Origin: an uncultured Clostridia bacterium
Lineage (GTDB): Bacteria; Bacillota; Clostridia; TANB77; CAG-465
Reading direction: 5' to 3'
Length of the DNA stretch: 64,000 bases
NCBI GenBank assembly: GCA_947628005.1
Contig: CANQYI010000004.1
Span: 8,188-72,187 of the forward strand
In this document: positions 1-64,000 of the stretch, one piece after another
How the letters are laid out: every line of letters begins with the position of its first letter
Position numbering within the stretch: position 1 is the first letter of the stretch
Notes under the pieces: model-generated
What the model was told of the DNA's origin: nothing
Seen by the model: the letters and a program-made list of their open reading frames with translations, nothing else
Database searches by the model: none
Translations under genes and position numbers: made by a program

Positions 1-1
1 T

Positions 2-202
2 GTTGCAAAGATAAAAGAAGGCGACATTATAGAAGGAATAGTTAGAAATAGAATAAAGACTGGTGTTTTTGTTGAATTAAAACCTAATTTAGTTGGACTT
101 GCAGAACACGTAAATGGAGTAGAATATGGACAAAAAGTACTTGTTAGTGTAAAAAGAATTATTCCAGAAAAGAAAAAAATAAAACTTATAATAATTGGTT
201 AG
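2..202 (+). CDS. S1 RNA-binding domain protein, C-terminal fragment (5' end lies outside the window)
   Basis: Open frame from the window edge: VAKIKEGDIIEGIVRNRIKTGVFVELKPNLVGLAEHVNGVEYGQKVLVSV... This is an S1/OB-type pattern (G.V..I...G.FV.L....GL.H). Stop TAG at 200-202 is followed by a hairpin and T-run. Confidence 0.6.
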   Translation, partial: VAKIKEGDIIEGIVRNRIKTGVFVELKPNLVGLAEHVNGVEYGQKVLVSVKRIIPEKKKIKLIIIG

Positions 203-203
203 G

Positions 204-235
204 AGTTACTCCCATTTTTGGGAGTAGCTTTTTTA
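204..235 (+). terminator. Rho-independent terminator
   Basis: Stem agttactccc (204-213) pairs with gggagtagct (220-229) with one G:U. Followed by a T-run at 229-234. Confidence 0.6.
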
Positions 236-246
236 CATAAAAACTA

Positions 247-275
247 TTGCATAGTTTTTTTATTTATAGTATAAT
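247..275 (+). promoter_or_regulatory. Sigma-A type promoter TTGCAT-17-TATAAT
   Basis: TTGCAT at 247-252, 17-nt spacer, TATAAT at 270-275. The predicted leader of about 95 nt contains hairpins tgtagg/cctaca and cgacttaata (312-321)/tattaagtcg (328-337). Confidence 0.5.
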
Positions 276-378
276 AAATTATGTAGGTAAATTCCTACAG
301 CATTTTAATTTCGACTTAATAAAACTATATTAAGTCGTAATATATTAAATTTAAATTAAAGTTTAAGGAGTGTGTATT

Positions 379-1404
379 ATGGTAGAAGATAATGAAGTAA
401 AAACAGTGGTATCACCTTTTGCAGTTAGAGAAAATGAGGTAAAGGTATTCGACGGTAAAGAAGGATTTGCCTCTATAAATCAGGTGGTATTTAAAATGGA
501 TATGGGATATATTAATGAATCTCATATAAAGGCATTAGAAGTAGTAAATGAATTTGGATTTGTTACTTCTAGACAAGTAACTCAAGTATTAGAAAAAAGA
601 GGAAAATTATCAGATATAGAGCCAGATAAAAGACAAAATAAAGTAGCTAAATGGCTTGAAGATTTAACAAAATCAAAAGTAATTTCACGTTATTTTTTCC
701 AAAGTGAGGCAGGAAAGAGCTCATATAGAGTTTATGCTATGGACAAAATAGCAACATATATATTAAAGCAAAGAAATATTCCTACTGCATGGCAACCAAC
801 GGATAATACTAAACCTGCATATGCAGTAAAGAGAAAATTAGCTGGAAATCAAGTAATAATTGCTTATATGCAAAAAGTAGCAGCATTTAAAGAAGTTAAT
901 CCGAATATTTTATTATATTCTAAAAAGTATAATGTTAAATTTAAACCAACAGGTGGACTAGTTACACTAAAAGATGGTGCAGAAGATGTAAATTTTGTAT
1001 TTGAAGTAGTTAGAAGAAACGAAGATTGGCAAAATATGTTTGCAGAAAAAGTACAACTATATTCTGATTTTTATGAGAATTTTGCTAAAAATGATGCAGG
1101 ATTTTATGAAAAGCCACAACTTGTTTTTGTTGGTGAAGATTTAAAACATATTGCTGAAATGTTTAGAATAATAAAGAAAGTAACAAATGAATTAAAAGAT
1201 CAAGATATGTATTTTACAACAGAAATAAAACATTTAGATGAGAATTTGGAAAACAGTATTAGTGTCTTTGAATTTGAAGAAGAAACTAAAAAATATAAAG
1301 TTGTATCAAAGCATCTTGATATATTAAAACCAGGAAATAATGAAGATAAAAAAGATGAAATAAATACAGACATGAAATTTAATTCAAATATGATAGTTGA
1401 ATAA
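379..1404 (+). CDS. Replication-relaxation-family-like protein (wHTH plus nuclease-like core); function uncertain
   Basis: ATG at 379 lies 8 nt after AAGGAG (365-370); the track ORF starts at an upstream GTG at 370. By-eye pattern: an HTH-like ALEVVNEFGFVTSRQVTQVL followed by YRVYAMDKIATYIL, and later KFKPTGGLVTL..VNFVFEVVRRNEDW..KVQLYSDFY, as in plasmid/ICE replication-relaxation proteins. Confidence 0.5.
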   Translation: MVEDNEVKTVVSPFAVRENEVKVFDGKEGFASINQVVFKMDMGYINESHIKALEVVNEFGFVTSRQVTQVLEKRGKLSDIEPDKRQNKVAKWLEDLTKSKVISRYFFQSEAGKSSYRVYAMDKIATYILKQRNIPTAWQPTDNTKPAYAVKRKLAGNQVIIAYMQKVAAFKEVNPNILLYSKKYNVKFKPTGGLVTLKDGAEDVNFVFEVVRRNEDWQNMFAEKVQLYSDFYENFAKNDAGFYEKPQLVFVGEDLKHIAEMFRIIKKVTNELKDQDMYFTTEIKHLDENLENSISVFEFEEETKKYKVVSKHLDILKPGNNEDKKDEINTDMKFNSNMIVE

Positions 1405-1407
1405 ATT

Positions 1408-1437
1408 AAACAGTGAGAATTTTTTCTCACTGTTTTT
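1408..1437 (+). terminator. Rho-independent terminator
   Basis: aaacagtgagaa / ttctcactgttt stem with a tttt loop, then a T-run. Confidence 0.7.
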
Positions 1438-1498
1438 GTAATTTTCTTGTAATATTTTAAAATGAATTGCAATTTTTTGGGATTTTTTCGTGTAGGTA

Positions 1499-2562
<1,064 letters not shown>

Positions 2563-2575
2563 AATTATTAAGTAG

Positions 2576-2606
2576 AAAGGCCGGCTCTAAAAAAGCTGGC
2601 TTTTAT
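2576..2606 (+). terminator. Hairpin plus T-run between gap and pgk (possible partial terminator/attenuator)
   Basis: ggccggct (2579-2586) pairs with agctggct (2594-2601) with G:U wobbles, followed by tttt. Decoupling of gap from downstream genes is a common arrangement. Confidence 0.4.
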
Positions 2607-2627
2607 TAAAAAAGGGAGAAATTTGAT

Positions 2628-3806
2628 ATGTTAAATAAAAAAACAGTAAGAGATGTAAGCGTAAAATCAAAAAAAGTATTAGTAAGATGTGATTTTAATG
2701 TTCCAATAGATAAAGAAACAGGGAATATCACAAGTGATAAAAGAATAGTTGAATCTTTGAAAACAATCAAATATTTAATTAATGCAGGCGCTAAAGTTAT
2801 ATTATGTTCTCACATAGGAAAAACAGGACAAAATAAAACTTTACTTCCTGTAAGTAAAAGACTAGCTGAACTTTTAGAAATGGATGTATTATTTATAGAA
2901 GATATATTTAAAGATAATGTAAGAGATGTAATAGATTCAATGCAAGATGGAGATGTAGTTTTATTAGAAAATACAAGGATGACTGAAAAAGAAGAAGCAA
3001 ACGATGAGGAGTTTGCAAAATATTTAGCAAGCTTTGCAGATATTTTTGTAAATGATGCCTTTGGATCAGCTCATAGAGCCCATGCTTCTACTGAAGGAGT
3101 AACACACTTCTTACCATCTGTTGCAGGATTTTTGATAGAAAAAGAAATCGAAGCTTTAGACCATTCAATAAATGATCCAAAAAGACCACTAGTAGCAATT
3201 GTTGGTGGTGCAAAAGTTTCTAGTAAAATAGGTGTATTAAATGCTCTGTTAGATAAAGTTGATACACTACTTATAGGTGGAGCAATGACATATACATTTT
3301 TAAAAGCAGAAGGTATTAATGTTGGAAAGTCTTTATGCGAAGATGATAAGTTAGATGTAGCTTTAGAAATATTACAAAAAGCAGCAAATAAAGGTGTAAA
3401 ATTATTACTTCCAGTTGATAATGTTGTGGCTAAAGAAATGAGTGAATATACAGAAGAAATGACTGTAAGTGTTGAAAAAATACCAGAAGATTATATGGGA
3501 CTTGATATTGGTAAAAAGACTAGTGCTCTATTTGAAGAAGAAATAAAAAAAGCTGGCACAGTAGTTTGGAATGGACCTGTAGGAATGTTTGAATTAGATA
3601 AGTTTTCAAGTGGTACAAGAAAAGTTGCAGAGGCTATGGCAGATTCTAATGCAGTCACAATAGTTGGTGGAGGCGATAGTGCTTCAGCAGTTGAAAAATT
3701 TGGACTTGAAGATAAGATGTCACATATTTCTACTGGAGGAGGAGCATCTCTAGAATTTATGGAAGGCAAGAAACTTCCAGGAATAGAGGCACTGTTAGAC
3801 AAATAA
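2628..3806 (+). CDS. pgk: Phosphoglycerate kinase
   Basis: Full-length PGK pattern: RCDFNVP, NDAFGSAHRAHAS, VWNGPVGMFE, STGGGASLE. Confidence 0.97.
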   Translation: MLNKKTVRDVSVKSKKVLVRCDFNVPIDKETGNITSDKRIVESLKTIKYLINAGAKVILCSHIGKTGQNKTLLPVSKRLAELLEMDVLFIEDIFKDNVRDVIDSMQDGDVVLLENTRMTEKEEANDEEFAKYLASFADIFVNDAFGSAHRAHASTEGVTHFLPSVAGFLIEKEIEALDHSINDPKRPLVAIVGGAKVSSKIGVLNALLDKVDTLLIGGAMTYTFLKAEGINVGKSLCEDDKLDVALEILQKAANKGVKLLLPVDNVVAKEMSEYTEEMTVSVEKIPEDYMGLDIGKKTSALFEEEIKKAGTVVWNGPVGMFELDKFSSGTRKVAEAMADSNAVTIVGGGDSASAVEKFGLEDKMSHISTGGGASLEFMEGKKLPGIEALLDK

Positions 3807-3818
3807 AGGAGAACTTTT

Positions 3819-4301
3819 ATGAAAAAAGTAAAAATAACTAATATTAATAGATTTGTATCTTTTATTATAATATTAACGCTAATTATTGTATTTTTGTTTA
3901 TTATAATATTTGTGTTAAAAAATAAAAATATTAGTTCAAATACAGACATAAGTAAACTTAATAGTTCTAAGTACTCTGATAAAATACTAGAAGAATATGA
4001 AAAAGATGGTAAAAAACAAGAATTTTTATCAGATTATAGTGCAGTTCAAAACAATGTTGGAATGTATATTATTGATAATTCTACTTTAGATGACAATTCT
4101 TTTGAAAATGTTACTTCAAGCGTAAATCAAATTCTATCTAGCGATAATTGGGAAACATTAAATATAGCTAAACCAACTAAATGGAATGGAGATTGGAGTG
4201 TTGATTCTAAAGGAATAGTAAAATTTAAATTTAGTAAAAAATCTATTGAGCCTACATGGAGCAAAGATGAAGATTTGAAAGATAAAGTAATACTAAATTA
4301 G
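3819..4301 (+). CDS. Hypothetical N-terminally membrane-anchored protein embedded in the glycolytic operon
   Basis: AAGGAG RBS 7 nt upstream of the ATG. One TM helix (FVSFIIILTLIIVFLFIIIFVL) followed by a soluble Ser/Asn/Asp-rich domain. No recognisable family. Confidence 0.6.
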   Translation: MKKVKITNINRFVSFIIILTLIIVFLFIIIFVLKNKNISSNTDISKLNSSKYSDKILEEYEKDGKKQEFLSDYSAVQNNVGMYIIDNSTLDDNSFENVTSSVNQILSSDNWETLNIAKPTKWNGDWSVDSKGIVKFKFSKKSIEPTWSKDEDLKDKVILN

Positions 4302-4316
4302 AAAGAAGGTATTTGG

Positions 4317-5066
4317 ATGCGTAAAAAAATTATAGCTGGAAATTGGAAGATGAATAATACAATTTCACAAGCAGAAGACTTTGTGGCTAGTATAATAGAT
4401 AGAATAAATGTTAGTGATAGAGAAGTTGTCATCTGCCCAAGTTTTGTTTGTCTAGATACAGTGTATAGTGTTATTGAAAATACAAATGTAAAACTAGGAG
4501 CTCAGAATGTTTATTTTGAGGAAAAAGGTGCATATACTGGAGAAATTAGTGCAGATATGTTAGTGTCTTGTTTTGTAGATTACACAATTATTGGTCATAG
4601 TGAAAGAAGAAATATATTTTCAGAAACTGATGAAATGATAAATAAAAAAGCTAAAACATTGTTAACAAGAGATATTAAACCAATTATATGTGTAGGGGAA
4701 ACTTTAGAACAAAGAGAACAAAATAAACATTTCGATTTTGTAAAATCTCAAGTAATAAATGCGTTAAAAGACATAGATGAAAAAAGTGTAGCAGAAAAAA
4801 TCGTAATAGCATATGAACCAATTTGGGCTATTGGTACAGGTAAAACAGCTACAGCAGAACAGGCAAATGAGATGTGCAAATTTATAAGAGATACAATAAG
4901 TGAGCTATATTCTAAGAAAGTTGCAGATAAAATTAGAATTCAATATGGTGGAAGTGTTAATGCAAAAAATGCTAGTCAAATATTGAATATGCCTGATATT
5001 GATGGAGCTCTTGTTGGTGGGGCTAGTCTAAAAGATGAATTTGTTTCTATTGTAAATTTTGAATAA
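4317..5066 (+). CDS. tpiA: Triosephosphate isomerase
   Basis: AGNWKMN, GHSERR, AYEPIWAIGTG, GGASL motifs. Confidence 0.97.
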   Translation: MRKKIIAGNWKMNNTISQAEDFVASIIDRINVSDREVVICPSFVCLDTVYSVIENTNVKLGAQNVYFEEKGAYTGEISADMLVSCFVDYTIIGHSERRNIFSETDEMINKKAKTLLTRDIKPIICVGETLEQREQNKHFDFVKSQVINALKDIDEKSVAEKIVIAYEPIWAIGTGKTATAEQANEMCKFIRDTISELYSKKVADKIRIQYGGSVNAKNASQILNMPDIDGALVGGASLKDEFVSIVNFE

Positions 5067-5078
5067 AAGTGATATAAT
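5050..5078 (+). promoter_or_regulatory. Possible internal promoter TTGTAA-17-(TG)ATATAAT overlapping the tpiA 3' end
   Basis: TTGTAA at 5050-5055, 17-nt spacer, TATAAT at 5073-5078 preceded by TGA (extended -10). Confidence 0.4.
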
Positions 5079-5119
5079 TATTTGGTCGCTTAATTGCGAT
5101 AGAAAGAGAAGTGTACATA

Positions 5120-6655
5120 ATGAAAAATAAACAATATATTCTAATGATATTAGATGGAGTGGGAATTGCCGATGAAAATCCTGGTAATGCTTTTAAACTT
5201 GCAAACACTCCAAATTTAGATAAACTTTTTGCTAAATATAAAAATACTCACGTAAAAACTAGTGGTATGGCAGTAGGTCTTCCTGATGGACAGATGGGAA
5301 ACTCTGAAGTAGGACATACAAATATTGGTGCAGGAAGAATTGTATACCAAGAGTTAACTAGAATAACAAAAGAAATTAATGAATCAAAGTTTTTTGAAAA
5401 TGAAGTCTTACTTAAGGCTGTAAACAATGCAAAGCAAAATGATAGTGCACTACATATAATGGGGCTTGTATCAGATGGCGGAGTGCATTCACATATTGAC
5501 CATTTATATGCACTGTTAGAACTTGCTAAAAGACATGATTTAAAGAAAGTTTTTGTACATGCATTTTTAGATGGAAGAGATACACCACCAACATCTGCAG
5601 TTGAATATTTAAAAAAATTAGAAGAAAAAATGAGTCAAATTGGTGTTGGTAAGATAGCTACAGTTGAAGGTAGATATTATGCTATGGATAGAGATCATAG
5701 ATGGGAAAGAATAAAACTTGCTTATGATGCAATTGCAAACGGGGTAGGTAACAATTTTAAGACTGTTCAAAAGGCAGTTGAAAATTCTTATGAAGCTCAA
5801 GAATTTGATGAATTTGTAAAACCAATAGTTATAACAGATGAGAATTCAAATCCAATTGCAACAGTAAATGATAATGACTCTATAATATTTTTTAATTTTA
5901 GACCTGATAGAGCACGTCAAATAACTAGAGCATTTACAGATGAAAATTTTTCAGAGTTTGAAACTAAGAAATTAAAAAATTTATGCTTTGTTACAATGAC
6001 TCAGTATGATGAGACATTAAAAAATGTAGAAATTGCTTATAAGCCACAAGTTTTAAAAAATACTTTTGGTGAATATATAAGTATGCTTGGGTATACTCAA
6101 TTAAGAATAGCAGAAACAGAAAAGTATGCTCATGTTACATTTTTCTTTAATGGTGGAGAAGAAAAACAATATAAGGGTGAAGATAGAATATTAATTCCAT
6201 CTCCTAAGGTTGCAACTTATGACTTGAAGCCAGAAATGTCAGCTTATGAAGTTACTGATGAAATCTTAAAAGCTATTGAACAAAAAAAATATGATGTTAT
6301 TGTTGTAAATTATGCTAATGGAGATATGGTAGGACATACTGGTAATATAGAAAAGGCAATTATGGCTGTAGAAGCTGTAGATGACTGCGTTGGACAAGTA
6401 ATTTCAAAACTTGAAAGTGTCGGTGGAGAAGCATTAATTACAGCAGATCATGGTAATTGTGAATATATGTTAGATTTAAAGACTGGTGAAGTTATAACTT
6501 CACATTCTACATTTGATGTTCCACTTATTGTAGTATCAGATAGAGTAAAATCAGTAAAACCTGGAAGACTTTGTGACTTAACTCCTACTTTACTAGAATT
6601 AATGGGAGAGAGTAAGCCAAGTGAGATGACAGGTGAATCTTTAGTTGAATTATAG
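5120..6655 (+). CDS. gpmI: 2,3-bisphosphoglycerate-independent phosphoglycerate mutase
   Basis: ILDGVG, GNSEVGHTNIGAGR, DGGVHSH, and ADHGN near the C-terminus. ATG at 5120 is preferred over the upstream GTG at 5111. Confidence 0.95.
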   Translation: MKNKQYILMILDGVGIADENPGNAFKLANTPNLDKLFAKYKNTHVKTSGMAVGLPDGQMGNSEVGHTNIGAGRIVYQELTRITKEINESKFFENEVLLKAVNNAKQNDSALHIMGLVSDGGVHSHIDHLYALLELAKRHDLKKVFVHAFLDGRDTPPTSAVEYLKKLEEKMSQIGVGKIATVEGRYYAMDRDHRWERIKLAYDAIANGVGNNFKTVQKAVENSYEAQEFDEFVKPIVITDENSNPIATVNDNDSIIFFNFRPDRARQITRAFTDENFSEFETKKLKNLCFVTMTQYDETLKNVEIAYKPQVLKNTFGEYISMLGYTQLRIAETEKYAHVTFFFNGGEEKQYKGEDRILIPSPKVATYDLKPEMSAYEVTDEILKAIEQKKYDVIVVNYANGDMVGHTGNIEKAIMAVEAVDDCVGQVISKLESVGGEALITADHGNCEYMLDLKTGEVITSHSTFDVPLIVVSDRVKSVKPGRLCDLTPTLLELMGESKPSEMTGESLVEL

Positions 6656-6668
6656 TTTGAGGTAATTT

Positions 6669-7496
6669 ATGGGAAAAACAAGGGAAGATTTTGAAACAGA
6701 ATCAGCATTTTTAACATATCAAATAACGCATCCAGAAGAATTTGAAGAACATAAAGAAGATGAAGAAACAAAAAAAGAAATCGATGAGTATGGTATCTTT
6801 GTGTGTCTAAATTGTGGAGAAATTATTGATGAAACAGAAACTAAACCAGATAAAAATCTTAAATATTCTGAAAGACTTAAATGTCCTAAGTGTGGAAGAA
6901 AAAAATTTAAAAAGATAAGCAAAGAGAAAAAAGAAAAATTATTATTGCTTAAAAGGAAAAAAGAAAAGGAAGAGAAAGATTCCAAAATTCAAATTGCAAA
7001 AGAAAATATAAAAGATGATATAATAGATCTTATAAAGGACTTAGAAATAAGATTAGAACAAAGTAAGATATCTAGTGCAGTATTTGTTTCAATTGCAATG
7101 AATTTATCTTATAAGATTTTTTATAGATATGGAAAAGATTTAGATTTGCCTTGGACTCAGTATAGAAAAAATATGCTCGAAATGTGCAATTCATCTTTGC
7201 AAAGACAAAGTGTATCAGAAGATGCAGAAAAGATTTTAGAAGAATATGATGAAAATATTGAAGAAAATAAATTATATAAAGCAGAGTTAGACTACTATAT
7301 AAATGACATATCATATTCTATTCCAGAATATGAATATAATGAAAAAATTGAAGAGTATAATAAGATTGATTCTGAAATGAAAGATAAAGAAGCCATGAAA
7401 AAAATAGAAGAAAGATATCAAGAACATTTAAAGTTTATGGCTGATAAAGCAAATAGAAGAGAACAAAGAAGAATTGAAAGAAATCTTGTTAATTAA
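6669..7496 (+). CDS. Hypothetical zinc-ribbon / charged coiled-coil protein embedded between gpmI and eno
   Basis: GAGG RBS. CxxC-x22-CxxC (CLNCGE...CPKCG) is followed by a Lys/Glu-rich stretch (KKFKKISKEKKEKLLLLKRKKEKEEK) and a helical C-terminal half. No family recognised. Confidence 0.6.
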   Translation: MGKTREDFETESAFLTYQITHPEEFEEHKEDEETKKEIDEYGIFVCLNCGEIIDETETKPDKNLKYSERLKCPKCGRKKFKKISKEKKEKLLLLKRKKEKEEKDSKIQIAKENIKDDIIDLIKDLEIRLEQSKISSAVFVSIAMNLSYKIFYRYGKDLDLPWTQYRKNMLEMCNSSLQRQSVSEDAEKILEEYDENIEENKLYKAELDYYINDISYSIPEYEYNEKIEEYNKIDSEMKDKEAMKKIEERYQEHLKFMADKANRREQRRIERNLVN

Positions 7497-7542
7497 GTGT
7501 ATAACTAGATAATTTAGATAAATATTTTAAAAGATGTATATT

Positions 7543-8912
<1,370 letters not shown>

Positions 8913-8913
<1 letters not shown>

Positions 8914-8944
8914 AAAGGCGTACAATTATTGTACACCTTTTTTA
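8913..8944. terminator. Bidirectional terminator shared by eno and the convergent HTH gene
   Basis: aaaaggcgtacaa / ttgtacacctttt hairpin, A-run on one side and T-run on the other. It overlaps the stop of the minus-strand gene. Confidence 0.6.
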
Positions 8945-9378
8945 AGATCTGCAAGCCTTCGCTCTATAGCAAAGACTTCGTTTTCAGTTTCGCTAACAAA
9001 TTCCTCTATATCCTCCGAAGGATAGGAGGAGTCAACTGAGGATAACTGAAATTTGAACTGCTCGAGTTTAGCCTCAAGAAATTCTCTTTCTTCCTTCGCC
9101 TCTATGCCGAATCTCTCGGCTATTAGACGATTATAATAGTTTTTGACTATTTTACCTTCTCCTTCGTAGTGCTGAGAAGTGTTGTAATCTGCCTTTTTTA
9201 TGATTTTTTCAACAACTTCCATATCGACTATTGATTCCACAATTGCCCGCCGAATTGCCTCTTCGACGAAATAGCGACTGCAACCAAAAGTCTGACCAAC
9301 CTGCGACATAGTCTTAGTTGTTGTCGCATAATAAATAGAAATATCTTTTATTCGATTTTTGGTAAGACAATATTTCAT
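8926..9378 (-). CDS. HTH-domain protein with acidic coiled-coil C-terminus; foreign codon usage
   Basis: RBS AAGGGGG 8 nt upstream of the ATG. N-terminal HTH-like TKTMSQVGQTFGCSRYFVEEAIRRAI loosely resembles SpoIIID or sigma region 4. 6 of 9 Arg codons are CGN plus 1 AGG, versus AGA almost exclusively in neighbouring genes. Confidence 0.65.
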   Translation of the reverse strand: MKYCLTKNRIKDISIYYATTTKTMSQVGQTFGCSRYFVEEAIRRAIVESIVDMEVVEKIIKKADYNTSQHYEGEGKIVKNYYNRLIAERFGIEAKEEREFLEAKLEQFKFQLSSVDSSYPSEDIEEFVSETENEVFAIERRLADLKKGVQ

Positions 9379-9506
9379 ATATAAACCCCCTTATTAAATT
9401 CGGTTTTAATTTTTCAACTAATATAATTATAACATATTTTACATAAAAAAGTCAAATAGTAGCAAAAATTATTTTAAGAAATTAGTTTTAAAAATTGATA
9501 CTTGAT

Positions 9507-9535
9507 TTGACATATAGCTAAAATTATAGTATAAT
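9507..9535 (+). promoter_or_regulatory. Consensus promoter TTGACA-17-TATAAT for rnj
   Basis: TTGACA at 9507-9512, 17-nt spacer, TATAAT at 9530-9535. Leaves a leader of about 100 nt before the rnj TTG start. Confidence 0.6.
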
Positions 9536-9641
9536 ATATACGTTATACAAGTGTGAACGGTTATATAAAAAAATATGTTTTGTACGGGTTTTATAAATTA
9601 TGTTTAATGCCTAAAAATTAATTTTTTAAGGAGGATTTAGA

Positions 9642-11531
9642 TTGATAGAAAAAGAAAACATAAAAGAGAATAATAATTATAGAAGAAAAAGAGTTATAAA
9701 AAAAGATAATTATGAAGAACGTAATGAAAAAGTTAAGATTGATGTAAAAAATAAATTAAATAAGAGAAGTTCTTTGAAGGTAGAGTTTTCTAATATTGAT
9801 GAGAGTAATAATGGAAAACAAGAAAGAAGATCAAGAGGTAATATTTTTACAAAATCAAAACTAAAAATTATACCTTTAGGAGGTATGAATGAAATAGGAA
9901 AAAATATGACTGTAATAGAGTATGAAAATGATATTATAGTTGTAGATTGTGGTCTAGCATTTCCTGAAGATGAAATGTTAGGGGTAGATTTGGTTATACC
10001 AGATTTTACATATTTAGAAAAAAATAAAGATAAGGTAAAAGCACTAGTTATTACTCATGGTCATGAAGATCATATAGGTGCGATACCATATTTTTTGAAG
10101 AAGATAAATGTTCCGATTTATGGAACAAAATTAACTTTAGGACTTATTAAGGCAAAACTTCAAGAACATAATTTAGACAAAAGTACAAAATTAAAATGTG
10201 TAGCTCCAAGAGATGTAGTGTCTATTGGAAAATTTAAAGTTGAATTTGTAAAGGTAATTCATTCTATAGCAGATTCAGTTGCACTTGCTATAACTACACC
10301 AGTTGGAGTAGTTTTTCATACAGGAGATTTTAAAATAGATTATACTCCTATAGATTCTATACCAATGGACTTTGAGAGAATTTGTGAAATTGGTAAAAAA
10401 GGTGTACTACTTATGATGTCTGATAGTACTAATGTCCAAAGACCAGGACACACTATGTCAGAAAGAAGTGTAGGACGTGAATTTGATAAAATATTTACTA
10501 ACTGTACGAAAAGAATAATAGTTGCAACATTTGCATCTAATATTCACAGAATGCAACAAATAATTAATTCAGCCGTAAAGTTTAAAAGAAAAGTTGCAGT
10601 AGTTGGACGTAGTATGCTAAATGTTATGCAGGTAGCTTCTGAGCTTGGTTATCTTAGTGCTCCAGAGGGAACACTAATAGATATTGATAAAATAGGAATT
10701 TATAATCCAGAACAACTTGTAATAATTACAACAGGTTCTCAAGGTGAACCAATGTCTGCACTTTCGCGTATGGCAATGGGTGAACACAAAAAGGTACAAA
10801 TTACACCTGAAGACCTTATTATATTTTCATCATCTCCAATTCCAGGAAACGAAAAATCAATTGGTAGAGTAATGGATGAACTTGAAAGAATGGGCGCAGA
10901 GGTAATATATAATCAATTAGCTGATGTACACGTTTCAGGTCACGCTTGTCAAGAAGAATTAAAATTAATGTTGTCTTTAATAAAGCCAAAATATTTTATG
11001 CCAGTTCATGGTGAATATAGATTTTTAAAACATCATGGCGAACTTGCAGTAAGTGTTGGAGTTAAAAAGGAAAATATTTTCTTAAATGAAAATGGTAGAA
11101 TATTAGAAATAGGAGAAGACGGCGCAAAATTATCTACACAAGTCCAATCAGGAATTGTTTTAGTTGACGGATTAGGAGTAGGAGATGTAGGTAATATCGT
11201 ACTTCATGATAGACAACTTTTATCTGAAAATGGAATGATAATTGTTGTAATTGGTCTTGATAGAAAAACTGCTAAAGTTGTTTCTGGACCAGATATTGTT
11301 ACACGTGGATTTGTATATGTAAGAGAAAGTGAAGGCTTAATGGAAGAAATAAAAGATATTGCTAGAAAAGAATTACAAAAATGTGAAGATCAAAGTGTAA
11401 GAGAGTGGTCTATTATAAAAACAAATGTAAAAGAGGCATTAATGAAATACATATATACTAAGACTAAAAGACAACCAATGGTACTACCAATACTTATGGA
11501 TATAGATTTAGAAAAAAATATTAACAATTAA
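9642..11531 (+). CDS. rnj: Ribonuclease J with an N-terminal basic extension of about 75 aa
   Basis: TTG start 6 nt after AAGGAGG. Metallo-beta-lactamase HGHEDHIGA, beta-CASP region and C-terminal domain are present. The conserved core begins at LKIIPLGGMNEIGKNM. Confidence 0.93.
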   Translation: MIEKENIKENNNYRRKRVIKKDNYEERNEKVKIDVKNKLNKRSSLKVEFSNIDESNNGKQERRSRGNIFTKSKLKIIPLGGMNEIGKNMTVIEYENDIIVVDCGLAFPEDEMLGVDLVIPDFTYLEKNKDKVKALVITHGHEDHIGAIPYFLKKINVPIYGTKLTLGLIKAKLQEHNLDKSTKLKCVAPRDVVSIGKFKVEFVKVIHSIADSVALAITTPVGVVFHTGDFKIDYTPIDSIPMDFERICEIGKKGVLLMMSDSTNVQRPGHTMSERSVGREFDKIFTNCTKRIIVATFASNIHRMQQIINSAVKFKRKVAVVGRSMLNVMQVASELGYLSAPEGTLIDIDKIGIYNPEQLVIITTGSQGEPMSALSRMAMGEHKKVQITPEDLIIFSSSPIPGNEKSIGRVMDELERMGAEVIYNQLADVHVSGHACQEELKLMLSLIKPKYFMPVHGEYRFLKHHGELAVSVGVKKENIFLNENGRILEIGEDGAKLSTQVQSGIVLVDGLGVGDVGNIVLHDRQLLSENGMIIVVIGLDRKTAKVVSGPDIVTRGFVYVRESEGLMEEIKDIARKELQKCEDQSVREWSIIKTNVKEALMKYIYTKTKRQPMVLPILMDIDLEKNINN

Positions 11532-11545
11532 GGAGGAAAAGTAAA

Positions 11546-13240
11546 GTGGATGAGGCTTTAAAGGAAAAATATGAAAAACTTAGTAATTTAATATTTCCAG
11601 ATGTAACCAAAACAGTTGAAGACTTGGAAAAAAGATATCCAAAAAGAGACTTGCCAGAGAATGCAATGGTTACAAGATTTGCACCATCTCCAACTGGATT
11701 TTTACACACAGGTGCTCTGTTTACAACTCTTATAGATAAACTTTTAGCTTTAAAGAGTAATGGAACATATTATCTAAGAATTGAAGATACAGATTCAAAG
11801 CGTGAAGTTAGTGGTAGTGTTAAATTATTTACTGAAGAATTAGAGAAGTTTGGACTTGCTCCAAAAGAAGGAGTTATATCAGAGACAGAAGAAGTTGGAG
11901 ATTATGGACCATATCGCCAAAGCAAAAGAGCAGACATATATAGAATATGTGCAAAGTATTTAGTACAAAAAGGTCTTGCGTATCCATGCTTTTGTACTCA
12001 AGAAATGATAGATGCTACAAGGAAAGCTCAAGAAGCCAGTAAAATTGTCCCAGGCTATTATGGAGTATATGCAAAATGTAGAAATATATCAGTTGATGAA
12101 TCTATTAAAAGAGTAGAGAATGGGGAAGAATTTATTTTACGTTTTAGAAGTCAAGGCTCACATCTACAAAAAACTTCTTTTATAGATGGTGGTAGAGGAA
12201 AAATAGAACTTGCTCAAAACGATCAAGACATTGTTTTGATAAAAAAAGATGGGCTTCCAACTTATCACTTTGCACATGTGGTAGACGATCATTTTATGCG
12301 TACTACACATGTTGTTAGAGGAGAAGAATGGATACCATCAACACCAATACACTTAGAATTATTTGAAGCAATGGGATTTGAAAAAGTAACTTATGTTCAC
12401 GTTCCACTCATAATGGTTAAAGAGGGAGAAAGTAAACGTAAATTAAGTAAAAGAAAAGATAAAGAAGCAGCTGTATCATACTTTTTAAAAGCTGGCTATG
12501 AAAAAGATGCAATGATAGAATATCTAATGACTTTAGCAAATTCAGATTTTGAATCTTGGAGATCTAAAAATAGGGAACAAGATGTTTTTGATTTCAATTT
12601 TAAAATAGATAGGATGAGTTCATCTGGTTCATTACTAGATATTCCAAAATTAAATGATATTTCTAAAGAAATAATAGCAAAAATGGACAGCAAGACACTT
12701 TTAGAAAAAGTTACTTCATGGGCTAAAGAGTATGATAATGATTTGCTAAATATATTAAATAGAGATTTAGATTATACAAAGAAAATATTTGCTTTAGAAA
12801 GAGATAATGCTAAAAAGGTACGTAAAGATATATATAAGTGGGAAGATATATTAAAGACATTCTTTTATTTCTTTAATGATTTATTTAAAAATGATATTGA
12901 AGAAAATGGAAGAGAATATGAAAATTTACTAAAAGAAAATACAAAATTAAATGTTGGTATTATAAATAAGGTATTAAGTGCTTATTTATCTTCTTACAGT
13001 GAAAATCATTCTAAAGAAGAATGGTTTGAAAATTTAAAAAATACGGCTTCAAATCTTGGATTTTGTACTGACATGAAAGAATATAAGAAAAATCCAGATA
13101 ATTATATAGGTAGCACTGCTGATTTTGCTTCAATTATAAGAATTGCTATTACCAACAGAAAAAATAGTCCTGATATTTATGAAATTATGCAAATCTTAGG
13201 AAAAGATGAAGTTAAAAATAGATTAAATATAACATTATAA
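11546..13240 (+). CDS. gltX: Glutamate--tRNA ligase (long form, 564 aa)
   Basis: GTG start after AGGAGG. Class I motifs PSPTGFLHTG (HIGH) and KLSKRK (KMSKS), plus RIEDTD. Confidence 0.9.
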   Translation: MDEALKEKYEKLSNLIFPDVTKTVEDLEKRYPKRDLPENAMVTRFAPSPTGFLHTGALFTTLIDKLLALKSNGTYYLRIEDTDSKREVSGSVKLFTEELEKFGLAPKEGVISETEEVGDYGPYRQSKRADIYRICAKYLVQKGLAYPCFCTQEMIDATRKAQEASKIVPGYYGVYAKCRNISVDESIKRVENGEEFILRFRSQGSHLQKTSFIDGGRGKIELAQNDQDIVLIKKDGLPTYHFAHVVDDHFMRTTHVVRGEEWIPSTPIHLELFEAMGFEKVTYVHVPLIMVKEGESKRKLSKRKDKEAAVSYFLKAGYEKDAMIEYLMTLANSDFESWRSKNREQDVFDFNFKIDRMSSSGSLLDIPKLNDISKEIIAKMDSKTLLEKVTSWAKEYDNDLLNILNRDLDYTKKIFALERDNAKKVRKDIYKWEDILKTFFYFFNDLFKNDIEENGREYENLLKENTKLNVGIINKVLSAYLSSYSENHSKEEWFENLKNTASNLGFCTDMKEYKKNPDNYIGSTADFASIIRIAITNRKNSPDIYEIMQILGKDEVKNRLNITL

Positions 13241-13252
13241 TGTAAATTTTAA

Positions 13253-13285
13253 ATAATAGGATAGCTAGTATCCTATTATTTTTTA
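13253..13285 (+). terminator. Rho-independent terminator
   Basis: ataataggata / tatcctattat perfect 11-bp stem, gctag loop, T-run. Confidence 0.65.
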
Positions 13286-13367
13286 TATTTAGAATTATTT
13301 TTAATATTTTCCTTTAAAAATAATTTTTATTATGATAAAATTATTATATATGTTTAGAGGAGAAAGT

Positions 13368-14555
13368 ATGAGAAACATTGAGGAAAATATAGATAAATTA
13401 AATAAATATTTTGAATATAGAGATAGTATAACAGTAGATATTGTAGATTTGGTAAAATCACTTGCAATAGCAAATGGAGTTAATATAAAAAAGACAAGAG
13501 GAGTTGAAATAGCAGAAAAATTAATTCCTAAAAAAAAGCATACAATATTTATTATTTTAGATGGATTTGGATTTTATAAATTAAGTAGACTTGATAAAGA
13601 TTCTATATTAAAACAGAATGCTAAAATGAGAATAAAGACTGTAAATCCAACTTCTACTGCTGCAGTTTTAACAAGTATTGTTTCTGCTTCATATCCGAAC
13701 GAACACGGAATATACGGATGGTGGGATTATAATAAAGATTATAAATTAAATTATTACCCACTTTTATTAGAAGAAAGAAAAACTGGTGAAAAGTTATCAG
13801 ATAAAAATATAAGTACACAAGATATATTTAAATTTGTTAGTATATTTGATAAATTTAAAACCAATGTCAATGTCTACGAAAAAATAGAAATTATTAATTC
13901 TGAATATACAAAAATGTTTAGCTCAAATGCGCAAAGACATGGCTTTTATTCTGTAAAAGAATGTTTTGAAAAAATATATAAAAATCTACAAGATAGCAAA
14001 GAGCCTACTTTTAATTATGTTTATATTGATGGAATTGATGAGGCTTCACATCAAAATGGTGTAGATAGTATAGAGGTCTCTAAAATAATTGATACAGTTG
14101 AAAATGGAATAAAATATATTAAAGAAAATCTTGATGATGTTGGATTTGTACTTACAGCAGACCATGGACAAATTGATATGGCAAATATGTTATATTTAAA
14201 TAAAGATAAGGACTTTAGTAAATATTTTTATGCATTGCCATCAATCGACACCAGAATGATTAGCTTCTTTGTAAAAGATGAATATAAAAAAGAATTTGAA
14301 ACTGAATTTATGAAAAGCTTTTCTGAAGATGTAATTTTACTTACAAAAGAGGAAGCTAAAAAGTGTAAATTATTTGGTACAGACACATATACAAAACATG
14401 CCGATAAGTCTTTGGGTGAATATATAGCAGTAGTTGTAAATAATAAATTTATGGTATGTGATAAGATAATGGTAGATGATTATATTCATACTAAAGGAAA
14501 TCATTCTGGCCTTACTAAAGAAGAAGTAACAGTACCTTTTGTTGTTATTGAGTAA
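13368..14555 (+). CDS. Alkaline phosphatase superfamily protein (nucleotide pyrophosphatase/phosphodiesterase type)
   Basis: ATG at 13368 after AGAGGAG. Motifs: IILDGFG, NPTSTAAVLTSIVSASYPNEHGIYGW (nucleophile Thr region), DGIDEASHQNG, LTADHGQ. Confidence 0.7.
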   Translation: MRNIEENIDKLNKYFEYRDSITVDIVDLVKSLAIANGVNIKKTRGVEIAEKLIPKKKHTIFIILDGFGFYKLSRLDKDSILKQNAKMRIKTVNPTSTAAVLTSIVSASYPNEHGIYGWWDYNKDYKLNYYPLLLEERKTGEKLSDKNISTQDIFKFVSIFDKFKTNVNVYEKIEIINSEYTKMFSSNAQRHGFYSVKECFEKIYKNLQDSKEPTFNYVYIDGIDEASHQNGVDSIEVSKIIDTVENGIKYIKENLDDVGFVLTADHGQIDMANMLYLNKDKDFSKYFYALPSIDTRMISFFVKDEYKKEFETEFMKSFSEDVILLTKEEAKKCKLFGTDTYTKHADKSLGEYIAVVVNNKFMVCDKIMVDDYIHTKGNHSGLTKEEVTVPFVVIE

Positions 14556-14568
14556 GGAGTGAATAACC

Positions 14569-14730
14569 TTGGAAGAAAATAATAAAATAATTGAAAATAT
14601 AAAAGCTACAATGGCTATGGAAAAATTATTCTTAAATAATGATGATGTAGAATTATTACAAGATTATTTGAATAATAATATATTGGAAGCAGATGCAGTA
14701 GAAAAAATAAAATCTCAATTTTTGAATTAG
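14569..14730 (+). CDS. VbhA-like Fic antitoxin (53 aa, TTG start, absent from the ORF track)
   Basis: AAGGAG (14554-14559) lies 9 nt before TTG 14569. Translation: LEENNKIIENIKATMAMEKLFLNNDDVELLQDYLNNNILEADAVEKIKSQFLN. TMAMEK fits the inhibitory (S/T)xxxE(G/N) motif except at the last position. The ORF ends 12 nt before the Fic gene. Confidence 0.55.
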   Translation: MEENNKIIENIKATMAMEKLFLNNDDVELLQDYLNNNILEADAVEKIKSQFLN

Positions 14731-14742
14731 GGGAGAAAAAAT

Positions 14743-15336
14743 ATGTATGACGCAATTAATTCAAAATACACATATAAAAATAGTAATGTTCTAATAAATA
14801 AGTTAGATATAAGAGATGAAGAAAAATTAAAAGAGTACGAAAAAAAGATTGTAGCATTAAAACTAATTTCTATAAGAAAGCTAGCAAAGGACGTATTTGG
14901 AAATACTTACAATGAAAAAAGATTAAAATTTATACATGAACATCTATTTTTTGAAGTATATGATTTTGCAGGAAAGTATAGAGAGGAAAATATTACGAAA
15001 GAAAATTTTAAGTTTTCAGATTATATTTATATACATGATAACATTAAAGCTATAATGAATAAAATTAATTTGGAAGACTTAAGGAAATTAAACTTTGATG
15101 AATTAGTAGTTTTTATATCAAGTATTATGACTGACTTAAATGTATTACATGCTTTTCGTGAGGGAAATGGTAGAACAACACGTGAGTTTATAAGAGAATT
15201 GCTAGAAGATTTAGGTTATGAAATCAATTTTTTCAAAATAGATTATGATGATATAGTTATGGTTAGTAAACTTGCTGTTATAGATGAGACAGAACAAATA
15301 AAATTACTAAAAAAATCTATTAAAAAAATTAATTAA
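14743..15336 (+). CDS. Fic-domain protein (putative adenylyltransferase toxin, class I)
   Basis: Canonical Fic motif HAFREGNGRTTR (HxFx(D/E)GNGRxxR). 197 aa single-domain size. No internal inhibitory SxxxE(G/N) helix seen. Confidence 0.9.
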   Translation: MYDAINSKYTYKNSNVLINKLDIRDEEKLKEYEKKIVALKLISIRKLAKDVFGNTYNEKRLKFIHEHLFFEVYDFAGKYREENITKENFKFSDYIYIHDNIKAIMNKINLEDLRKLNFDELVVFISSIMTDLNVLHAFREGNGRTTREFIRELLEDLGYEINFFKIDYDDIVMVSKLAVIDETEQIKLLKKSIKKIN

Positions 15337-15362
15337 TAATAAAGGAGAATATTAAAGTACAA

Positions 15363-16286
15363 ATGAATAAGAAAAAAATAATAATTACAATATGTATATG
15401 TACTCTACTTATTTTACTGTTAATATTAAGTATTATTTTTAGAAAATATATAAATCAAAAAAATGCTTTGCAAACTATGAGTGATGTAGATGTATATATT
15501 TATGACGATAATGAAGATTATGTAGAAGATATAGAAGATGAAAAAGAAATTGTAAATATTGAAGATTTAGAAGAAGAAAAAGAAGAACAAGAAGAACAAG
15601 AAGTACAAAATCAGGAGCCAGAAAAAGCAGAGTCACAACCTAAAAAGCCAACCATAAATTTTACTAGTCCATATTACATTAAAATAAATTACTTAGCCAA
15701 TGTTGTAAATATATATACTAAAAATGAAAATGGGGAATATGTAAATCCATTTAAAGCAATGGTATGCTCAACTGGTACTGAAACACCTAGGTCAGGACAG
15801 TACAAAATACAGTACAGGTGGAAATGGTTAGGCCTTATTGGAAATGTATATGGTCAGTACAGCACTCAAATAGTAGGAGATATTTTGTTTCATTCAGTTC
15901 CTTATACTGCAACAAGACAGGATTGCCTCGAATATTGGGAGTATGATAAACTTGGAACAAGTGCTTCTGCAGGATGTATAAGACTTCAAGTTTCAGATGC
16001 AAAGTGGATATATGATAATGTCCCTTCAGGAACAATAGTAGAATTTTATGCTGATTCTAATCCAGGACCTTTTGGAAAACCTTCTGCAAGAAAAATTTCA
16101 GATAATACTACTTGTAGAAATTGGGATCCAACAGATCCATCTTCTGATAATCCGTGGAATACTTATGTTGAACCACAACCAGAGCCACAGCCTGAACCGG
16201 AACCTGAACCGGATCCTAAACCTGAACCTGATCCTGATAAAGGAGATCCATCAGAGGGCGATAAAGATGTAGATATATATTCATAA
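15363..16286 (+). CDS. L,D-transpeptidase (YkuD domain) with N-terminal anchor, acidic linker and Pro-rich tail
   Basis: TM helix IIITICICTLLILLLILSIIF. Catalytic HSVPY...SAGCIRL. C-terminal PQPEPQPEPEPEPDPKPEPDPD. Confidence 0.85.
   Translation: MNKKKIIITICICTLLILLLILSIIFRKYINQKNALQTMSDVDVYIYDDNEDYVEDIEDEKEIVNIEDLEEEKEEQEEQEVQNQEPEKAESQPKKPTINFTSPYYIKINYLANVVNIYTKNENGEYVNPFKAMVCSTGTETPRSGQYKIQYRWKWLGLIGNVYGQYSTQIVGDILFHSVPYTATRQDCLEYWEYDKLGTSASAGCIRLQVSDAKWIYDNVPSGTIVEFYADSNPGPFGKPSARKISDNTTCRNWDPTDPSSDNPWNTYVEPQPEPQPEPEPEPDPKPEPDPDKGDPSEGDKDVDIYS
16170..16238 (+). repeat. Coding dipeptide repeat (X-Pro)n
   Basis: 23 codons alternating E/Q/D/K with P (gaa cca caa cca gag cca cag cct gaa ccg ...). 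This explains the spurious overlapping ORFs 16048-16272(+) and 16163-16399(-). Confidence 0.9.
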
Positions 16287-16288
16287 AA

Positions 16289-16319
16289 AAGACCTTGGAA
16301 AAATTCCAAGGCCTTTTCT
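16289..16319. terminator. Bidirectional terminator
   Basis: aagaccttggaa / ttccaaggcctt hairpin (one mismatch) between convergent genes. Confidence 0.6.
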
Positions 16320-16997
16320 TTAAAACAGAATAACTGCATTATTATTTCTTGTTTCATCATATCTGCAGTAAAGGTTGTTATTAGGATCTTGTGGGTCAAG
16401 GGTAGATTTTATATCACATTCTACGACAGCACCGTAGCTTTTGAATAATTTAAATATGTAATCCTTTAAATTGGATTTTATATCATCGTAAAAGTAGTTG
16501 GTGGCAAGAGCAACAGTGACTTTTATGTTTAACTCGTGGAAACTTTCTATTATGTTTGAAAAGACAAAGTTAGCAATCTTTTCGTTTGTAAGACAGTGCC
16601 TTAGAATTGTACCGATGCATTTTTTACCAGTAGAAAGACCTTCAAAACAAATAACAGGCGCTTCTTTTGAGTATGCAACGCAGGCCACTTTATCTTTTTC
16701 ATTGAATATTACGAAATCTGCAGATGGCCGTAATAGACTTTTTCCAGTTACACAGCTTAAAAATATTTCACTGGGATCCAGAAATGTAGCGGTTTGAGGG
16801 CAGTATTCCATAATGGTAGGAATATACAAGCCCAAATTCATTTCCTGTATAGGTGTAAGTGACTGAGCTATTATTTTGTATCCTTTGGGTATTTTCTTAG
16901 ATATAATATCTAAGGCCTCAAGAATATCTTTAAAAGATATATGTGAGGGCACGAATGAAAAACCTTTCGGCAGTTCTTTTCCTAAGCATATTATCAT
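16320..16997 (-). CDS. Hypothetical protein (very weak PgeF/YfiH-like resemblance), GC3-enriched
   Basis: 225-aa ORF with a GGAGG RBS. The C-terminal LYCRYDETRNNNAVIL loosely recalls the FFSYRR...GR tail of DUF152 proteins. Codons such as ctg, ccg, gtg, ccc, gcc, cgg are atypical for this genome. Confidence 0.45.
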   Translation of the reverse strand: MIICLGKELPKGFSFVPSHISFKDILEALDIISKKIPKGYKIIAQSLTPIQEMNLGLYIPTIMEYCPQTATFLDPSEIFLSCVTGKSLLRPSADFVIFNEKDKVACVAYSKEAPVICFEGLSTGKKCIGTILRHCLTNEKIANFVFSNIIESFHELNIKVTVALATNYFYDDIKSNLKDYIFKLFKSYGAVVECDIKSTLDPQDPNNNLYCRYDETRNNNAVILF

Positions 16998-17140
16998 AGT
17001 AAATCCTCCAATCCAATTATGTGTTGTTAGAAATTAAAAAAACGTACTACTATTATAACATAATTTATTATTTGTGTCAATTTAGCATAATTTAGAGTAT
17101 AATTTAGAGTATAATAAACTAAAAAATATAATTTGGGTAT

Positions 17141-17168
17141 TTACAACAAAACGTACATATGATATAAT
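17141..17168 (+). promoter_or_regulatory. ileS leader promoter TTACAA-16-(TG)ATATAAT
   Basis: TTACAA at 17141-17146 and TATAAT at 17163-17168 preceded by TGA. Confidence 0.5.
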
Positions 17169-17174
17169 TTCATG

Positions 17175-17422
17175 TGTAAAAACTATGACAGGAACGAGTA
17201 ATAGTATTTCAAAATACATAAGCGAGCTAGGGACGGTGAGAGCCTAGTTAAAGTAGGGTACTATGAAAATCATCCTCGAGTTGCAAGCTGAAAAGAGAAA
17301 TCTTATTAAGTGTAGCCGTTTTCCTCACGTTACAGAGGACACATATGTTAGTATGGTGTATAATTAGGTTAAGTAAGATATTAGTCGCATATGCCTTTTT
17401 ATACCTGGCATGTGCGTTTTTT
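17175..17422 (+). promoter_or_regulatory. T-box leader, Ile specifier (AUC), with terminator
   Basis: Stem I elements ACGAGTA, AGCGAG and GGTGAGAGCC. Specifier-loop-like GAAAATCATCC carries AUC followed by A. A TGGT (in gtaTGGTgta) could pair with the ACCA end of tRNA-Ile. Terminator cgcatatgcc (17386-17395)/ggcatgtgcg (17407-17416) plus T6. The canonical T-box 14-mer is only loosely matched. Confidence 0.7.
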
Positions 17423-17449
17423 CATACAATATTTTAAGGAGGAGTTTTT

Positions 17450-20233
17450 ATGGAAGATAAAAAAGATTATTCTTCAACACTTAATTTACCTAAAACAGAT
17501 TTTGAAATGAGGGGGAATTTACCTAAAAAAGAACCAGGAATCTTAGAAAAAAATATTGAAAATAAGGTATATTATTTAGCACTAGAAAAGAATAAAAATA
17601 CTGGTAAAAAATTTGTACTTCATGATGGACCACCATATGCTAATGGAGATATACATACAGGTCATGCCTTAGATAAAATCTTAAAAGATATAATAATTAG
17701 ATATAAGACTATGAATGGTTATTACTCTCCATATGTTCCAGGATGGGATACACATGGGCTTCCTATTGAAAAGAAAGTACAACAAGATTTAAAGATAACT
17801 AAAGACCAAGTAGGAGTAGAAAAATTTAGAGAAGTATGTAAAGACTATGCTATAGATGCTGTAAGAAGAACTGCAGTTCAATTTGAACGTTTAGGTGGAC
17901 TAGGCGACTATAGAGATGAATCTAAACGTTATTTAACACTTAATAAAGATTTTGAAGCACGTCAAATAGGAGTATTTGGTGATATGTATAAAAAAGGTTA
18001 TATATATCGTGATTTAAAACCTGTATATTGGTGTAGTGACTGTGAAACAGCCCTAGCTGAAGCAGAAATCGAGTATAAAGATGATACTTCAACATCTATA
18101 TATGTAAAATTTAGAGTAAGCGATGATAAGGGATTGTTCTCAAAATATGGTAGTTTACAAGATACATATATAGTAATTTGGACTACAACTCCATGGACAC
18201 TTCCAGGAAACATGGCAATTACGTTAAATCCAGAATTTGAATATGCATTAGTAGAAGCTAAAAATAACTCTAAAACAGAAAGATACATAATGGCAAAGGA
18301 TTTAGTAGACTCAGTAATGCAAATAGGAAATATATCTGAATATAAAATTTTAGCAAGTTTTGTAGGAAGAGATTTAGAAAATGTAATTTGTATGTCTCCA
18401 GTTGTTGAAAACAAAACTTCAAGAGTAATATTAGGGTCTGATAAAGATTTAATTGTAACACTTGATGCAGGTACAGGATGCGTTCATACTGCACCAGGAC
18501 ATGGTCATGAAGACTACCTATGTTGCAAGAGATATAAAGATATAGATATAATAGTTCCAGTAGATAAACATGGAAAAATGACAAAAGAAGCTGGTCAATT
18601 TGAAGGAATGTTTTATGCAAAAGCAAATAATGAAATAATAAAATATTTAGAAGAAACAAAAGCATTATTTGCTGCAAAAGAACTTACTCACCAATACCCA
18701 CATTGTTGGAGATGTAAAAAGCCAGTAATATATAGAGCTACAACACAGTGGTTTGCTTCAATTGATGGATTTAGACAAAAGGCATTAGATGAAATTCACA
18801 ATGTAAAGTGGTATCCTGACTGGGGCGTTGAAAGAATGACAAATATGATTAAGGACAGACAAGATTGGTGTATTTCTAGACAACGTTCATGGGGTGTTCC
18901 AATTCCAATATTTTATTGTGAAAACTGTGGAAAAGAATATATAAATGAAGATACAATAAACAAAGTTAGAGAAATGTTTGCAAAAGAAGGATCAAATTCT
19001 TGGTTTGTAAAAACTCCAGAAGAAATTTTAGGTCAAATTCCAACTTGTGAGTGTGGATGCAATAGACTTGTAAAAGAAAAAGATATAATGGATGTTTGGT
19101 TTGATTCAGGATCTTCTCATGAGGGAGTACTAAATGAAAATTATGGACTTCCAGAAGGACCTGCAGATATGTATTTAGAAGGAAATGATCAGTATAGAGG
19201 CTGGTTCCAATCTTCACTTTTAACATCAGTTGCAACAAAGGGATATGCTCCTTATAAAGAAGTTGTAACACATGGTATGGTAGTTGATGGAGAAGGAAGA
19301 AAGATGTCTAAGTCACTTGGTAATGGTATAGCTCCACTTGATATTGTTGAAGAATACGGAGCAGATATTTTAAGAATGTGGGCAACTTCTTCAGATTATC
19401 ACAGTGAAATTAGATTATCAAAAGATATCTTAAGACAAATATCTGAAGTTTATAAAAAAATACGTAATACAGTAAGATTTTTACTTGGAAATACTGCTGA
19501 CTTTGATCCAAATCTAGATTACGTTGAATATAAAGATAGAGACGAACTAGATAGATATATGATGTACAAACTAAATAAATTAGTAGAATATGTAAATGAA
19601 GCATATAACAGATATGAATATCATTTAGTATATGGGGAATTACATAGATTTTGTACAGCTGAACTTTCAAGTAAGTATTTAGATGTAATAAAAGATAGAC
19701 TTTACACTTTTAGAAAAGATCATAATCTTAGACGTAGTAGTCAGTCTACAATGTATGATATATTAGATGTGTTAGTAAAAATAATGTCTCCAATACTTGT
19801 ATTTACATCAGAAGAAATATATGGATTCATGAAAACTAAAAGTGATAAGAAGCTAAGTGTAGTACTTGAAGACTTCCCACAAGAGACAGGCGAGTATAAT
19901 GATGACACTTTAGTTGAAAAATGGGATAGAATTTTTGAAATAAAGGAAAGCTTTGCACGTGATATAGAAGAGGCTAGAGCTAAAAAGGAAATTGGTAGTT
20001 CACTAGATGCTGAAGTTACACTTTATACATCTGGAACAGAATATGATTTTGCTACAGAAAACAAGAAAAATATAGAGCTTGTATCAATAATATCTGAATT
20101 AAATGTGGAAAAATCAGATGAAAGAAGAGTAGAAGTTATAAAATCTACTGGTCTAAAATGTCCTAGATGTTGGACATATTCTCATGAATTTTCAGATGAA
20201 GGAATATGCATGAAGTGCTACAAAAATAGATAA
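17450..20233 (+). CDS. ileS: Isoleucine--tRNA ligase
   Basis: PPYANGDIHTGH (HIGH), KMSKS, editing-domain length, and C-terminal zinc finger CPRCW...CMKC. Confidence 0.97.
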   Translation: MEDKKDYSSTLNLPKTDFEMRGNLPKKEPGILEKNIENKVYYLALEKNKNTGKKFVLHDGPPYANGDIHTGHALDKILKDIIIRYKTMNGYYSPYVPGWDTHGLPIEKKVQQDLKITKDQVGVEKFREVCKDYAIDAVRRTAVQFERLGGLGDYRDESKRYLTLNKDFEARQIGVFGDMYKKGYIYRDLKPVYWCSDCETALAEAEIEYKDDTSTSIYVKFRVSDDKGLFSKYGSLQDTYIVIWTTTPWTLPGNMAITLNPEFEYALVEAKNNSKTERYIMAKDLVDSVMQIGNISEYKILASFVGRDLENVICMSPVVENKTSRVILGSDKDLIVTLDAGTGCVHTAPGHGHEDYLCCKRYKDIDIIVPVDKHGKMTKEAGQFEGMFYAKANNEIIKYLEETKALFAAKELTHQYPHCWRCKKPVIYRATTQWFASIDGFRQKALDEIHNVKWYPDWGVERMTNMIKDRQDWCISRQRSWGVPIPIFYCENCGKEYINEDTINKVREMFAKEGSNSWFVKTPEEILGQIPTCECGCNRLVKEKDIMDVWFDSGSSHEGVLNENYGLPEGPADMYLEGNDQYRGWFQSSLLTSVATKGYAPYKEVVTHGMVVDGEGRKMSKSLGNGIAPLDIVEEYGADILRMWATSSDYHSEIRLSKDILRQISEVYKKIRNTVRFLLGNTADFDPNLDYVEYKDRDELDRYMMYKLNKLVEYVNEAYNRYEYHLVYGELHRFCTAELSSKYLDVIKDRLYTFRKDHNLRRSSQSTMYDILDVLVKIMSPILVFTSEEIYGFMKTKSDKKLSVVLEDFPQETGEYNDDTLVEKWDRIFEIKESFARDIEEARAKKEIGSSLDAEVTLYTSGTEYDFATENKKNIELVSIISELNVEKSDERRVEVIKSTGLKCPRCWTYSHEFSDEGICMKCYKNR

Positions 20234-20265
20234 AAATGGGTGATTAAATTCACTCATTTTTTTTT
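20234..20265 (+). terminator. Rho-independent terminator
   Basis: aaatgggtga / tcactcattt stem (one G:U) followed by T9. Confidence 0.6.
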
Positions 20266-20297
20266 AGTGCATAAAATACAATAAATAGGAGGAAAAA

Positions 20298-21453
20298 ATG
20301 GATAAGCTAGTTTATGTAGATCATTCGGCAACTACTTATACCAAAAAAGAAGTTATAAATGAAATGCTTCCATATTTTAATCAGATATATGGTAATCCTT
20401 CATCAGTTTATTCTATAGGAAGAAATGCAAAAAAAGCTATAGATATATCAAGAAAAAAAGTAATGAATGCCATAGGTGCAAAATGTGAGGATGAAATTTA
20501 TTTTACTTCAGGCGGTAGTGAGTCAGATAACATGATTATAAAAGGAATTGCAAGAGCAAATATAAAAAAAGGAAAGCATATAATAACAAGCAAAATAGAA
20601 CATCCAGCTGTATTAAATACATGTAAACAGTTAGAGACACAAGGATTTGAAGTTACGTATTTAGATGTAAACTCTAAAGGAATTGTAGATATTACAAAGT
20701 TAAAAAATTCTATTAGAAATGATACTATTTTAATAAGTATAATGTATGCTAACAATGAAATAGGAACAATTCAGCCAATAAAAGATATAGCTGATATTGC
20801 TAGAGAAAATAAAATATATTTTCATACAGACGCAGTTCAAGCAATAGGAAATATTAAAACAGATGTTGAAGATTTAGGAGTAGATGCATTATCTTTGTCT
20901 GCCCATAAATTTTATGGACCTAAAGGAATAGGGGTAGCATATATAAGAAAATCAGTAGAATTTTTACCACTAATATGTGGACGGACATCAAGAGAGATCA
21001 AAAAGAGCAGGCACAGAAAATGTAGCCTTGATAGTTGGACTTTCAAAAGCAATAGAACTTGCAAATGCTAATTTAGAAAATTATAACCAAAAATTACTTG
21101 ATTTAAGAGAATATTTTATAGAAAAAATTAATCATAATATAGAAAATGTAATTATAAATGGAGATATGCAAAACAGATTGCCAGGAAATGTTAATATAGC
21201 AATTCCAGGAATAGACTCTGAAACTATGCTACTTATGTTAGATATGAATGGAATTTGCGCTTCGGCAGGTAGTGCGTGTACATCTTCTAGTTTAGAAGCA
21301 TCTCATGTTCTAACAGCAATAGGATTAAAAAAGGAACTTGCAAAAAGTAGTCTAAGATTTACATTTGGAGAAGAAAATACAATCGAAGATATAGATTATA
21401 TTGTAGAAAAGTTAACAAAAATAAATAAATTAATAAAAGATAAACAGCCTTGA
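20298..21453 (+). pseudogene. Cysteine desulfurase (NifS/IscS family) interrupted by a frameshift near 20979-20985
   Basis: ORF 20298-21071 carries the PLP-lysine motif SLSAHKFYGPKG and then an out-of-frame tail. ORF 20977-21453 carries GHQERSKRAGTENVA and the catalytic-Cys loop SAGSACTSS. Removing c20982 gives a continuous ...PLICGGHQERSKRAGTEN... Confidence 0.8.
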
Positions 21454-21469
21454 GGTATCAAGGCTGTTT
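21442..21469. terminator. Bidirectional terminator (12-bp perfect stem) overlapping both stop codons
   Basis: aaacagccttga (21442-21453) / tcaaggctgttt (21458-21469), loop ggta. Confidence 0.65.
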
Positions 21470-21644
21470 ACTCATCATAATCATAATCATCGTCATCGTC
21501 GTACTCATCCCAAATTTTTAGAAAACTACCAGTTAAAGAAACTTGTGGGTTTTCTTCTTCTTTGGGCGTTTCTTTTTCATCTCTAAATCCCGTTAAATTA
21601 AAAGGATCCAGAATGAAAAGTAGACTATCAAGAAAACTTGCCAT
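21468..21644 (-). CDS. Small acidic protein (58 aa) with a DDDDDYDYDE tail
   Basis: ATG at 21644 lies 8 nt after GAGGAGGG. Translation: MASFLDSLLFILDPFNLTGFRDEKETPKEEENPQVSLTGSFLKIWDEYDDDDDYDYDE. The longer track ORF start has no RBS. Confidence 0.5.
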   Translation of the reverse strand: MASFLDSLLFILDPFNLTGFRDEKETPKEEENPQVSLTGSFLKIWDEYDDDDDYDYDE

Positions 21645-21771
21645 AACAAAGACCCTCCTCAATATTAATTTGGAACATAAATTCTTACACTTATATGTTA
21701 ACATAAAATTTAACAAAAGTCAAATGTAAAAAAATAATTATAAAAAAATTTGAAAAATTACAAAAAAAGTA

Positions 21772-21800
21772 TTGCTTTTTTTAAAATTATATACTAAAAT
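21772..21800 (+). promoter_or_regulatory. dcw/mraZ promoter TTGCTT-17-TAAAAT
   Basis: TTGCTT at 21772-21777, 17-nt spacer, TAAAAT at 21795-21800, immediately upstream of the MraZ boxes. Confidence 0.5.
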
Positions 21801-21806
21801 GGAACT

Positions 21807-21834
21807 AAAGTGGTGCAAAGTGGTATAAAGTGGT
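21807..21834 (+). promoter_or_regulatory. MraZ operator: three direct AAAGTGGT boxes with 10-bp period
   Basis: AAAGTGGT at 21807-21814, 21817-21824 and 21827-21834. MraZ is known to bind direct GTGG-containing repeats just downstream of its own promoter. Confidence 0.7.
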
Positions 21835-21853
21835 AAATATGGAGGTGAAAAAA

Positions 21854-22285
21854 ATGTTGCTAGGAGAATACACTCATAATCTAGATATAAAAGGAAGAGT
21901 AAGCATTCCATCTAAGTTCAGAGATGACTTAGGTTCATCTTTTATTGTGACAAAAGGTCTAGATAATTGCTTGTTTATTTATTCTAAACAAGAATGGGCA
22001 ACATTTGAAGATAAATTAAAAACATTACCTCTTACTAATCCAAATGCACGTAACTTTATTAGATTTTTCTTTTCAGGTGCAACTGAATGTGAAATTGATA
22101 AACAAGGAAGAATAAATATCCCACAAAATTTAAGGGAATATGCTTCTTTAAAAAAAGAAGTTTATGTGATTGGTGTATCAACTAGAGTAGAAATTTGGGA
22201 TAAGGAAAAATGGGATAACTATACAAGTCCAGATAATATGGACTTAGATGAAATTGCTAGTCAAATGTCAAATCTAGGCATTTAA
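21854..22285 (+). CDS. mraZ: Transcriptional regulator MraZ
   Basis: [19 protein letters not shown] plus a second DKQGRINIP SpoVT/AbrB-like repeat. ATG at 21854 follows GGAGGTG. Confidence 0.93.
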
Positions 22286-22292
22286 CTATATC

Positions 22293-22420
22293 CTACAAAA
22301 GATTACGAATATACAAAAGAAAAAAAGTAAGTGTACAAAAGATAAAATATTAAATTAGTTCTACAAATGATTACTTAACATCAAAAGAAAAAAAGCAAGT
22401 GTACAAAAGATAAAAAATAT
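22293..22420 (+). repeat. Imperfect 58/60-nt direct repeat (two copies, 68-bp period) in the mraZ-rsmH spacer
   Basis: Copy 1 is 22293-22350 and copy 2 is 22361-22420. The 3' part caaaagaaaaaaag[t/c]aagtgtacaaaagataaaa is nearly identical. Six TACAAAAGA-like 9-mers lie at 22294, 22312, 22334, 22362, 22380 and 22402. Confidence 0.85.
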
Positions 22421-22441
22421 AAGTATTGGAGAAAATTTAAT

Positions 22442-23374
22442 ATGGAATTTAGTCATAAATCAGTTTTACTTGATGAATGTATTGAGGGTCTCAATATTAG
22501 AAAAAATTTAATATATGTAGATGGTACTTTAGGTGGTGGGGGTCATTCCTACCAAATATTAAAGAAATTAAATAAGACAGGTCTATTAATTGGTATTGAC
22601 AGAGATAAAGATGCACTAGATGCTGCCAAAAAGAGATTAAGTGAGTTTAATAACTTTAAGTTAGTACATGATAATCATTCAAATATAAAGAATATACTAA
22701 GTAGTCTTAATGTAAATGGCGTTGATGGAATCTTATTAGATTTAGGAGTTTCATCATATCAGTTAGATGAGCCATCTAGAGGATTTAGTTATATGAATGA
22801 TGCTCCTCTTGACATGAGAATGAATAGAGAAGATAAATTATCTGCATATGATGTCGTAAATACTTATTCTGAGGAAAGTTTGACTAATATTTTTAAGAAC
22901 TATGGAGAAGAAAAGTATTCAAAATTGATAGCTAAAAAAATATGTGAAGCAAGAAAAGTTCAAAATATAAATACTACTTTTGAACTTGTAGATATAATAA
23001 AATCTGCTATGCCAAAAAAAGCTTTAACTGAAAAACAACATCCTGCAAAAAGAGTATTTCAGGCAATAAGAATTGAAGTAAATTCAGAACTTACATTATT
23101 AAAAAAGGCAGTTGAAGATTCAGTAATGTCTTTAAATAAAGGCGGTAGATTATTAATAATAACTTTCCATTCCCTAGAAGATAAAATTGTAAAACATACC
23201 TTTGAGGAATTGGAGGGAAGATGTACGTGCCCAAAAGATTTTCCTATATGTGTTTGTGGATGTAAATCTTATGGGAAAATAATAACTAAAAAACCAATAA
23301 TTGCAAGCGATAAGGAAATAGAAGAAAATCCTAGAGCAAGAAGTGCAAAATTAAGAATTTTTGAAAGAAAGTAA
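22442..23374 (+). CDS. rsmH: 16S rRNA (cytosine1402-N4)-methyltransferase
   Basis: [30 protein letters not shown] motifs. Confidence 0.95.
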
Positions 23375-23384
23375 GGTGAAATTG

Positions 23385-23876
23385 ATGCAATATAATGATG
23401 ATTATATTCCTTTTGAAATTGGATCTGCTGCTAGAAAAAGAGAAGAGTATAAAGAAATACTAGAGAAGCCAAAAACTAAAGGTAAAATAAAACAAATATC
23501 AAAAAAAGAAGTAAAAACAAAAAGTAAGGCATCAATTATTTTTGCTATAGCTTGCGTATTTGGTATGACTATTTTGCTTACATACAGATATAATGTAATA
23601 AGCGAAAAAAATCTAAAAGTTCAACAACTAAAAGAGGATTTAACAGACGTAGAGTCTTTACTTATGACTACTAAAATTGAAGTAGAAAGTAATACAGACT
23701 ATGTTGAAATTGAAAATTATGCAAAACAGCAACTTGGTATGCAAAAGCCATCTGTAAATCAAATAGTTTATGTAGATAGTTCTTCAAAGAATAATTTGAT
23801 TGAAAGTAATCAACAAGAAAGTTGGATTTCAAGAATATTCTCAAGTATAAAAACTAAATTAGAATCATTATTTTAA
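23385..23876 (+). CDS. ftsL: FtsL/septum-formation-initiator-like cell division protein
   Basis: Position between rsmH and the PBP gene. A single TM (IIFAIACVFGMTILLTY) is followed by a coiled coil. ATG at 23385 after AAGGTG is preferred over 23361. Confidence 0.6.
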   Translation: MQYNDDYIPFEIGSAARKREEYKEILEKPKTKGKIKQISKKEVKTKSKASIIFAIACVFGMTILLTYRYNVISEKNLKVQQLKEDLTDVESLLMTTKIEVESNTDYVEIENYAKQQLGMQKPSVNQIVYVDSSSKNNLIESNQQESWISRIFSSIKTKLESLF

Positions 23877-23995
23877 GATAATAATTATATATATTGTAAT
23901 AAACAAGAAATTTAATAAGTATTATTTAATAGTACTTGTAAAATTATCTTGTTTTTTTTTATTATTATATGTTATAATAAAGATTATTAATAGAG

Positions 23996-26179
23996 GTGAG
24001 AAATTTGTCGTATATGTCCCTTAAAAATCAAAAAAGAATACTTGCAGCATTAGTAATATGTTTGATAATAGCAGTACTGTTATTTGCAAGACTAGTATAT
24101 ATACAAGTTATAAAATCTAATCATTACAGACAAATGGCTTACGAACAACAGACAAGAGAAAGAAAGGTTTCTGCAAAAAGAGGAACTATATATGATGCAA
24201 CTGGAACTAAAGTACTTGCTCAGAGTGTATCAGTAAGTTCTATAAAAGCAGTTCCAAATAGCGTAGAAAATAAAGAAGACGTAGCAAAAAAATTAGCTGA
24301 AATACTAGAATTAGATAAAGATACAATTTTAGCAAAACTTACTAAAAATACTGCAAGTGAGATATTAGCTACAAAAGTAGATTCAGAGAAATCAGCAAAA
24401 GTTTTAGAATATATAACTGATGAAGATATAGAAGGAATAAAAATTGATGAAGATACAGAAAGAATTTATCCTTATGGCCAATTATTATCACACGTTTTAG
24501 GATTCGTTGGTACAGATAACCAAGGTTTATATGGAATAGAATCTTATTATGATGATGATTTATCTGGTATACCAGGAAAAATTTTAGGAAGTACAGATGG
24601 AAAGGGTAGAGAGACACCTTTTACAAATGAACAGTACGTTGCTCCAATCGATGGAAAAGATATTGTTTTAACGATTGATGCTACAATTCAAAGTATAGTT
24701 GAAAAATATTTAAAGAAAGCTTGTGAAGAAAATGTTGTTGAATATGGTACTGCTGTTGTATTAAGACCAAGTACAGGAGAAGTACTAGCTATGGCAACTA
24801 TGCCAACTTTTGATGCAAATGATCCATTCACACCAAATACTGATGAACTTAAAGAAAAATGGGATACTATGACTCAAGAAGAAAAAAATAATGCTCTTCT
24901 AAATATGTGGAGAAATAAGGCAATATCAGATACTGCTGAACCAGGTTCAACATTTAAGATAGTAACTGCAACTGCAGCGTTGGAAGAGGGAATTGTAGGA
25001 ATAGACTCACCATCTATATTTAATTGCACAGGCTATGTTAGAGTAGGAACTTGGACAATTAAATGTTGGAGATATCCAAATAGTCATGGAACAGAAAACT
25101 TAAGACAGGGAATAATGAATTCATGTAATCCAGTTTTCATGCAAGTATCTCAAAAAATGGGTATTGATACATTTTGTAAATATATTGATGCATTCAATCT
25201 AGCTGGAAAAACAGGAATAGATCTTCCAGGTGAAGCATCAGGAATTATGCATGATAAGAATACTATGACAGCTGTTGACCTTGCAACAACATCATTTGGT
25301 CAAACTATTCAAATTTCTACTTTACAGACTGCTGTAAATTATGCAGCAGTAGCAAATGGTGGTTATTTAATTCAGCCATATGTAGTAAAAGAGGTAAAGA
25401 GTGGAAGTGGCAATTATGACCAAGTAACTGAATCTAAAGTAGTAAAACAAATTATGTCAAAGAGTACAGCAGATAGTATACTTAGTGCATTAGAAGATAC
25501 AGTAAATATTGGAACTGGTAAAACAGCTCAAGTAAATGGCTATAGAGTAGCTGGAAAAACTGCCACAGGTGAAAATGGAAGAGGAGAAAATTTAAAATAT
25601 CTTGCAGGATTTTCAGGAATAGCTCCAGTAAGTTCACCAGAAGTAGTCGTAGTAGTAAACTTATATGATCCTAGAGGACCATCTGGACACGGTGGTGCAA
25701 CACTTTGTGGACCAGTTGTAGGCTCAATAATAGAAGAAACATTAAGATACCTTGATATAGATACAGATTATACAGTTGTAGAAAATGATATAAAAGAAAA
25801 AGTTGTACCAGATTTAGTTTCAAAGACAGTTGCTGAAGCAAGATCTTTACTAGAAGCTCAAGGTATGAAATTAGCTTCTGATATAAATGTTAATGACACA
25901 GATATAATAAAAGATCAAATACCAAAGAGTGGTGCTTCACTTATGGAAAATTCCACTGTTAGAATTTATACTACTGATGATGCAAAGGCAACGGTTGCTG
26001 TACCAGATATAAGAAATTTAAATACAAATTATGCTATAAGCAGAATAAGGGCTTCAGATTTAAATATAAGAGTTATAGGTACTGGTAAAGTTTTAACTCA
26101 GGATCCAACTCCTGGAGCGGTAATAGAAAAGGGTTCAATAGTAACTGTAAAATGTGCAGATACTGAAGATTTACCTTAA
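23996..26179 (+). CDS. Class B penicillin-binding protein (FtsI/SpoVD family) with two C-terminal PASTA domains
   Basis: SxxK = STFK, SxN = SCN, third box reads KTA (AGKTATGE) instead of KTG. There are two PASTA-like repeats at the C-terminus. The start is ambiguous (GTG 23996, TTG 24005 or ATG 24014). Confidence 0.9.
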   Translation: MRNLSYMSLKNQKRILAALVICLIIAVLLFARLVYIQVIKSNHYRQMAYEQQTRERKVSAKRGTIYDATGTKVLAQSVSVSSIKAVPNSVENKEDVAKKLAEILELDKDTILAKLTKNTASEILATKVDSEKSAKVLEYITDEDIEGIKIDEDTERIYPYGQLLSHVLGFVGTDNQGLYGIESYYDDDLSGIPGKILGSTDGKGRETPFTNEQYVAPIDGKDIVLTIDATIQSIVEKYLKKACEENVVEYGTAVVLRPSTGEVLAMATMPTFDANDPFTPNTDELKEKWDTMTQEEKNNALLNMWRNKAISDTAEPGSTFKIVTATAALEEGIVGIDSPSIFNCTGYVRVGTWTIKCWRYPNSHGTENLRQGIMNSCNPVFMQVSQKMGIDTFCKYIDAFNLAGKTGIDLPGEASGIMHDKNTMTAVDLATTSFGQTIQISTLQTAVNYAAVANGGYLIQPYVVKEVKSGSGNYDQVTESKVVKQIMSKSTADSILSALEDTVNIGTGKTAQVNGYRVAGKTATGENGRGENLKYLAGFSGIAPVSSPEVVVVVNLYDPRGPSGHGGATLCGPVVGSIIEETLRYLDIDTDYTVVENDIKEKVVPDLVSKTVAEARSLLEAQGMKLASDINVNDTDIIKDQIPKSGASLMENSTVRIYTTDDAKATVAVPDIRNLNTNYAISRIRASDLNIRVIGTGKVLTQDPTPGAVIEKGSIVTVKCADTEDLP

Positions 26180-26245
26180 AATATAAAAATATATTAAGTA
26201 ATATGAATAAAATAATGTTTATCATAGAGGGGAGTTTAGCAAATT

Positions 26246-27724
26246 ATGCTTTTACAATATTTATTAGAAGATTTAAAAGGTAGTTACACCGTATTAAAAG
26301 GTGATGACAAAGTTGATATAAATAAAATTGAATATGATTCTAAAAAAATTCAAAACTCAGATGTATTTGTGGCAATAAATGGATTTGTTGAGGATGGGAA
26401 TTCCTACATAGAAGAAGCAATAAAAAATGGTGCAAAGGCAATAGTTACTGAAGAAGAAATTGATACCTCAATAAATGATGATGTAACAATAATAAAAGTT
26501 GAAAGTGCAAGAAAAGCTTTAGCTTTAATGGCTCAAGTATATTATGATAGACCAGCTAGCAAATTAAAAATAATTGGTATAACTGGTACAAAAGGTAAAA
26601 CAACTACAGCATATATGATAAGAGATATTCTTAATGCAGCTGGTAAAAAGACAGGAATGATTGGAACAATTTATAATACATATGGAAATGTACAAATTGA
26701 AGCAAGTAGGACTTCACCAGAATCTTTAGACTTACAAAAACTTTTAAAAGATATGGTAGATAATGATATGAAGTATGTAGTTATGGAAGTAAGTTCCCAT
26801 GCTCTTGAATTAGATAGAGTATATGGAATGCATTTTATAATAGGAGTGTTCACAAATTTATCTGAAGAACATTTAGACTTCCATAAAAATATGGACAATT
26901 ATCTTGCAGCTAAGGCAAAACTTTTTACTATGTCAGATTTTGCACTAATCAATGGTGATGATATATATTCGCCAAAACTTTTAAAAATGATTAATGTTAA
27001 ATATGCTACTTTTGGACTTGATAATGAAGTTAATCTTACAACTTCAGATTTGAGAGTAAATGCATCATATATAGAATTTAAAATGTTTATAAATAAAATG
27101 TTAGAAACTATAAGAGTAAATATACCAGGAAGATTTACTGCATACAATGCACTTGCTGCTATTGGTGTAGCTAGTCTTTTAAATGTTCAAATGGATGCTA
27201 TATTATTAGCACTAGCAAATGTAAAAGTTCCTGGAAGAAGTGAAGTAATTGATATAGGTAAAACTTTTACAGTAATGGTAGATTATGCTCATAATCCATC
27301 TAGTTTAGAAGCTATATTATCTTCTATTAAAAAGCATGCAAAGGGAAGAATAATTTGTGTGTTTGGCTGTGGCGGAAATAGAGATACTTCAAAAAGACCA
27401 GTTATGGGAGAAATTTCTGGAAGATTAGCAGATTTTACTGTAATTACTACTGATAATCCAAGAGATGAATCTCCAAAGAAAATAATGGCAGAAATTGAAA
27501 GTGGTATAAAAAATTCAAGAGGATTGTATAAAGTAATAGAAAATAGAAAAGAAGCAATTAAATTTGCAATGCGTATAGCATGGAAAAATGATATAATTCT
27601 AATTGCTGGAAAAGGACATGAAACTTACCAAATATTGAAAAACAATAAAAAAATAAAATTTGATGAAAGAGAAATTGTAAGAGAAATTGCAAAAGGTATG
27701 CCTGACAAAAATTTAGAAATATAA
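26246..27724 (+). CDS. murE: UDP-N-acetylmuramoyl-L-alanyl-D-glutamate--2,6-diaminopimelate ligase
   Basis: GITGTKGKTTT P-loop and a DNPR motif (TTDNPRDE) typical of meso-DAP-adding MurE. Confidence 0.93.
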   Translation: MLLQYLLEDLKGSYTVLKGDDKVDINKIEYDSKKIQNSDVFVAINGFVEDGNSYIEEAIKNGAKAIVTEEEIDTSINDDVTIIKVESARKALALMAQVYYDRPASKLKIIGITGTKGKTTTAYMIRDILNAAGKKTGMIGTIYNTYGNVQIEASRTSPESLDLQKLLKDMVDNDMKYVVMEVSSHALELDRVYGMHFIIGVFTNLSEEHLDFHKNMDNYLAAKAKLFTMSDFALINGDDIYSPKLLKMINVKYATFGLDNEVNLTTSDLRVNASYIEFKMFINKMLETIRVNIPGRFTAYNALAAIGVASLLNVQMDAILLALANVKVPGRSEVIDIGKTFTVMVDYAHNPSSLEAILSSIKKHAKGRIICVFGCGGNRDTSKRPVMGEISGRLADFTVITTDNPRDESPKKIMAEIESGIKNSRGLYKVIENRKEAIKFAMRIAWKNDIILIAGKGHETYQILKNNKKIKFDEREIVREIAKGMPDKNLEI

Positions 27725-27736
27725 GGAGAAAAAATT

Positions 27737-28690
27737 ATGAATACACAGACGCTAAATTTAATTATTGCATTTGTTGCAACTGTGATTTTGGGAATATTTA
27801 TAGTCCCAAAATTAAGAAAATTAAAAATTGGTCAGATAGTTAGAGAAGAAGGACCAAAGTCACATTTAAAGAAAAATGGTACACCTATAATGGGTGGAAT
27901 AATAATGATAATTGTGCTAACGATTATACTTGCTATAAATGCTGTTAACTATAAAAATTTGATTTTGGCAATTGTAGCAATTTTGGGATGTGGCCTAATA
28001 GGATTTGTAGATGATTATAAAAAATTAATAAAGAAAAATACAGATGGGCTATCGCCTAAAAAGAAAATATTCGGACTTTTAATTGTTACAGCTATTTTCA
28101 TATTTTTGTATTTAAAGGTATTTGGTCTAGGCACAGATATAATTATTCCAATTTTTAATCAACCATTTACTCTATCAATGCCTGTATTTATAATATTTAC
28201 AGCATTTGTATTAATTGGAACAACTAATGCAGTTAATTTAACAGATGGACTTGATGGCTTAGCATCTGGAGTAGTTGCTATAGTAATGACATTCTTTACT
28301 ATAATGGCTATGAAAAATCAAGAAACAGATATGATTATTTTAGGCTCAGCTACAGTTGGTACTTGTTTAGGATTTTTAATATTTAATTTTCATCCTGCTA
28401 AAGTGTTCATGGGAGATACAGGGTCTTTTGCTTTAGGGGGTGCAGTTGCTGCAATAGCAATAATACTTAAGATGCCACTATATTTATTAATAGTTGCGTT
28501 TGTATGTGTATTTGATACAATTTCAGTTGCTCTACAAGTTATTTATTTCAAATTAACAAAGGGAAAAAGATTATTTAAAATGGCTCCTTTCCATCATCAT
28601 TTGGAACTATCAGGAATAAATGAAGTGAAAGTAGTATATATTTTTTGGGGTGTAACATTAATTTTGTGTGCACTTGCATATTTTATTTAG
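27737..28690 (+). CDS. mraY: Phospho-N-acetylmuramoyl-pentapeptide transferase
   Basis: Polytopic membrane protein with NAVNLTDGLDGLA, GDTGSFALGG and PFHHHLE motifs. Confidence 0.96.
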   Translation: MNTQTLNLIIAFVATVILGIFIVPKLRKLKIGQIVREEGPKSHLKKNGTPIMGGIIMIIVLTIILAINAVNYKNLILAIVAILGCGLIGFVDDYKKLIKKNTDGLSPKKKIFGLLIVTAIFIFLYLKVFGLGTDIIIPIFNQPFTLSMPVFIIFTAFVLIGTTNAVNLTDGLDGLASGVVAIVMTFFTIMAMKNQETDMIILGSATVGTCLGFLIFNFHPAKVFMGDTGSFALGGAVAAIAIILKMPLYLLIVAFVCVFDTISVALQVIYFKLTKGKRLFKMAPFHHHLELSGINEVKVVYIFWGVTLILCALAYFI

Positions 28691-28702
28691 TTTGGAGAAA
28701 AA

Positions 28703-29827
28703 ATGAAGAAGAAGATATTAGATAAAAGTGAAACAGTAGATAAGCAAATAGATTTTACAATGTTAATAACCATAATAATATTACTTTGCATAGGACTTGT
28801 AATGGTAGCGTCTGCAAGTTCGTACTATGCACTAAGTACATTTAAAGATAGTAATTACTTCTTAACAAGACAATTGTTATTAGGAATTGCCGGAGTAATT
28901 TCCATGATAATAATATCAAAGATTGATTATAGAGTCTATAAAAAATGGAGTTACTTATTCTTTGGAGTAGCACTTGCTCTTCTTATAGCAGTTTTGATAC
29001 CAGGTGTTGGTCAACAAAGAAATGGTGCAACTCGTTGGTTAGGTTTTGGAATGTTACAATTTCAACCTTCAGAGATAATGAAAATTGCGTTAGTTCTTGC
29101 AATATCTACATATATAGCAGTGAATTATAAAAAGATGAAGACTATAAAAGGCTATCTAGTGCCTGCTATAATGCTTGGCGCAGTTGTAGTTGTTATGTTT
29201 TTACAAAATCACATGAGTGGTACTTTAGTAATGATTGTTGCTACTGCTTCTATTATATTTGTAAGTGGTATAAAGATAAATTGGAAATTATTTATAGTTG
29301 GAGCTTTGCTTGCTATTATAGCAGTATCAGTTTTTATAATGGCAGAAGATTTTAGAAGAGACAGAATACTTGCTTTTCTGAATCCTGAAGAAGATATTAG
29401 AGGAGATAACTGGCAGGCAGCACAAAGTTTATATGCTATTGGCTCTGGAGGAATATTTGGAAGAGGTCTAGGACAGAGTAGACAAAAATATTTGTGGCTT
29501 CCAGAGGCACAAAATGATTTTATATTTTCTGTGCTAGGTGAAGAGCTAGGACTAGTAGGAACATCAATAGTTTTGGGACTATTTGGATTCTTTATATTTA
29601 GAGGCTATAAGATTGCCATGACTTGTAAAGATATGTATGGTTCCCTGATTGCTACAGGAATAACTAGTATATTTGCTCTGCAAATATTAGTCAATATCGC
29701 AGTTGTTACGTGCTCGATGCCTGTAACTGGTATGCCATTACCATTCTTTAGCTATGGTGGAACAGCTTTGTTTATTAATCTTTGTACAATGGGAATATTA
29801 TTAAATATTTCAAAAAATTGTAAATAA
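28703..29827 (+). CDS. ftsW: SEDS-family peptidoglycan polymerase FtsW/SpoVE
   Basis: 10-TM SEDS pattern: QPSEIMKIALVL, PEAQNDFIFSVLGEELG, PLPFFSYGGT. Confidence 0.9.
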   Translation: MKKKILDKSETVDKQIDFTMLITIIILLCIGLVMVASASSYYALSTFKDSNYFLTRQLLLGIAGVISMIIISKIDYRVYKKWSYLFFGVALALLIAVLIPGVGQQRNGATRWLGFGMLQFQPSEIMKIALVLAISTYIAVNYKKMKTIKGYLVPAIMLGAVVVVMFLQNHMSGTLVMIVATASIIFVSGIKINWKLFIVGALLAIIAVSVFIMAEDFRRDRILAFLNPEEDIRGDNWQAAQSLYAIGSGGIFGRGLGQSRQKYLWLPEAQNDFIFSVLGEELGLVGTSIVLGLFGFFIFRGYKIAMTCKDMYGSLIATGITSIFALQILVNIAVVTCSMPVTGMPLPFFSYGGTALFINLCTMGILLNISKNCK

Positions 29828-29836
29828 GGAGGGAAT

Positions 29837-30979
29837 ATGAAAGTACTTTTTGCTTGCGCTGGGACAGGTGGACATATAAATCCAGCCATTGCTATCGCAA
29901 ATATTATTTTAAAAAATAAGAAAGATACTAAAATCTTATTTGTTGGTACAAAAGATGGACTTGAAAATTCTTTAGTGAAAAATGCTGGATTTGATATTGT
30001 ACATATTAGGACTGGAAAGATACTAAGAAAGTTAACACTTAGTAACTTTAAAGCATTACATGAAGCGTACATGGGAATAAAAGATTCAAAGAAAATAATT
30101 AATGACTTTAAGCCAGACTTAGTTATTGGAACGGGAGGATATATTTGTGTTCCCGTAATGCTTGCAGCAAAAAAACTTAAAGTACCATATGTCTTGCATG
30201 AAAGTAATGCGTTCCCAGGAGTGTCAGTAAAGCTACTTGCTAAGAATGCAAAAAAAGTCTTAGTAGGATTTAATGATGCAAAAAAAAGATTAAAGAATAG
30301 AAAAAATGTAGTATATACTGGTACACCAGCAAAATTTACTGAACATGATATAGATATATTAGATAAAAATGAGGCAAAAGATAAATTAGGACTTGGAATA
30401 AAAGATATAGGACTCTTTAATGATGAAGAAAGAAAAATAATTTTTGTTACAGGTGGAAGTCAGGGTGCACGTAAATTTAATCAAGTTATATTAGACCTTG
30501 TTAAAGAAAAACAAGATAAAAAGATGTTTTTTATTTTGGTTACTGGAAATAAAAATTATGATTATACAATAGATGAATTAAGAAAAATAGAGGAGCAAAA
30601 TAATATTAAATTAAATGATTATATAAGAATAGAAAAATTTTTATATAATATGCAAGATATGTATAAATCTGCAGACATTTGCATAACAAGAGCAGGTGCT
30701 ATGACAATAACGGAACTTTCACTTGCAAAGAAAGCTTCTATTTTAGTACCTTACCCTTATGCTGCAGAAAATCATCAGTATTATAATGCAAAAGTACTAG
30801 AAGATTTAGGAGCTGGTAAAATAATAATTGAAGATGATTTAAACGAAGAAATATTATATGATACTTTAAATCAAATAATAGATAGTAATAAAATTGAAAT
30901 TATGGGAAATAATGCAAAAAAAGCACAAAAATTAGATGTAGAAAAAAATATATATTTAAATATATTAGATTCAATTTAA
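29837..30979 (+). CDS. murG: UDP-N-acetylglucosamine--N-acetylmuramyl-(pentapeptide) pyrophosphoryl-undecaprenol GlcNAc transferase
   Basis: GGTGGHINPA N-terminal motif, GGSQGA, RAGAMTITE. Confidence 0.93.
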   Translation: MKVLFACAGTGGHINPAIAIANIILKNKKDTKILFVGTKDGLENSLVKNAGFDIVHIRTGKILRKLTLSNFKALHEAYMGIKDSKKIINDFKPDLVIGTGGYICVPVMLAAKKLKVPYVLHESNAFPGVSVKLLAKNAKKVLVGFNDAKKRLKNRKNVVYTGTPAKFTEHDIDILDKNEAKDKLGLGIKDIGLFNDEERKIIFVTGGSQGARKFNQVILDLVKEKQDKKMFFILVTGNKNYDYTIDELRKIEEQNNIKLNDYIRIEKFLYNMQDMYKSADICITRAGAMTITELSLAKKASILVPYPYAAENHQYYNAKVLEDLGAGKIIIEDDLNEEILYDTLNQIIDSNKIEIMGNNAKKAQKLDVEKNIYLNILDSI

Positions 30980-30991
30980 GTGGGTGTACTT

Positions 30992-31846
30992 ATGAATAAT
31001 AGTGATAATATAAATAGTAGGACAAGTAGTTCAAAAAAAATGAGAGTGCCAAATTATGATGCAAATCAAACAAGAATAAAAATAAATAAAATAATAGAGG
31101 AAAAAAGTGCTCAAAAATTAAGAAGAAAGATTAAACTAGTATTTTCTTTTATTTTAATTGGTATAGTAGTATCAATTTTGTATGTTATACTAAAAATCCC
31201 TTATTTTGATATATCAAATATAGAGGTTGAGGGAAATGAGATATATACTAGTGAGCAAATAATTAGTCAAGCCTCATCTAATATTGGCAATAATATTTTT
31301 GTACAAAAACTCTTTGGAAAAATAAATCTTAATTTGCCTTATATAGAGAGTGTTAAAGTAAAAGTTAAACTCCCATCAACACTAAAACTTGTTGTAAAAG
31401 AGAGAGCTAGCGTTTATTTTGCATTTGATAAGGAAAATAATGTGTATTATAAATTAGATAAATCAGGCTATATTTTAGAGAGATGTGAAAATGTTGATTC
31501 AAAACAAGAAACTGAATATTTAGTGACAGGTATAGCTTTTAACAAAGATTTAGATTTAGCTACAAGTCCAAAAATAGATGATTCTTATTTATCTTATTTA
31601 AATTATTTTGAAACTATAAAGTCAAAATTTCAAACTGATATGAAAGACTATAAGATAACGAGTGTAAATTTTGGAAATTTCTTGACAACTATTACATTAG
31701 ATGATAAACTTAGTGTCAAGTTCTCTGAAAGTAATGATATTAATTACAGTATATCACTACTTAAAGTTATAATAGAAAAATTACCTGAGGGATCAGCAGG
31801 TGTTATAGATATGACAAAGACAGATCCAATATTTTCAAGTTATTAG
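30992..31846 (+). CDS. divIB: Cell division protein DivIB/FtsQ (POTRA)
   Basis: Position after murG. A single TM is followed by a POTRA-like FDISNIEVEGNEIYTSEQI. Start ATG 30992 or GTG 30980. Confidence 0.7.
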   Translation: MNNSDNINSRTSSSKKMRVPNYDANQTRIKINKIIEEKSAQKLRRKIKLVFSFILIGIVVSILYVILKIPYFDISNIEVEGNEIYTSEQIISQASSNIGNNIFVQKLFGKINLNLPYIESVKVKVKLPSTLKLVVKERASVYFAFDKENNVYYKLDKSGYILERCENVDSKQETEYLVTGIAFNKDLDLATSPKIDDSYLSYLNYFETIKSKFQTDMKDYKITSVNFGNFLTTITLDDKLSVKFSESNDINYSISLLKVIIEKLPEGSAGVIDMTKTDPIFSSY

Positions 31847-31848
31847 GA

Positions 31849-32643
31849 GTGGTGATTTACTTGGCAAAGTCAAAACTAAATAACAAAGATAAAAAAATAA
31901 ATAAGGAAGTTGTAATTAATTGGTTAAGAAAGTATTCTGTAGTACCATATACTATAATTGGAATAGCTCTATTTTTCTTAAGTATGTTGCTTGCTGCTCA
32001 AATGAAAACTATAAGTAATACAGAAGAAATTTTACAAGGAAAAAGGGAGACAGAACTTGCAGAAGATTTAGTATCTTTACAAAACAAGTACAACCAATTA
32101 AATGAAAAATATTTAGCTAGTCAAGAAATTGTTGAAGAATATAAAACTAGTTCAGGTGCAAATGATACTTTAATTTCATCAATGAAGCAGGAAATTGAAG
32201 AACTTAGCGCAATTTCTGGCACAAAAGATTTAGTTGGTGAAGGTGTAACAGTTACCTTAGACGACGGAATTTTAACAGATGGTTCACTAAGAACTGATGC
32301 CTTAGTGCATGATAGTGATGTGCTAACAGTTGTAAATGAACTTAAGGCTGCTGGTGCAGAAGCAATTAGCGTAAATGGACAAAGAATAATATCTACTTCA
32401 GCTATAAGGTGTGTAGGCCCAGTAATTCAGGTTAATTATCAAAAAGTTGCAGCACCTTTTGTAATTAAGGCAATTGGAAATGCACAATATTTAGAAAGTG
32501 CTATGAATATAAAAAATGGAGTAGCTGACACTTTAAAAGATTTAGGTGTTGTAGTTAATGTAACAAGAGAGAAAAGTTTGTTAATAGAAAAATATAGTGG
32601 CTCAATTTCTCTTAAAAATGCTGCAGTTGCAAATGAAAATTAG
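31849..32643 (+). CDS. DUF881 division-associated protein (YlxW/YlxX type)
   Basis: TM plus coiled coil, then GEGVTVTLDD...DSDVLTVVNELKAAGAEAISVNGQRI...APFVIKAIGN. The start codon is uncertain (GTG 31849 or TTG 31861). Confidence 0.75.
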   Translation: MVIYLAKSKLNNKDKKINKEVVINWLRKYSVVPYTIIGIALFFLSMLLAAQMKTISNTEEILQGKRETELAEDLVSLQNKYNQLNEKYLASQEIVEEYKTSSGANDTLISSMKQEIEELSAISGTKDLVGEGVTVTLDDGILTDGSLRTDALVHDSDVLTVVNELKAAGAEAISVNGQRIISTSAIRCVGPVIQVNYQKVAAPFVIKAIGNAQYLESAMNIKNGVADTLKDLGVVVNVTREKSLLIEKYSGSISLKNAAVANEN

Positions 32644-32662
32644 GGGAGTGTGAAAGTTAGTT

Positions 32663-33112
32663 ATGGCAGGAATATTGATATTAGTATTATTTATAATAGC
32701 GGGTATATTAACAGGACTTAATATAGAAATACCATATTCATACTCAAATTATATAGCAGTCGCTATATTGGCTTGCCTAGATTCAGTATTTGGTGGCTTT
32801 ACTGCAAATATAGAGAAAAAATTTGATATGAAATTATTTTTATCTGGATTCTTTGGAAATGCGATAATTTCTACTTTATTAGTATATATAGGTGAAAAAT
32901 TAAATGTAGATATATATCTTGCTGTAGTAATAGTATTTAGTGGAAGATTACTTAATAACTTTGCATCAATAAGAAGAAACTTTACAAATAAAATAGATGA
33001 AAAAGCTTCTAATAACAAGGCGAAAATAAAACAGAATAAATCCTTAAAAAAAGATAAAAAACTGAAAAATAAAGAAGATAGTAGTAATACTAATTTAGAA
33101 GAAGATATATAA
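32663..33112 (+). CDS. sbp: Small basic protein Sbp (DUF1290) with a Lys-rich tail
   Basis: YIAVAILACLDSVFGG and LNVDIYLAVVIVFSGRLLNNFASIRR are typical of Sbp following DUF881 genes. Confidence 0.75.
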   Translation: MAGILILVLFIIAGILTGLNIEIPYSYSNYIAVAILACLDSVFGGFTANIEKKFDMKLFLSGFFGNAIISTLLVYIGEKLNVDIYLAVVIVFSGRLLNNFASIRRNFTNKIDEKASNNKAKIKQNKSLKKDKKLKNKEDSSNTNLEEDI

Positions 33113-33138
33113 TTAAAAGGTATAAGTAGCAATACTTG
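33105..33138 (+). terminator. Rho-independent terminator
   Basis: aaaaggtataagta / tacttgtgcctttt stem (two G:U) plus T-run. Confidence 0.55.
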
Positions 33139-33169
33139 TGCCTTTTTTGTATAAAAATGTAAAAATATG

Positions 33170-33198
33170 TTTAAAAAAGATTTGAATTATGATATAAT
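33170..33198 (+). promoter_or_regulatory. Putative promoter with extended -10 (TGATATAAT)
   Basis: TGATATAAT at 33190-33198 and a weak -35 TTTAAA at 33170-33175. Confidence 0.4.
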
Positions 33199-33227
33199 AA
33201 CTTGTGCGAGTTTTGGAGGTAATTTTA

Positions 33228-33920
33228 ATGATGTATTCAAAAGAATTAGAAAAAATGTGCCCTGTGGCAAAAGGTGTAAATCATGGACCAGCACCTATTC
33301 CTGAAGAAGGAAGATGGGTTAAGGCAAAAGATGTAGCAGATATATCAGGCCTAACACATGGAATTGGTTGGTGTGCTCCACAACAAGGTGCTTGTAAGTT
33401 AACACTTAATGTAAAAAACGGTATAATTGAAGAGGCTCTAGTTGAAACGATTGGATGTTCAGGTATGACACACTCAGCAGCTATGGCAGGAGAAATATTA
33501 CCAGGTAAAACAATACTTGAAGCACTTAATACAGATTTAGTTTGTGATGCAATAAATACAGCGATGAGAGAATTGTTTTTACAAATTGTATATGGAAGAA
33601 CACAGACAGCATTCTCAGAAGGTGGCCTACCAATAGGAGCAGGTCTAGAGGATTTAGGAAAAGGACATACTTCTCAAGTTGGAACAATTTATTCAAGTTC
33701 TTTAAAAGGACCTAGATATTTAAATTTAGCAGAGGGTTATATTGTAGAACTTGGATTAGATAAAAATGATGAAATAATTGGTTACAAGTATGTTCATTTA
33801 GGAAAAATGATGGAAAATATCAAAAAGGGAATAGAACCAATGGAGGCAATAGAAAAAGCTTCTGGTAAATATGGTAGATTTGATGAGGCAGTAAAGAAAA
33901 TAGATCCAAGAGAAAAGTAG
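33228..33920 (+). CDS. NifU/IscU-like Fe-S scaffold-like protein (partner of the GGGtGRT protein)
   Basis: ATG at 33228 after GGAGG. Cys-containing segments GWCAPQQGACKL, TIGCSGMTHSAAMAGE and DLVCDAINTA resemble IscU-type cluster ligand spacing. The assignment is by pattern only. Confidence 0.55.
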   Translation: MMYSKELEKMCPVAKGVNHGPAPIPEEGRWVKAKDVADISGLTHGIGWCAPQQGACKLTLNVKNGIIEEALVETIGCSGMTHSAAMAGEILPGKTILEALNTDLVCDAINTAMRELFLQIVYGRTQTAFSEGGLPIGAGLEDLGKGHTSQVGTIYSSSLKGPRYLNLAEGYIVELGLDKNDEIIGYKYVHLGKMMENIKKGIEPMEAIEKASGKYGRFDEAVKKIDPREK

Positions 33921-33933
33921 AGAGGGTAGAATA

Positions 33934-34347
33934 ATGAAAATATATTTTTCAGGATCAATATATGGTGGAAGACAGAAAAAAGATACCTATAAACTACTAA
34001 TAAATGAATTAAAAAAATATGGAACTATTTTGAATGAACAAGTTGCAGATGATGATATATTTATATCAGAAGAAAAAAGTTTAGATACTGATATATTTAC
34101 TGATTTAGAAAATAAATTAAAAGAAGCAGATTTAATTTTTGCTGAGGTAACTGTGCCATCACTTGGCGTAGGGTATGAAATTGGATATGCTGATAGTTTA
34201 AATAAAAGAATTATATGTATATATGATCAAACTGTGACAGAAAAGATTACTACAATGTTAAGAGGAAATACTAGATTAAAAATTATACCATATATGAATA
34301 TAGAAGAAATTTTGTCTAATATAGAGAATATATTAAAGGAGGAATAA
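33934..34347 (+). CDS. DNPH1/Rcl-like 2'-deoxynucleoside 5'-phosphate N-hydrolase family protein
   Basis: KIYFSGSIYGGRQ...YGTILNEQVAD and ADLIFAEVTVPSLGVGYEIGYA align by eye with the rat Rcl segments YFCGSIRGGRED...YGKVLTEHVAD and ADVVVAEVTQPSLGVGYELGRA. Confidence 0.8.
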   Translation: MKIYFSGSIYGGRQKKDTYKLLINELKKYGTILNEQVADDDIFISEEKSLDTDIFTDLENKLKEADLIFAEVTVPSLGVGYEIGYADSLNKRIICIYDQTVTEKITTMLRGNTRLKIIPYMNIEEILSNIENILKEE

Positions 34348-34350
34348 AAT

Positions 34351-35352
34351 ATGGCAATTACATTTGAAAGTTATGAAAGAAGAATAGACCAAATTAAGCC
34401 TGTGATGAAAGAATATAATATTAAAGATTTTGAAGATGCTTTAGAAATATGTAAAAAGAAAGGTTTTAACCCTTATGATATAGTAAAAGGTGTACAACCA
34501 ATATGTTTTGAAAATGCGTGTTGGGCATATACTTTAGGTGCTGCAATAGCAATAAAACAAGGATGCAAGAAAGCATCTGATGCTGCAAAGGCAATAGGAA
34601 TTGGCCTACAAGCATTTTGTATTCCAGGTTCAGTAGCTGATGTAAGAAAAGTTGGACTTGGACATGGAAATTTAGGAGCAATGCTACTTTCAGAAGAGAC
34701 AAAATGTTTTGCATTTTTGGCTGGACATGAATCATTTGCAGCTGCTGAAGGTGCAATTGGTATAGCTAAATCTGCAAATAAAGTTAGAAAAGAACCATTA
34801 AGAGTAATATTAAATGGATTAGGAAAAGATGCAGCACAAATAATATCTAGAATAAATGGATTTACATACGTAAAAACAGATTTTGATTTCTTCAAAAATG
34901 AAGTAAAAGTTTTAGAAGAAATAAAATATTCAGATGGACCAAGATCTTTAGTTAGATGCTATGGAGCAAATGATGTTAGAGAAGGCGTTGCAATAATGCA
35001 CTTAGAAGGAGTAGATGTATCAATTACAGGTAACTCTACAAATCCAACTAGATTTCAACATCCAGTTGCAGGTACTTACAAGAAAGAATGTATAGAACAA
35101 GGTAAAAAATATTTTTCAGTGGCTTCTGGTGGTGGAACAGGTAGAACATTACATCCAGATAATATGGCTGCAGGACCAGCATCTTATGGTATGACAGATA
35201 CAATGGGAAGAATGCACTCAGATGCACAATTTGCAGGATCATCTTCAGTACCAGCTCATGTTGAAATGATGGGACTTATTGGTATGGGAAATAATCCAAT
35301 GGTTGGTGCAACTGTTGCGGTTGCTGTTGCAGTAGAAGAAGCTATGAAATAA
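34351..35352 (+). CDS. GGGtGRT protein (uncharacterised conserved family)
   Basis: The literal signature SGGGTGRTLHP is present, followed by GMTDTMGRMHSD. Confidence 0.85.
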   Translation: MAITFESYERRIDQIKPVMKEYNIKDFEDALEICKKKGFNPYDIVKGVQPICFENACWAYTLGAAIAIKQGCKKASDAAKAIGIGLQAFCIPGSVADVRKVGLGHGNLGAMLLSEETKCFAFLAGHESFAAAEGAIGIAKSANKVRKEPLRVILNGLGKDAAQIISRINGFTYVKTDFDFFKNEVKVLEEIKYSDGPRSLVRCYGANDVREGVAIMHLEGVDVSITGNSTNPTRFQHPVAGTYKKECIEQGKKYFSVASGGGTGRTLHPDNMAAGPASYGMTDTMGRMHSDAQFAGSSSVPAHVEMMGLIGMGNNPMVGATVAVAVAVEEAMK

Positions 35353-35388
35353 TTTATAATTAGTTCAATTTAACCTACAAAATACTTA

Positions 35389-35420
35389 AAAATATGAGGA
35401 ATTTTTTCCTCATATTTTTC
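35389..35420 (+). terminator. Rho-independent terminator
   Basis: aaaatatgaggaa / ttcctcatatttt perfect 13-bp stem, tttt loop, T-run. Confidence 0.7.
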
Positions 35421-35449
35421 TTTACTTTTGTTAGTCTAAATGATATAAT
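35421..35449 (+). promoter_or_regulatory. Putative era promoter with extended -10
   Basis: TTTACT at 35421-35426, 17-nt spacer, TGATATAAT at 35441-35449. Confidence 0.4.
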
Positions 35450-35470
35450 TTAAAAAAAGAAGGTGAGAGC

Positions 35471-36385
35471 ATGTTCAAAACTGGATTTGTTACAGTAGTA
35501 GGAAAACCAAATGCTGGTAAATCTACACTTGTAAATAAATTTGTTGGTTTCAAAGTTGCAATTACTACTCCAAAGCCTCAAACGACAAGATTTAATATAA
35601 AGGGCATAATAACAGATGAAGATAGCCAAATTATTTTTATTGATACACCAGGAATACATACTCCACATGACAAACTAGGAAATTATATGATGGATGGCGT
35701 AAAGAGTGCATTAAAAAGTATAGATGTAGTTTTATATTTAGTAGATGCTTCTAAGCCTAAAATAGATGTTGCAAGCGAAAATATAATAAAACATATAAAA
35801 GAGTTAAATGTTCCAATTATATTAGTAATAAATAAAATTGATAAGGTAAAAAAAGAATATGTACTAAAAATAATTAAGGAGTATGATACATATATTAAGC
35901 AAATTGGAGGAACTTTTAGTGAGGTTATACCAATATCTATATATAAAGAAGATGGATTATCACTGCTTATAGAATGTATAAAAAAATATTTACCAGAGTC
36001 AGAAAAAATATATCAAGACGATGATATTACTGATATAACAGAAAGAGAAATTGTTGAAGAAATAATAAGAGAAAAAGCATTAAATAATCTAGATGAAGAA
36101 ATTCCGCATGGTATAAAGGTTGAAGTTGAAAAATTTAAAAAGAGAAAAAATAGAATGAAGGAACCTGTCTATGATATAGAGGTAAATATAATTTGTAGTA
36201 AGGATTCGCATAAAAAAATAATCATCGGAAAAGACGGCAGTATGCTTAAAAAAATTGGAACACAAGCAAGACATGATATAGAAAATATGTTAGAAGATAA
36301 AGTTAATTTAAAATTATGGGTGAAAGTTAGACGTAATTGGCAAGATGATGAAAATTACTTAAAAAATATAAAAGACAAAATATAA
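35471..36385 (+). CDS. era: GTPase Era
   Basis: GKPNAGKSTL (G1), DTPG (G3), NKID (G4), and a C-terminal KH domain with the IIGKDGSMLKKIG motif. Confidence 0.95.
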   Translation: MFKTGFVTVVGKPNAGKSTLVNKFVGFKVAITTPKPQTTRFNIKGIITDEDSQIIFIDTPGIHTPHDKLGNYMMDGVKSALKSIDVVLYLVDASKPKIDVASENIIKHIKELNVPIILVINKIDKVKKEYVLKIIKEYDTYIKQIGGTFSEVIPISIYKEDGLSLLIECIKKYLPESEKIYQDDDITDITEREIVEEIIREKALNNLDEEIPHGIKVEVEKFKKRKNRMKEPVYDIEVNIICSKDSHKKIIIGKDGSMLKKIGTQARHDIENMLEDKVNLKLWVKVRRNWQDDENYLKNIKDKI

Positions 36386-36461
36386 TAAAACTTCTTAAAT
36401 TTTGACATAAAAGTTAGTATAACAGCTTTTTGAGTACATAAAATATTAGTAGGTGATGGAT

Positions 36462-36656
36462 ATGTATGAAAAGATAGCATGGAATAATTTTTGTAAAACA
36501 GGAGATATAGAAAGTTTTATGGAATATAAAAAATTAATGGGACTTAATGCTAATGACGAGGTATTGGATGAAATAGAAAATATAGAAAATATAGGTGATA
36601 TATTAAGTGGATTTGATAAAAGTCAAGGGTATAGTAATAAGAGAGACAACTTATAA
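36462..36656 (+). CDS. yqzL: YqzL-like small protein
   Basis: Position between era and recO as in Bacillus. WNNFCKTGDIESFMEYKKL resembles the YqzL W..F..TG.I..Y..Y core. The 3' end overlaps recO by 50 nt. Confidence 0.5.
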   Translation: MYEKIAWNNFCKTGDIESFMEYKKLMGLNANDEVLDEIENIENIGDILSGFDKSQGYSNKRDNL

Positions 36657-37335
36657 AGATAATGATAAAATAATTACAATTTTAACAGATAAATTAGGCA
36701 AAATATCATGTATGGCAAGAGGAGCCAAAAAAAATAATAGCCCAATTCTTGCAAATTCACAGTATTTAGTATATAGTGAATTTGTTTTATATAAATCAAA
36801 AAATTTTTATATGGTTAATTCGGCTACTATTATTAATATGTTTTATAAGTTTAGAACAAATTTTGATAAGATGGAAAAAGCATTTGAACTGACTAGAATA
36901 ATTAATTTGATTACTGATGAAAATGAAGATACAAGCCTTGTATTAAAACTATTTCTAAATACTATATACATATTAGAAAATGATTTAAAAAATGACGATA
37001 TGGTGATTGCCACTTTTAAAATAAAGTTGTTTTGTGTATTAGGATTTTACCCCAATATATCTAAATGTTCTCAGTGTGGACAAGTTTTATTAAATGAAAG
37101 TACAGATAAGAAATATGTGTATTATGACTATGTAAGTAATATATTTTTATGTGATACTTGTATAGCAAATAAGGAATTAAAAAGACTAATAAAATTAAAT
37201 AAATCAACTCTTATAGCTATAAAATACATAGCAAGTTGTGATATAAAAAAAGTTTTTAATTATGAATTAAAAGATTATAGTGATTTATTAAATTTCTCAG
37301 TCGTATATACTGATGCAATGATAAATGGTATTTAA
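36607..37335 (+). CDS. recO: DNA repair protein RecO
   Basis: GTG start 8 nt after AGGTGA. OB-fold start VKGIVIRETTYKDNDKIITILT..GKISCMARGAKK. Zinc motif CSQCG...CDTC. Confidence 0.9.
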   Translation: MDLIKVKGIVIRETTYKDNDKIITILTDKLGKISCMARGAKKNNSPILANSQYLVYSEFVLYKSKNFYMVNSATIINMFYKFRTNFDKMEKAFELTRIINLITDENEDTSLVLKLFLNTIYILENDLKNDDMVIATFKIKLFCVLGFYPNISKCSQCGQVLLNESTDKKYVYYDYVSNIFLCDTCIANKELKRLIKLNKSTLIAIKYIASCDIKKVFNYELKDYSDLLNFSVVYTDAMINGI

Positions 37336-37350
37336 AATATGGGAGGATAT

Positions 37351-38241
37351 ATGAAAAATAAAAAGGTAGTATTAATAGTAACAGTAATAGTAGTAATAAT
37401 TTTATTGCTTGTTGTGTCAATTTTTATTGGAAAGCTAATATCTAAAAATGGTGAAGAAGATTTAGTGCAACCAGTAGAAAATAATATCTTAGATAATAAT
37501 AATGTGGTTACAGATATACAAAATGAGGGTAATGAAAGTAGTGAAGAAGAATATAAAGAAATAGTAACTAATAGTAAAATAGGAGTAAGTTTACAAGAAA
37601 TTATAAGAATATCTAATATATATTCTGAAGAATATTGTAAAGTATTAGACTTAGGACAAGGTCTTACAGATGATGCAAAGAGAATATTTACTTATTCAAG
37701 ATTTGTTACTGATGAGGAAAATAAAAAAGATATTCGTTATTCAGAAAACTACGTTGGAAGTTATATAACAAAAAAAGATTTTGATACTTTAGCCCAAAAA
37801 ATATATGGTAAAAATACAAACCTAGATGGTAAAGATATAATTTATGAAGATACTTACGATGAAGAAAATAATAATTACGTAATATCTCCTATAGGAATTT
37901 GTGGAAATAGCTTTTATTATACACTTGATGTTCCATATAAAATGCTAGAATATGATGAAAGAATAGAGGTTTATGTGTATAGATTGTATATAATTCAAAA
38001 TGTACAAACAATTCCAGATTCTTTATCATTAGTAGATCAAGTATATTCTGATCCAGATAGAAAAAATTTGGTATTAACAATAGAAGATAGCTCCGTTTTA
38101 TCAGATGAGTCAGTTCAAACTTATAATATTTTAGATAAAATTAATGAATCTAGTGTTGATACTAATGCATTGAAAAAAGGCGTCTATGTAATAAAAAAAG
38201 AAAATGATAATAGATATATAGATAGCTATAAAAATCTATAA
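37351..38241 (+). CDS. Hypothetical N-terminally anchored extracytoplasmic protein
   Basis: ATG at 37351 after GGGAGG. TM VVLIVTVIVVIILLLVVSIFIG. No recognisable family. Confidence 0.55.
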   Translation: MKNKKVVLIVTVIVVIILLLVVSIFIGKLISKNGEEDLVQPVENNILDNNNVVTDIQNEGNESSEEEYKEIVTNSKIGVSLQEIIRISNIYSEEYCKVLDLGQGLTDDAKRIFTYSRFVTDEENKKDIRYSENYVGSYITKKDFDTLAQKIYGKNTNLDGKDIIYEDTYDEENNNYVISPIGICGNSFYYTLDVPYKMLEYDERIEVYVYRLYIIQNVQTIPDSLSLVDQVYSDPDRKNLVLTIEDSSVLSDESVQTYNILDKINESSVDTNALKKGVYVIKKENDNRYIDSYKNL

Positions 38242-38255
38242 AATGAGGTATTTTT

Positions 38256-38552
38256 ATGATAGAATTTAATAATGAATTTATGAGTTTCCTTGGAAGAGGA
38301 ATGTATACAGAATGTTCAAAAATAGTAATAATAAAGATAAAAAACTTATTATTATCAAAAATAAATGAGGTAAACAAAACCTATTATTCTGATAATTTGG
38401 AAGATATAATGGCTGAGTATTTAAAAAACTTTGAAAAGTCAAAGGAATTAATGGAGAATTTTTGCGCACTTCAGCAGGAAAATGAAGATGATGATCAGGT
38501 AGAAAGATTGACTAAATTAATAGAAGTGTATGATAATATACAGGAAAGTTAA
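38256..38552 (+). CDS. Hypothetical small helical protein
   Basis: 98-aa ORF with AT-rich native codon usage, tightly packed between neighbouring genes. No motif recognised. Confidence 0.4.
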   Translation: MIEFNNEFMSFLGRGMYTECSKIVIIKIKNLLLSKINEVNKTYYSDNLEDIMAEYLKNFEKSKELMENFCALQQENEDDDQVERLTKLIEVYDNIQES

Positions 38553-38559
38553 AATTATT

Positions 38560-40923
38560 ATGGAAAAAGAAGTTAAAAGTGAATATAAAAAAGATTTTAT
38601 TAAAACTATAATTGATATACTACTTTGTATATCTCTTATAGTTTTATCTATAAAAAAAGGTGGATTTTATAAAGAAGATTTACTTATTGTGTCTTTAATT
38701 ATAACTTTATTAGGATTTGTATTCTTAATATATAATCTTATTAAATATAAAGGTAAGTCTTTAAAAAAAGTAAATCTTATAAGTATTTTTTTATTAACGC
38801 TTTCATTTGCGTATACTTTGCCAATTTTTACGAATAATTATGCAAATTTAAATGATTCAATTTTTGAATTGTTACGATATTGCTTGCTCTTTGTTGTTTA
38901 TTTTATAGTTAGAAATTGTGATGATATAAAGTTGTATAAATACGCAATAATATGTATAGCTACACTTCAGTCAATTTTTGGAATTGATGGAATGTGTTCA
39001 AGATTTTTTGAAAATGTATTAAAATTATTTGGCTCAAGCTATTTAGATAAGGACTATGACAGACTATCTGGAAGTATTCAATATGCAAATGTAACAGCAA
39101 TTATAATTTATGTAGCTATATTTTTTATTTTAGAAATATTTGATAAAAAATTATCTTATGATAATAAAAATAAAGTTTTAAAGTTAAATTTTATAAATTT
39201 ACTTTTGTATATCAATATATTTGCCTTAATATTAACAAAATCAAGAGTAGTGCTTATAATATTTGTAATATCAATTTTGATAAAGTTATTGCTAAATAAA
39301 AATGTTTCTAAAACGGGTAATATTATCTTAGTGTGCGATATATTATTTTCCGTTGTATTTACTGCAATGTTTACAACGTATATTTTATCTAATAAAATAA
39401 TGGGCTACATTATTTTTGCTATAGGATGTATATTTAGTATAGCTTTAATATCAATAATTTTTTACTTTAAGAAGAAATTTTCATTTAAGTTTGATTTCAA
39501 AAAAGTTAATAAAAAAGTTATATTATCAGCAATACTTTGCTTGTTTATCATTTATATTGCAATTTCTTTACAAATAACTTCTTCGCTAGTGTTGTCGTAC
39601 AATTCTAACAGTTCAAACATCGTTTCAAGAAATATTTATGATATTGCTAAAGGAGTAAACAAAATAAATATAACAACTAATAATTTAGATGAAAGTGCAA
39701 ATTATGATATAAAGGTATATGCTATAAACACTGATAGGTCATCTGAATTAATTTATACTGCAAATACACTTTCTAGTAGTAGTGGTAATTATATATTCGA
39801 ATATTATAATGTAGATGATAATTTTAAAAATTTAAGATTTGATTTTATTGTGCAAAGTGGTAAATTTGAAGTAAAAAGTATAGTAATAAATAATAACACA
39901 AGAAAAATAAATTATTTATTAATTCCATCAGATATGATATTTAGAATACAAGATATTATGCATGGCTCAACAAGTATATATGATAGATTAGAGTATAATA
40001 AAGATTCATTTAAAATTTTAAGTAAAACATATAAGAATTTTATTTTCGGAGTTGGAGGAGAAGGATTTAAAAATTTATATGAGACAGTACAAACCTTAAA
40101 TTATTATTCTACAGAAGCACATAATTCATATTTACAAATATTTGTAGAATCTGGAATTTTAGGATTTTTATCTATACTTGCAATTATATTTATAACGATT
40201 AAAAATTATAAGGTATATAGTTTATATGAATTTTTAGCAATTTTAGGATTTTTAATACATTCTTTGCTCGATTTAAATTTTTCATATTTTCTTGTAATAG
40301 TTATATTTGGAATATTAATAGCAATTGAAGATGCAAAAAAATGTGATGATGAAATTAAATTTAGACTATTAAATGATATATATATAGTAATTACAACTTT
40401 TATAATTTCTACAAGTTTTTTAATATTGTTAATGGCACAAATTTCATATTACAAATTTTGCTTATTTGAAAATTCAAAGTACAGCAATGAAGACTACGAT
40501 TTAGACAATTTAGAAAAGATAGATGAGATAGTAAAATTTGATTTTAGTAATATATCTTACAGAAAAAAACTTAATCTAGAATATATGAACTATCTAGATT
40601 ATTTGAATACAAAATTAAATGACTCATCGCTTACAAAAGAGCAAAAAAATAGCATACAAGATGTTATAAAAGATACATTAATACAAATAAAGGAAAATAC
40701 AGATTTGATATATAAATATGATAAATATAATAAAAATACATTAAAATATGTAAATGATATTTATAGTAAATATATAGATTATTTTGTGCAAATTTTGGGT
40801 CAAGATAGTGACACATATACGCAGTTTATGAAAAATAATTTGCAGTGGATAAAAGATAATATAAAGCTTGAGTCTAAGTATGAAAATATAATAGATAATA
40901 CGGATTTAGAAATCTTGGATTAA
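38560..40923 (+). CDS. O-antigen ligase-like (Wzy_C) polytopic membrane protein with a soluble C-terminal extension
   Basis: At least 10 TM helices. A large extracytoplasmic loop is followed by EAHNSYLQIFVESGILGF, which matches the O-antigen ligase/Wzy signature (H-N-x-Y-L...E-x-G). Confidence 0.7.
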   Translation: MEKEVKSEYKKDFIKTIIDILLCISLIVLSIKKGGFYKEDLLIVSLIITLLGFVFLIYNLIKYKGKSLKKVNLISIFLLTLSFAYTLPIFTNNYANLNDSIFELLRYCLLFVVYFIVRNCDDIKLYKYAIICIATLQSIFGIDGMCSRFFENVLKLFGSSYLDKDYDRLSGSIQYANVTAIIIYVAIFFILEIFDKKLSYDNKNKVLKLNFINLLLYINIFALILTKSRVVLIIFVISILIKLLLNKNVSKTGNIILVCDILFSVVFTAMFTTYILSNKIMGYIIFAIGCIFSIALISIIFYFKKKFSFKFDFKKVNKKVILSAILCLFIIYIAISLQITSSLVLSYNSNSSNIVSRNIYDIAKGVNKINITTNNLDESANYDIKVYAINTDRSSELIYTANTLSSSSGNYIFEYYNVDDNFKNLRFDFIVQSGKFEVKSIVINNNTRKINYLLIPSDMIFRIQDIMHGSTSIYDRLEYNKDSFKILSKTYKNFIFGVGGEGFKNLYETVQTLNYYSTEAHNSYLQIFVESGILGFLSILAIIFITIKNYKVYSLYEFLAILGFLIHSLLDLNFSYFLVIVIFGILIAIEDAKKCDDEIKFRLLNDIYIVITTFIISTSFLILLMAQISYYKFCLFENSKYSNEDYDLDNLEKIDEIVKFDFSNISYRKKLNLEYMNYLDYLNTKLNDSSLTKEQKNSIQDVIKDTLIQIKENTDLIYKYDKYNKNTLKYVNDIYSKYIDYFVQILGQDSDTYTQFMKNNLQWIKDNIKLESKYENIIDNTDLEILD

Positions 40924-40938
40924 AATTATATAAAAATG

Positions 40939-40967
40939 TTGTAATTTAGCTTTTACTATGATATAAT
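40939..40967 (+). promoter_or_regulatory. secG promoter TTGTAA-17-(TG)ATATAAT
   Basis: TTGTAA at 40939-40944 and TATAAT at 40962-40967 preceded by TGA. Confidence 0.5.
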
Positions 40968-41004
40968 ATTTTAAAACATTTTGATTTAATTTAGGAGGAA
41001 AAAT

Positions 41005-41244
41005 ATGGGTTGGATAGATATAACACTTTCAATAGTTACAATTGCTGTAGGCATAATTTTAACTATTGTAGTTATGCTTCAAAGTAGTAAAACTTCTCAA
41101 TCATCAGTAACAGGGTCAAATACATTTTATGGTTCAAATAAATCAAAAACATTGGATGGAGTACTTTCTAAATATACAGTAGTACTTGCATTAATATTTA
41201 TTGTGCTTTGTATTGCTACTACTATTTCAATAATGAATGGTTAA
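41005..41244 (+). CDS. secG: Preprotein translocase subunit SecG
   Basis: 79 aa with two TM helices flanking a Ser/Gly-rich loop (MLQSSKTSQSS..GSN). Located immediately upstream of rnr, as is usual in Firmicutes. Confidence 0.85.
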   Translation: MGWIDITLSIVTIAVGIILTIVVMLQSSKTSQSSVTGSNTFYGSNKSKTLDGVLSKYTVVLALIFIVLCIATTISIMNG

Positions 41245-41258
41245 GAAGGAAATGCTAA

Positions 41259-43403
41259 ATGAGTAATAATGAAAAATATAAACAAAGAAAGGAAGTGCTT
41301 ACTTCCTTTTTTTCAAATAAAGACTATAAAAATGATATGACCCCAAAGCAAGTAGCAACACTTCTAGGAGTCCCAAAAGCACAGAAAGATATATTTAATA
41401 AAATTATAGAACAACTAGAAAATGAAAATGTTATTTTACTTGATAGGCTTGATAATAAAGTAAAATATATAGGAAATTTATCAGAGGAATATTTAGTTGG
41501 AACATATGAAGCAAGGACTAAAAAAACTGGAAGTGTTTATACTTTAAAAGATGAGTTTGCTATACCAGATGGAAAAACAAATGGGGCTATGGACAAAGAT
41601 AAAGTTCTAATTAAAGTAAGTAGTAAAACTAGTAAAAAAAGAGAAGCTGAAATTATAAAGATTTTAAAGAGGGGAAAAACTAGAGTAGTTGGAAGATTTA
41701 TAAAAAATAATAATTTTGGATTTGTTGAACCAATAGATTTAAAATCTGATGACATATTTATTCCTAAAAAATATAGTAAAAATTATAAAAATCTAGATAT
41801 GGTAGAAGTTGAAATCACAAAATTTAAAACTAGCAATATGTCTCATGAAGGAAAAATTTTAAGACGTATAGATGGCAAAAAAGGTGATGATAAAGTATAT
41901 GCAAATGCTTTATATAAATCTTATATGCTAGATGAGCTAGAGCAGTTTAATGAAGATGTAGAAAGAGAACTTTTAAATATTCCAGATAGAGTATATCAAA
42001 GGGAGTTAGATTCAAGAGAAGATAAAACCGATTTAAAAATTGTTACTATTGACTCTCAAGATACAAAAGATATAGATGATGCATGCTTTGTAAAAAAATT
42101 AGATAAGTCACATTACCTTTTATCTGTATATATTGCAGATGTTAGCTATTATGTAAAGAGTATGAGTGCAATAGATAAAGAGGCAATAAAAAGAGGGACA
42201 AGCATATATATTATGGATTCTGTTATTCCAATGCTACCAAAGAAGCTATCAAATGGAATATGTAGCTTAAACGAGGGCGTAAAAAGGCTTGCAATTGGAG
42301 TAGATATCATAATAGATGAAAATGGAGATGTAGTAAATAGTAATATATATAAAGCAGTGATTAAAGTATCTAAAAAAATGACATATGAAAAAGTCTATAA
42401 AGTTTTAACAAGATCAGATGAAGATGTATTAAAAGAGTATGAAGATTATATTGATGATTTAGATACAATGTATCAGTTATCAAAAATCTTGTATAAAAAA
42501 AGAAAAAATATGGGCAGTATTGATTTTGATATTAAAGAGACAAAGGTATTTTTAGATAAAAATGGAAATGTAGAAAATATTGCACCACACAATATAACTG
42601 ATGCCAATAAAATAATAGAAGAATTTATGTTGATAACCAACATGGTTATAGCTGAACAATTTTATTTTATGGAATTGCCTTTTATTTATAGAATACATGA
42701 AAAACCTGACGATGAAAAATTAAGAGCACTCAATGAAGTCTTAGGTAATTACTCAAAATCTATAAAATCTTTAAATAATGTGCATCCTAAAACTTTATCT
42801 ATGATTTTGGATTCAATAGAAGATGCTGAGGAAAAACAAGTTGTTTCATCTGCAATGCTAAGGACTTTGAGACTTGCAAAATATAGCAGTGAGTGTTTAG
42901 GACATTTTGGACTAGCAGCAAGATATTATACTCATTTTACGTCTCCTATCAGAAGATATCCAGATTTATTTATTCATAGAGTTATATCAGATTATTTGGA
43001 GAAAAATGGTGCTCTTACAACATCTAAATTAAATAAATATGCAAAGCAGGCGTATGAATATTCATTTAGCTCTTCAGAAGCAGAGAGAAGAGCAAACAAA
43101 ATTGAAAGAGATTTTGTAAATTTATATGAAGCAATATATATGAAAAAATTTATAGGGCAAGAATTTGATGCAGTTGTTTCAGGTATTACTTCATTTGGAA
43201 TGTTTGTAAAACTTGAAAATACTGTAGAAGGATTTGTAGCATTTGATTGTATGCCAAATAATGATTATTATATTTATGATGAAAATAAAAATATATTAAT
43301 AGGAAAAAATACATCTGTTACTTTCAAAATATCAACAAAAGTTAGAGTAAAATTGATAAGAGTAGATGTGATGTCAAGACAAATAGATTTTAAAATAATA
43401 TAG
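41259..43403 (+). CDS. rnr: Ribonuclease R
   Basis: Cold-shock/OB N-terminal region, RNB motifs DSQDTKDIDDA and HFTSPIRRYPD, and a C-terminal S1 domain. Confidence 0.95.
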   Translation: MSNNEKYKQRKEVLTSFFSNKDYKNDMTPKQVATLLGVPKAQKDIFNKIIEQLENENVILLDRLDNKVKYIGNLSEEYLVGTYEARTKKTGSVYTLKDEFAIPDGKTNGAMDKDKVLIKVSSKTSKKREAEIIKILKRGKTRVVGRFIKNNNFGFVEPIDLKSDDIFIPKKYSKNYKNLDMVEVEITKFKTSNMSHEGKILRRIDGKKGDDKVYANALYKSYMLDELEQFNEDVERELLNIPDRVYQRELDSREDKTDLKIVTIDSQDTKDIDDACFVKKLDKSHYLLSVYIADVSYYVKSMSAIDKEAIKRGTSIYIMDSVIPMLPKKLSNGICSLNEGVKRLAIGVDIIIDENGDVVNSNIYKAVIKVSKKMTYEKVYKVLTRSDEDVLKEYEDYIDDLDTMYQLSKILYKKRKNMGSIDFDIKETKVFLDKNGNVENIAPHNITDANKIIEEFMLITNMVIAEQFYFMELPFIYRIHEKPDDEKLRALNEVLGNYSKSIKSLNNVHPKTLSMILDSIEDAEEKQVVSSAMLRTLRLAKYSSECLGHFGLAARYYTHFTSPIRRYPDLFIHRVISDYLEKNGALTTSKLNKYAKQAYEYSFSSSEAERRANKIERDFVNLYEAIYMKKFIGQEFDAVVSGITSFGMFVKLENTVEGFVAFDCMPNNDYYIYDENKNILIGKNTSVTFKISTKVRVKLIRVDVMSRQIDFKII

Positions 43404-43414
43404 GGGGTAAATAT

Positions 43415-44125
43415 ATGACAAAAAAAGATGATAGTTTAAAAACTGAGAAAAAAGATTCATTTTTAAAAGAAATTTTATCATTTTATAACGAAAATTTAAG
43501 AAAGAAACATATAATACTATATATCATTTGTTTATTAGTATTTTTTGTTATAATGACAATATATTTAAATAATAGTAATATTGAACAAGAGATAAAAAAT
43601 AATATGGCAGTTGTTAACACTGAAAGTCAAAGTAGCATAAAAAATATATTAGATGCTATTTTAGTAGAAAAATTGCCACTTACAGCTCTAATTACTTTCG
43701 CAGGTATTACCCCTTTTGTATTTATTCCAGTGCTTGGAGTGCTTAATTCTTATATTTTTGCAGTAAGAATAGTAAGGGCTTTTTATATTAGCAATGTAAA
43801 TCCAACAATTCTTGCTATTGGCTGTGTTATACAATTATTTGGGTATGCACTTGCAATTGCTACAGGAATATATTATTGTAGTCTTTCTAGCAAAAAATTT
43901 AGATATAGACAGGGTAATAGTTACTCATTTAGTGATATAAAGAAGAAGTTTTATACTATTACGCAGAATAAGAAAAAGTTAAATGAAATAAATAAAAAAA
44001 TGAAACAGAAAATTAAAAATAATGAAAAATTAAACGTAAAAGTTCCATATAAAATGTTGGTTATTGTTACAGTAATTTCATTTTTAATAGTTACAATTGG
44101 AACATTGATCTCACAAGGAGTATAG
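43415..44125 (+). CDS. Polytopic membrane protein (possibly DUF95/SpoIIM-like)
   Basis: 4-5 hydrophobic helices and a Lys-rich loop. The resemblance to SpoIIM topology is weak. Confidence 0.4.
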   Translation: MTKKDDSLKTEKKDSFLKEILSFYNENLRKKHIILYIICLLVFFVIMTIYLNNSNIEQEIKNNMAVVNTESQSSIKNILDAILVEKLPLTALITFAGITPFVFIPVLGVLNSYIFAVRIVRAFYISNVNPTILAIGCVIQLFGYALAIATGIYYCSLSSKKFRYRQGNSYSFSDIKKKFYTITQNKKKLNEINKKMKQKIKNNEKLNVKVPYKMLVIVTVISFLIVTIGTLISQGV

Positions 44126-44128
44126 TAA

Positions 44129-44773
44129 ATGAGAATACGATATGATAAAAAAGCTTTAGAACAAATACAATCTTTTGATAGATATTTAGATAGTAAAGAA
44201 AAATTAGAAGAAGTACTTAATAAAAATAAATGCAATTTATATATTGAAATAGGAATGGGTAAGGGAGAATTTATAACCAAAATGGCAATGCAAAATCCCG
44301 ATGTATTATTTATCGGTATAGAAGTATGCATACCCGTACTGGCACTTGCAATAAGGAAACTAAATAGATTTGAAGAAAGCCAAAATATAAAACTTCAAAA
44401 TCTATATTTAATGTCATTTGATGCAATAAATATTGATGAAATATTTGGAAATAATAAGGTAGATAGAATATATTTAAATTTTAGTGATCCGTGGCCTAAA
44501 AAACGTCATACTAAAAGAAGATTAACTTATAAAACTTTTTTGGCTAAATATGATAAAATAATGAAAGATACTACAGTAGTCGAATTTAAGACAGATAATA
44601 GAAAATTATTTGAATATAGTTTAGTTAGTATACAAAACTATGGATTTGAGTTCTTAGAAGTAAATTTAGATTTGCATAAAGATGATGTAGAAAATATTCA
44701 AACTGAATATGAAGAAAAATTTTCTAAACTCGGACCAATATATAAATTAGTATTTAAAAGAAAAACAGAATAA
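44129..44773 (+). CDS. trmB: tRNA (guanine46-N7)-methyltransferase
   Basis: IEIGMGKGEF SAM motif and NFSDPWPKKRHTKRRL. Confidence 0.93.
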   Translation: MRIRYDKKALEQIQSFDRYLDSKEKLEEVLNKNKCNLYIEIGMGKGEFITKMAMQNPDVLFIGIEVCIPVLALAIRKLNRFEESQNIKLQNLYLMSFDAINIDEIFGNNKVDRIYLNFSDPWPKKRHTKRRLTYKTFLAKYDKIMKDTTVVEFKTDNRKLFEYSLVSIQNYGFEFLEVNLDLHKDDVENIQTEYEEKFSKLGPIYKLVFKRKTE

Positions 44774-44803
44774 GAATTTTTTTACCAAAATATGCACAAA
44801 ATA

Positions 44804-44832
44804 TTGACAAATAATAAAATATATATTAAAAT
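44804..44832 (+). promoter_or_regulatory. tRNA operon promoter TTGACA-17-TAAAAT
   Basis: TTGACA at 44804-44809, 17-nt spacer, TAAAAT at 44827-44832, about 19 nt upstream of tRNA-His. Confidence 0.55.
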
Positions 44833-44850
44833 GTATAGGCAAGCGAAAGT

Positions 44851-44928
44851 GGTGGATATAGCGCAGTTGGTTAGAGCGCCAGTTTGTGGCACTGGAGGTC
44901 ATGGGTTCAACTCCCATTATCCACCCCA
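44851..44928 (+). tRNA. tRNA-His (GTG) with encoded G-1 and CCA
   Basis: Acceptor gtggata/tatccac with G-1 (44851) opposite C73. Anticodon stem ccagt/actgg with loop ttGTGgc. T-arm atggg-ttcaact-cccat. CCA at 44926-44928. Confidence 0.9.
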
Positions 44929-44950
44929 CTATATATTTTAATACACATAT

Positions 44951-45026
44951 TGGGGTATAGCCAAGTGGTAAGGCACCAGACTTTGACTCTGGCATTTCGT
45001 TGGTTCGAATCCAGCTACCCCAGCCA
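44951..45026 (+). tRNA. tRNA-Gln (TTG) with encoded CCA
   Basis: Acceptor tggggta/tacccca. Anticodon stem ccaga/tctgg with loop ctTTGac. T-loop ttcgaat. CCA at 45024-45026. Confidence 0.9.
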
Positions 45027-45033
45027 TGAAATC

Positions 45034-45064
45034 AATCAATCAGTTGAACTGGTTGATTTTTTTG
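45034..45064 (+). terminator. Rho-independent terminator of the tRNA pair
   Basis: aatcaatcag / ctggttgatt stem (one G:U) plus T7. Confidence 0.6.
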
Positions 45065-45130
45065 TTATTGAAATCAAATATAAAAGAATTAAAAAAATTT
45101 AAATTTATACAATATATTGTTAATAACACT

Positions 45131-45164
45131 AAAGTGCAAAATTAAAGTGCAAAAATTGCACTTT
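45131..45164. promoter_or_regulatory. Operator-like repeats AAAGTGCAA (direct) plus a perfect 9-3-9 palindrome
   Basis: AAAGTGCAA at 45131-45139 and 45144-45152, and the inverted TTGCACTTT at 45156-45164. The 21-nt AAAGTGCAAaaaTTGCACTTT abuts the -35 of the downstream promoter. Confidence 0.5.
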
Positions 45165-45169
45165 AGATA

Positions 45170-45198
45170 TTGTGAAATTATTAAATTAATGTTATAAT
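45170..45198 (+). promoter_or_regulatory. Putative promoter TTGTGA-17-(TG)TTATAAT for the Fic-wHTH gene
   Basis: TTGTGA at 45170-45175 and TGTTATAAT at 45190-45198. Confidence 0.45.
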
Positions 45199-45227
45199 AT
45201 AAGTGTAGTTAAAGGAGATACTTATAT

Positions 45228-46280
45228 ATGGATAAAGATGAAAATTGGAATGTGGAATTGTCTGGATACATTAAACAAGGTGAACCAAGAAGAAGTGAAA
45301 AAGCCAAAAATTGGGAAACTGCTATTGGACTTCAAGCGGTTGATGGATTAAGACCTTCAAAATATTTAATAAAAACTGCTAAAGAGCATATCGAAGGTAA
45401 TATTAATATAGATGAAGTAAAAAAAAGAATAGATGAGTATTATGAAATAGAAAATAATGAAAAATTAGATACTGATAGTGAAGAAGCAGATAAAGTTTCA
45501 ACTAGAATAACAGAAATTTTAAGTGAAAATAGTTTTAATTTTAATATCTTTGAATTAATTAATATTCATTCTAGACTTTTTAAAGGAATTTTTGAAGAAG
45601 CAGGGAAAATTAGAAATTATAATTTTACAAAGAAAGAGTGGATTTTAAATGAAGACACTGTAACATATTCTTCTTTTGAAATTATAAAAGATACATTAGA
45701 ATATGATTTAGAACAAGAAAGAAACTTTTCATATAAAGATTTATCTTTGGAAGAATCAATAAAACATATTTCAAAATTTACTTCTAATATTTGGCAGGTA
45801 CATCCTTTTTGTGAAGGAAATACTAGAACAACAGCGGTATTTATAATAAAATATTTAAGAACATTTGGATTTAACGTAAATGATGACGTGTTTGCTAAAA
45901 ATTCTTGGTATTTTAGAAATGCACTTGTTAGAGCAAACTATAAAAATTTTGAAAAAAATATTTTTGAAGATACATCTTTTTTAGAAAAATTTTTCTTTAA
46001 TTTATTAACTGATGCTAATTATGAACTAAAAAATAGATATACTCATATAGATTATAGGCAAGAAGAAAATGATATAAAATTAAATGATAAAAGATACACT
46101 TTAGAAGAACAAGCAATTATAAATATAATTAAAGATAACCAATCAGTTAAACAGGAAGAAATTGCTAAACTTATAAACAAGTCTCTTAGAACAACAAAAT
46201 CTATAATGAAACAAATGCAGGAAAAAAGTATTATTAAAAGAAGTAATGGAAAAAGAAATGGCAATTGGATAATATTGTAG
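45228..46280 (+). CDS. Fic-domain protein with degenerate motif, N-terminal inhibitory-helix-like segment and C-terminal winged-HTH
   Basis: Fic core reads HPFCEGNTRTTA (canonical HxFx(D/E)GNGRxxR, so G8 becomes T and R12 becomes A). N-terminal TAIGLQAVDGLRPS resembles the VbhA-type (S/T)xxxE(G/N) helix with D in place of E. C-terminal EEQAIINIIKDNQSVKQEEIAKLINKSLRTTKSIMKQMQEKSIIKRSNGKRNGNWIIL looks like a MarR/wHTH module. Confidence 0.85.
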   Translation: MDKDENWNVELSGYIKQGEPRRSEKAKNWETAIGLQAVDGLRPSKYLIKTAKEHIEGNINIDEVKKRIDEYYEIENNEKLDTDSEEADKVSTRITEILSENSFNFNIFELINIHSRLFKGIFEEAGKIRNYNFTKKEWILNEDTVTYSSFEIIKDTLEYDLEQERNFSYKDLSLEESIKHISKFTSNIWQVHPFCEGNTRTTAVFIIKYLRTFGFNVNDDVFAKNSWYFRNALVRANYKNFEKNIFEDTSFLEKFFFNLLTDANYELKNRYTHIDYRQEENDIKLNDKRYTLEEQAIINIIKDNQSVKQEEIAKLINKSLRTTKSIMKQMQEKSIIKRSNGKRNGNWIIL

Positions 46281-46437
46281 AATTATCAAAAAATTGAGTA
46301 TAATTTGACAGTTTTAAAAGTTTAATAAATGTATCACAATATATATTTTTTCTAGTAATTTACCACATTTTTTTACTAAAAAGTATTGAATATTTTTCGC
46401 TTTTAGTATAACATAAAATGTATATGGGGGTTTTTAT

Positions 46438-49400
46438 ATGAAAGATAATACTAAAAAGAAGAATCGTAAGATTATTAAAGGTATTTCTCTTATAGTTTTA
46501 ATTATTACTATAGTAGTTACTTTAATATTGTTATCAGTTGTTTTACTTACTATGGATAAAAATGATCCTAGAAAGGGAGCAACAGAAAACGTATTTAAAA
46601 GCGACTTTAAAACATTACAAGATCAGCTTGCTATGAAAAAGGTTGAAGTTATAGAGAAAGATAAAAATGCTGATGTAAATGTTTCAATTACATATGACAA
46701 GGATGAAGAACTTAAGGAATGGATAAGTTCAATTGATACTAGTATTTTGAATGGAATAGTAGAAATATGTAATGGAGAACTTGTATTTGTAGATAATAAT
46801 ATGAGTGACGAAGAGAAAATATGGGCAGAGGAAATGGCTGCTGTTATAGACTCTTGTGAAAGCTATTCAAAGAAAAGAGGAGGTTACTACTTTAAAGGAA
46901 AAGTAGGAACTCAAGAAATAGCAAATTATTCTTGGACAAATAGCGATGTAACAGTTGAAGTTGATACCTCAAAAGCAGAAGATATGAAAAATAAATATGA
47001 TTCTTATACATATAGTATAGATTCTGGTGATTATCAAAAATATAATAATCCATTTAAAGTTTCAACAGATAATAATACTACAAAAATATTTAAAATAAAA
47101 GGTGTTGCAACTTCATCAAAAGATTCTAAAGAATCAATTGATTTTGTTGAAGATTATGTAGTAAAAATAGATAAAATTGCTCCTACTGCACCAGATATAA
47201 CTAGAACAATAGTAGATGGTAAAACTCAAATTACTTTATCTGGAGCAAAAGATGCAGATTCAGGTGTAAAACTTTTACAGTATAGTTTGGATGGTGGTAA
47301 TTCATGGAATGATTATTCAAGTCCAATTCAAACAAGTACAAATGTTACACAAGTATTTTCAAGAGCTTGGGACAATGCAGGAAATGTTACTCCAGAAAAA
47401 GAATGGAAGAAAATAAATATAAAAGTTTCTCAGTTAAGTGATATAGTTGTTACATCACCTTCAACAGGAATATATAAAGCAGGTACAAGAATTGTATTTG
47501 TAGCTACATTCCAAGGTGGTGCACCTGCAGCTGTGCCTTCACTTGATTTGACATTTGGTCAAGGTAATGTAAAAGGTGCTGATATAGTAAACAGATCAAC
47601 AAATTCCATAACTTACAGTTATGTAATAGAAGATGGCGATAACGGAAAATTAGAGCTTGCAAATGGCAGATATAATGGACAAGATCAAAAACTTAATGGT
47701 TCAGAAGTAATAGCCGATACTATAAAACCTAAAATTACATATACAGGAGCAAATTATAACGGAACAACACAAAAAGCTATTATTACATCTATAAATGATC
47801 AAGTAAACATTCTATTTAAGGCAAGTGACTTAAATATAAATGAATCTGTTATGATAGCTAGAGATATAAAGGTATTACTTGATGGAACTGAAATAGACAG
47901 TTTATCTAGAGAGCTTGTAACTTCATCACCTTCAGGAGAAGATATAAATTTCAAATTAGTTTTGTCAGACTTTAGAATGGAAAAAGGTAATGTATCACTT
48001 ATTATTCCAGCAGATAAAGTAGATGATAAAGCATTTAATTATAATGACGAAATAAGATTAGATACAAATTATTATATTGAATGTAGAATAGATACAACAC
48101 CACCAGAAGTAGATTATGTAGAAATGTATAGTGATAATGAGTTCGGTGGAAAAAAATATGCTAAAAATGGGAATACAATAAATTTGAGAGTAAGATTTAA
48201 CGAAAATTTATCAGTTGCACCAACTATAACAATTGCAGGTAGAACAGCAACACTTAAATCAAGTGCTCCAAATAGTACAGAATATGAAGGTTATATATAT
48301 ATATCAGAAAGTGAAGTTGCACTTGGCGAAGCTTGGCTTGGTTATACTATTTCTGACTATAAAGATTTTATAGGAAATCCAGGTAAAACAGTAGAAAAAG
48401 AATCAACAACTACAAAGCCAACATATATGGATGATACTGTATTATATGATAGAACAGAGCCAAACATAAACTTTAATCCTACATATAGAAAGAAAGATAA
48501 AACTACAATAAATGATATAAACTCAACAAATGGATATTGTTATGATGCAGTATTTTCACCCAATGCAACAGATAACTTAAGTGGTATATTATCAGTAGCT
48601 TATAGATGGAATACTACTGATGCTTGGACAAAAACAGTACAACCATCTCCATCTGATACGGGTACTTATACTTTATATGCAGACATAACAGATAATTCAG
48701 GTAATAAAATTACCAAAACACATACAATAAAAGTTGATTGGGATTCACCAATAGTTCCAGAAATTAAACTTGAAGGAACACTTGGAACAAATGGATGGTA
48801 TACATCTGAAGTAGTACCAAAACTTGTTTCTACTCCAACAGATGCTTTATCAGGATTTGATTATGGAACATTTAGTCCTGAAAAATTAAGTACATCTGGA
48901 ACATTTACATATACATGTTATGATAAAGTAGGTAATCCTTCAACAGCATCAAAGGATGTTAAAGTTGATGCTGTTGAACCAAAAATATTGTTTAGTGTAT
49001 TTAGCTATGAAAATAGTAATAAGTCATCATCTCCACTTGTAAGTAAGGAAGTAGGAAATAATGGAGTTGTAGAATCTTATGAAGTTGCTAAAGTTCCAAG
49101 TACTTCTTCAAAAGATTGGGTAAAGTTTCCTGTTATGGTAGATGCAAAAGTACAAAATTCAATACCTTCTGGAATAACTTCTGTTACTTACTATGTAAAT
49201 GAAGAAGAAAATTATGGCTCTACAAGTGATAATTTTCCTACATCTGAAACATTATCTCCTTCCACTGTAACATGGAATAATACTATGAAAATTCCTACAG
49301 GAGGAAGAAGAATATTAAGACTAAAAATTGCTACTGGTTCAGGTAAAGAATTTACTTATGATGTAGAAGTTAATATAGATGTAACTGCTCCAAGTATAGA

Positions 49401-50679
49401 AACTCAAACTACATTAAAAAGTAAATCTGGAACAACGTTAGATGGAAGTAAAACAAATGGATATGCTTATAATGCTACAGTAGGAGTTACTGCTACTGAT
49501 AACGAAAGTGGAGTAGCTGAGAGATATTATGAGTGGTCTGATATAAATTCTCCTAAAGCATGGACTAGTTTTACTTCAACATCGCTTTCAACTTTAGCTA
49601 GTTTTTCTACTGGTACAAAATACTTACATTTAAAAGTTGTTGATAATGCAGGTAATGAAAGAGTTACATATGTTACTGTAAACTTAGACAGAACTGCACC
49701 AACACTTACTTTTAGTACTTCAGATTATAATGCATCAGGTGGTTCGATTGATATATCAAAAACGGGTAACTATTCACATCATTCAAATGTAACAATATCT
49801 TGTAAAGATACAAATTCGGGTGTAGATACTAAACAATATAAATGGGGTTCTTCATCAAGTTATTCAAATTTGCCAACTACTTCATCTGTTAAATCTCCTG
49901 GAACTACAGGAACACATACTTTGTATGCTAGAATAACTGATAAAGTAGGTAACTACGTTGAAAATAATATATCTAGGAAGATAGATGTAACTCCGCCTAG
50001 CAAGGCTTCAAATTTTGCTGTAAATCATTCTTTTTATAAAGGAAATAGTCCTGAAAATTCTAGTGTGACATTTACGGTAGTTGGTGCTACAGATTCACAA
50101 AGTGGTATATCAACTTACAATTTTTATAGGACTTCTTCTATTGTAGCAGGTAGTGGACCACAACTAGGGAAAAGTAACAATTGGTATTATGCATATCCTG
50201 ATGATAGTAAATATACATTGGAACAATCTTCCTCAGGTTCATCAGTAACTTTTCGTGGCTCAAAATCAAAGTTAGGTAAATTTTATTCGGTTTATATAAA
50301 AATATATGATAAAGTTGGAAATAGCCTAAAAATAGATAAAGGAGCATCAAGAAATTTTTATGAACCATGTAATCATTATTTTGGTGATTATTATAATTTT
50401 CCAACCAGTACTACTAATCCTAATACGAACTACGTTGTTGAAAAATACTATAGTGAGGGTTGGTCATGGAGATGTACGTCAGATAATCAATGCCATGTTG
50501 CTAATATAAATAACCAGGTTGTTTTAAGAAGATGTATGAGATGCAAAATGCCAGCTGCATATTTATATTGGCTAGGAAATGAACCTAAAAATGTAGTTGG
50601 AGTTAATTTCTTCCATCCATCGGGTTCTAGTTTACCAACTTATAAAACCAATTCATATAATAATACTTGTTATGATTAA
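46438..50679 (+). CDS. 1413-aa N-terminally anchored extracellular protein with repeated Ig-like modules and a Cys-rich C-terminal domain
   Basis: GGGGG RBS. N-terminus KKKNRKIIKG-ISLIVLIITIVVTLILL is prepilin-like but lacks Glu+5. At least 6 modules of about 100 aa share [AT]xDxxSG[VI]...Y...(W)...D.[AV]GN...[VI]D.T.P (for example AKDADSGVKLLQYSLDGGNSW, ATDNLSGILSVAYRW, ATDNESGVAERYYEW, CKDTNSGVDTKQYKW, ATDSQSGISTYNFY). The last ~110 aa contain 7 Cys. No LPXTG, SLH or CWB2 motif seen. Confidence 0.8.
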   Translation: MKDNTKKKNRKIIKGISLIVLIITIVVTLILLSVVLLTMDKNDPRKGATENVFKSDFKTLQDQLAMKKVEVIEKDKNADVNVSITYDKDEELKEWISSIDTSILNGIVEICNGELVFVDNNMSDEEKIWAEEMAAVIDSCESYSKKRGGYYFKGKVGTQEIANYSWTNSDVTVEVDTSKAEDMKNKYDSYTYSIDSGDYQKYNNPFKVSTDNNTTKIFKIKGVATSSKDSKESIDFVEDYVVKIDKIAPTAPDITRTIVDGKTQITLSGAKDADSGVKLLQYSLDGGNSWNDYSSPIQTSTNVTQVFSRAWDNAGNVTPEKEWKKINIKVSQLSDIVVTSPSTGIYKAGTRIVFVATFQGGAPAAVPSLDLTFGQGNVKGADIVNRSTNSITYSYVIEDGDNGKLELANGRYNGQDQKLNGSEVIADTIKPKITYTGANYNGTTQKAIITSINDQVNILFKASDLNINESVMIARDIKVLLDGTEIDSLSRELVTSSPSGEDINFKLVLSDFRMEKGNVSLIIPADKVDDKAFNYNDEIRLDTNYYIECRIDTTPPEVDYVEMYSDNEFGGKKYAKNGNTINLRVRFNENLSVAPTITIAGRTATLKSSAPNSTEYEGYIYISESEVALGEAWLGYTISDYKDFIGNPGKTVEKESTTTKPTYMDDTVLYDRTEPNINFNPTYRKKDKTTINDINSTNGYCYDAVFSPNATDNLSGILSVAYRWNTTDAWTKTVQPSPSDTGTYTLYADITDNSGNKITKTHTIKVDWDSPIVPEIKLEGTLGTNGWYTSEVVPKLVSTPTDALSGFDYGTFSPEKLSTSGTFTYTCYDKVGNPSTASKDVKVDAVEPKILFSVFSYENSNKSSSPLVSKEVGNNGVVESYEVAKVPSTSSKDWVKFPVMVDAKVQNSIPSGITSVTYYVNEEENYGSTSDNFPTSETLSPSTVTWNNTMKIPTGGRRILRLKIATGSGKEFTYDVEVNIDVTAPSIETQTTLKSKSGTTLDGSKTNGYAYNATVGVTATDNESGVAERYYEWSDINSPKAWTSFTSTSLSTLASFSTGTKYLHLKVVDNAGNERVTYVTVNLDRTAPTLTFSTSDYNASGGSIDISKTGNYSHHSNVTISCKDTNSGVDTKQYKWGSSSSYSNLPTTSSVKSPGTTGTHTLYARITDKVGNYVENNISRKIDVTPPSKASNFAVNHSFYKGNSPENSSVTFTVVGATDSQSGISTYNFYRTSSIVAGSGPQLGKSNNWYYAYPDDSKYTLEQSSSGSSVTFRGSKSKLGKFYSVYIKIYDKVGNSLKIDKGASRNFYEPCNHYFGDYYNFPTSTTNPNTNYVVEKYYSEGWSWRCTSDNQCHVANINNQVVLRRCMRCKMPAAYLYWLGNEPKNVVGVNFFHPSGSSLPTYKTNSYNNTCYD

Positions 50680-50693
50680 TTAGGAGAAGATAA

Positions 50694-52190
50694 ATGAAAG
50701 TTAATATTTTAATACAAGAAAATAATAATAACACTTTAATAGAAAAGATTGAAAAGTGTTTTAGTAATAAACCAAAAAAAGTTTATATAATATCTGGTGA
50801 AGTGAAGGAAACAGGATTAAAGCTTATTGAAGAAGAAATGATAGATTCAAAAGCTAAAATGTTTTTCGCACTCGGAATTGATAAAAAAAATACAGTTAGA
50901 AGTATGTTAGAAATGATGTTAAGTTATACTAATGATGTATATATATATTCAAATAATTTAGATATTGAATTTGAAGGTAGCATAATTATGTTTGAATATG
51001 CAAATGAAGTCGTTATGTATAACTTCGCATCTGGTATATCTGAGGGAAGTCTTAGGGATAATATCAATGTTTATTTAGAAATCTTATATGATTTAACACA
51101 GAAAGATCAAAAAGATGATTATAAAGAGCTTATAAAAAATATTATTTCTAAGCTTCAAAAAGATATATTTAAAAAGATTGAAAAATCTGATATTGATGAA
51201 CTTGTAGAAAGTAAAGAAATCTTTTCTACAAAGCAATATAGTCATACTGTTAAGAGTATATCTGAATTACTTGGAAAATCTAATAAACCAGCTACAACTG
51301 AAGATAAAGTAATTGATGATGATGCTTTAGTAAGAGATATTCCAAAGGTAGATTTATCTGATGTTGATATAGATTTTGATTTTTCTGATGTTGAGGATGA
51401 AATAAAAATAGATGATGAACCATCAAGTAAAAATTTAACTAAAGAAAAATCAGATGACGTTGAAATTGATGATGAACAAATAAAACAATATGATAAAGAT
51501 GCAAATAAATTGCTTAAAGATTTTGAGTATAATGAAGATTATATAGATAAAGATAATGAATTATACGATGAAAGTTTAGAAAATTCTGAGTTTGATGAAA
51601 ATGATACACTTGATATAGAAAATTTACTATTTTCAAAGGCAGATGTAAAGTTAAACATGAATAAGGCTAAAGCATCAAAAAAAGATGAAAGTAAAAATTT
51701 AGATGATGAAGATTTAGTTAAAGTAAAAAAAGTAAATCTTAATAATGTTACAAATTTGATATTTGAATTGCCTTCACGTCCACAAAAAGAACAAGATACA
51801 TCTGTTATAAAGATTCCAAATTATATTAAACAAATGATTCCTGAATTCTTTGGATTTGGTGATGATGATTGTAAGAATGTTAAAATAGGAACAAGTATTT
51901 ATAAAACTAGAGATGTAAATTTAGAGATAATTGATGCTCAAGAGAATCAAAAGTATAATGATAGAGAAGGCAAACTTATGCAAAAGCAGGGTCAGACATA
52001 CCTTACATTCTCAACCGAAAAGTTAAAGCAAATAAATTATGAAGAAAATGATATAGCAAGAATTATAAAACTTTCAGATGATACTTATCATATAGAAATA
52101 ATATCAAAAAAATTACAAGAATATAAACTTTGGTCAAAGATTTGTAATCAAAAATTTAAATCTAGTCAAAGGAAATATGGAATGATGTAA
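50694..52190 (+). CDS. Acidic 498-aa protein: PLD/NgoFVII-like N-domain without HKD residues, acidic linker, B3/AbrB-like C-domain (by-eye inference)
   Basis: AGGAG RBS, 14 nt after the giant gene. The N-domain pattern KKVYIISGEVKETGLKLIEE...FFALGIDKKNTVRSMLEMM...FEGSIIMFEY...VVMYNFASGISEGSL follows the spacing of PLD-fold nuclease domains, but H and K are replaced (FEGS). The C-terminal VIKIPNYIKQMIPEFFG...TYLTFSTEKLKQINYEENDIARIIKLSDDTYHIEII resembles a B3-type pseudobarrel. Confidence 0.5.
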   Translation: MKVNILIQENNNNTLIEKIEKCFSNKPKKVYIISGEVKETGLKLIEEEMIDSKAKMFFALGIDKKNTVRSMLEMMLSYTNDVYIYSNNLDIEFEGSIIMFEYANEVVMYNFASGISEGSLRDNINVYLEILYDLTQKDQKDDYKELIKNIISKLQKDIFKKIEKSDIDELVESKEIFSTKQYSHTVKSISELLGKSNKPATTEDKVIDDDALVRDIPKVDLSDVDIDFDFSDVEDEIKIDDEPSSKNLTKEKSDDVEIDDEQIKQYDKDANKLLKDFEYNEDYIDKDNELYDESLENSEFDENDTLDIENLLFSKADVKLNMNKAKASKKDESKNLDDEDLVKVKKVNLNNVTNLIFELPSRPQKEQDTSVIKIPNYIKQMIPEFFGFGDDDCKNVKIGTSIYKTRDVNLEIIDAQENQKYNDREGKLMQKQGQTYLTFSTEKLKQINYEENDIARIIKLSDDTYHIEIISKKLQEYKLWSKICNQKFKSSQRKYGMM

Positions 52191-52210
52191 AAATTTTAAT
52201 TATTGGTTAA

Positions 52211-52237
52211 AAAAAGTGGATTTTTCCACTTTTTTTA
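52211..52237 (+). terminator. Rho-independent terminator
   Basis: aaaaagtgg / ccacttttt stem plus T-run. Confidence 0.6.
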
Positions 52238-52260
52238 ATGCCCAAATTGTGCAAAAAAGC

Positions 52261-52289
52261 TTGAAAAATGGATTATTTTATAATATAAT
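52261..52289 (+). promoter_or_regulatory. smc promoter TTGAAA-17-TATAAT
   Basis: TTGAAA at 52261-52266, 17-nt spacer, TATAAT at 52284-52289. Confidence 0.55.
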
Positions 52290-52313
52290 TTTTCTGTAGA
52301 GGAGAAAAAATAT

Positions 52314-55300
52314 ATGCAATTAAAAAAGTTAGAATTACAAGGTTTTAAATCTTTTGCAGATAAAACAGAAATAGAATTTTTAGATGGTGTTACGACAATA
52401 GTTGGTCCTAACGGAAGTGGAAAATCTAATATATCAGATTCTTTACGTTGGGTACTTGGAGAACAAAGCACTAAGTCACTTCGTGGCTCAAAGATGGAAG
52501 ATGTTATTTTTTCAGGAACAGAGGCAAGAAAAAAACAAGGATTTGCTGAAGTATCTATGATAATAGATAATTCTGATATGACTTTACCAATTGATTTTAA
52601 AGAAGTTGTAATTACGAGAAGAATTTATCGTTCAGGCGAAAGTAATTACTTAATAAATGGCAGTGAATGTAGATTAAAAGATATACAAGAATTATTTATG
52701 GATACAGGCGTTGGAAAAGATGGATACAGTATAATCGGACAGGGTAAAATAGATGAAATTTTATCAACTAAATCTGAGGAAAGGCGTCATATCTTTGAAG
52801 AAGCAGCAGGTATAGTAAAATATAGAACTAGAAAAGAAGAGGCAACAAGAAAATTAGAAAGCACTAATATTTCTTTAGATAAAGTAAATTCTGTTTTAAA
52901 TGAGATAGAAAATACAATAGAACCACTTAGAAAAAAATCTGAAACAGCTAAAACTTATTTAAGTTTAAGAGATGAATTAAAACAGTTAGATGTGAGATTG
53001 TTTTTAAAGCTTCTAGACAATAATAATAAAGATTTAGAAAAAATCGATTTACAAATTTCTGATTTACAAAAAAGTATAGATGACATTGAAAAATTATCAA
53101 GTGAGCAGGAATCTAAAAAAAATGATATTAAATCAAGAATAAATGAGGTTTCACTAAAAATAGAAGAGACTCAAACTAAATTTTTTGAAACAGAAAATGA
53201 TGTTGAAAAATTAAATTCTAAGATAAATGTATTTGAAGCACAAATAGAATATTCTAATGAAAATATAAAAAGATTAGAATTAGAAGTTAGTGAAGATAAA
53301 GAAAAAATAGAAATATTAAAACAAGAAATTGATTCAAAATTAAAGAAAAAAGAATCAATGAATGAAAATAAGAAAAAATTTGAAGTAGAACTTAAAGAAA
53401 AAGAAGATGAACTTAAAATTTTAATGTCCAACATGGACAAAAGAGGACTAGAAATAGAAAATCTAAAAAAAGATGTAGAAGCTAAAGTAGAAGAAAAATA
53501 TAATTTAAAATCTAATATAAGTAATACTCAAGTTTTAATAGATTCAATTAAAGTACAATTAGAAAATATAGAAAAAAATCATAATAAAAATATAGTTCAA
53601 AAAGATAGTATTAATGCTCAAAAATCTGATTTGTCTAGTAAACTTAATAGCAAAAATTCTGAATTAAAAAAAGTAGAAACAAAAATAAATGAAATTAATA
53701 CTAGAAGAGAAAGCATATTAAACGAACATGATAGTATATCAAAAACTTCTGAAAATTTAAAAGAAGAAATAATGACTATAAGATCAAAACTTACATATCT
53801 TAAAAATTTAAATTTAGAAAATGAAGGTTATCAAAAAAGCGTAAAATCTATTTTAGATTATGCTAAAAATAAGAATTTAAAGCAGGTATATGGTTCAGTC
53901 GCTTCTCTTATTTCTACTAATGAAAAGTATGAATATGCTATTGAAATTGCTCTTGGAGGTTATTTACAAAATATAGTTGTAGATACAGATCAAGATGCAA
54001 AAGAGTTAATTGAATATTTAAAAGAAAATTCACTTGGCAGGGCAACTTTTTTACCACTAAATAAAATAAGAAAAGTAAAAGATGACAAATATTCTAATTT
54101 GAAAGAATATAAAGGCTTTTTAGGAATGGCAAGTGAACTTGTAAAATATGATGATAAATTTAAAGATGTAATAAATTTATCATTAAATAATGTGGCTATA
54201 GTAGATAATATAGATAATGCAATGGTAATTTCTAATAAGTTTAAAAATAATATAAGAATTGTAACTCTTTCTGGTGATTTGATAATGCAATCTGGTAGTA
54301 TGACTGGAGGAAAAATAGCAGGAAAGACAGCAGGACTTATAGGAAGAAAAGAAAAAATAAATGAACTTGAAAGATTATCAGAGAAAAAAGAAGAAAAGAT
54401 AAAAGAAATTAATTCAAAATTAAATGATATAGATAAAGAATTAAATAATATAAATGTCGAGTATGATAAATTAAATTCTGATAAAGAGGCTCTAAAAATA
54501 GATGTAGCAACACTTACTCAAATGTATGAGAATACAAAAAATGAAATTTCAAGACTTGAAAAAAATTATGAGAACTTTAATAATCAAAAAGAAGAATTAG
54601 AAAAGAAAATAGTATCAAGTGAGGATAGTATAGTTGCTAATAACTTGATGCTTGAAGAATTAGATAAAAAAATAGATGAAAAGCAACAGATAATAGATGA
54701 ATATGCTAGATTTAATAAAGAAAAACAACAACAAATTGATTATTTAAATGAAGATGTAGTAAATCTTAAAATATCTTTATCTTCTTTTGATGAATCAGTA
54801 GCTTCAATAGATGAAATGAAAGAGAAGATAGAAGCTGATATATCTAATTTTGAAACTTTGATATCAAAGAAACAGACTCAAAAAGAAGAATTACAGGCTA
54901 GTATAATAGATAGTACGAATGGAATTACTAGTTTAAATGAACAAATAGAACAAAAAAGAAACTTCAAAAATGAATTTGAAAGTATTTCTTTAAAATTAAA
55001 AACTGAAAAAGATGAATGTGTTAAGAAGCAAGAAGAAATAGAAAAAGTTATACTTGATAATATTAAAAAGAGTGAAAATCTAAAATCTGAAAAAGCAAAA
55101 TTTGAAAATAAGAAAGTAAGATTTGATATTGAAATAGAAAATTTAAAAACTAAAATGTGGGAAGATTATGAAATTACAGTTTCTAGTGCAAGAGCTTTAG
55201 TTGAAACTTTACCAGTTTTAGAAGAAAATATTAATATACAAAAAGCAGTTGAAAAGTTGCAAAATAAAATAAAAAATTTAGGTGAAGTTAATGTTTCTGC

Positions 55301-55871
55301 AATTGAGGAATATAAAGAAACAAAACAAAGATATGATTTTATAACATCTCAAAAGAAAGATTTAGAAGAAACAAAATTAAAACTTAATAATTTAATAGAA
55401 AATATGACAACAATAATGAAACAACAATTTGCTAAACAATTCAAAATTATAAAAGAAAACTTTAATGAAACTTTTAGAGAATTATTTGGCGGTGGAAAAG
55501 CAGATTTAATTTTAAATGATGAAGCAAATATACTAGAAAGTGGTATTGATATCACTGTACAACCACCTGGAAAAAAACTGCAAAATATGATGCTTTTATC
55601 TGGAGGAGAGAGAGCACTTACTGCAACAGCACTGTTATTTGCAATATTAAAAATAAAGACGCCTCCATTCTGTATATTAGATGAAATTGAAGCTGCATTA
55701 GATGATGTTAATGTACAAAGATTTGCTCAGTATATTAAAAAATATTCTAAAAATACTCAATTTATTGTTATAACACACAGAAAGGGTACAATGGAAGTTG
55801 CCTCTTCAACTTACGGTGTTACAATGCAAGAGTATGGAATTTCTAAAGTTATATCAATGAAACTAAAATAG
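52314..55871 (+). CDS. smc: Chromosome segregation protein SMC
   Basis: GPNGSGKSN Walker A, long coiled coils, a hinge (GRATFLPLN), LSGGE signature and ILDEIEAALD Walker B. Confidence 0.97.
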   Translation: MQLKKLELQGFKSFADKTEIEFLDGVTTIVGPNGSGKSNISDSLRWVLGEQSTKSLRGSKMEDVIFSGTEARKKQGFAEVSMIIDNSDMTLPIDFKEVVITRRIYRSGESNYLINGSECRLKDIQELFMDTGVGKDGYSIIGQGKIDEILSTKSEERRHIFEEAAGIVKYRTRKEEATRKLESTNISLDKVNSVLNEIENTIEPLRKKSETAKTYLSLRDELKQLDVRLFLKLLDNNNKDLEKIDLQISDLQKSIDDIEKLSSEQESKKNDIKSRINEVSLKIEETQTKFFETENDVEKLNSKINVFEAQIEYSNENIKRLELEVSEDKEKIEILKQEIDSKLKKKESMNENKKKFEVELKEKEDELKILMSNMDKRGLEIENLKKDVEAKVEEKYNLKSNISNTQVLIDSIKVQLENIEKNHNKNIVQKDSINAQKSDLSSKLNSKNSELKKVETKINEINTRRESILNEHDSISKTSENLKEEIMTIRSKLTYLKNLNLENEGYQKSVKSILDYAKNKNLKQVYGSVASLISTNEKYEYAIEIALGGYLQNIVVDTDQDAKELIEYLKENSLGRATFLPLNKIRKVKDDKYSNLKEYKGFLGMASELVKYDDKFKDVINLSLNNVAIVDNIDNAMVISNKFKNNIRIVTLSGDLIMQSGSMTGGKIAGKTAGLIGRKEKINELERLSEKKEEKIKEINSKLNDIDKELNNINVEYDKLNSDKEALKIDVATLTQMYENTKNEISRLEKNYENFNNQKEELEKKIVSSEDSIVANNLMLEELDKKIDEKQQIIDEYARFNKEKQQQIDYLNEDVVNLKISLSSFDESVASIDEMKEKIEADISNFETLISKKQTQKEELQASIIDSTNGITSLNEQIEQKRNFKNEFESISLKLKTEKDECVKKQEEIEKVILDNIKKSENLKSEKAKFENKKVRFDIEIENLKTKMWEDYEITVSSARALVETLPVLEENINIQKAVEKLQNKIKNLGEVNVSAIEEYKETKQRYDFITSQKKDLEETKLKLNNLIENMTTIMKQQFAKQFKIIKENFNETFRELFGGGKADLILNDEANILESGIDITVQPPGKKLQNMMLLSGGERALTATALLFAILKIKTPPFCILDEIEAALDDVNVQRFAQYIKKYSKNTQFIVITHRKGTMEVASSTYGVTMQEYGISKVISMKLK

Positions 55872-55880
55872 CACACTGAT

Positions 55881-55909
55881 TTGACTTATGTAAACAATTG
55901 TGGTATAAT
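55881..55909 (+). promoter_or_regulatory. Promoter TTGACT-17-(TGg)TATAAT
   Basis: TTGACT at 55881-55886, 17-nt spacer ending in TGG, TATAAT at 55904-55909. Confidence 0.6.
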
Positions 55910-55960
55910 ATATGAGCAGGTAAAAAGGAAGACTCTCTTTAACTATAAGGAGTGATAAAT

Positions 55961-56164
55961 ATGTATACAAAGTTAATGGGGGAAATAAAAAAATTAGAAA
56001 TTGCGTATCTTAAAAGCGAAGAGTTTGACTGCTCTAAGTTAAGAGAATACGCTAGACAATTAAATAAGGCTGATAGTTATTATCAGTTTAAGACAGAAGG
56101 CTCCGATGAGGAACTAGTTGATTCAGTTTACGAATTGCTAAAACGGCAATTTGGTCACCCATAA
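55961..56164 (+). CDS. Small hypothetical protein (67 aa), GC3-enriched
   Basis: ATG at 55961 lies 8 nt after AAGGAG. It has its own strong promoter and a perfect 12-bp terminator. Codons such as gcg, agc, gac, tgc, ggc, tcc, cgg, cac are atypical for the genome. No family recognised. Confidence 0.5.
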   Translation: MYTKLMGEIKKLEIAYLKSEEFDCSKLREYARQLNKADSYYQFKTEGSDEELVDSVYELLKRQFGHP

Positions 56165-56170
56165 GACAAA

Positions 56171-56205
56171 ATAGAAAGGTCGTGAAAACGACCTTTCTAT
56201 TTTTA
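56171..56205. terminator. Bidirectional terminator (perfect 12-bp stem)
   Basis: atagaaaggtcg (56171-56182) / cgacctttctat (56189-56200), loop tgaaaa, T-run downstream and A-run upstream. Confidence 0.75.
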
Positions 56206-56240
56206 TATTAACTAATTAATTAATTAATCTATTTACTTAT

Positions 56241-57191
56241 TTACTTATTTGTGATTTCTTCCATCATAAGTAGATATTCCCATTTTTTATCAACTTCTTT
56301 TTGAAATTGCTCAATCATCCATTCGTTACCTTCTTTAAACATGTGTTTAAATCTTTTCTGTGGCCTTAAAAATTCTTCAACAGGTAATTTTTTTGCAGGT
56401 TTATATGTAATGTGATATTTACCATTTTCTACTTCATATAATGGCCAAAAACAAGTATCTACAGCAAGTTTAGATATTTTTTGTAAATCTTCTGTAGGAT
56501 AACCCCATCCTCTAGGACAAGGAGAAAGCGCAACTACACAAGTAGGACCTTCAGTATATATTGCTTTTTCTGCTTTTTCATATAAGTCTTTCATATTACC
56601 AATTAAAGCTGTCTGAGCAACATAGGGAATATTATGAGCTATCATTATTTCTGCTAAATCTTTTCTAGGTTGAACTTTACCAGGAATAACTTTACCAGCT
56701 GGAGATGTTGTCGTATCAGCAAAATGTGGAGTAGAAGAGGAACGTTGAGTACCAGTATTCATATAAGCACCATTATCATAGCAAATATATGTCATATCTG
56801 TTCTTCTTTCCATAGCTCCAGATAGAGATTGAAGCCCTATATCATATGTACCACCATCTCCACCAAATGCAATAAATTTTGTGTCTTTATCTTGTGGTAA
56901 TTTATTTTCTCTCTTTAATTTTTCATAAGTTTTTGATGCACCAGAAGCACAAGCTGAAGCACATTCAAAAGCTGTATGTAAAAATGAACAATCTTTCCAT
57001 GATGTATAAGGATATATGCAGGTAGAAACCTCAAGACATCCAGTAGCACAAGATATAACAGCATGATCTTCGTCTTTTAATGCTCTTAAAGAATTTCTTA
57101 CAATAAGAGGAGCACCGCAACCAGCACACATTCTATGACCAGAAGCAAGTCTTGATTTTTTATTTACCATTTCTTTTAAATTATATGCCAT
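56241..57191 (-). CDS. 2-oxoacid:ferredoxin oxidoreductase, beta (TPP-binding) subunit
   Basis: CAGCGAP Cys cluster and GGDGGTYDIG TPP motif. Last gene of the gamma-delta-alpha-beta operon. POR versus VOR specificity cannot be told from sequence by eye. Confidence 0.9.
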   Translation of the reverse strand: MAYNLKEMVNKKSRLASGHRMCAGCGAPLIVRNSLRALKDEDHAVISCATGCLEVSTCIYPYTSWKDCSFLHTAFECASACASGASKTYEKLKRENKLPQDKDTKFIAFGGDGGTYDIGLQSLSGAMERRTDMTYICYDNGAYMNTGTQRSSSTPHFADTTTSPAGKVIPGKVQPRKDLAEIMIAHNIPYVAQTALIGNMKDLYEKAEKAIYTEGPTCVVALSPCPRGWGYPTEDLQKISKLAVDTCFWPLYEVENGKYHITYKPAKKLPVEEFLRPQKRFKHMFKEGNEWMIEQFQKEVDKKWEYLLMMEEITNK

Positions 57192-57192
57192 A

Positions 57193-58380
57193 TTATTTTA
57201 CCTCCTCTTCATCAATTCCTAAATAATTTGTTATTTTTGTTATTCTATAAGTTTTTGATATTTCTTGTAACTTAGAATAAATCTTTTCTATATCTTTTAC
57301 AGTAGTATCAGTTCCACCAAGTCCATAAATATAATTTATTGTAGGAACATATACTTGACTAGAATACATAGCTGAAGTAATCTCTGTAAATAGAGGAGCA
57401 GCATAACCATTTATACTATCACATTTATCCATTATAGCTAAGGCTTTTAAATTTTTTAGTTCTAGGGCAATTTCGTTCCATGGAAGAGGTCTAAACATTC
57501 TGGGTTTTAAAAGCCCAGCCTTTATTCCTTTTTCTCTTAAATTGTCAATAGTATCTTTAATTGTACCAGCAGTAGAATTTAGAGCAATTATAGCAATTTC
57601 AGCATCGTCCATCATGTATTTTTCGTATAAATCGTACTTTCTACCAGTAATTTTATAAAATTCTTCTGATACTTCTTTTATTATTTTTTTAGCATCCTTC
57701 ATAGCAGAAGCTAGTTCATATCTATGCTTAAAGTAATCTTTTTGCATATCTAAAGGTCCTATAGATATAGGATTATTATAATCTAATAGATACTGATCAG
57801 GTTTATATTCACCAACAAAGTTTTTAACTTCTTCATTTTCCATTAGCATAATATTTTCCACAGAATGAGAAGTTATAAATCCATCATAACATACCATAAC
57901 TGGAAGTTTTGCTCTCTCTGCAATTTTTACTGCCATTATTGTATTGTCATAAGCCTCTTGATTGTTTTCACAATATAATTGAATAAATCCTGAATCACGA
58001 GCTCCCATTGAATCTGAATGGTCGTTATGAATATTTAATGGAGCAGATAATGCTCTATTTCCACATATAAGTGTTATAGGAAGCCTCAAACCAGAAGCTA
58101 TATATAACATTTCAAACATAAGTGCAAGACCTTGAGAAGATGTAGCACTCATAACTCTTCCACCAGCAGCAGCAGCACCGATACATGCAGACATTGCACT
58201 ATGTTCACTTTCTACAGCAATAAACTCCGTTGATACAGAGCCGTTAGCTACAAAATTTGAAAAGTATTGTGGAACCTCGGTAGATGGAGTTATTGGGTAG
58301 GCTGCAACAGTGTCAGGATTAATTTGTTTCATTGCAGTTGCAACGGCTTCGTTTCCACTTAATCTTTCTCTAATAGCCAT
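57193..58380 (-). CDS. 2-oxoacid:ferredoxin oxidoreductase, alpha subunit
   Basis: N-terminal GNEAVA..AYPITPSTE pattern and 395-aa size typical of the four-subunit POR/VOR type. Confidence 0.9.
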   Translation of the reverse strand: MAIRERLSGNEAVATAMKQINPDTVAAYPITPSTEVPQYFSNFVANGSVSTEFIAVESEHSAMSACIGAAAAGGRVMSATSSQGLALMFEMLYIASGLRLPITLICGNRALSAPLNIHNDHSDSMGARDSGFIQLYCENNQEAYDNTIMAVKIAERAKLPVMVCYDGFITSHSVENIMLMENEEVKNFVGEYKPDQYLLDYNNPISIGPLDMQKDYFKHRYELASAMKDAKKIIKEVSEEFYKITGRKYDLYEKYMMDDAEIAIIALNSTAGTIKDTIDNLREKGIKAGLLKPRMFRPLPWNEIALELKNLKALAIMDKCDSINGYAAPLFTEITSAMYSSQVYVPTINYIYGLGGTDTTVKDIEKIYSKLQEISKTYRITKITNYLGIDEEEVK

Positions 58381-58399
58381 ATTTTAAACACATCCTTTC

Positions 58400-58669
58400 T
58401 TATTCATCTTTGTGTTTCATTTCAATAGCATTAAATGGACATACATTAGCACATATACCACAGCCTTTACAATAATCAAGATCTATTTTATCAAGTATGC
58501 CATCTTTTTGCTTTATACAATCTTCAGGGCAGTATGGAACACACATCATACAATTTTTACATTTATCTTTTAAATGGTCTGGATATTGTACTTTCCAGTC
58601 ACCAGTATAAAATTCACATGAATTACCACTTTTCAAAATTGTGGCACCACGACCAAATTCTTTACTCAT
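58400..58669 (-). CDS. 2-oxoacid:ferredoxin oxidoreductase, delta (2x[4Fe-4S] ferredoxin) subunit
   Basis: CKNCMMCVPYCP and CKGCGICANVCP cluster motifs. Confidence 0.9.
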   Translation of the reverse strand: MSKEFGRGATILKSGNSCEFYTGDWKVQYPDHLKDKCKNCMMCVPYCPEDCIKQKDGILDKIDLDYCKGCGICANVCPFNAIEMKHKDE

Positions 58670-58672
58670 ATT

Positions 58673-59242
58673 TTAACCTCCAACGACTTCATCATAAGCC
58701 CTTTTAATGGCTTCCATATTAGGCTCAATTACTTCAGGTTTTCTAGCAAATTTATGTTTAAATGAACCTTCCATATCTTTTAAAAGTTGTTCTTTTGTCA
58801 TTATGTTAGTAATTTTAACTATAGCTGAAAGCATTGCAGTATTTGGAAAATTGGCCTTTAAGAAATCTTTACTAATTTTAGAAGCGTCAATTGTATAAAT
58901 TTTACCTTTATAACCATTAAGTTTTTTTCTAATACTTTCAATACTTTGATTAGTATTTATTAAAATAGCGCCATCTCTTTTTAAGCCTTTTAAGACATCA
59001 ACTCCATCTAAAAGAGTATCATCTACAACAACAACATAGTCAGGCTCATATATATTTGAATGAACCCTTATAGGACTATCACTTATACGGTTATACGCAG
59101 TTATAGGTGCACCCATTCTTTCAGGGCCATATTCTGGAAAGCCTTGAATGTACTTTCCAGTATTAAAAGCTGCATCTGCTAGTAATAATGAAGCAGTTTT
59201 TGCGCCTTGACCACCACGACCGTGCCATCTAATTTCAATCAT
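58673..59242 (-). CDS. 2-oxoacid:ferredoxin oxidoreductase, gamma subunit
   Basis: MIEIRWHGRGGQGAKTAS start typical of gamma subunits. AAGGAGG RBS. Confidence 0.9.
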   Translation of the reverse strand: MIEIRWHGRGGQGAKTASLLLADAAFNTGKYIQGFPEYGPERMGAPITAYNRISDSPIRVHSNIYEPDYVVVVDDTLLDGVDVLKGLKRDGAILINTNQSIESIRKKLNGYKGKIYTIDASKISKDFLKANFPNTAMLSAIVKITNIMTKEQLLKDMEGSFKHKFARKPEVIEPNMEAIKRAYDEVVGG

Positions 59243-59292
59243 TATATAACCTCCTTAAAATCTATATAATAGTATATCGTAAGTTAAAACTT

Positions 59293-59364
59293 TAGTCAAG
59301 GAAAGATGAATGAAATTAATGATATAATATCATGTCGAAACTTGCGATGAAAATTCCTTGACTA
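59293..59364. promoter_or_regulatory. Nested inverted repeats and a bidirectional extended -10 in the oxidoreductase/comEC divergent region
   Basis: Outer 11-bp arms tagtcaaggaa (59293-59303) / ttccttgacta (59354-59364). Inner 15-nt palindrome atgatataatatcat (59319-59333) reads TGATATAAT on the + strand and TGATATTAT on the - strand. Confidence 0.4.
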
Positions 59365-59397
59365 CGGCTAAAAATCAAATGTATAATTATATTTAAT

Positions 59398-61647
59398 ATG
59401 AGCAAGTTTAAACTTAAAAAGAAATTTATAAAATCTCTTATAATTATTACATTTTTAATTTTTTTCATATATAGATTGTATAATAGAGTATATGCATTTA
59501 ATTATAAATATAATGAGCTAAAAGATTATAAAAATATAGATGTTATTGTAAAACAATTAAAGAGCAGTGATGAAATGAAAGTAAGCTATATCGTAAAATA
59601 TAAGCAAGATGAATTTTTACTAAATATTTACAATAATAAAAATGAAGAAAATTTTGAAGAAAAAAATAATATATATAAATATGGAAACATTTTAAATGTT
59701 ACGGTAAAAATGGAAAATATAGAGGTATTAAAAAATCCTGGTGAATTTAATTATTCTTTGTATTTAAATTCAAATAATATTGTGACATCAATTTCCACAA
59801 ATAATATAAAGCCTGCAGGGAGTAGAGTAGGAAATATTTTATTAAAAACCATATTTAATTATAAAGAATTTTTAAATAATAAGCTCAGTCAAAAATTAAA
59901 TAATAAACACTTTAATTTGTTTAAAAGTATAATATATTCTGATGATAGTAATTTAGATAGTAAAATAAAATTAGATTTTAAACGCTGTGCTTCAAGTTTT
60001 ATTTTAACTGTATCGGGAACTCATATATATTTTTTCATATATGTTTTAAATATTTTTATAAAAAATAAAAATTTAAAAACTAATATATTAACTTTTATAT
60101 TGTTAATACTCTTTTCAATTTTTTCAGGAGGAAAAATCCCCGTACTTAGAGCAGTAATATCTAAAATTATATTTATGGTTTGTGACACATTAAATATAAA
60201 AATTTCTAGGTACAAAAGATTTGGATTAACAGCAATAATTATTTTATCTTATAATATCTATTACATATTTAATGTAGGATTTATTCTGTCATTTTCATGT
60301 GTTTTATCAATAATGTTATTTAGTAATATCATAAATTCGTATATAAATAAACTCTGTTATACTACTGTACTAAAAAAATATATTTATAATCAAAAGAATA
60401 TTTTATGTATTATATTAAATAAAATCATTAATTTATTATCAATAAATTTTTCAATAATAATTGGAACATTTCCACTACAAGTTAACTTTTTTTCACAAAT
60501 AAATATTTTCTCAGTAATATATAGTTTAGTATTATCTCTTATTTCGTGCTTTGAATATATGTTAGGATTTTTAACTCTGTTTTTATCTTTCATTCCCATA
60601 ATATCAGATATTTTAATATTAGCAAATTATATTTTATTAGATGTAATAATAAAAGTTGCAAGCTTCTTAAGTAGCAAATCTATAATGATAAATTTAGCAT
60701 CATTTTCATTGCTACAAATAATATTTTATTATTCTATAATAGCTATTAAAATGTATAAATTACATATACTAAAAAGGGAAGTAAAGGCAAAGAGAAAAGC
60801 ATTAGAAAAGGTACTACAAATTGTAACGGTTTGTTTATTTATGATAATATTATTTACTTATGTTTATGCAAGTTATTTTGAAAATTACGTTATATTTTTT
60901 AATGTAAAGCAGGGAAATATGGCTCTAATAAAACAAGATGGAAAAGTTATACTTGTAGATATGGGATCTACTAGCAATAACGTTGCAAATAATACATTAG
61001 AAAATTTTTTAAAGTATAAGGGAATAAATAAAATAGACTTAATTTTAATAACTCATTTTCATTTAGATCATGTAAATGGTATTTATAATTTAGATAGTTC
61101 AATAAAGATTTTAAACATTGCTTATTTGAAGCCTCAAAAGTCATTTAATGTTTCGGAAGAATTTGATAAAGTAGGTAGCTTTATATCTAAAAATAATATA
61201 TCTAAAATAGAACTAAATTTTTTAGATAAATTAGAATACAAAAATGTTGAGATAAATGTAATTTGCCCTAGAGATGTCACTATTTTTTCAAGTGATATAG
61301 CAAATTCTAACTCAACTATATATATGATTAAAATTTATGATAAAAATTATTTATTCATGGGCGATGCAACAAAAGAGAGTGAAGAATATTATATAGATTA
61401 TTTAAATAAAATTGATAATGTTAGTCTTTTAAATGATTTTAAAAATATATATGTTTTGCAGGTGGGACATCATGGCTCAGATACGTCAACAAGTGAGGAG
61501 TTTTTAAATTTTATTAATGTTAAATATGCTGTTATTTCATCTAATAAGAAGGTATATTCTCATCCATCCATTAATGTTTTAGAACGCCTTAACAAATTTA
61601 ATATAAAATACTATATTACTGAAAAAGTAGGAGCAATTAAATTTTAA
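59398..61647 (+). CDS. comEC: DNA internalization-related competence protein ComEC/Rec2
   Basis: N-terminal OB/DUF4131-like region, a polytopic competence domain, and a C-terminal metallo-beta-lactamase with LITHFHLDHVNG and QVGHHGS. Confidence 0.9.
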   Translation: MSKFKLKKKFIKSLIIITFLIFFIYRLYNRVYAFNYKYNELKDYKNIDVIVKQLKSSDEMKVSYIVKYKQDEFLLNIYNNKNEENFEEKNNIYKYGNILNVTVKMENIEVLKNPGEFNYSLYLNSNNIVTSISTNNIKPAGSRVGNILLKTIFNYKEFLNNKLSQKLNNKHFNLFKSIIYSDDSNLDSKIKLDFKRCASSFILTVSGTHIYFFIYVLNIFIKNKNLKTNILTFILLILFSIFSGGKIPVLRAVISKIIFMVCDTLNIKISRYKRFGLTAIIILSYNIYYIFNVGFILSFSCVLSIMLFSNIINSYINKLCYTTVLKKYIYNQKNILCIILNKIINLLSINFSIIIGTFPLQVNFFSQINIFSVIYSLVLSLISCFEYMLGFLTLFLSFIPIISDILILANYILLDVIIKVASFLSSKSIMINLASFSLLQIIFYYSIIAIKMYKLHILKREVKAKRKALEKVLQIVTVCLFMIILFTYVYASYFENYVIFFNVKQGNMALIKQDGKVILVDMGSTSNNVANNTLENFLKYKGINKIDLILITHFHLDHVNGIYNLDSSIKILNIAYLKPQKSFNVSEEFDKVGSFISKNNISKIELNFLDKLEYKNVEINVICPRDVTIFSSDIANSNSTIYMIKIYDKNYLFMGDATKESEEYYIDYLNKIDNVSLLNDFKNIYVLQVGHHGSDTSTSEEFLNFINVKYAVISSNKKVYSHPSINVLERLNKFNIKYYITEKVGAIKF

Positions 61648-61710
61648 TTACATATTATATCGTATGTATAAACAAATTTAATTTGTTAATAATAAAAATA
61701 GGTGATATGT

Positions 61711-62268
61711 ATGAGATATAATAGTTACAGATATTTAGTAATAGGAATGTTTTTAATGTTACTTTTATTTGGTACATATATTGGATGTAAATATATTATT
61801 AAATTAACAAATAAAGATAAAATAGCAGATGAGAGTATAACTGCTATAAATGATGATAATACAGAAGAAGTGAAAAAAGATGTAAATATATATGAAGATA
61901 CGGATGTTACTGTTATTTATGAAGACTTTTATTCTTTGTGCTCTGAAACCATAAAAAAAGAAAATGTTTATTATTCAACTAACGTAGAAAGAGTAAAGCA
62001 GTTAGAATTAAATAACCAAAAAATTAATAATTTAGATTATAGTATAGTAGAAGAGGATGCTGATAAACTTATTTTTAAGAGAACAATAAGTAATAATTGT
62101 CCTAATCATTTTAAGGTAAAATTAGAATCAGACGATATAATAGTTTATAGAAAAATAAACGATAAAGAATTAGAAATGTATAGAAAAATTGATATTCCAG
62201 TAGAGCTAATTAGAGAAGAATTAAAAGAAAGATTAGAAAAACGGAATAGATGCAAGTACAAAAGATGA
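61711..62268 (+). CDS. Hypothetical N-terminally anchored protein; the C-terminus may be frameshifted
   Basis: ATG at 61711 after AGGTGA. TM YLVIGMFLMLLLFGTYIG. After the A5-C run at 62237-62242 the +1 frame reads GIDASTKDELNLIIEDLES* up to 62302. Confidence 0.5.
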   Translation: MRYNSYRYLVIGMFLMLLLFGTYIGCKYIIKLTNKDKIADESITAINDDNTEEVKKDVNIYEDTDVTVIYEDFYSLCSETIKKENVYYSTNVERVKQLELNNQKINNLDYSIVEEDADKLIFKRTISNNCPNHFKVKLESDDIIVYRKINDKELEMYRKIDIPVELIREELKERLEKRNRCKYKR

Positions 62269-62305
62269 ATTAAATCTTATAATTGAAGATTTAGAAAGTT
62301 AAGAA

Positions 62306-62336
62306 AAAAGATACTGAAATTTTATCAGTATCTTTT
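62306..62336. terminator. Bidirectional terminator (perfect 12-bp stem)
   Basis: aaaagatactga / tcagtatctttt, loop aatttta. Confidence 0.7.
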
Positions 62337-62340
62337 AATT

Positions 62341-62997
62341 TTATTTGCAAAATAATCTATGAGATAGGGTACACAAGGACTTTATAGTGTCTGTAAATAC
62401 TTTTTTACGATTTATCTTCTCAAAAAATACATCGCCTTCATAAATATTATTAGAAAGTATTGAATTTATATCACCCTCATAGATTTTATATTCATTTAAA
62501 TCTTTAGCAAGCAAGCTAAAACTATATTTTGATTTATAGTCCTCAGGAAGTACATTAGCTATTTTTAGTACATTTATTACAAATTCTATACAAATATAAG
62601 CATTCTTAATTTTTACTTGCTTATGTAGTGGGTAAAGCATAGCGGAAAATAAATTATACATGTATTCAGATTTATTATTTTTAATATCTTCTATATAGGA
62701 TTTTACACAGTTATAATATTTATCTTCCAAGTTAATTTTAAATACTTTCACACAAGTTCTTTTATCAGTATCTTTTATATATCTTAGAGGAGATTCTTCA
62801 AGGAAACCACCAACAAATGGAGAATTTTTATTATATCTTGCAAAAGAATAAAGTACATCTGCATTTTCACTAAACGAAATAGAGGTGTGATTATATTTAT
62901 AATTAGTTACAAATCTTATTAGTTTACCAATTTTGAATGGAGTTTGTAAAAATATAACATATATAGATTTGCTATTATCTTTAACCTCCGTATTCAT
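62341..62997 (-). CDS. Hypothetical protein, possibly a permuted papain-like (YiiX/C92-type NlpC/P60 superfamily) protein
   Basis: GGAGG RBS. His-first then Cys order: YKYNHTSISF ... KNAYICIEFVINVL resembles the ysHvgi ... yCSelV arrangement of permuted papain-fold enzymes. Pattern-level call only. Confidence 0.4.
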   Translation of the reverse strand: MNTEVKDNSKSIYVIFLQTPFKIGKLIRFVTNYKYNHTSISFSENADVLYSFARYNKNSPFVGGFLEESPLRYIKDTDKRTCVKVFKINLEDKYYNCVKSYIEDIKNNKSEYMYNLFSAMLYPLHKQVKIKNAYICIEFVINVLKIANVLPEDYKSKYSFSLLAKDLNEYKIYEGDINSILSNNIYEGDVFFEKINRKKVFTDTIKSLCTLSHRLFCK

Positions 62998-63009
62998 ATA
63001 TTTTCCTCC

Positions 63010-63999
63010 TTATTGCTTAATAACAATTTTATCATCATCTACATCTAACAAAAATTTTTGATTTTCTTTAATATTTTTCTTTATAAACTCTATTGCAATT
63101 AAATCTTCAATATTTTTTTGAATAGCTCTTTTTAAAGGTCTTGCACCGTATTGTTTACTGTATCCTAATTTTGAAATTAATTGTATTACTTTATCAGTAT
63201 AGTCAAATAATATATGTCTTACTGCAGTTTCTTCTTTTAACTCATCAAGTAAAATTTTAGTTATCTTTTCTATACTAGAATTACTTAACTTATTAAATAC
63301 TACTATATTATCAATTCTATTTAAAAATTCTGGAGAAAAGTACTCTTTTAAAGCATCAGATACTTTGCTTTGTAAAATATTTTCTTCAATATCAGAATTT
63401 GCAAATCCGTATGAGTCACTTTTGAAATTAGTTCCAAGATTTGATGTAAGTACAATAATAGTATGTTTAAATGAAACACTTTTTCCTTGAGAATCTGTAA
63501 GTTTTCCTTCATCTAAAATTTGTAATAGCATATTGTATATGCTTGGATGAGCCTTTTCAATTTCATCAAATAATATAATACTGTATGGATTTCTTCTAAC
63601 TTTTTCTGTTAATTGTCCAGCTTCATCGTATCCTACATATCCTGGAGGAGCACCTATAAGTTTTGAAGTAGAATGAGCTTCAGTATACTCAGACATATCA
63701 AGTTTTATTATTGCTTCTTTATCATCAAACAGTTCATAGGCTAAAGTCTTAACAAGTTCTGTTTTTCCAACACCAGTAGGACCAACAAAGATGAAAGAAG
63801 GTGGTCTATTTATATTTCTTATATTTGCTCTTTTTCTTATAATTGCATTAGATATGGCTTCTATTGCAGCATCTTGACCAATTATTCTCTTTTTTAAAGT
63901 TGTTTCTAAAGCAAGTAATTTATCTGTTTCTTTAGTTTTTAATCTAGTAACTGGAATTTTTGTCCAAAGTTCTACAACTTTAGCTAAGTCATCAAAATT
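63010..63999 (-). CDS. Clp/Hsp100 AAA+ ATPase (ClpC/ClpB-like), C-terminal D2 part; the gene continues beyond the window
   Basis: The frame stays open to the window edge. Translation includes RIIGQDAAIEAISNAI, Walker A GPTGVGKTEL, Walker B IILFDEIEKAH, sensor GARPLKRAIQ. Confidence 0.9.
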   Translation of the reverse strand, partial: NFDDLAKVVELWTKIPVTRLKTKETDKLLALETTLKKRIIGQDAAIEAISNAIIRKRANIRNINRPPSFIFVGPTGVGKTELVKTLAYELFDDKEAIIKLDMSEYTEAHSTSKLIGAPPGYVGYDEAGQLTEKVRRNPYSIILFDEIEKAHPSIYNMLLQILDEGKLTDSQGKSVSFKHTIIVLTSNLGTNFKSDSYGFANSDIEENILQSKVSDALKEYFSPEFLNRIDNIVVFNKLSNSSIEKITKILLDELKEETAVRHILFDYTDKVIQLISKLGYSKQYGARPLKRAIQKNIEDLIAIEFIKKNIKENQKFLLDVDDDKIVIKQ

Positions 64000-64000
64000 A

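Follow-up and report, generated by a model that had tools for sequence, protein, structure and literature searches.

A catalytically dead relative of BfiI, retained across a lineage of uncultured gut Clostridia, and the interval between trmB and smc in which it lies

Layout of the locus

The window, i.e. the whole stretch of 64,000 nt analyzed here, comes from an uncultured Clostridia bacterium (GCA_947628005.1, contig CANQYI010000004.1, positions 8,188–72,187, forward strand). Between the core genes trmB and smc it carries three genes, encoding a Fic-domain protein, a large surface protein (P2), and an acidic protein (P3; Table 1). The original prediction described these as a three-gene accessory island beside a tRNA pair. 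The gene calls, their coordinates, and the flanking signals (tRNA promoter and terminator, smc promoter) are all found where they had been placed, and the gene combination is indeed not a described system.

Table 1. Features of the trmB–smc interval and its flanks (positions within the window)
Feature	Positions	Strand	Evidence
trmB (core flank)	44129–44773	+	Pfam Methyltransf_4, E = 1e-40
tRNA promoter, TTGACA-17-TAAAAT	44804–44832	+	Promoter scan
tRNA-His(GTG)	44852–44928	+	ARAGORN, Rfam
tRNA-Gln(TTG)	44951–45026	+	ARAGORN, Rfam
tRNA terminator	45034–45058	+	Terminator scan
Fic cassette (putative operator, promoter, and gene), 1.15 kb	45132–46284	+	blastn to copies in unrelated contexts
Perfect palindrome, AAGTGCAA-N3-TTGCACTT	45145–45163	.	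Pattern search
Fic promoter, TTGTGA-17-TATAAT, TG extension	45170–45198	+	Scan, 10/12 matches; directly 3' of palindrome
Fic-domain protein, 350 aa	45228–46280	+	Pfam Fic 3.5e-10, HTH_24 1.3e-5
Promoter-like block 5' of P2, AAAAGTATTGAA...TTTAGTATA.CATAA..TGTATAT	46379–46428	+	Window vs nearest species
P2, 1413-aa surface protein	46438–50679	+	NCBIfam OmpL47-type domain x5, E = 2e-35; Pfam Big_13
P2–P3 junction, 14 nt	50680–50693	+	AGGAG 8 nt before ATG at 50694
P3, 498 aa, overall pI 4.7	50694–52190	+	ORF list
P3 N-domain, PLD-fold pseudo-nuclease, residues 1–178	50694–51227	+	AlphaFold2 pLDDT about 90
P3 acidic disordered linker, residues 179–349, pI 4.25	51228–51740	+	pLDDT below 50, charge counts
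P3 C-domain, B3-like DNA-binding pseudobarrel, residues 350–498, pI 8.7, ends RKYGMM, plus stop codon	51741–52190	+	pLDDT about 90
Stable terminator-like hairpin, A-tract and T-tract, between P3 and smc	52203–52245	+	RNA fold
smc promoter, TTGAAA-17-TATAAT	52261–52289	+	Scan, 11/12 matches
smc, 1185 aa	52314–55871	+	Pfam SMC_N and SMC_hinge

Synteny comparison reveals that the upstream block rnr–SpoIIM-like–trmB is kept in many relatives, where the tRNA-His/tRNA-Gln pair also lies 3' of trmB, at times inverted. On the other flank, the -10 region of the smc promoter (TAATATAAT) is found in 16–17 of 18 P3–smc intergenic regions. Searches of the locus for an integrase ORF, and for a second copy of the tRNA-Gln 3' end or a flanking repeat, find none, and the G+C of the interval 45065–52240 does not depart from that of the neighbourhood, as had been noted from the outset. 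One refinement to the earlier reading is the hairpin that separates P3 from smc in the window (-17.7 kcal/mol, z = -4.76; 0/200 shuffles as stable).

The Fic cassette and the P2 surface protein

The first gene encodes the expected Fic domain and C-terminal wHTH (residues 295–337), together with an N-terminal stretch that is weakly VbhA-like. The protein matches the PADLOC model PDC-S72 over its full length (residues 12–340, E = 1.2e-123), with weaker matches to SoFic, VbhT, and VbhA, the architecture being a Fic core followed by a wHTH. The PDC families, PDC-S72 included, are candidate defence families only (PMC11514479). There are more than 8000 homologues, the top ones at 73–99% identity. 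The motif HPFCEGNTRTTA (residue 192) differs from the canonical HxFx(D/E)GNGRxxR and had been taken for a degenerate active site; however, 112 of 120 homologues share it unchanged, and it is therefore a family-specific variant rather than a sign of degeneration.

Comparison with copies in unrelated contexts delimits a single-gene cassette. Specifically, blastn gives 86.7% identity to one copy (L082) and 77.8% to another (L085), with homology that ends exactly at 45132 and 46284 and none beyond. None of the 69 related species has the Fic gene at this locus, and it finds no match in any of 76 related loci, while its relatives reside on plasmids of Treponema, Bacteroides, Paraclostridium, and Campylobacter, and on phage-like contigs. 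The cassette is the sole truly accessory piece of the interval, and for this gene the predicted accessory status stands.

The palindrome upstream of the Fic promoter has an additional direct half-site beside it (about 45130–45138), and its pattern occurs once in the window against 0.01 matches expected by chance. The exact pattern also lies 66–84 bp 5' of the Fic start in 6/6 other fetched Fic loci (L082–L087), and we found no description of a conserved palindrome upstream of PDC-S72-type Fic genes in the literature searched. It is probably an operator for the Fic protein's own wHTH. The cassette has inserted after the tRNA terminator as a self-contained, autoregulated unit. Its wHTH would act at the palindrome to repress the Fic promoter, and the Fic domain may be an effector, toxin-like or in defence, that modifies a target.

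P2 resembles the OmpL47-type/Big_13 Ig-like repeat adhesins, with five matches of the former type and one of the latter, and hydropathy places a single N-terminal hydrophobic helix with a pilin-like leader at residues about 15–40 (KGISLIVLIITIVV), in keeping with the membrane-anchored Ig-repeat protein that had been proposed. It also contains six Ig-like DxSG modules and a Cys/His-rich C-terminal region (residues 1311–1411). The leader is common to LRR_5 and other proteins, some of which JGI names PulG or PilE, and its K-G-I-S-L-I-V-L followed by a hydrophobic helix resembles the G/FTLIE of type IV prepilins (class III). However, where prepilin leaders have a conserved Glu at +5, P2 has valine, no NCBIfam prepilin-type match is found at E <= 0.1, and, in its mature part, P2 is a repeat protein of 1.4 kaa instead of a pilin; its cleavage by a prepilin peptidase is putative. 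Among the species loci, that of the nearest species, L008, is the sole one with a full-length P2 (43% identity, same position), and P2 is split into two adjacent ORFs in related metagenome contigs (L006/L007). The promoter-like block is the only noncoding stretch between tRNA-Gln and P2 that the window and the nearest species have kept. P2 is a rapidly evolving surface protein with its own promoter-like block, and the trmB-to-P3 interval is a variable one that holds P2 here and in the nearest relatives.

Ancestry and inheritance of P3

The third gene had been read as an acidic protein with a dead PLD fold and a B3-like barrel, and the AlphaFold2 model, built as a single chain, agrees with Foldseek on this architecture. 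The top match, BfiI (2c1l_A, E = 2.7e-11), spans both domains and is followed by SauUSI, BfiI-C, R.NgoAVII, and LlaJI.R1. The N-domain matches BfiI, SauUSI, NgoAVII-R, Nuc, NucT, FAM83, and TrmBL2, and by analogy it is probably a dimerisation module, while the C-domain matches the C-terminal DNA-recognition domain of BfiI (3zi5_A, E = 5e-8, TM 0.67).

An A1 profile search reveals relatives of about 400 aa that carry TFHPK...GSSNLT, i.e. an intact HxK (E = 1e-16 to 1e-7), and match Pfam PLDc_2, RE_NgoFVII, and BfiI_DBD. One of these adjoins two N6/N4 methyltransferases; a second has sequence similarity to BfiI that extends into the C-terminal tail, where RKYGMM of P3 is homologous to ...KRFGYI of BfiI. 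Because of such intermediates, one of them beside methyltransferases, P3 is tied to real restriction enzymes. The catalytic residues of BfiI are H105, K107, N125, and E136 (PMC4267654). In 32/32 aligned P3 members, the positions of the catalytic His, Lys, and Glu are occupied by different residues (D/N/V/S/E/K/T, N/S, and S/N/T/A/V/L/M, respectively). By hand alignment, the (D/E)xR motif with which the C-arm of BfiI contacts bases is apparently not kept either, so specific DNA recognition by P3 is putative only. P3 thus descends from BfiI/NgoFVII-type restriction endonucleases, having lost all catalytic residues and gained a 170-residue linker. This linker contains two conserved motifs, IPKxDLSD (about residues 216–222) and TLDIxxLLFSKADxKL (residues 304–320, nt 51603–51653), with D307, L312, F313, and L320 invariant in the alignment, and (A/T)(I/L)D(I/V)E.(M/L)LF is still present in homologues at 25% identity.

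P3 has at least 352 full-length homologues and is present in 69/69 related species sampled, a count made over the sampled species loci. Its divergence is correlated with that of SMC (r = 0.86), and searches for plasmid, phage, and viral-structure matches, and for a PADLOC match, return none. Of the 63 informative species, 49 have smc downstream of P3 in the same orientation. The most divergent clade (10 species) has a P3–smc gap of 9–20 nt and retains no other window or reference neighbour besides smc. Next to homologues that share 25% identity with P3, smc again comes downstream, after 25 nt in L088 and after 180 nt in L094–L096, whose SMC is 45% identical. About 14 species with 7 kb or more of flank downstream do not show the adjacency, nor does a close metagenomic relative (L006), which has ligA–mfd after P3. 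One distant homologue is preceded by rnc, a radical SAM gene, and spoVS, and another has surface-protein genes and mreBCD rather than smc on its flanks. Upstream, FTHFS precedes P3 in most species. Given the strong hairpin and the separate smc promoter between them in the window, co-transcription of P3 and smc is not general.

P3 has been passed on vertically; all related species sampled carry it, and it is preferentially kept immediately 5' of smc. Because of this presence, its tracking of SMC, and its position, it belongs with the core flank, and here the predicted accessory status fails. It represents an unannotated, catalytically dead BfiI relative retained across this large lineage of uncultured gut Clostridia.

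Interpretation and comparison with known systems

Comparison of the trmB–tRNA–smc locus across relatives shows the presence of Fic and P2 to vary, while P3 is constant; across the 69 species the three genes have three separate histories. Because Fic occurs in no related locus, full-length P2 only in the nearest species, and P3 in all, we regard the interval as a composite of three independent units—i.e. the Fic cassette, P2, and P3—and not one system. To this explanation as a whole, with the account of P3 that follows, we assign a probability of about 0.7. BfiI and R.NgoAVII dimerise through their PLD domains and bind DNA by each B3-like domain (PMC4267654). By analogy, we infer that P3 is a non-cutting dimeric DNA-binding protein: dimerisation through the pseudo-PLD domains would present two B3-like domains, which are proposed to bind DNA without cutting it, and the conserved linker peptide would recruit a partner. 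We hold this account of ancestry, inactivity, inheritance, and a DNA-binding dimer with a linker partner to be very probable. The persistence of the P3–smc pairing suggests that P3 may act with SMC in chromosome organisation or segregation, a role that we advance tentatively, with the odds somewhat against it.

The position of P3 could instead be inherited gene order without functional meaning, with P3 an exapted non-cutting DNA-binding protein that, independently of SMC, acts as a transcription factor or nucleoid-associated protein or has a part in sporulation. Rather unlikely in our view, this would fit the separation of P3 and smc in about 14 species and L006, the hairpin and independent conserved promoter between them in the window, the surroundings of the two distant homologues, and the fact that plant B3 domains are transcription-factor DNA-binding domains (PMC3973309). 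However, P3–smc is the sole adjacency that survives across clades in which all other neighbours have changed, the two genes lie 9–20 nt apart in the most divergent clade, and the pair recurs at 25% P3 and 45% SMC identity, a persistence exceeding what neutral synteny usually shows. It is highly improbable that P3 is the inactive DNA-recognition subunit of a restriction-like or defence machine, passing DNA to the adjacent SMC-family ATPase. R.NgoAVII, among the closest solved relatives, does work only with an ATPase partner (PMC4267654), and SMC-family complexes are reported to act in defence (PMC10586767), but the neighbour of P3 is a canonical SMC with a hinge, 45–75% identical across lineages, and no variable defence ATPase; the neighbourhoods compared hold no conserved methyltransferase or nuclease partner, P3 lacks all catalytic residues, and its locus is core and not a variable island.

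The relation between P2 and P3 bears on two further readings. The third gene starts with its own AGGAG, as predicted, the junction contains no terminator, and the two ORFs abut or overlap in L008, which makes co-transcription plausible in the window's genome on the basis of gene arrangement. A functional pair within the clade, e.g. with P3 regulating or being co-expressed with the surface protein, would accord with this spacing and with the same-leader proteins that directly adjoin P3 in L043, L036, and L091/L092, yet it is very unlikely: in most species FTHFS and no surface protein lies upstream, and the adjoining leader proteins vary in kind (Ig-like or LRR_5) and in side (upstream or downstream). 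The loci contain about one leader-bearing gene per 80 kb, and P3 adjoins such genes in 3–4 cases among 69 species, near the figure of about 1.7 expected by chance. The pairing of P2 with P3 is confined to the closest relatives. A single accessory island or novel multi-gene system, for example in defence, inserted at tRNA-Gln might be argued from the adjoining tRNA, the short P2–P3 gap, the PADLOC candidate match of Fic, and the restriction-enzyme fold of P3, but the comparative data contradict it and we give it hardly any credence: Fic is in no relatives whereas P3 is in all, P2 accompanies P3 in none but the nearest relatives, P3 is vertical, off plasmids and phages, and unmatched in PADLOC, each gene has its own promoter-like signal, and integrase, flanking repeat, and compositional shift are all absent.

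Among known systems, the best structural match of P3 over both domains is BfiI, a type IIS metal-independent restriction endonuclease (PDB 2c1l; C-domain–DNA complex 3zi5), to which it is also linked in sequence through intermediates and the shared tail. P3 differs in that none of the 32 members examined has a counterpart of H105, K107, or E136, in seemingly having lost the (D/E)xR motif, in having no methyltransferase nearby, and in its vertical inheritance beside smc. It also has about 170 disordered acidic residues with conserved motifs in place of the short linker of BfiI and R.NgoAVII (23 residues in the latter; PMC4267654). The same fold pair is found in R.NgoAVII and R.CglI (PDB 4rct; Pfam RE_NgoFVII), the PLD and B3-like R subunits of ATP-dependent restriction, and the RE_NgoFVII and PLDc_2 models match active relatives of P3. 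These enzymes form a PLD-domain dimer with two flanking DNA-binding domains and need a dedicated ATPase subunit, N or H (PMC4267654). By contrast with P3, which is inactive and beside a housekeeping SMC, they are active nucleases (H104 and K106 in R.NgoAVII) in R-M loci. The N-domain is further matched in structure by FAM83 DUF1669 and archaeal TrmB/TrmBL2 (4urj, 5lzk, 5qhm, 2f5t, and 5box). These show no sequence relationship to P3, none is linked to SMC, and the PLD fold is joined to something else in them, a wHTH in TrmB and no partner domain at all in FAM83, but they provide a precedent for the PLD fold as a scaffold or oligomerisation module, TrmBL2 itself being a chromatin protein.

Gene content between trmB and smc

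The original prediction treated the three genes lying between tRNA-Gln and smc as a single accessory island. These genes encode a protein with a Fic domain and a winged helix-turn-helix (Fic), an Ig-repeat surface protein (P2), and a protein read as a dead PLD fold joined to a B3-like barrel (P3). The positions it gave for ORFs, tRNAs, and promoter and terminator signals are all confirmed, as is the native composition of the locus, where G+C is 21–32% without a step. The interval from Fic to P3 carries neither hallmark of a tRNA island, again as the prediction had stated: no integrase or other recombinase is present among the ORFs of 45027-52313, and a repeat search of 44700-46500 returned short AT-rich chance pairs only, i.e. 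neither a border direct repeat nor a duplicated tRNA-Gln 3' end.

Layout of the trmB–smc locus, in positions of the window
Feature	Position	Remark
trmB	44129-44773	
tRNA promoter	44804-44832	
tRNA-His	44852-44928	
tRNA-Gln	44951-45026	
tRNA terminator	45034-45058	
Fic ORF, 350 aa	45228-46280	
P2 ORF, 1413 aa	46438-50679	
P3 ORF, 498 aa	50694-52190	start 14 nt past P2 end, preceded by AGGAG
smc promoter TTGAAA-17-TATAAT	52261-52289	
smc	52314-55871	

Overall, the window is core chromosome, with glycolysis genes, RNase J, gltX, ileS, the mraZ-dcw cluster, era, secG, RNase R, pyruvate:ferredoxin oxidoreductase, and comEC. A GGGtGRT-family protein (PF14057, E = 5.5e-198) is also encoded at 34351-35352 (+), amid cell-division and era genes.

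Relatives were collected through an alignment of P3, and the locus was fetched from one genome per species (n = 69), with gene presence scored by tblastn of the window proteins. All 69 are uncultured gut Clostridia MAGs, including the Clostridium sp. CAG:465, CAG:921, and CAG:1219 records. Fic is found at none of the 69 loci and P3 at every one, and full-length P2 is restricted to the nearest species (L008, 43% identity), where the order trmB, tRNA-His, tRNA-Gln, P2, P3, smc places it in the same position as in the window. Variation thus goes gene by gene, and no gain or loss of the whole block is seen among the 69 species. Because Fic is absent, P2 restricted, and P3 universal in these relatives, the proposed three-gene unit does not exist; the comparison instead points to three distinct histories. 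As such, the domain readings of the original prediction stand, and its island does not.

In other relatives, the trmB-to-P3 interval typically holds a PAP2 phosphatase and a formate-tetrahydrofolate ligase. Most of them also have a tRNA-Gln(CTG) there; the window interval lacks all three, and neither the ligase nor the PAP2 gene has a match anywhere within the 64-kb window. The same interval (44774-50693) is a rearrangement hotspot relative to eight of the fetched loci (L004, L011, L016, L021, L023, L029, L034, and L038), and the tRNA-His/tRNA-Gln pair is flipped in orientation in some species.

The Fic cassette and the surface protein P2

Along its full length, Fic matches PADLOC family PDC-S72 (residues 12-340 of 350, E = 1.2e-123); it also matches Pfam Fic at 41 bits (cut-off 24), and the C-terminal winged helix is present. 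The cassette is a new member of a known candidate family; PDC families are defense candidates only (PMC11514479), and no mention of PDC-S72 was found in the literature. Of more than 8000 homologues scored, the best (73–99% identical) are closer than the window SMC is to that of the nearest species (75%). Relatives are found in unrelated chromosomal contexts, in phage-like contigs, and in plasmids of Treponema, Bacteroides, Paraclostridium, and Campylobacter. Fic is present in all of the few same-species contigs, which come from a single study.

At the DNA level, similarity to two other Fic loci runs from 45132 (L082, 86.7% identity) or 45144 (L085, 77.8% identity) to just beyond the stop codon, with none outside. 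Within this shared stretch, directly 5' of the Fic -35 box, lies a perfect palindrome, AAGTGCAA-N3-TTGCACTT (45145-45163), which occurs once in the window against a chance expectation of 0.01. Each of the six other Fic loci fetched (L082-L087) has it 66–84 bp ahead of the start codon, whatever the context, and an additional half-site is seen 5' of the palindrome. The palindrome is probably an autoregulatory operator, and the simplest reading is that Fic's own wHTH would repress its promoter; no description of this predicted operator was found in the literature. A widespread Fic-wHTH family thus travels as a minimal operator-promoter-gene unit, which makes its regulation easy to test.

The active-site motif of Fic had been called degenerate, a term that does not hold, given that HPFCEGNTRTTA is identical in 112 of 120 homologues; the reading as a Fic domain with a wHTH does. 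Compared with the canonical AMPylation motif HxFx(D/E)GNGRxxR, which is not present in Fic, T stands in for a G and A for the final R. We read HPFCEGNTRTTA as a conserved family variant and not as decay, and the chemistry it supports, whichever that is, is probably under selection. A second Fic protein is encoded at 14743-15336 (+), with a phosphodiesterase-family gene on one side and a YkuD L,D-transpeptidase gene on the other; it is shorter (197 aa), lacks a wHTH, and carries HAFREGNGRTTR, which is the canonical motif.

P2 is an ordinary, though large, variable surface protein. It has a single N-terminal hydrophobic helix and six Ig-like modules, each marked by DxSG, with five NCBIfam matches of OmpL47 type and one to Big_13. 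In two close metagenome contigs (L006 and L007), it is split into two adjacent ORFs. Its leader, basic residues followed by G-I-S-L-I-V-L-x-I-T-I-I-V (46480-46560), recurs in near-identical form on many otherwise unrelated surface proteins of the lineage, both Ig-like and, mostly, LRR_5 (L008, L019, L029, L036, L038, L043, L051, L053, L056, L062, L070, L074, L091, and L092), and JGI labels some of the leader-bearing relatives as PulG or PilE pseudopilins. The leader is similar to a class III (prepilin-type) signal, but has Val at +5, where Glu is conserved, and no NCBIfam match to such a signal was obtained for P2. The sole non-coding sequence conserved with the nearest species is a block immediately 5' of P2, which argues that the gene has its own promoter-like signal. 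At the C-terminus (residues 1311-1411, window 50368-50670), the pattern C-x-H...W-x-C...H...C-x-x-C-x-x-P-x-A-Y-L recurs in L008 and L006 and may form a zinc-binding or disulfide-rich module; a single-sequence AlphaFold2 model of this part is uninformative (pLDDT 32).

Genes bearing the leader abut P3 in L043, L036, and the distant L091 and L092. The rate is near chance, the genes lie now upstream and now downstream of P3, and their mature domains differ. Since adjacency is near chance and both side and mature domains vary, P2 and P3 do not appear to be a conserved pair, and a functional pairing of the two is very improbable.

Fold, ancestry, and inheritance of P3

An AlphaFold2 model of P3, built with a 32-sequence alignment, predicts with confidence (pLDDT about 90) one domain at residues 1-178 and another at residues 350-498, joined by a low-confidence acidic segment of 170 residues. 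The top Foldseek hit in the PDB is BfiI, a metal-independent PLD-type restriction endonuclease, with an alignment that spans both domains (2c1l_A, E = 2.7e-11), followed by the SauUSI PLD domain, the DNA-bound BfiI C-terminal domain, R.NgoAVII, and LlaJI.R1-N; further PLD-fold hits include FAM83, Nuc, NucT, PLD3, Tdp1, TrmB, and TrmBL2. The C-domain matches the DNA-recognition domain of BfiI (3zi5_A) at E = 5e-8 and TM 0.67. These hits, together with the residue counts below, bear out the dead PLD fold and B3-like barrel first proposed for P3.

Direct sequence searches were empty: a P3 profile found nothing among PDB sequences at E <= 10, and neither P3 nor any of the 32 members has a meaningful match in Pfam, NCBIfam, or PADLOC. 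The link to BfiI was established solely through structure and intermediate sequences. Beyond the family, an exhaustive profile search reached proteins of ~400 aa with an intact TFHPK...GSSNLT, which match Pfam PLDc_2, RE_NgoFVII, and BfiI_DBD; one of these active-type relatives, P0327, adjoins two N6/N4 DNA methyltransferases. Another of these proteins aligns to BfiI in the PDB through its C-terminal tail (KRFGYI, against RKYGMM in P3). A BFVD search of viral structures with the P3 fold returned nothing.

The catalytic residues of BfiI are H105, K107, N125, and E136 (PMC4267654), and an N-domain alignment with the HxK-bearing relatives was used to locate their columns in P3. His is present in none of 32 members (D/N/V/S/E/K/T), Lys in none (N/S), and Glu in none (S/N/T/A/V/L/M), and the Asn column is variable, with N in 17 of 32. 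The same alignment places the true site at residues 94-96, so that D63-K64-K65 (GIDKKNT), a candidate for a degenerate HxK, was rejected; GIDKKNT is a separate motif common to P3 and the active enzymes. Distant homologues of intermediate form with acidic linkers, P0272 and P0273 (511-538 aa), read FQPK, having lost His and kept Lys, and His is lost also in P0306 (575 aa). Unlike the active relative P0327, no P3 locus inspected has a methyltransferase nearby.

In the C-domain, a hand alignment via the protein P0308 puts the S/T and L of GQ(S/T)YLTF at the positions of BfiI D282 and R284, which belong to the base-contacting (D/E)xR motif of the C-arm, and the conserved K427, K431, and Q434 are retained. 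This domain is mildly basic (pI 8.7) inside an acidic protein. The linker has conserved short motifs, with D307, L312, F313, and L320 invariant in the family. Specifically, (A/T)(I/L)D(I/V)E.(M/L)LF (residues 304-320, window 51603-51653) is recognizable at 25% identity, with a stretch of basic or hydrophobic character after it.

Taken at the level of models and sequence, P3 is by descent a BfiI-type restriction endonuclease that is catalytically dead and has been exapted. A residual defense role for a protein of this ancestry is highly unlikely, set beside the lost catalytic residues and the missing methyltransferase. At least 352 full-length homologues of ~500 aa were found, with none in plasmids or phages, and P3 and SMC diverge from their window copies in step (Pearson r = 0.86, 44 species). 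P3 is syntenic and vertically inherited. The family is unannotated, with no Pfam or NCBIfam model.

The P3–smc neighborhood and its possible meaning

In 49 species, smc lies downstream of P3 on the same strand. Six of the 20 others have a flank under 5 kb and were excluded, giving 49 of 63 informative species, and smc is missing downstream of P3 in about 14 with long flanks; in the close metagenomic relative L006, P3 is followed by ligA-mfd and not by smc. The ten most divergent species (P3 35–47% identical, SMC about 50%) have a P3–smc gap of 9–20 nt and keep no other neighbor from the window or reference loci around the two genes; the genes found there are those for a P-type ATPase, YgjV, and a rhodanese in one flank, with trmFO, holA, and gpr in the opposite one. 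Among distant homologues, P0272 has a canonical SMC N-terminus 25 nt downstream, and the gene for P0273 (25% identity to P3) is preceded by a PRC-barrel gene and followed, after 180 nt, by an smc that is 45% identical and then by metG. P3 is preferentially, not obligately, linked to smc.

The PRC-barrel protein (~295 aa) is encoded 5' of the P3-like gene and smc in three distant loci (L088 1917-2807, L094 7108-7989, and L095 1563-2444); its gene adjoins the P3-like gene in L094 and L095, a 41-codon ORF lies between them in L088, and the lineage with this arrangement carries the FQPK form of P3.

The P3–smc gap of the window contains a strong hairpin (-17.7 kcal/mol, z = -4.8) besides the conserved smc promoter, and a shared-motif search of P3–smc intergenic regions recovered only the smc -10 region, with no candidate P3 site. 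Two small minus-strand ORFs (~118 and 125 aa) occupy this gap in L001-L003, L024-L028, L030-L035, L060, L066-L067, and L076, the nearest species has there a minus-strand ORF of 279 aa without a Pfam match (L008, 11562-12401), and L004 has an insert at 11520-13313. Because clades carry different small inserted genes in it, the gap is a second insertion hotspot. Just 3' of smc, a 70-aa ORF (55952-56164, +) with a strong promoter-like site (55881-55909) is kept in the nearest species (41% identity) and has no family match.

Given this gene neighborhood, we wondered whether P3 works together with SMC, and we put the probability of this at roughly 0.3–0.4. In BfiI and R.NgoAVII, the PLD domains dimerize and one DNA site is bound per B3-like domain (PMC4267654). 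By analogy, a P3 dimer would bind DNA without cleaving it, possibly bridging it, the linker motif would recruit a partner, and the acidic linker may be a DNA mimic, as proposed for that of BfiI (PMC4267654). A more specific version, doubtful as it stands, makes P3 a lineage-specific SMC targeting or loading factor derived from a domesticated restriction endonuclease, with a ParB- or MatP-like role in reduced-genome gut Clostridia. Here, the pseudo-PLD dimer would position two B3-like domains at specific sites of the chromosome and not cut there, and the (A/T)(I/L)D(I/V)E.(M/L)LF peptide would bring in SMC-ScpAB or some other protein of the replisome or of segregation. The main rival, tentatively possible, sees in P3 an ordinary regulator that binds DNA and lies beside smc for historical reasons. 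The species with long flanks in which smc does not follow P3 sit comfortably with a historical location, and the short gap kept in the most divergent species speaks against it.

Restriction enzymes are commonly regarded as mobile, dispensable defense genes. P3 is a domesticated restriction enzyme, kept by every sampled species and usually found beside smc. P3 would represent a BfiI-type enzyme that was disarmed, fitted with a long acidic linker for interaction, and fixed, beside the gene for the main chromosome-organizing ATPase, in all sampled species of a lineage (69 species and 352 protein clusters at the least). For this large group of uncultured gut bacteria, P3 is a testable candidate for how SMC might be positioned. 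It also defines an unannotated protein family; no description of a dead PLD/B3 protein linked to SMC was found in the literature.

Searches of Pfam, NCBIfam, and PDB sequences matched P3 to none of the known SMC partners (ParB, ScpA, ScpB, and MatP-type proteins), and beta-clamp-binding peptides (QLxLF) bear a loose likeness to its linker motif. The pseudo-PLD scaffolds FAM83 and TrmBL2 resemble P3 in fold only. With BfiI/NgoFVII-type enzymes, by contrast, P3 shares the PLD-fold N-domain and the B3-like C-domain; it descends from them and differs in two defining features, the catalytic residues and the methyltransferase partner. Restriction-modification genes have a patchy, mobile distribution, whereas P3 has no such pattern, and its exaptation has a parallel in plants, where B3 domains were recruited as transcription factors.
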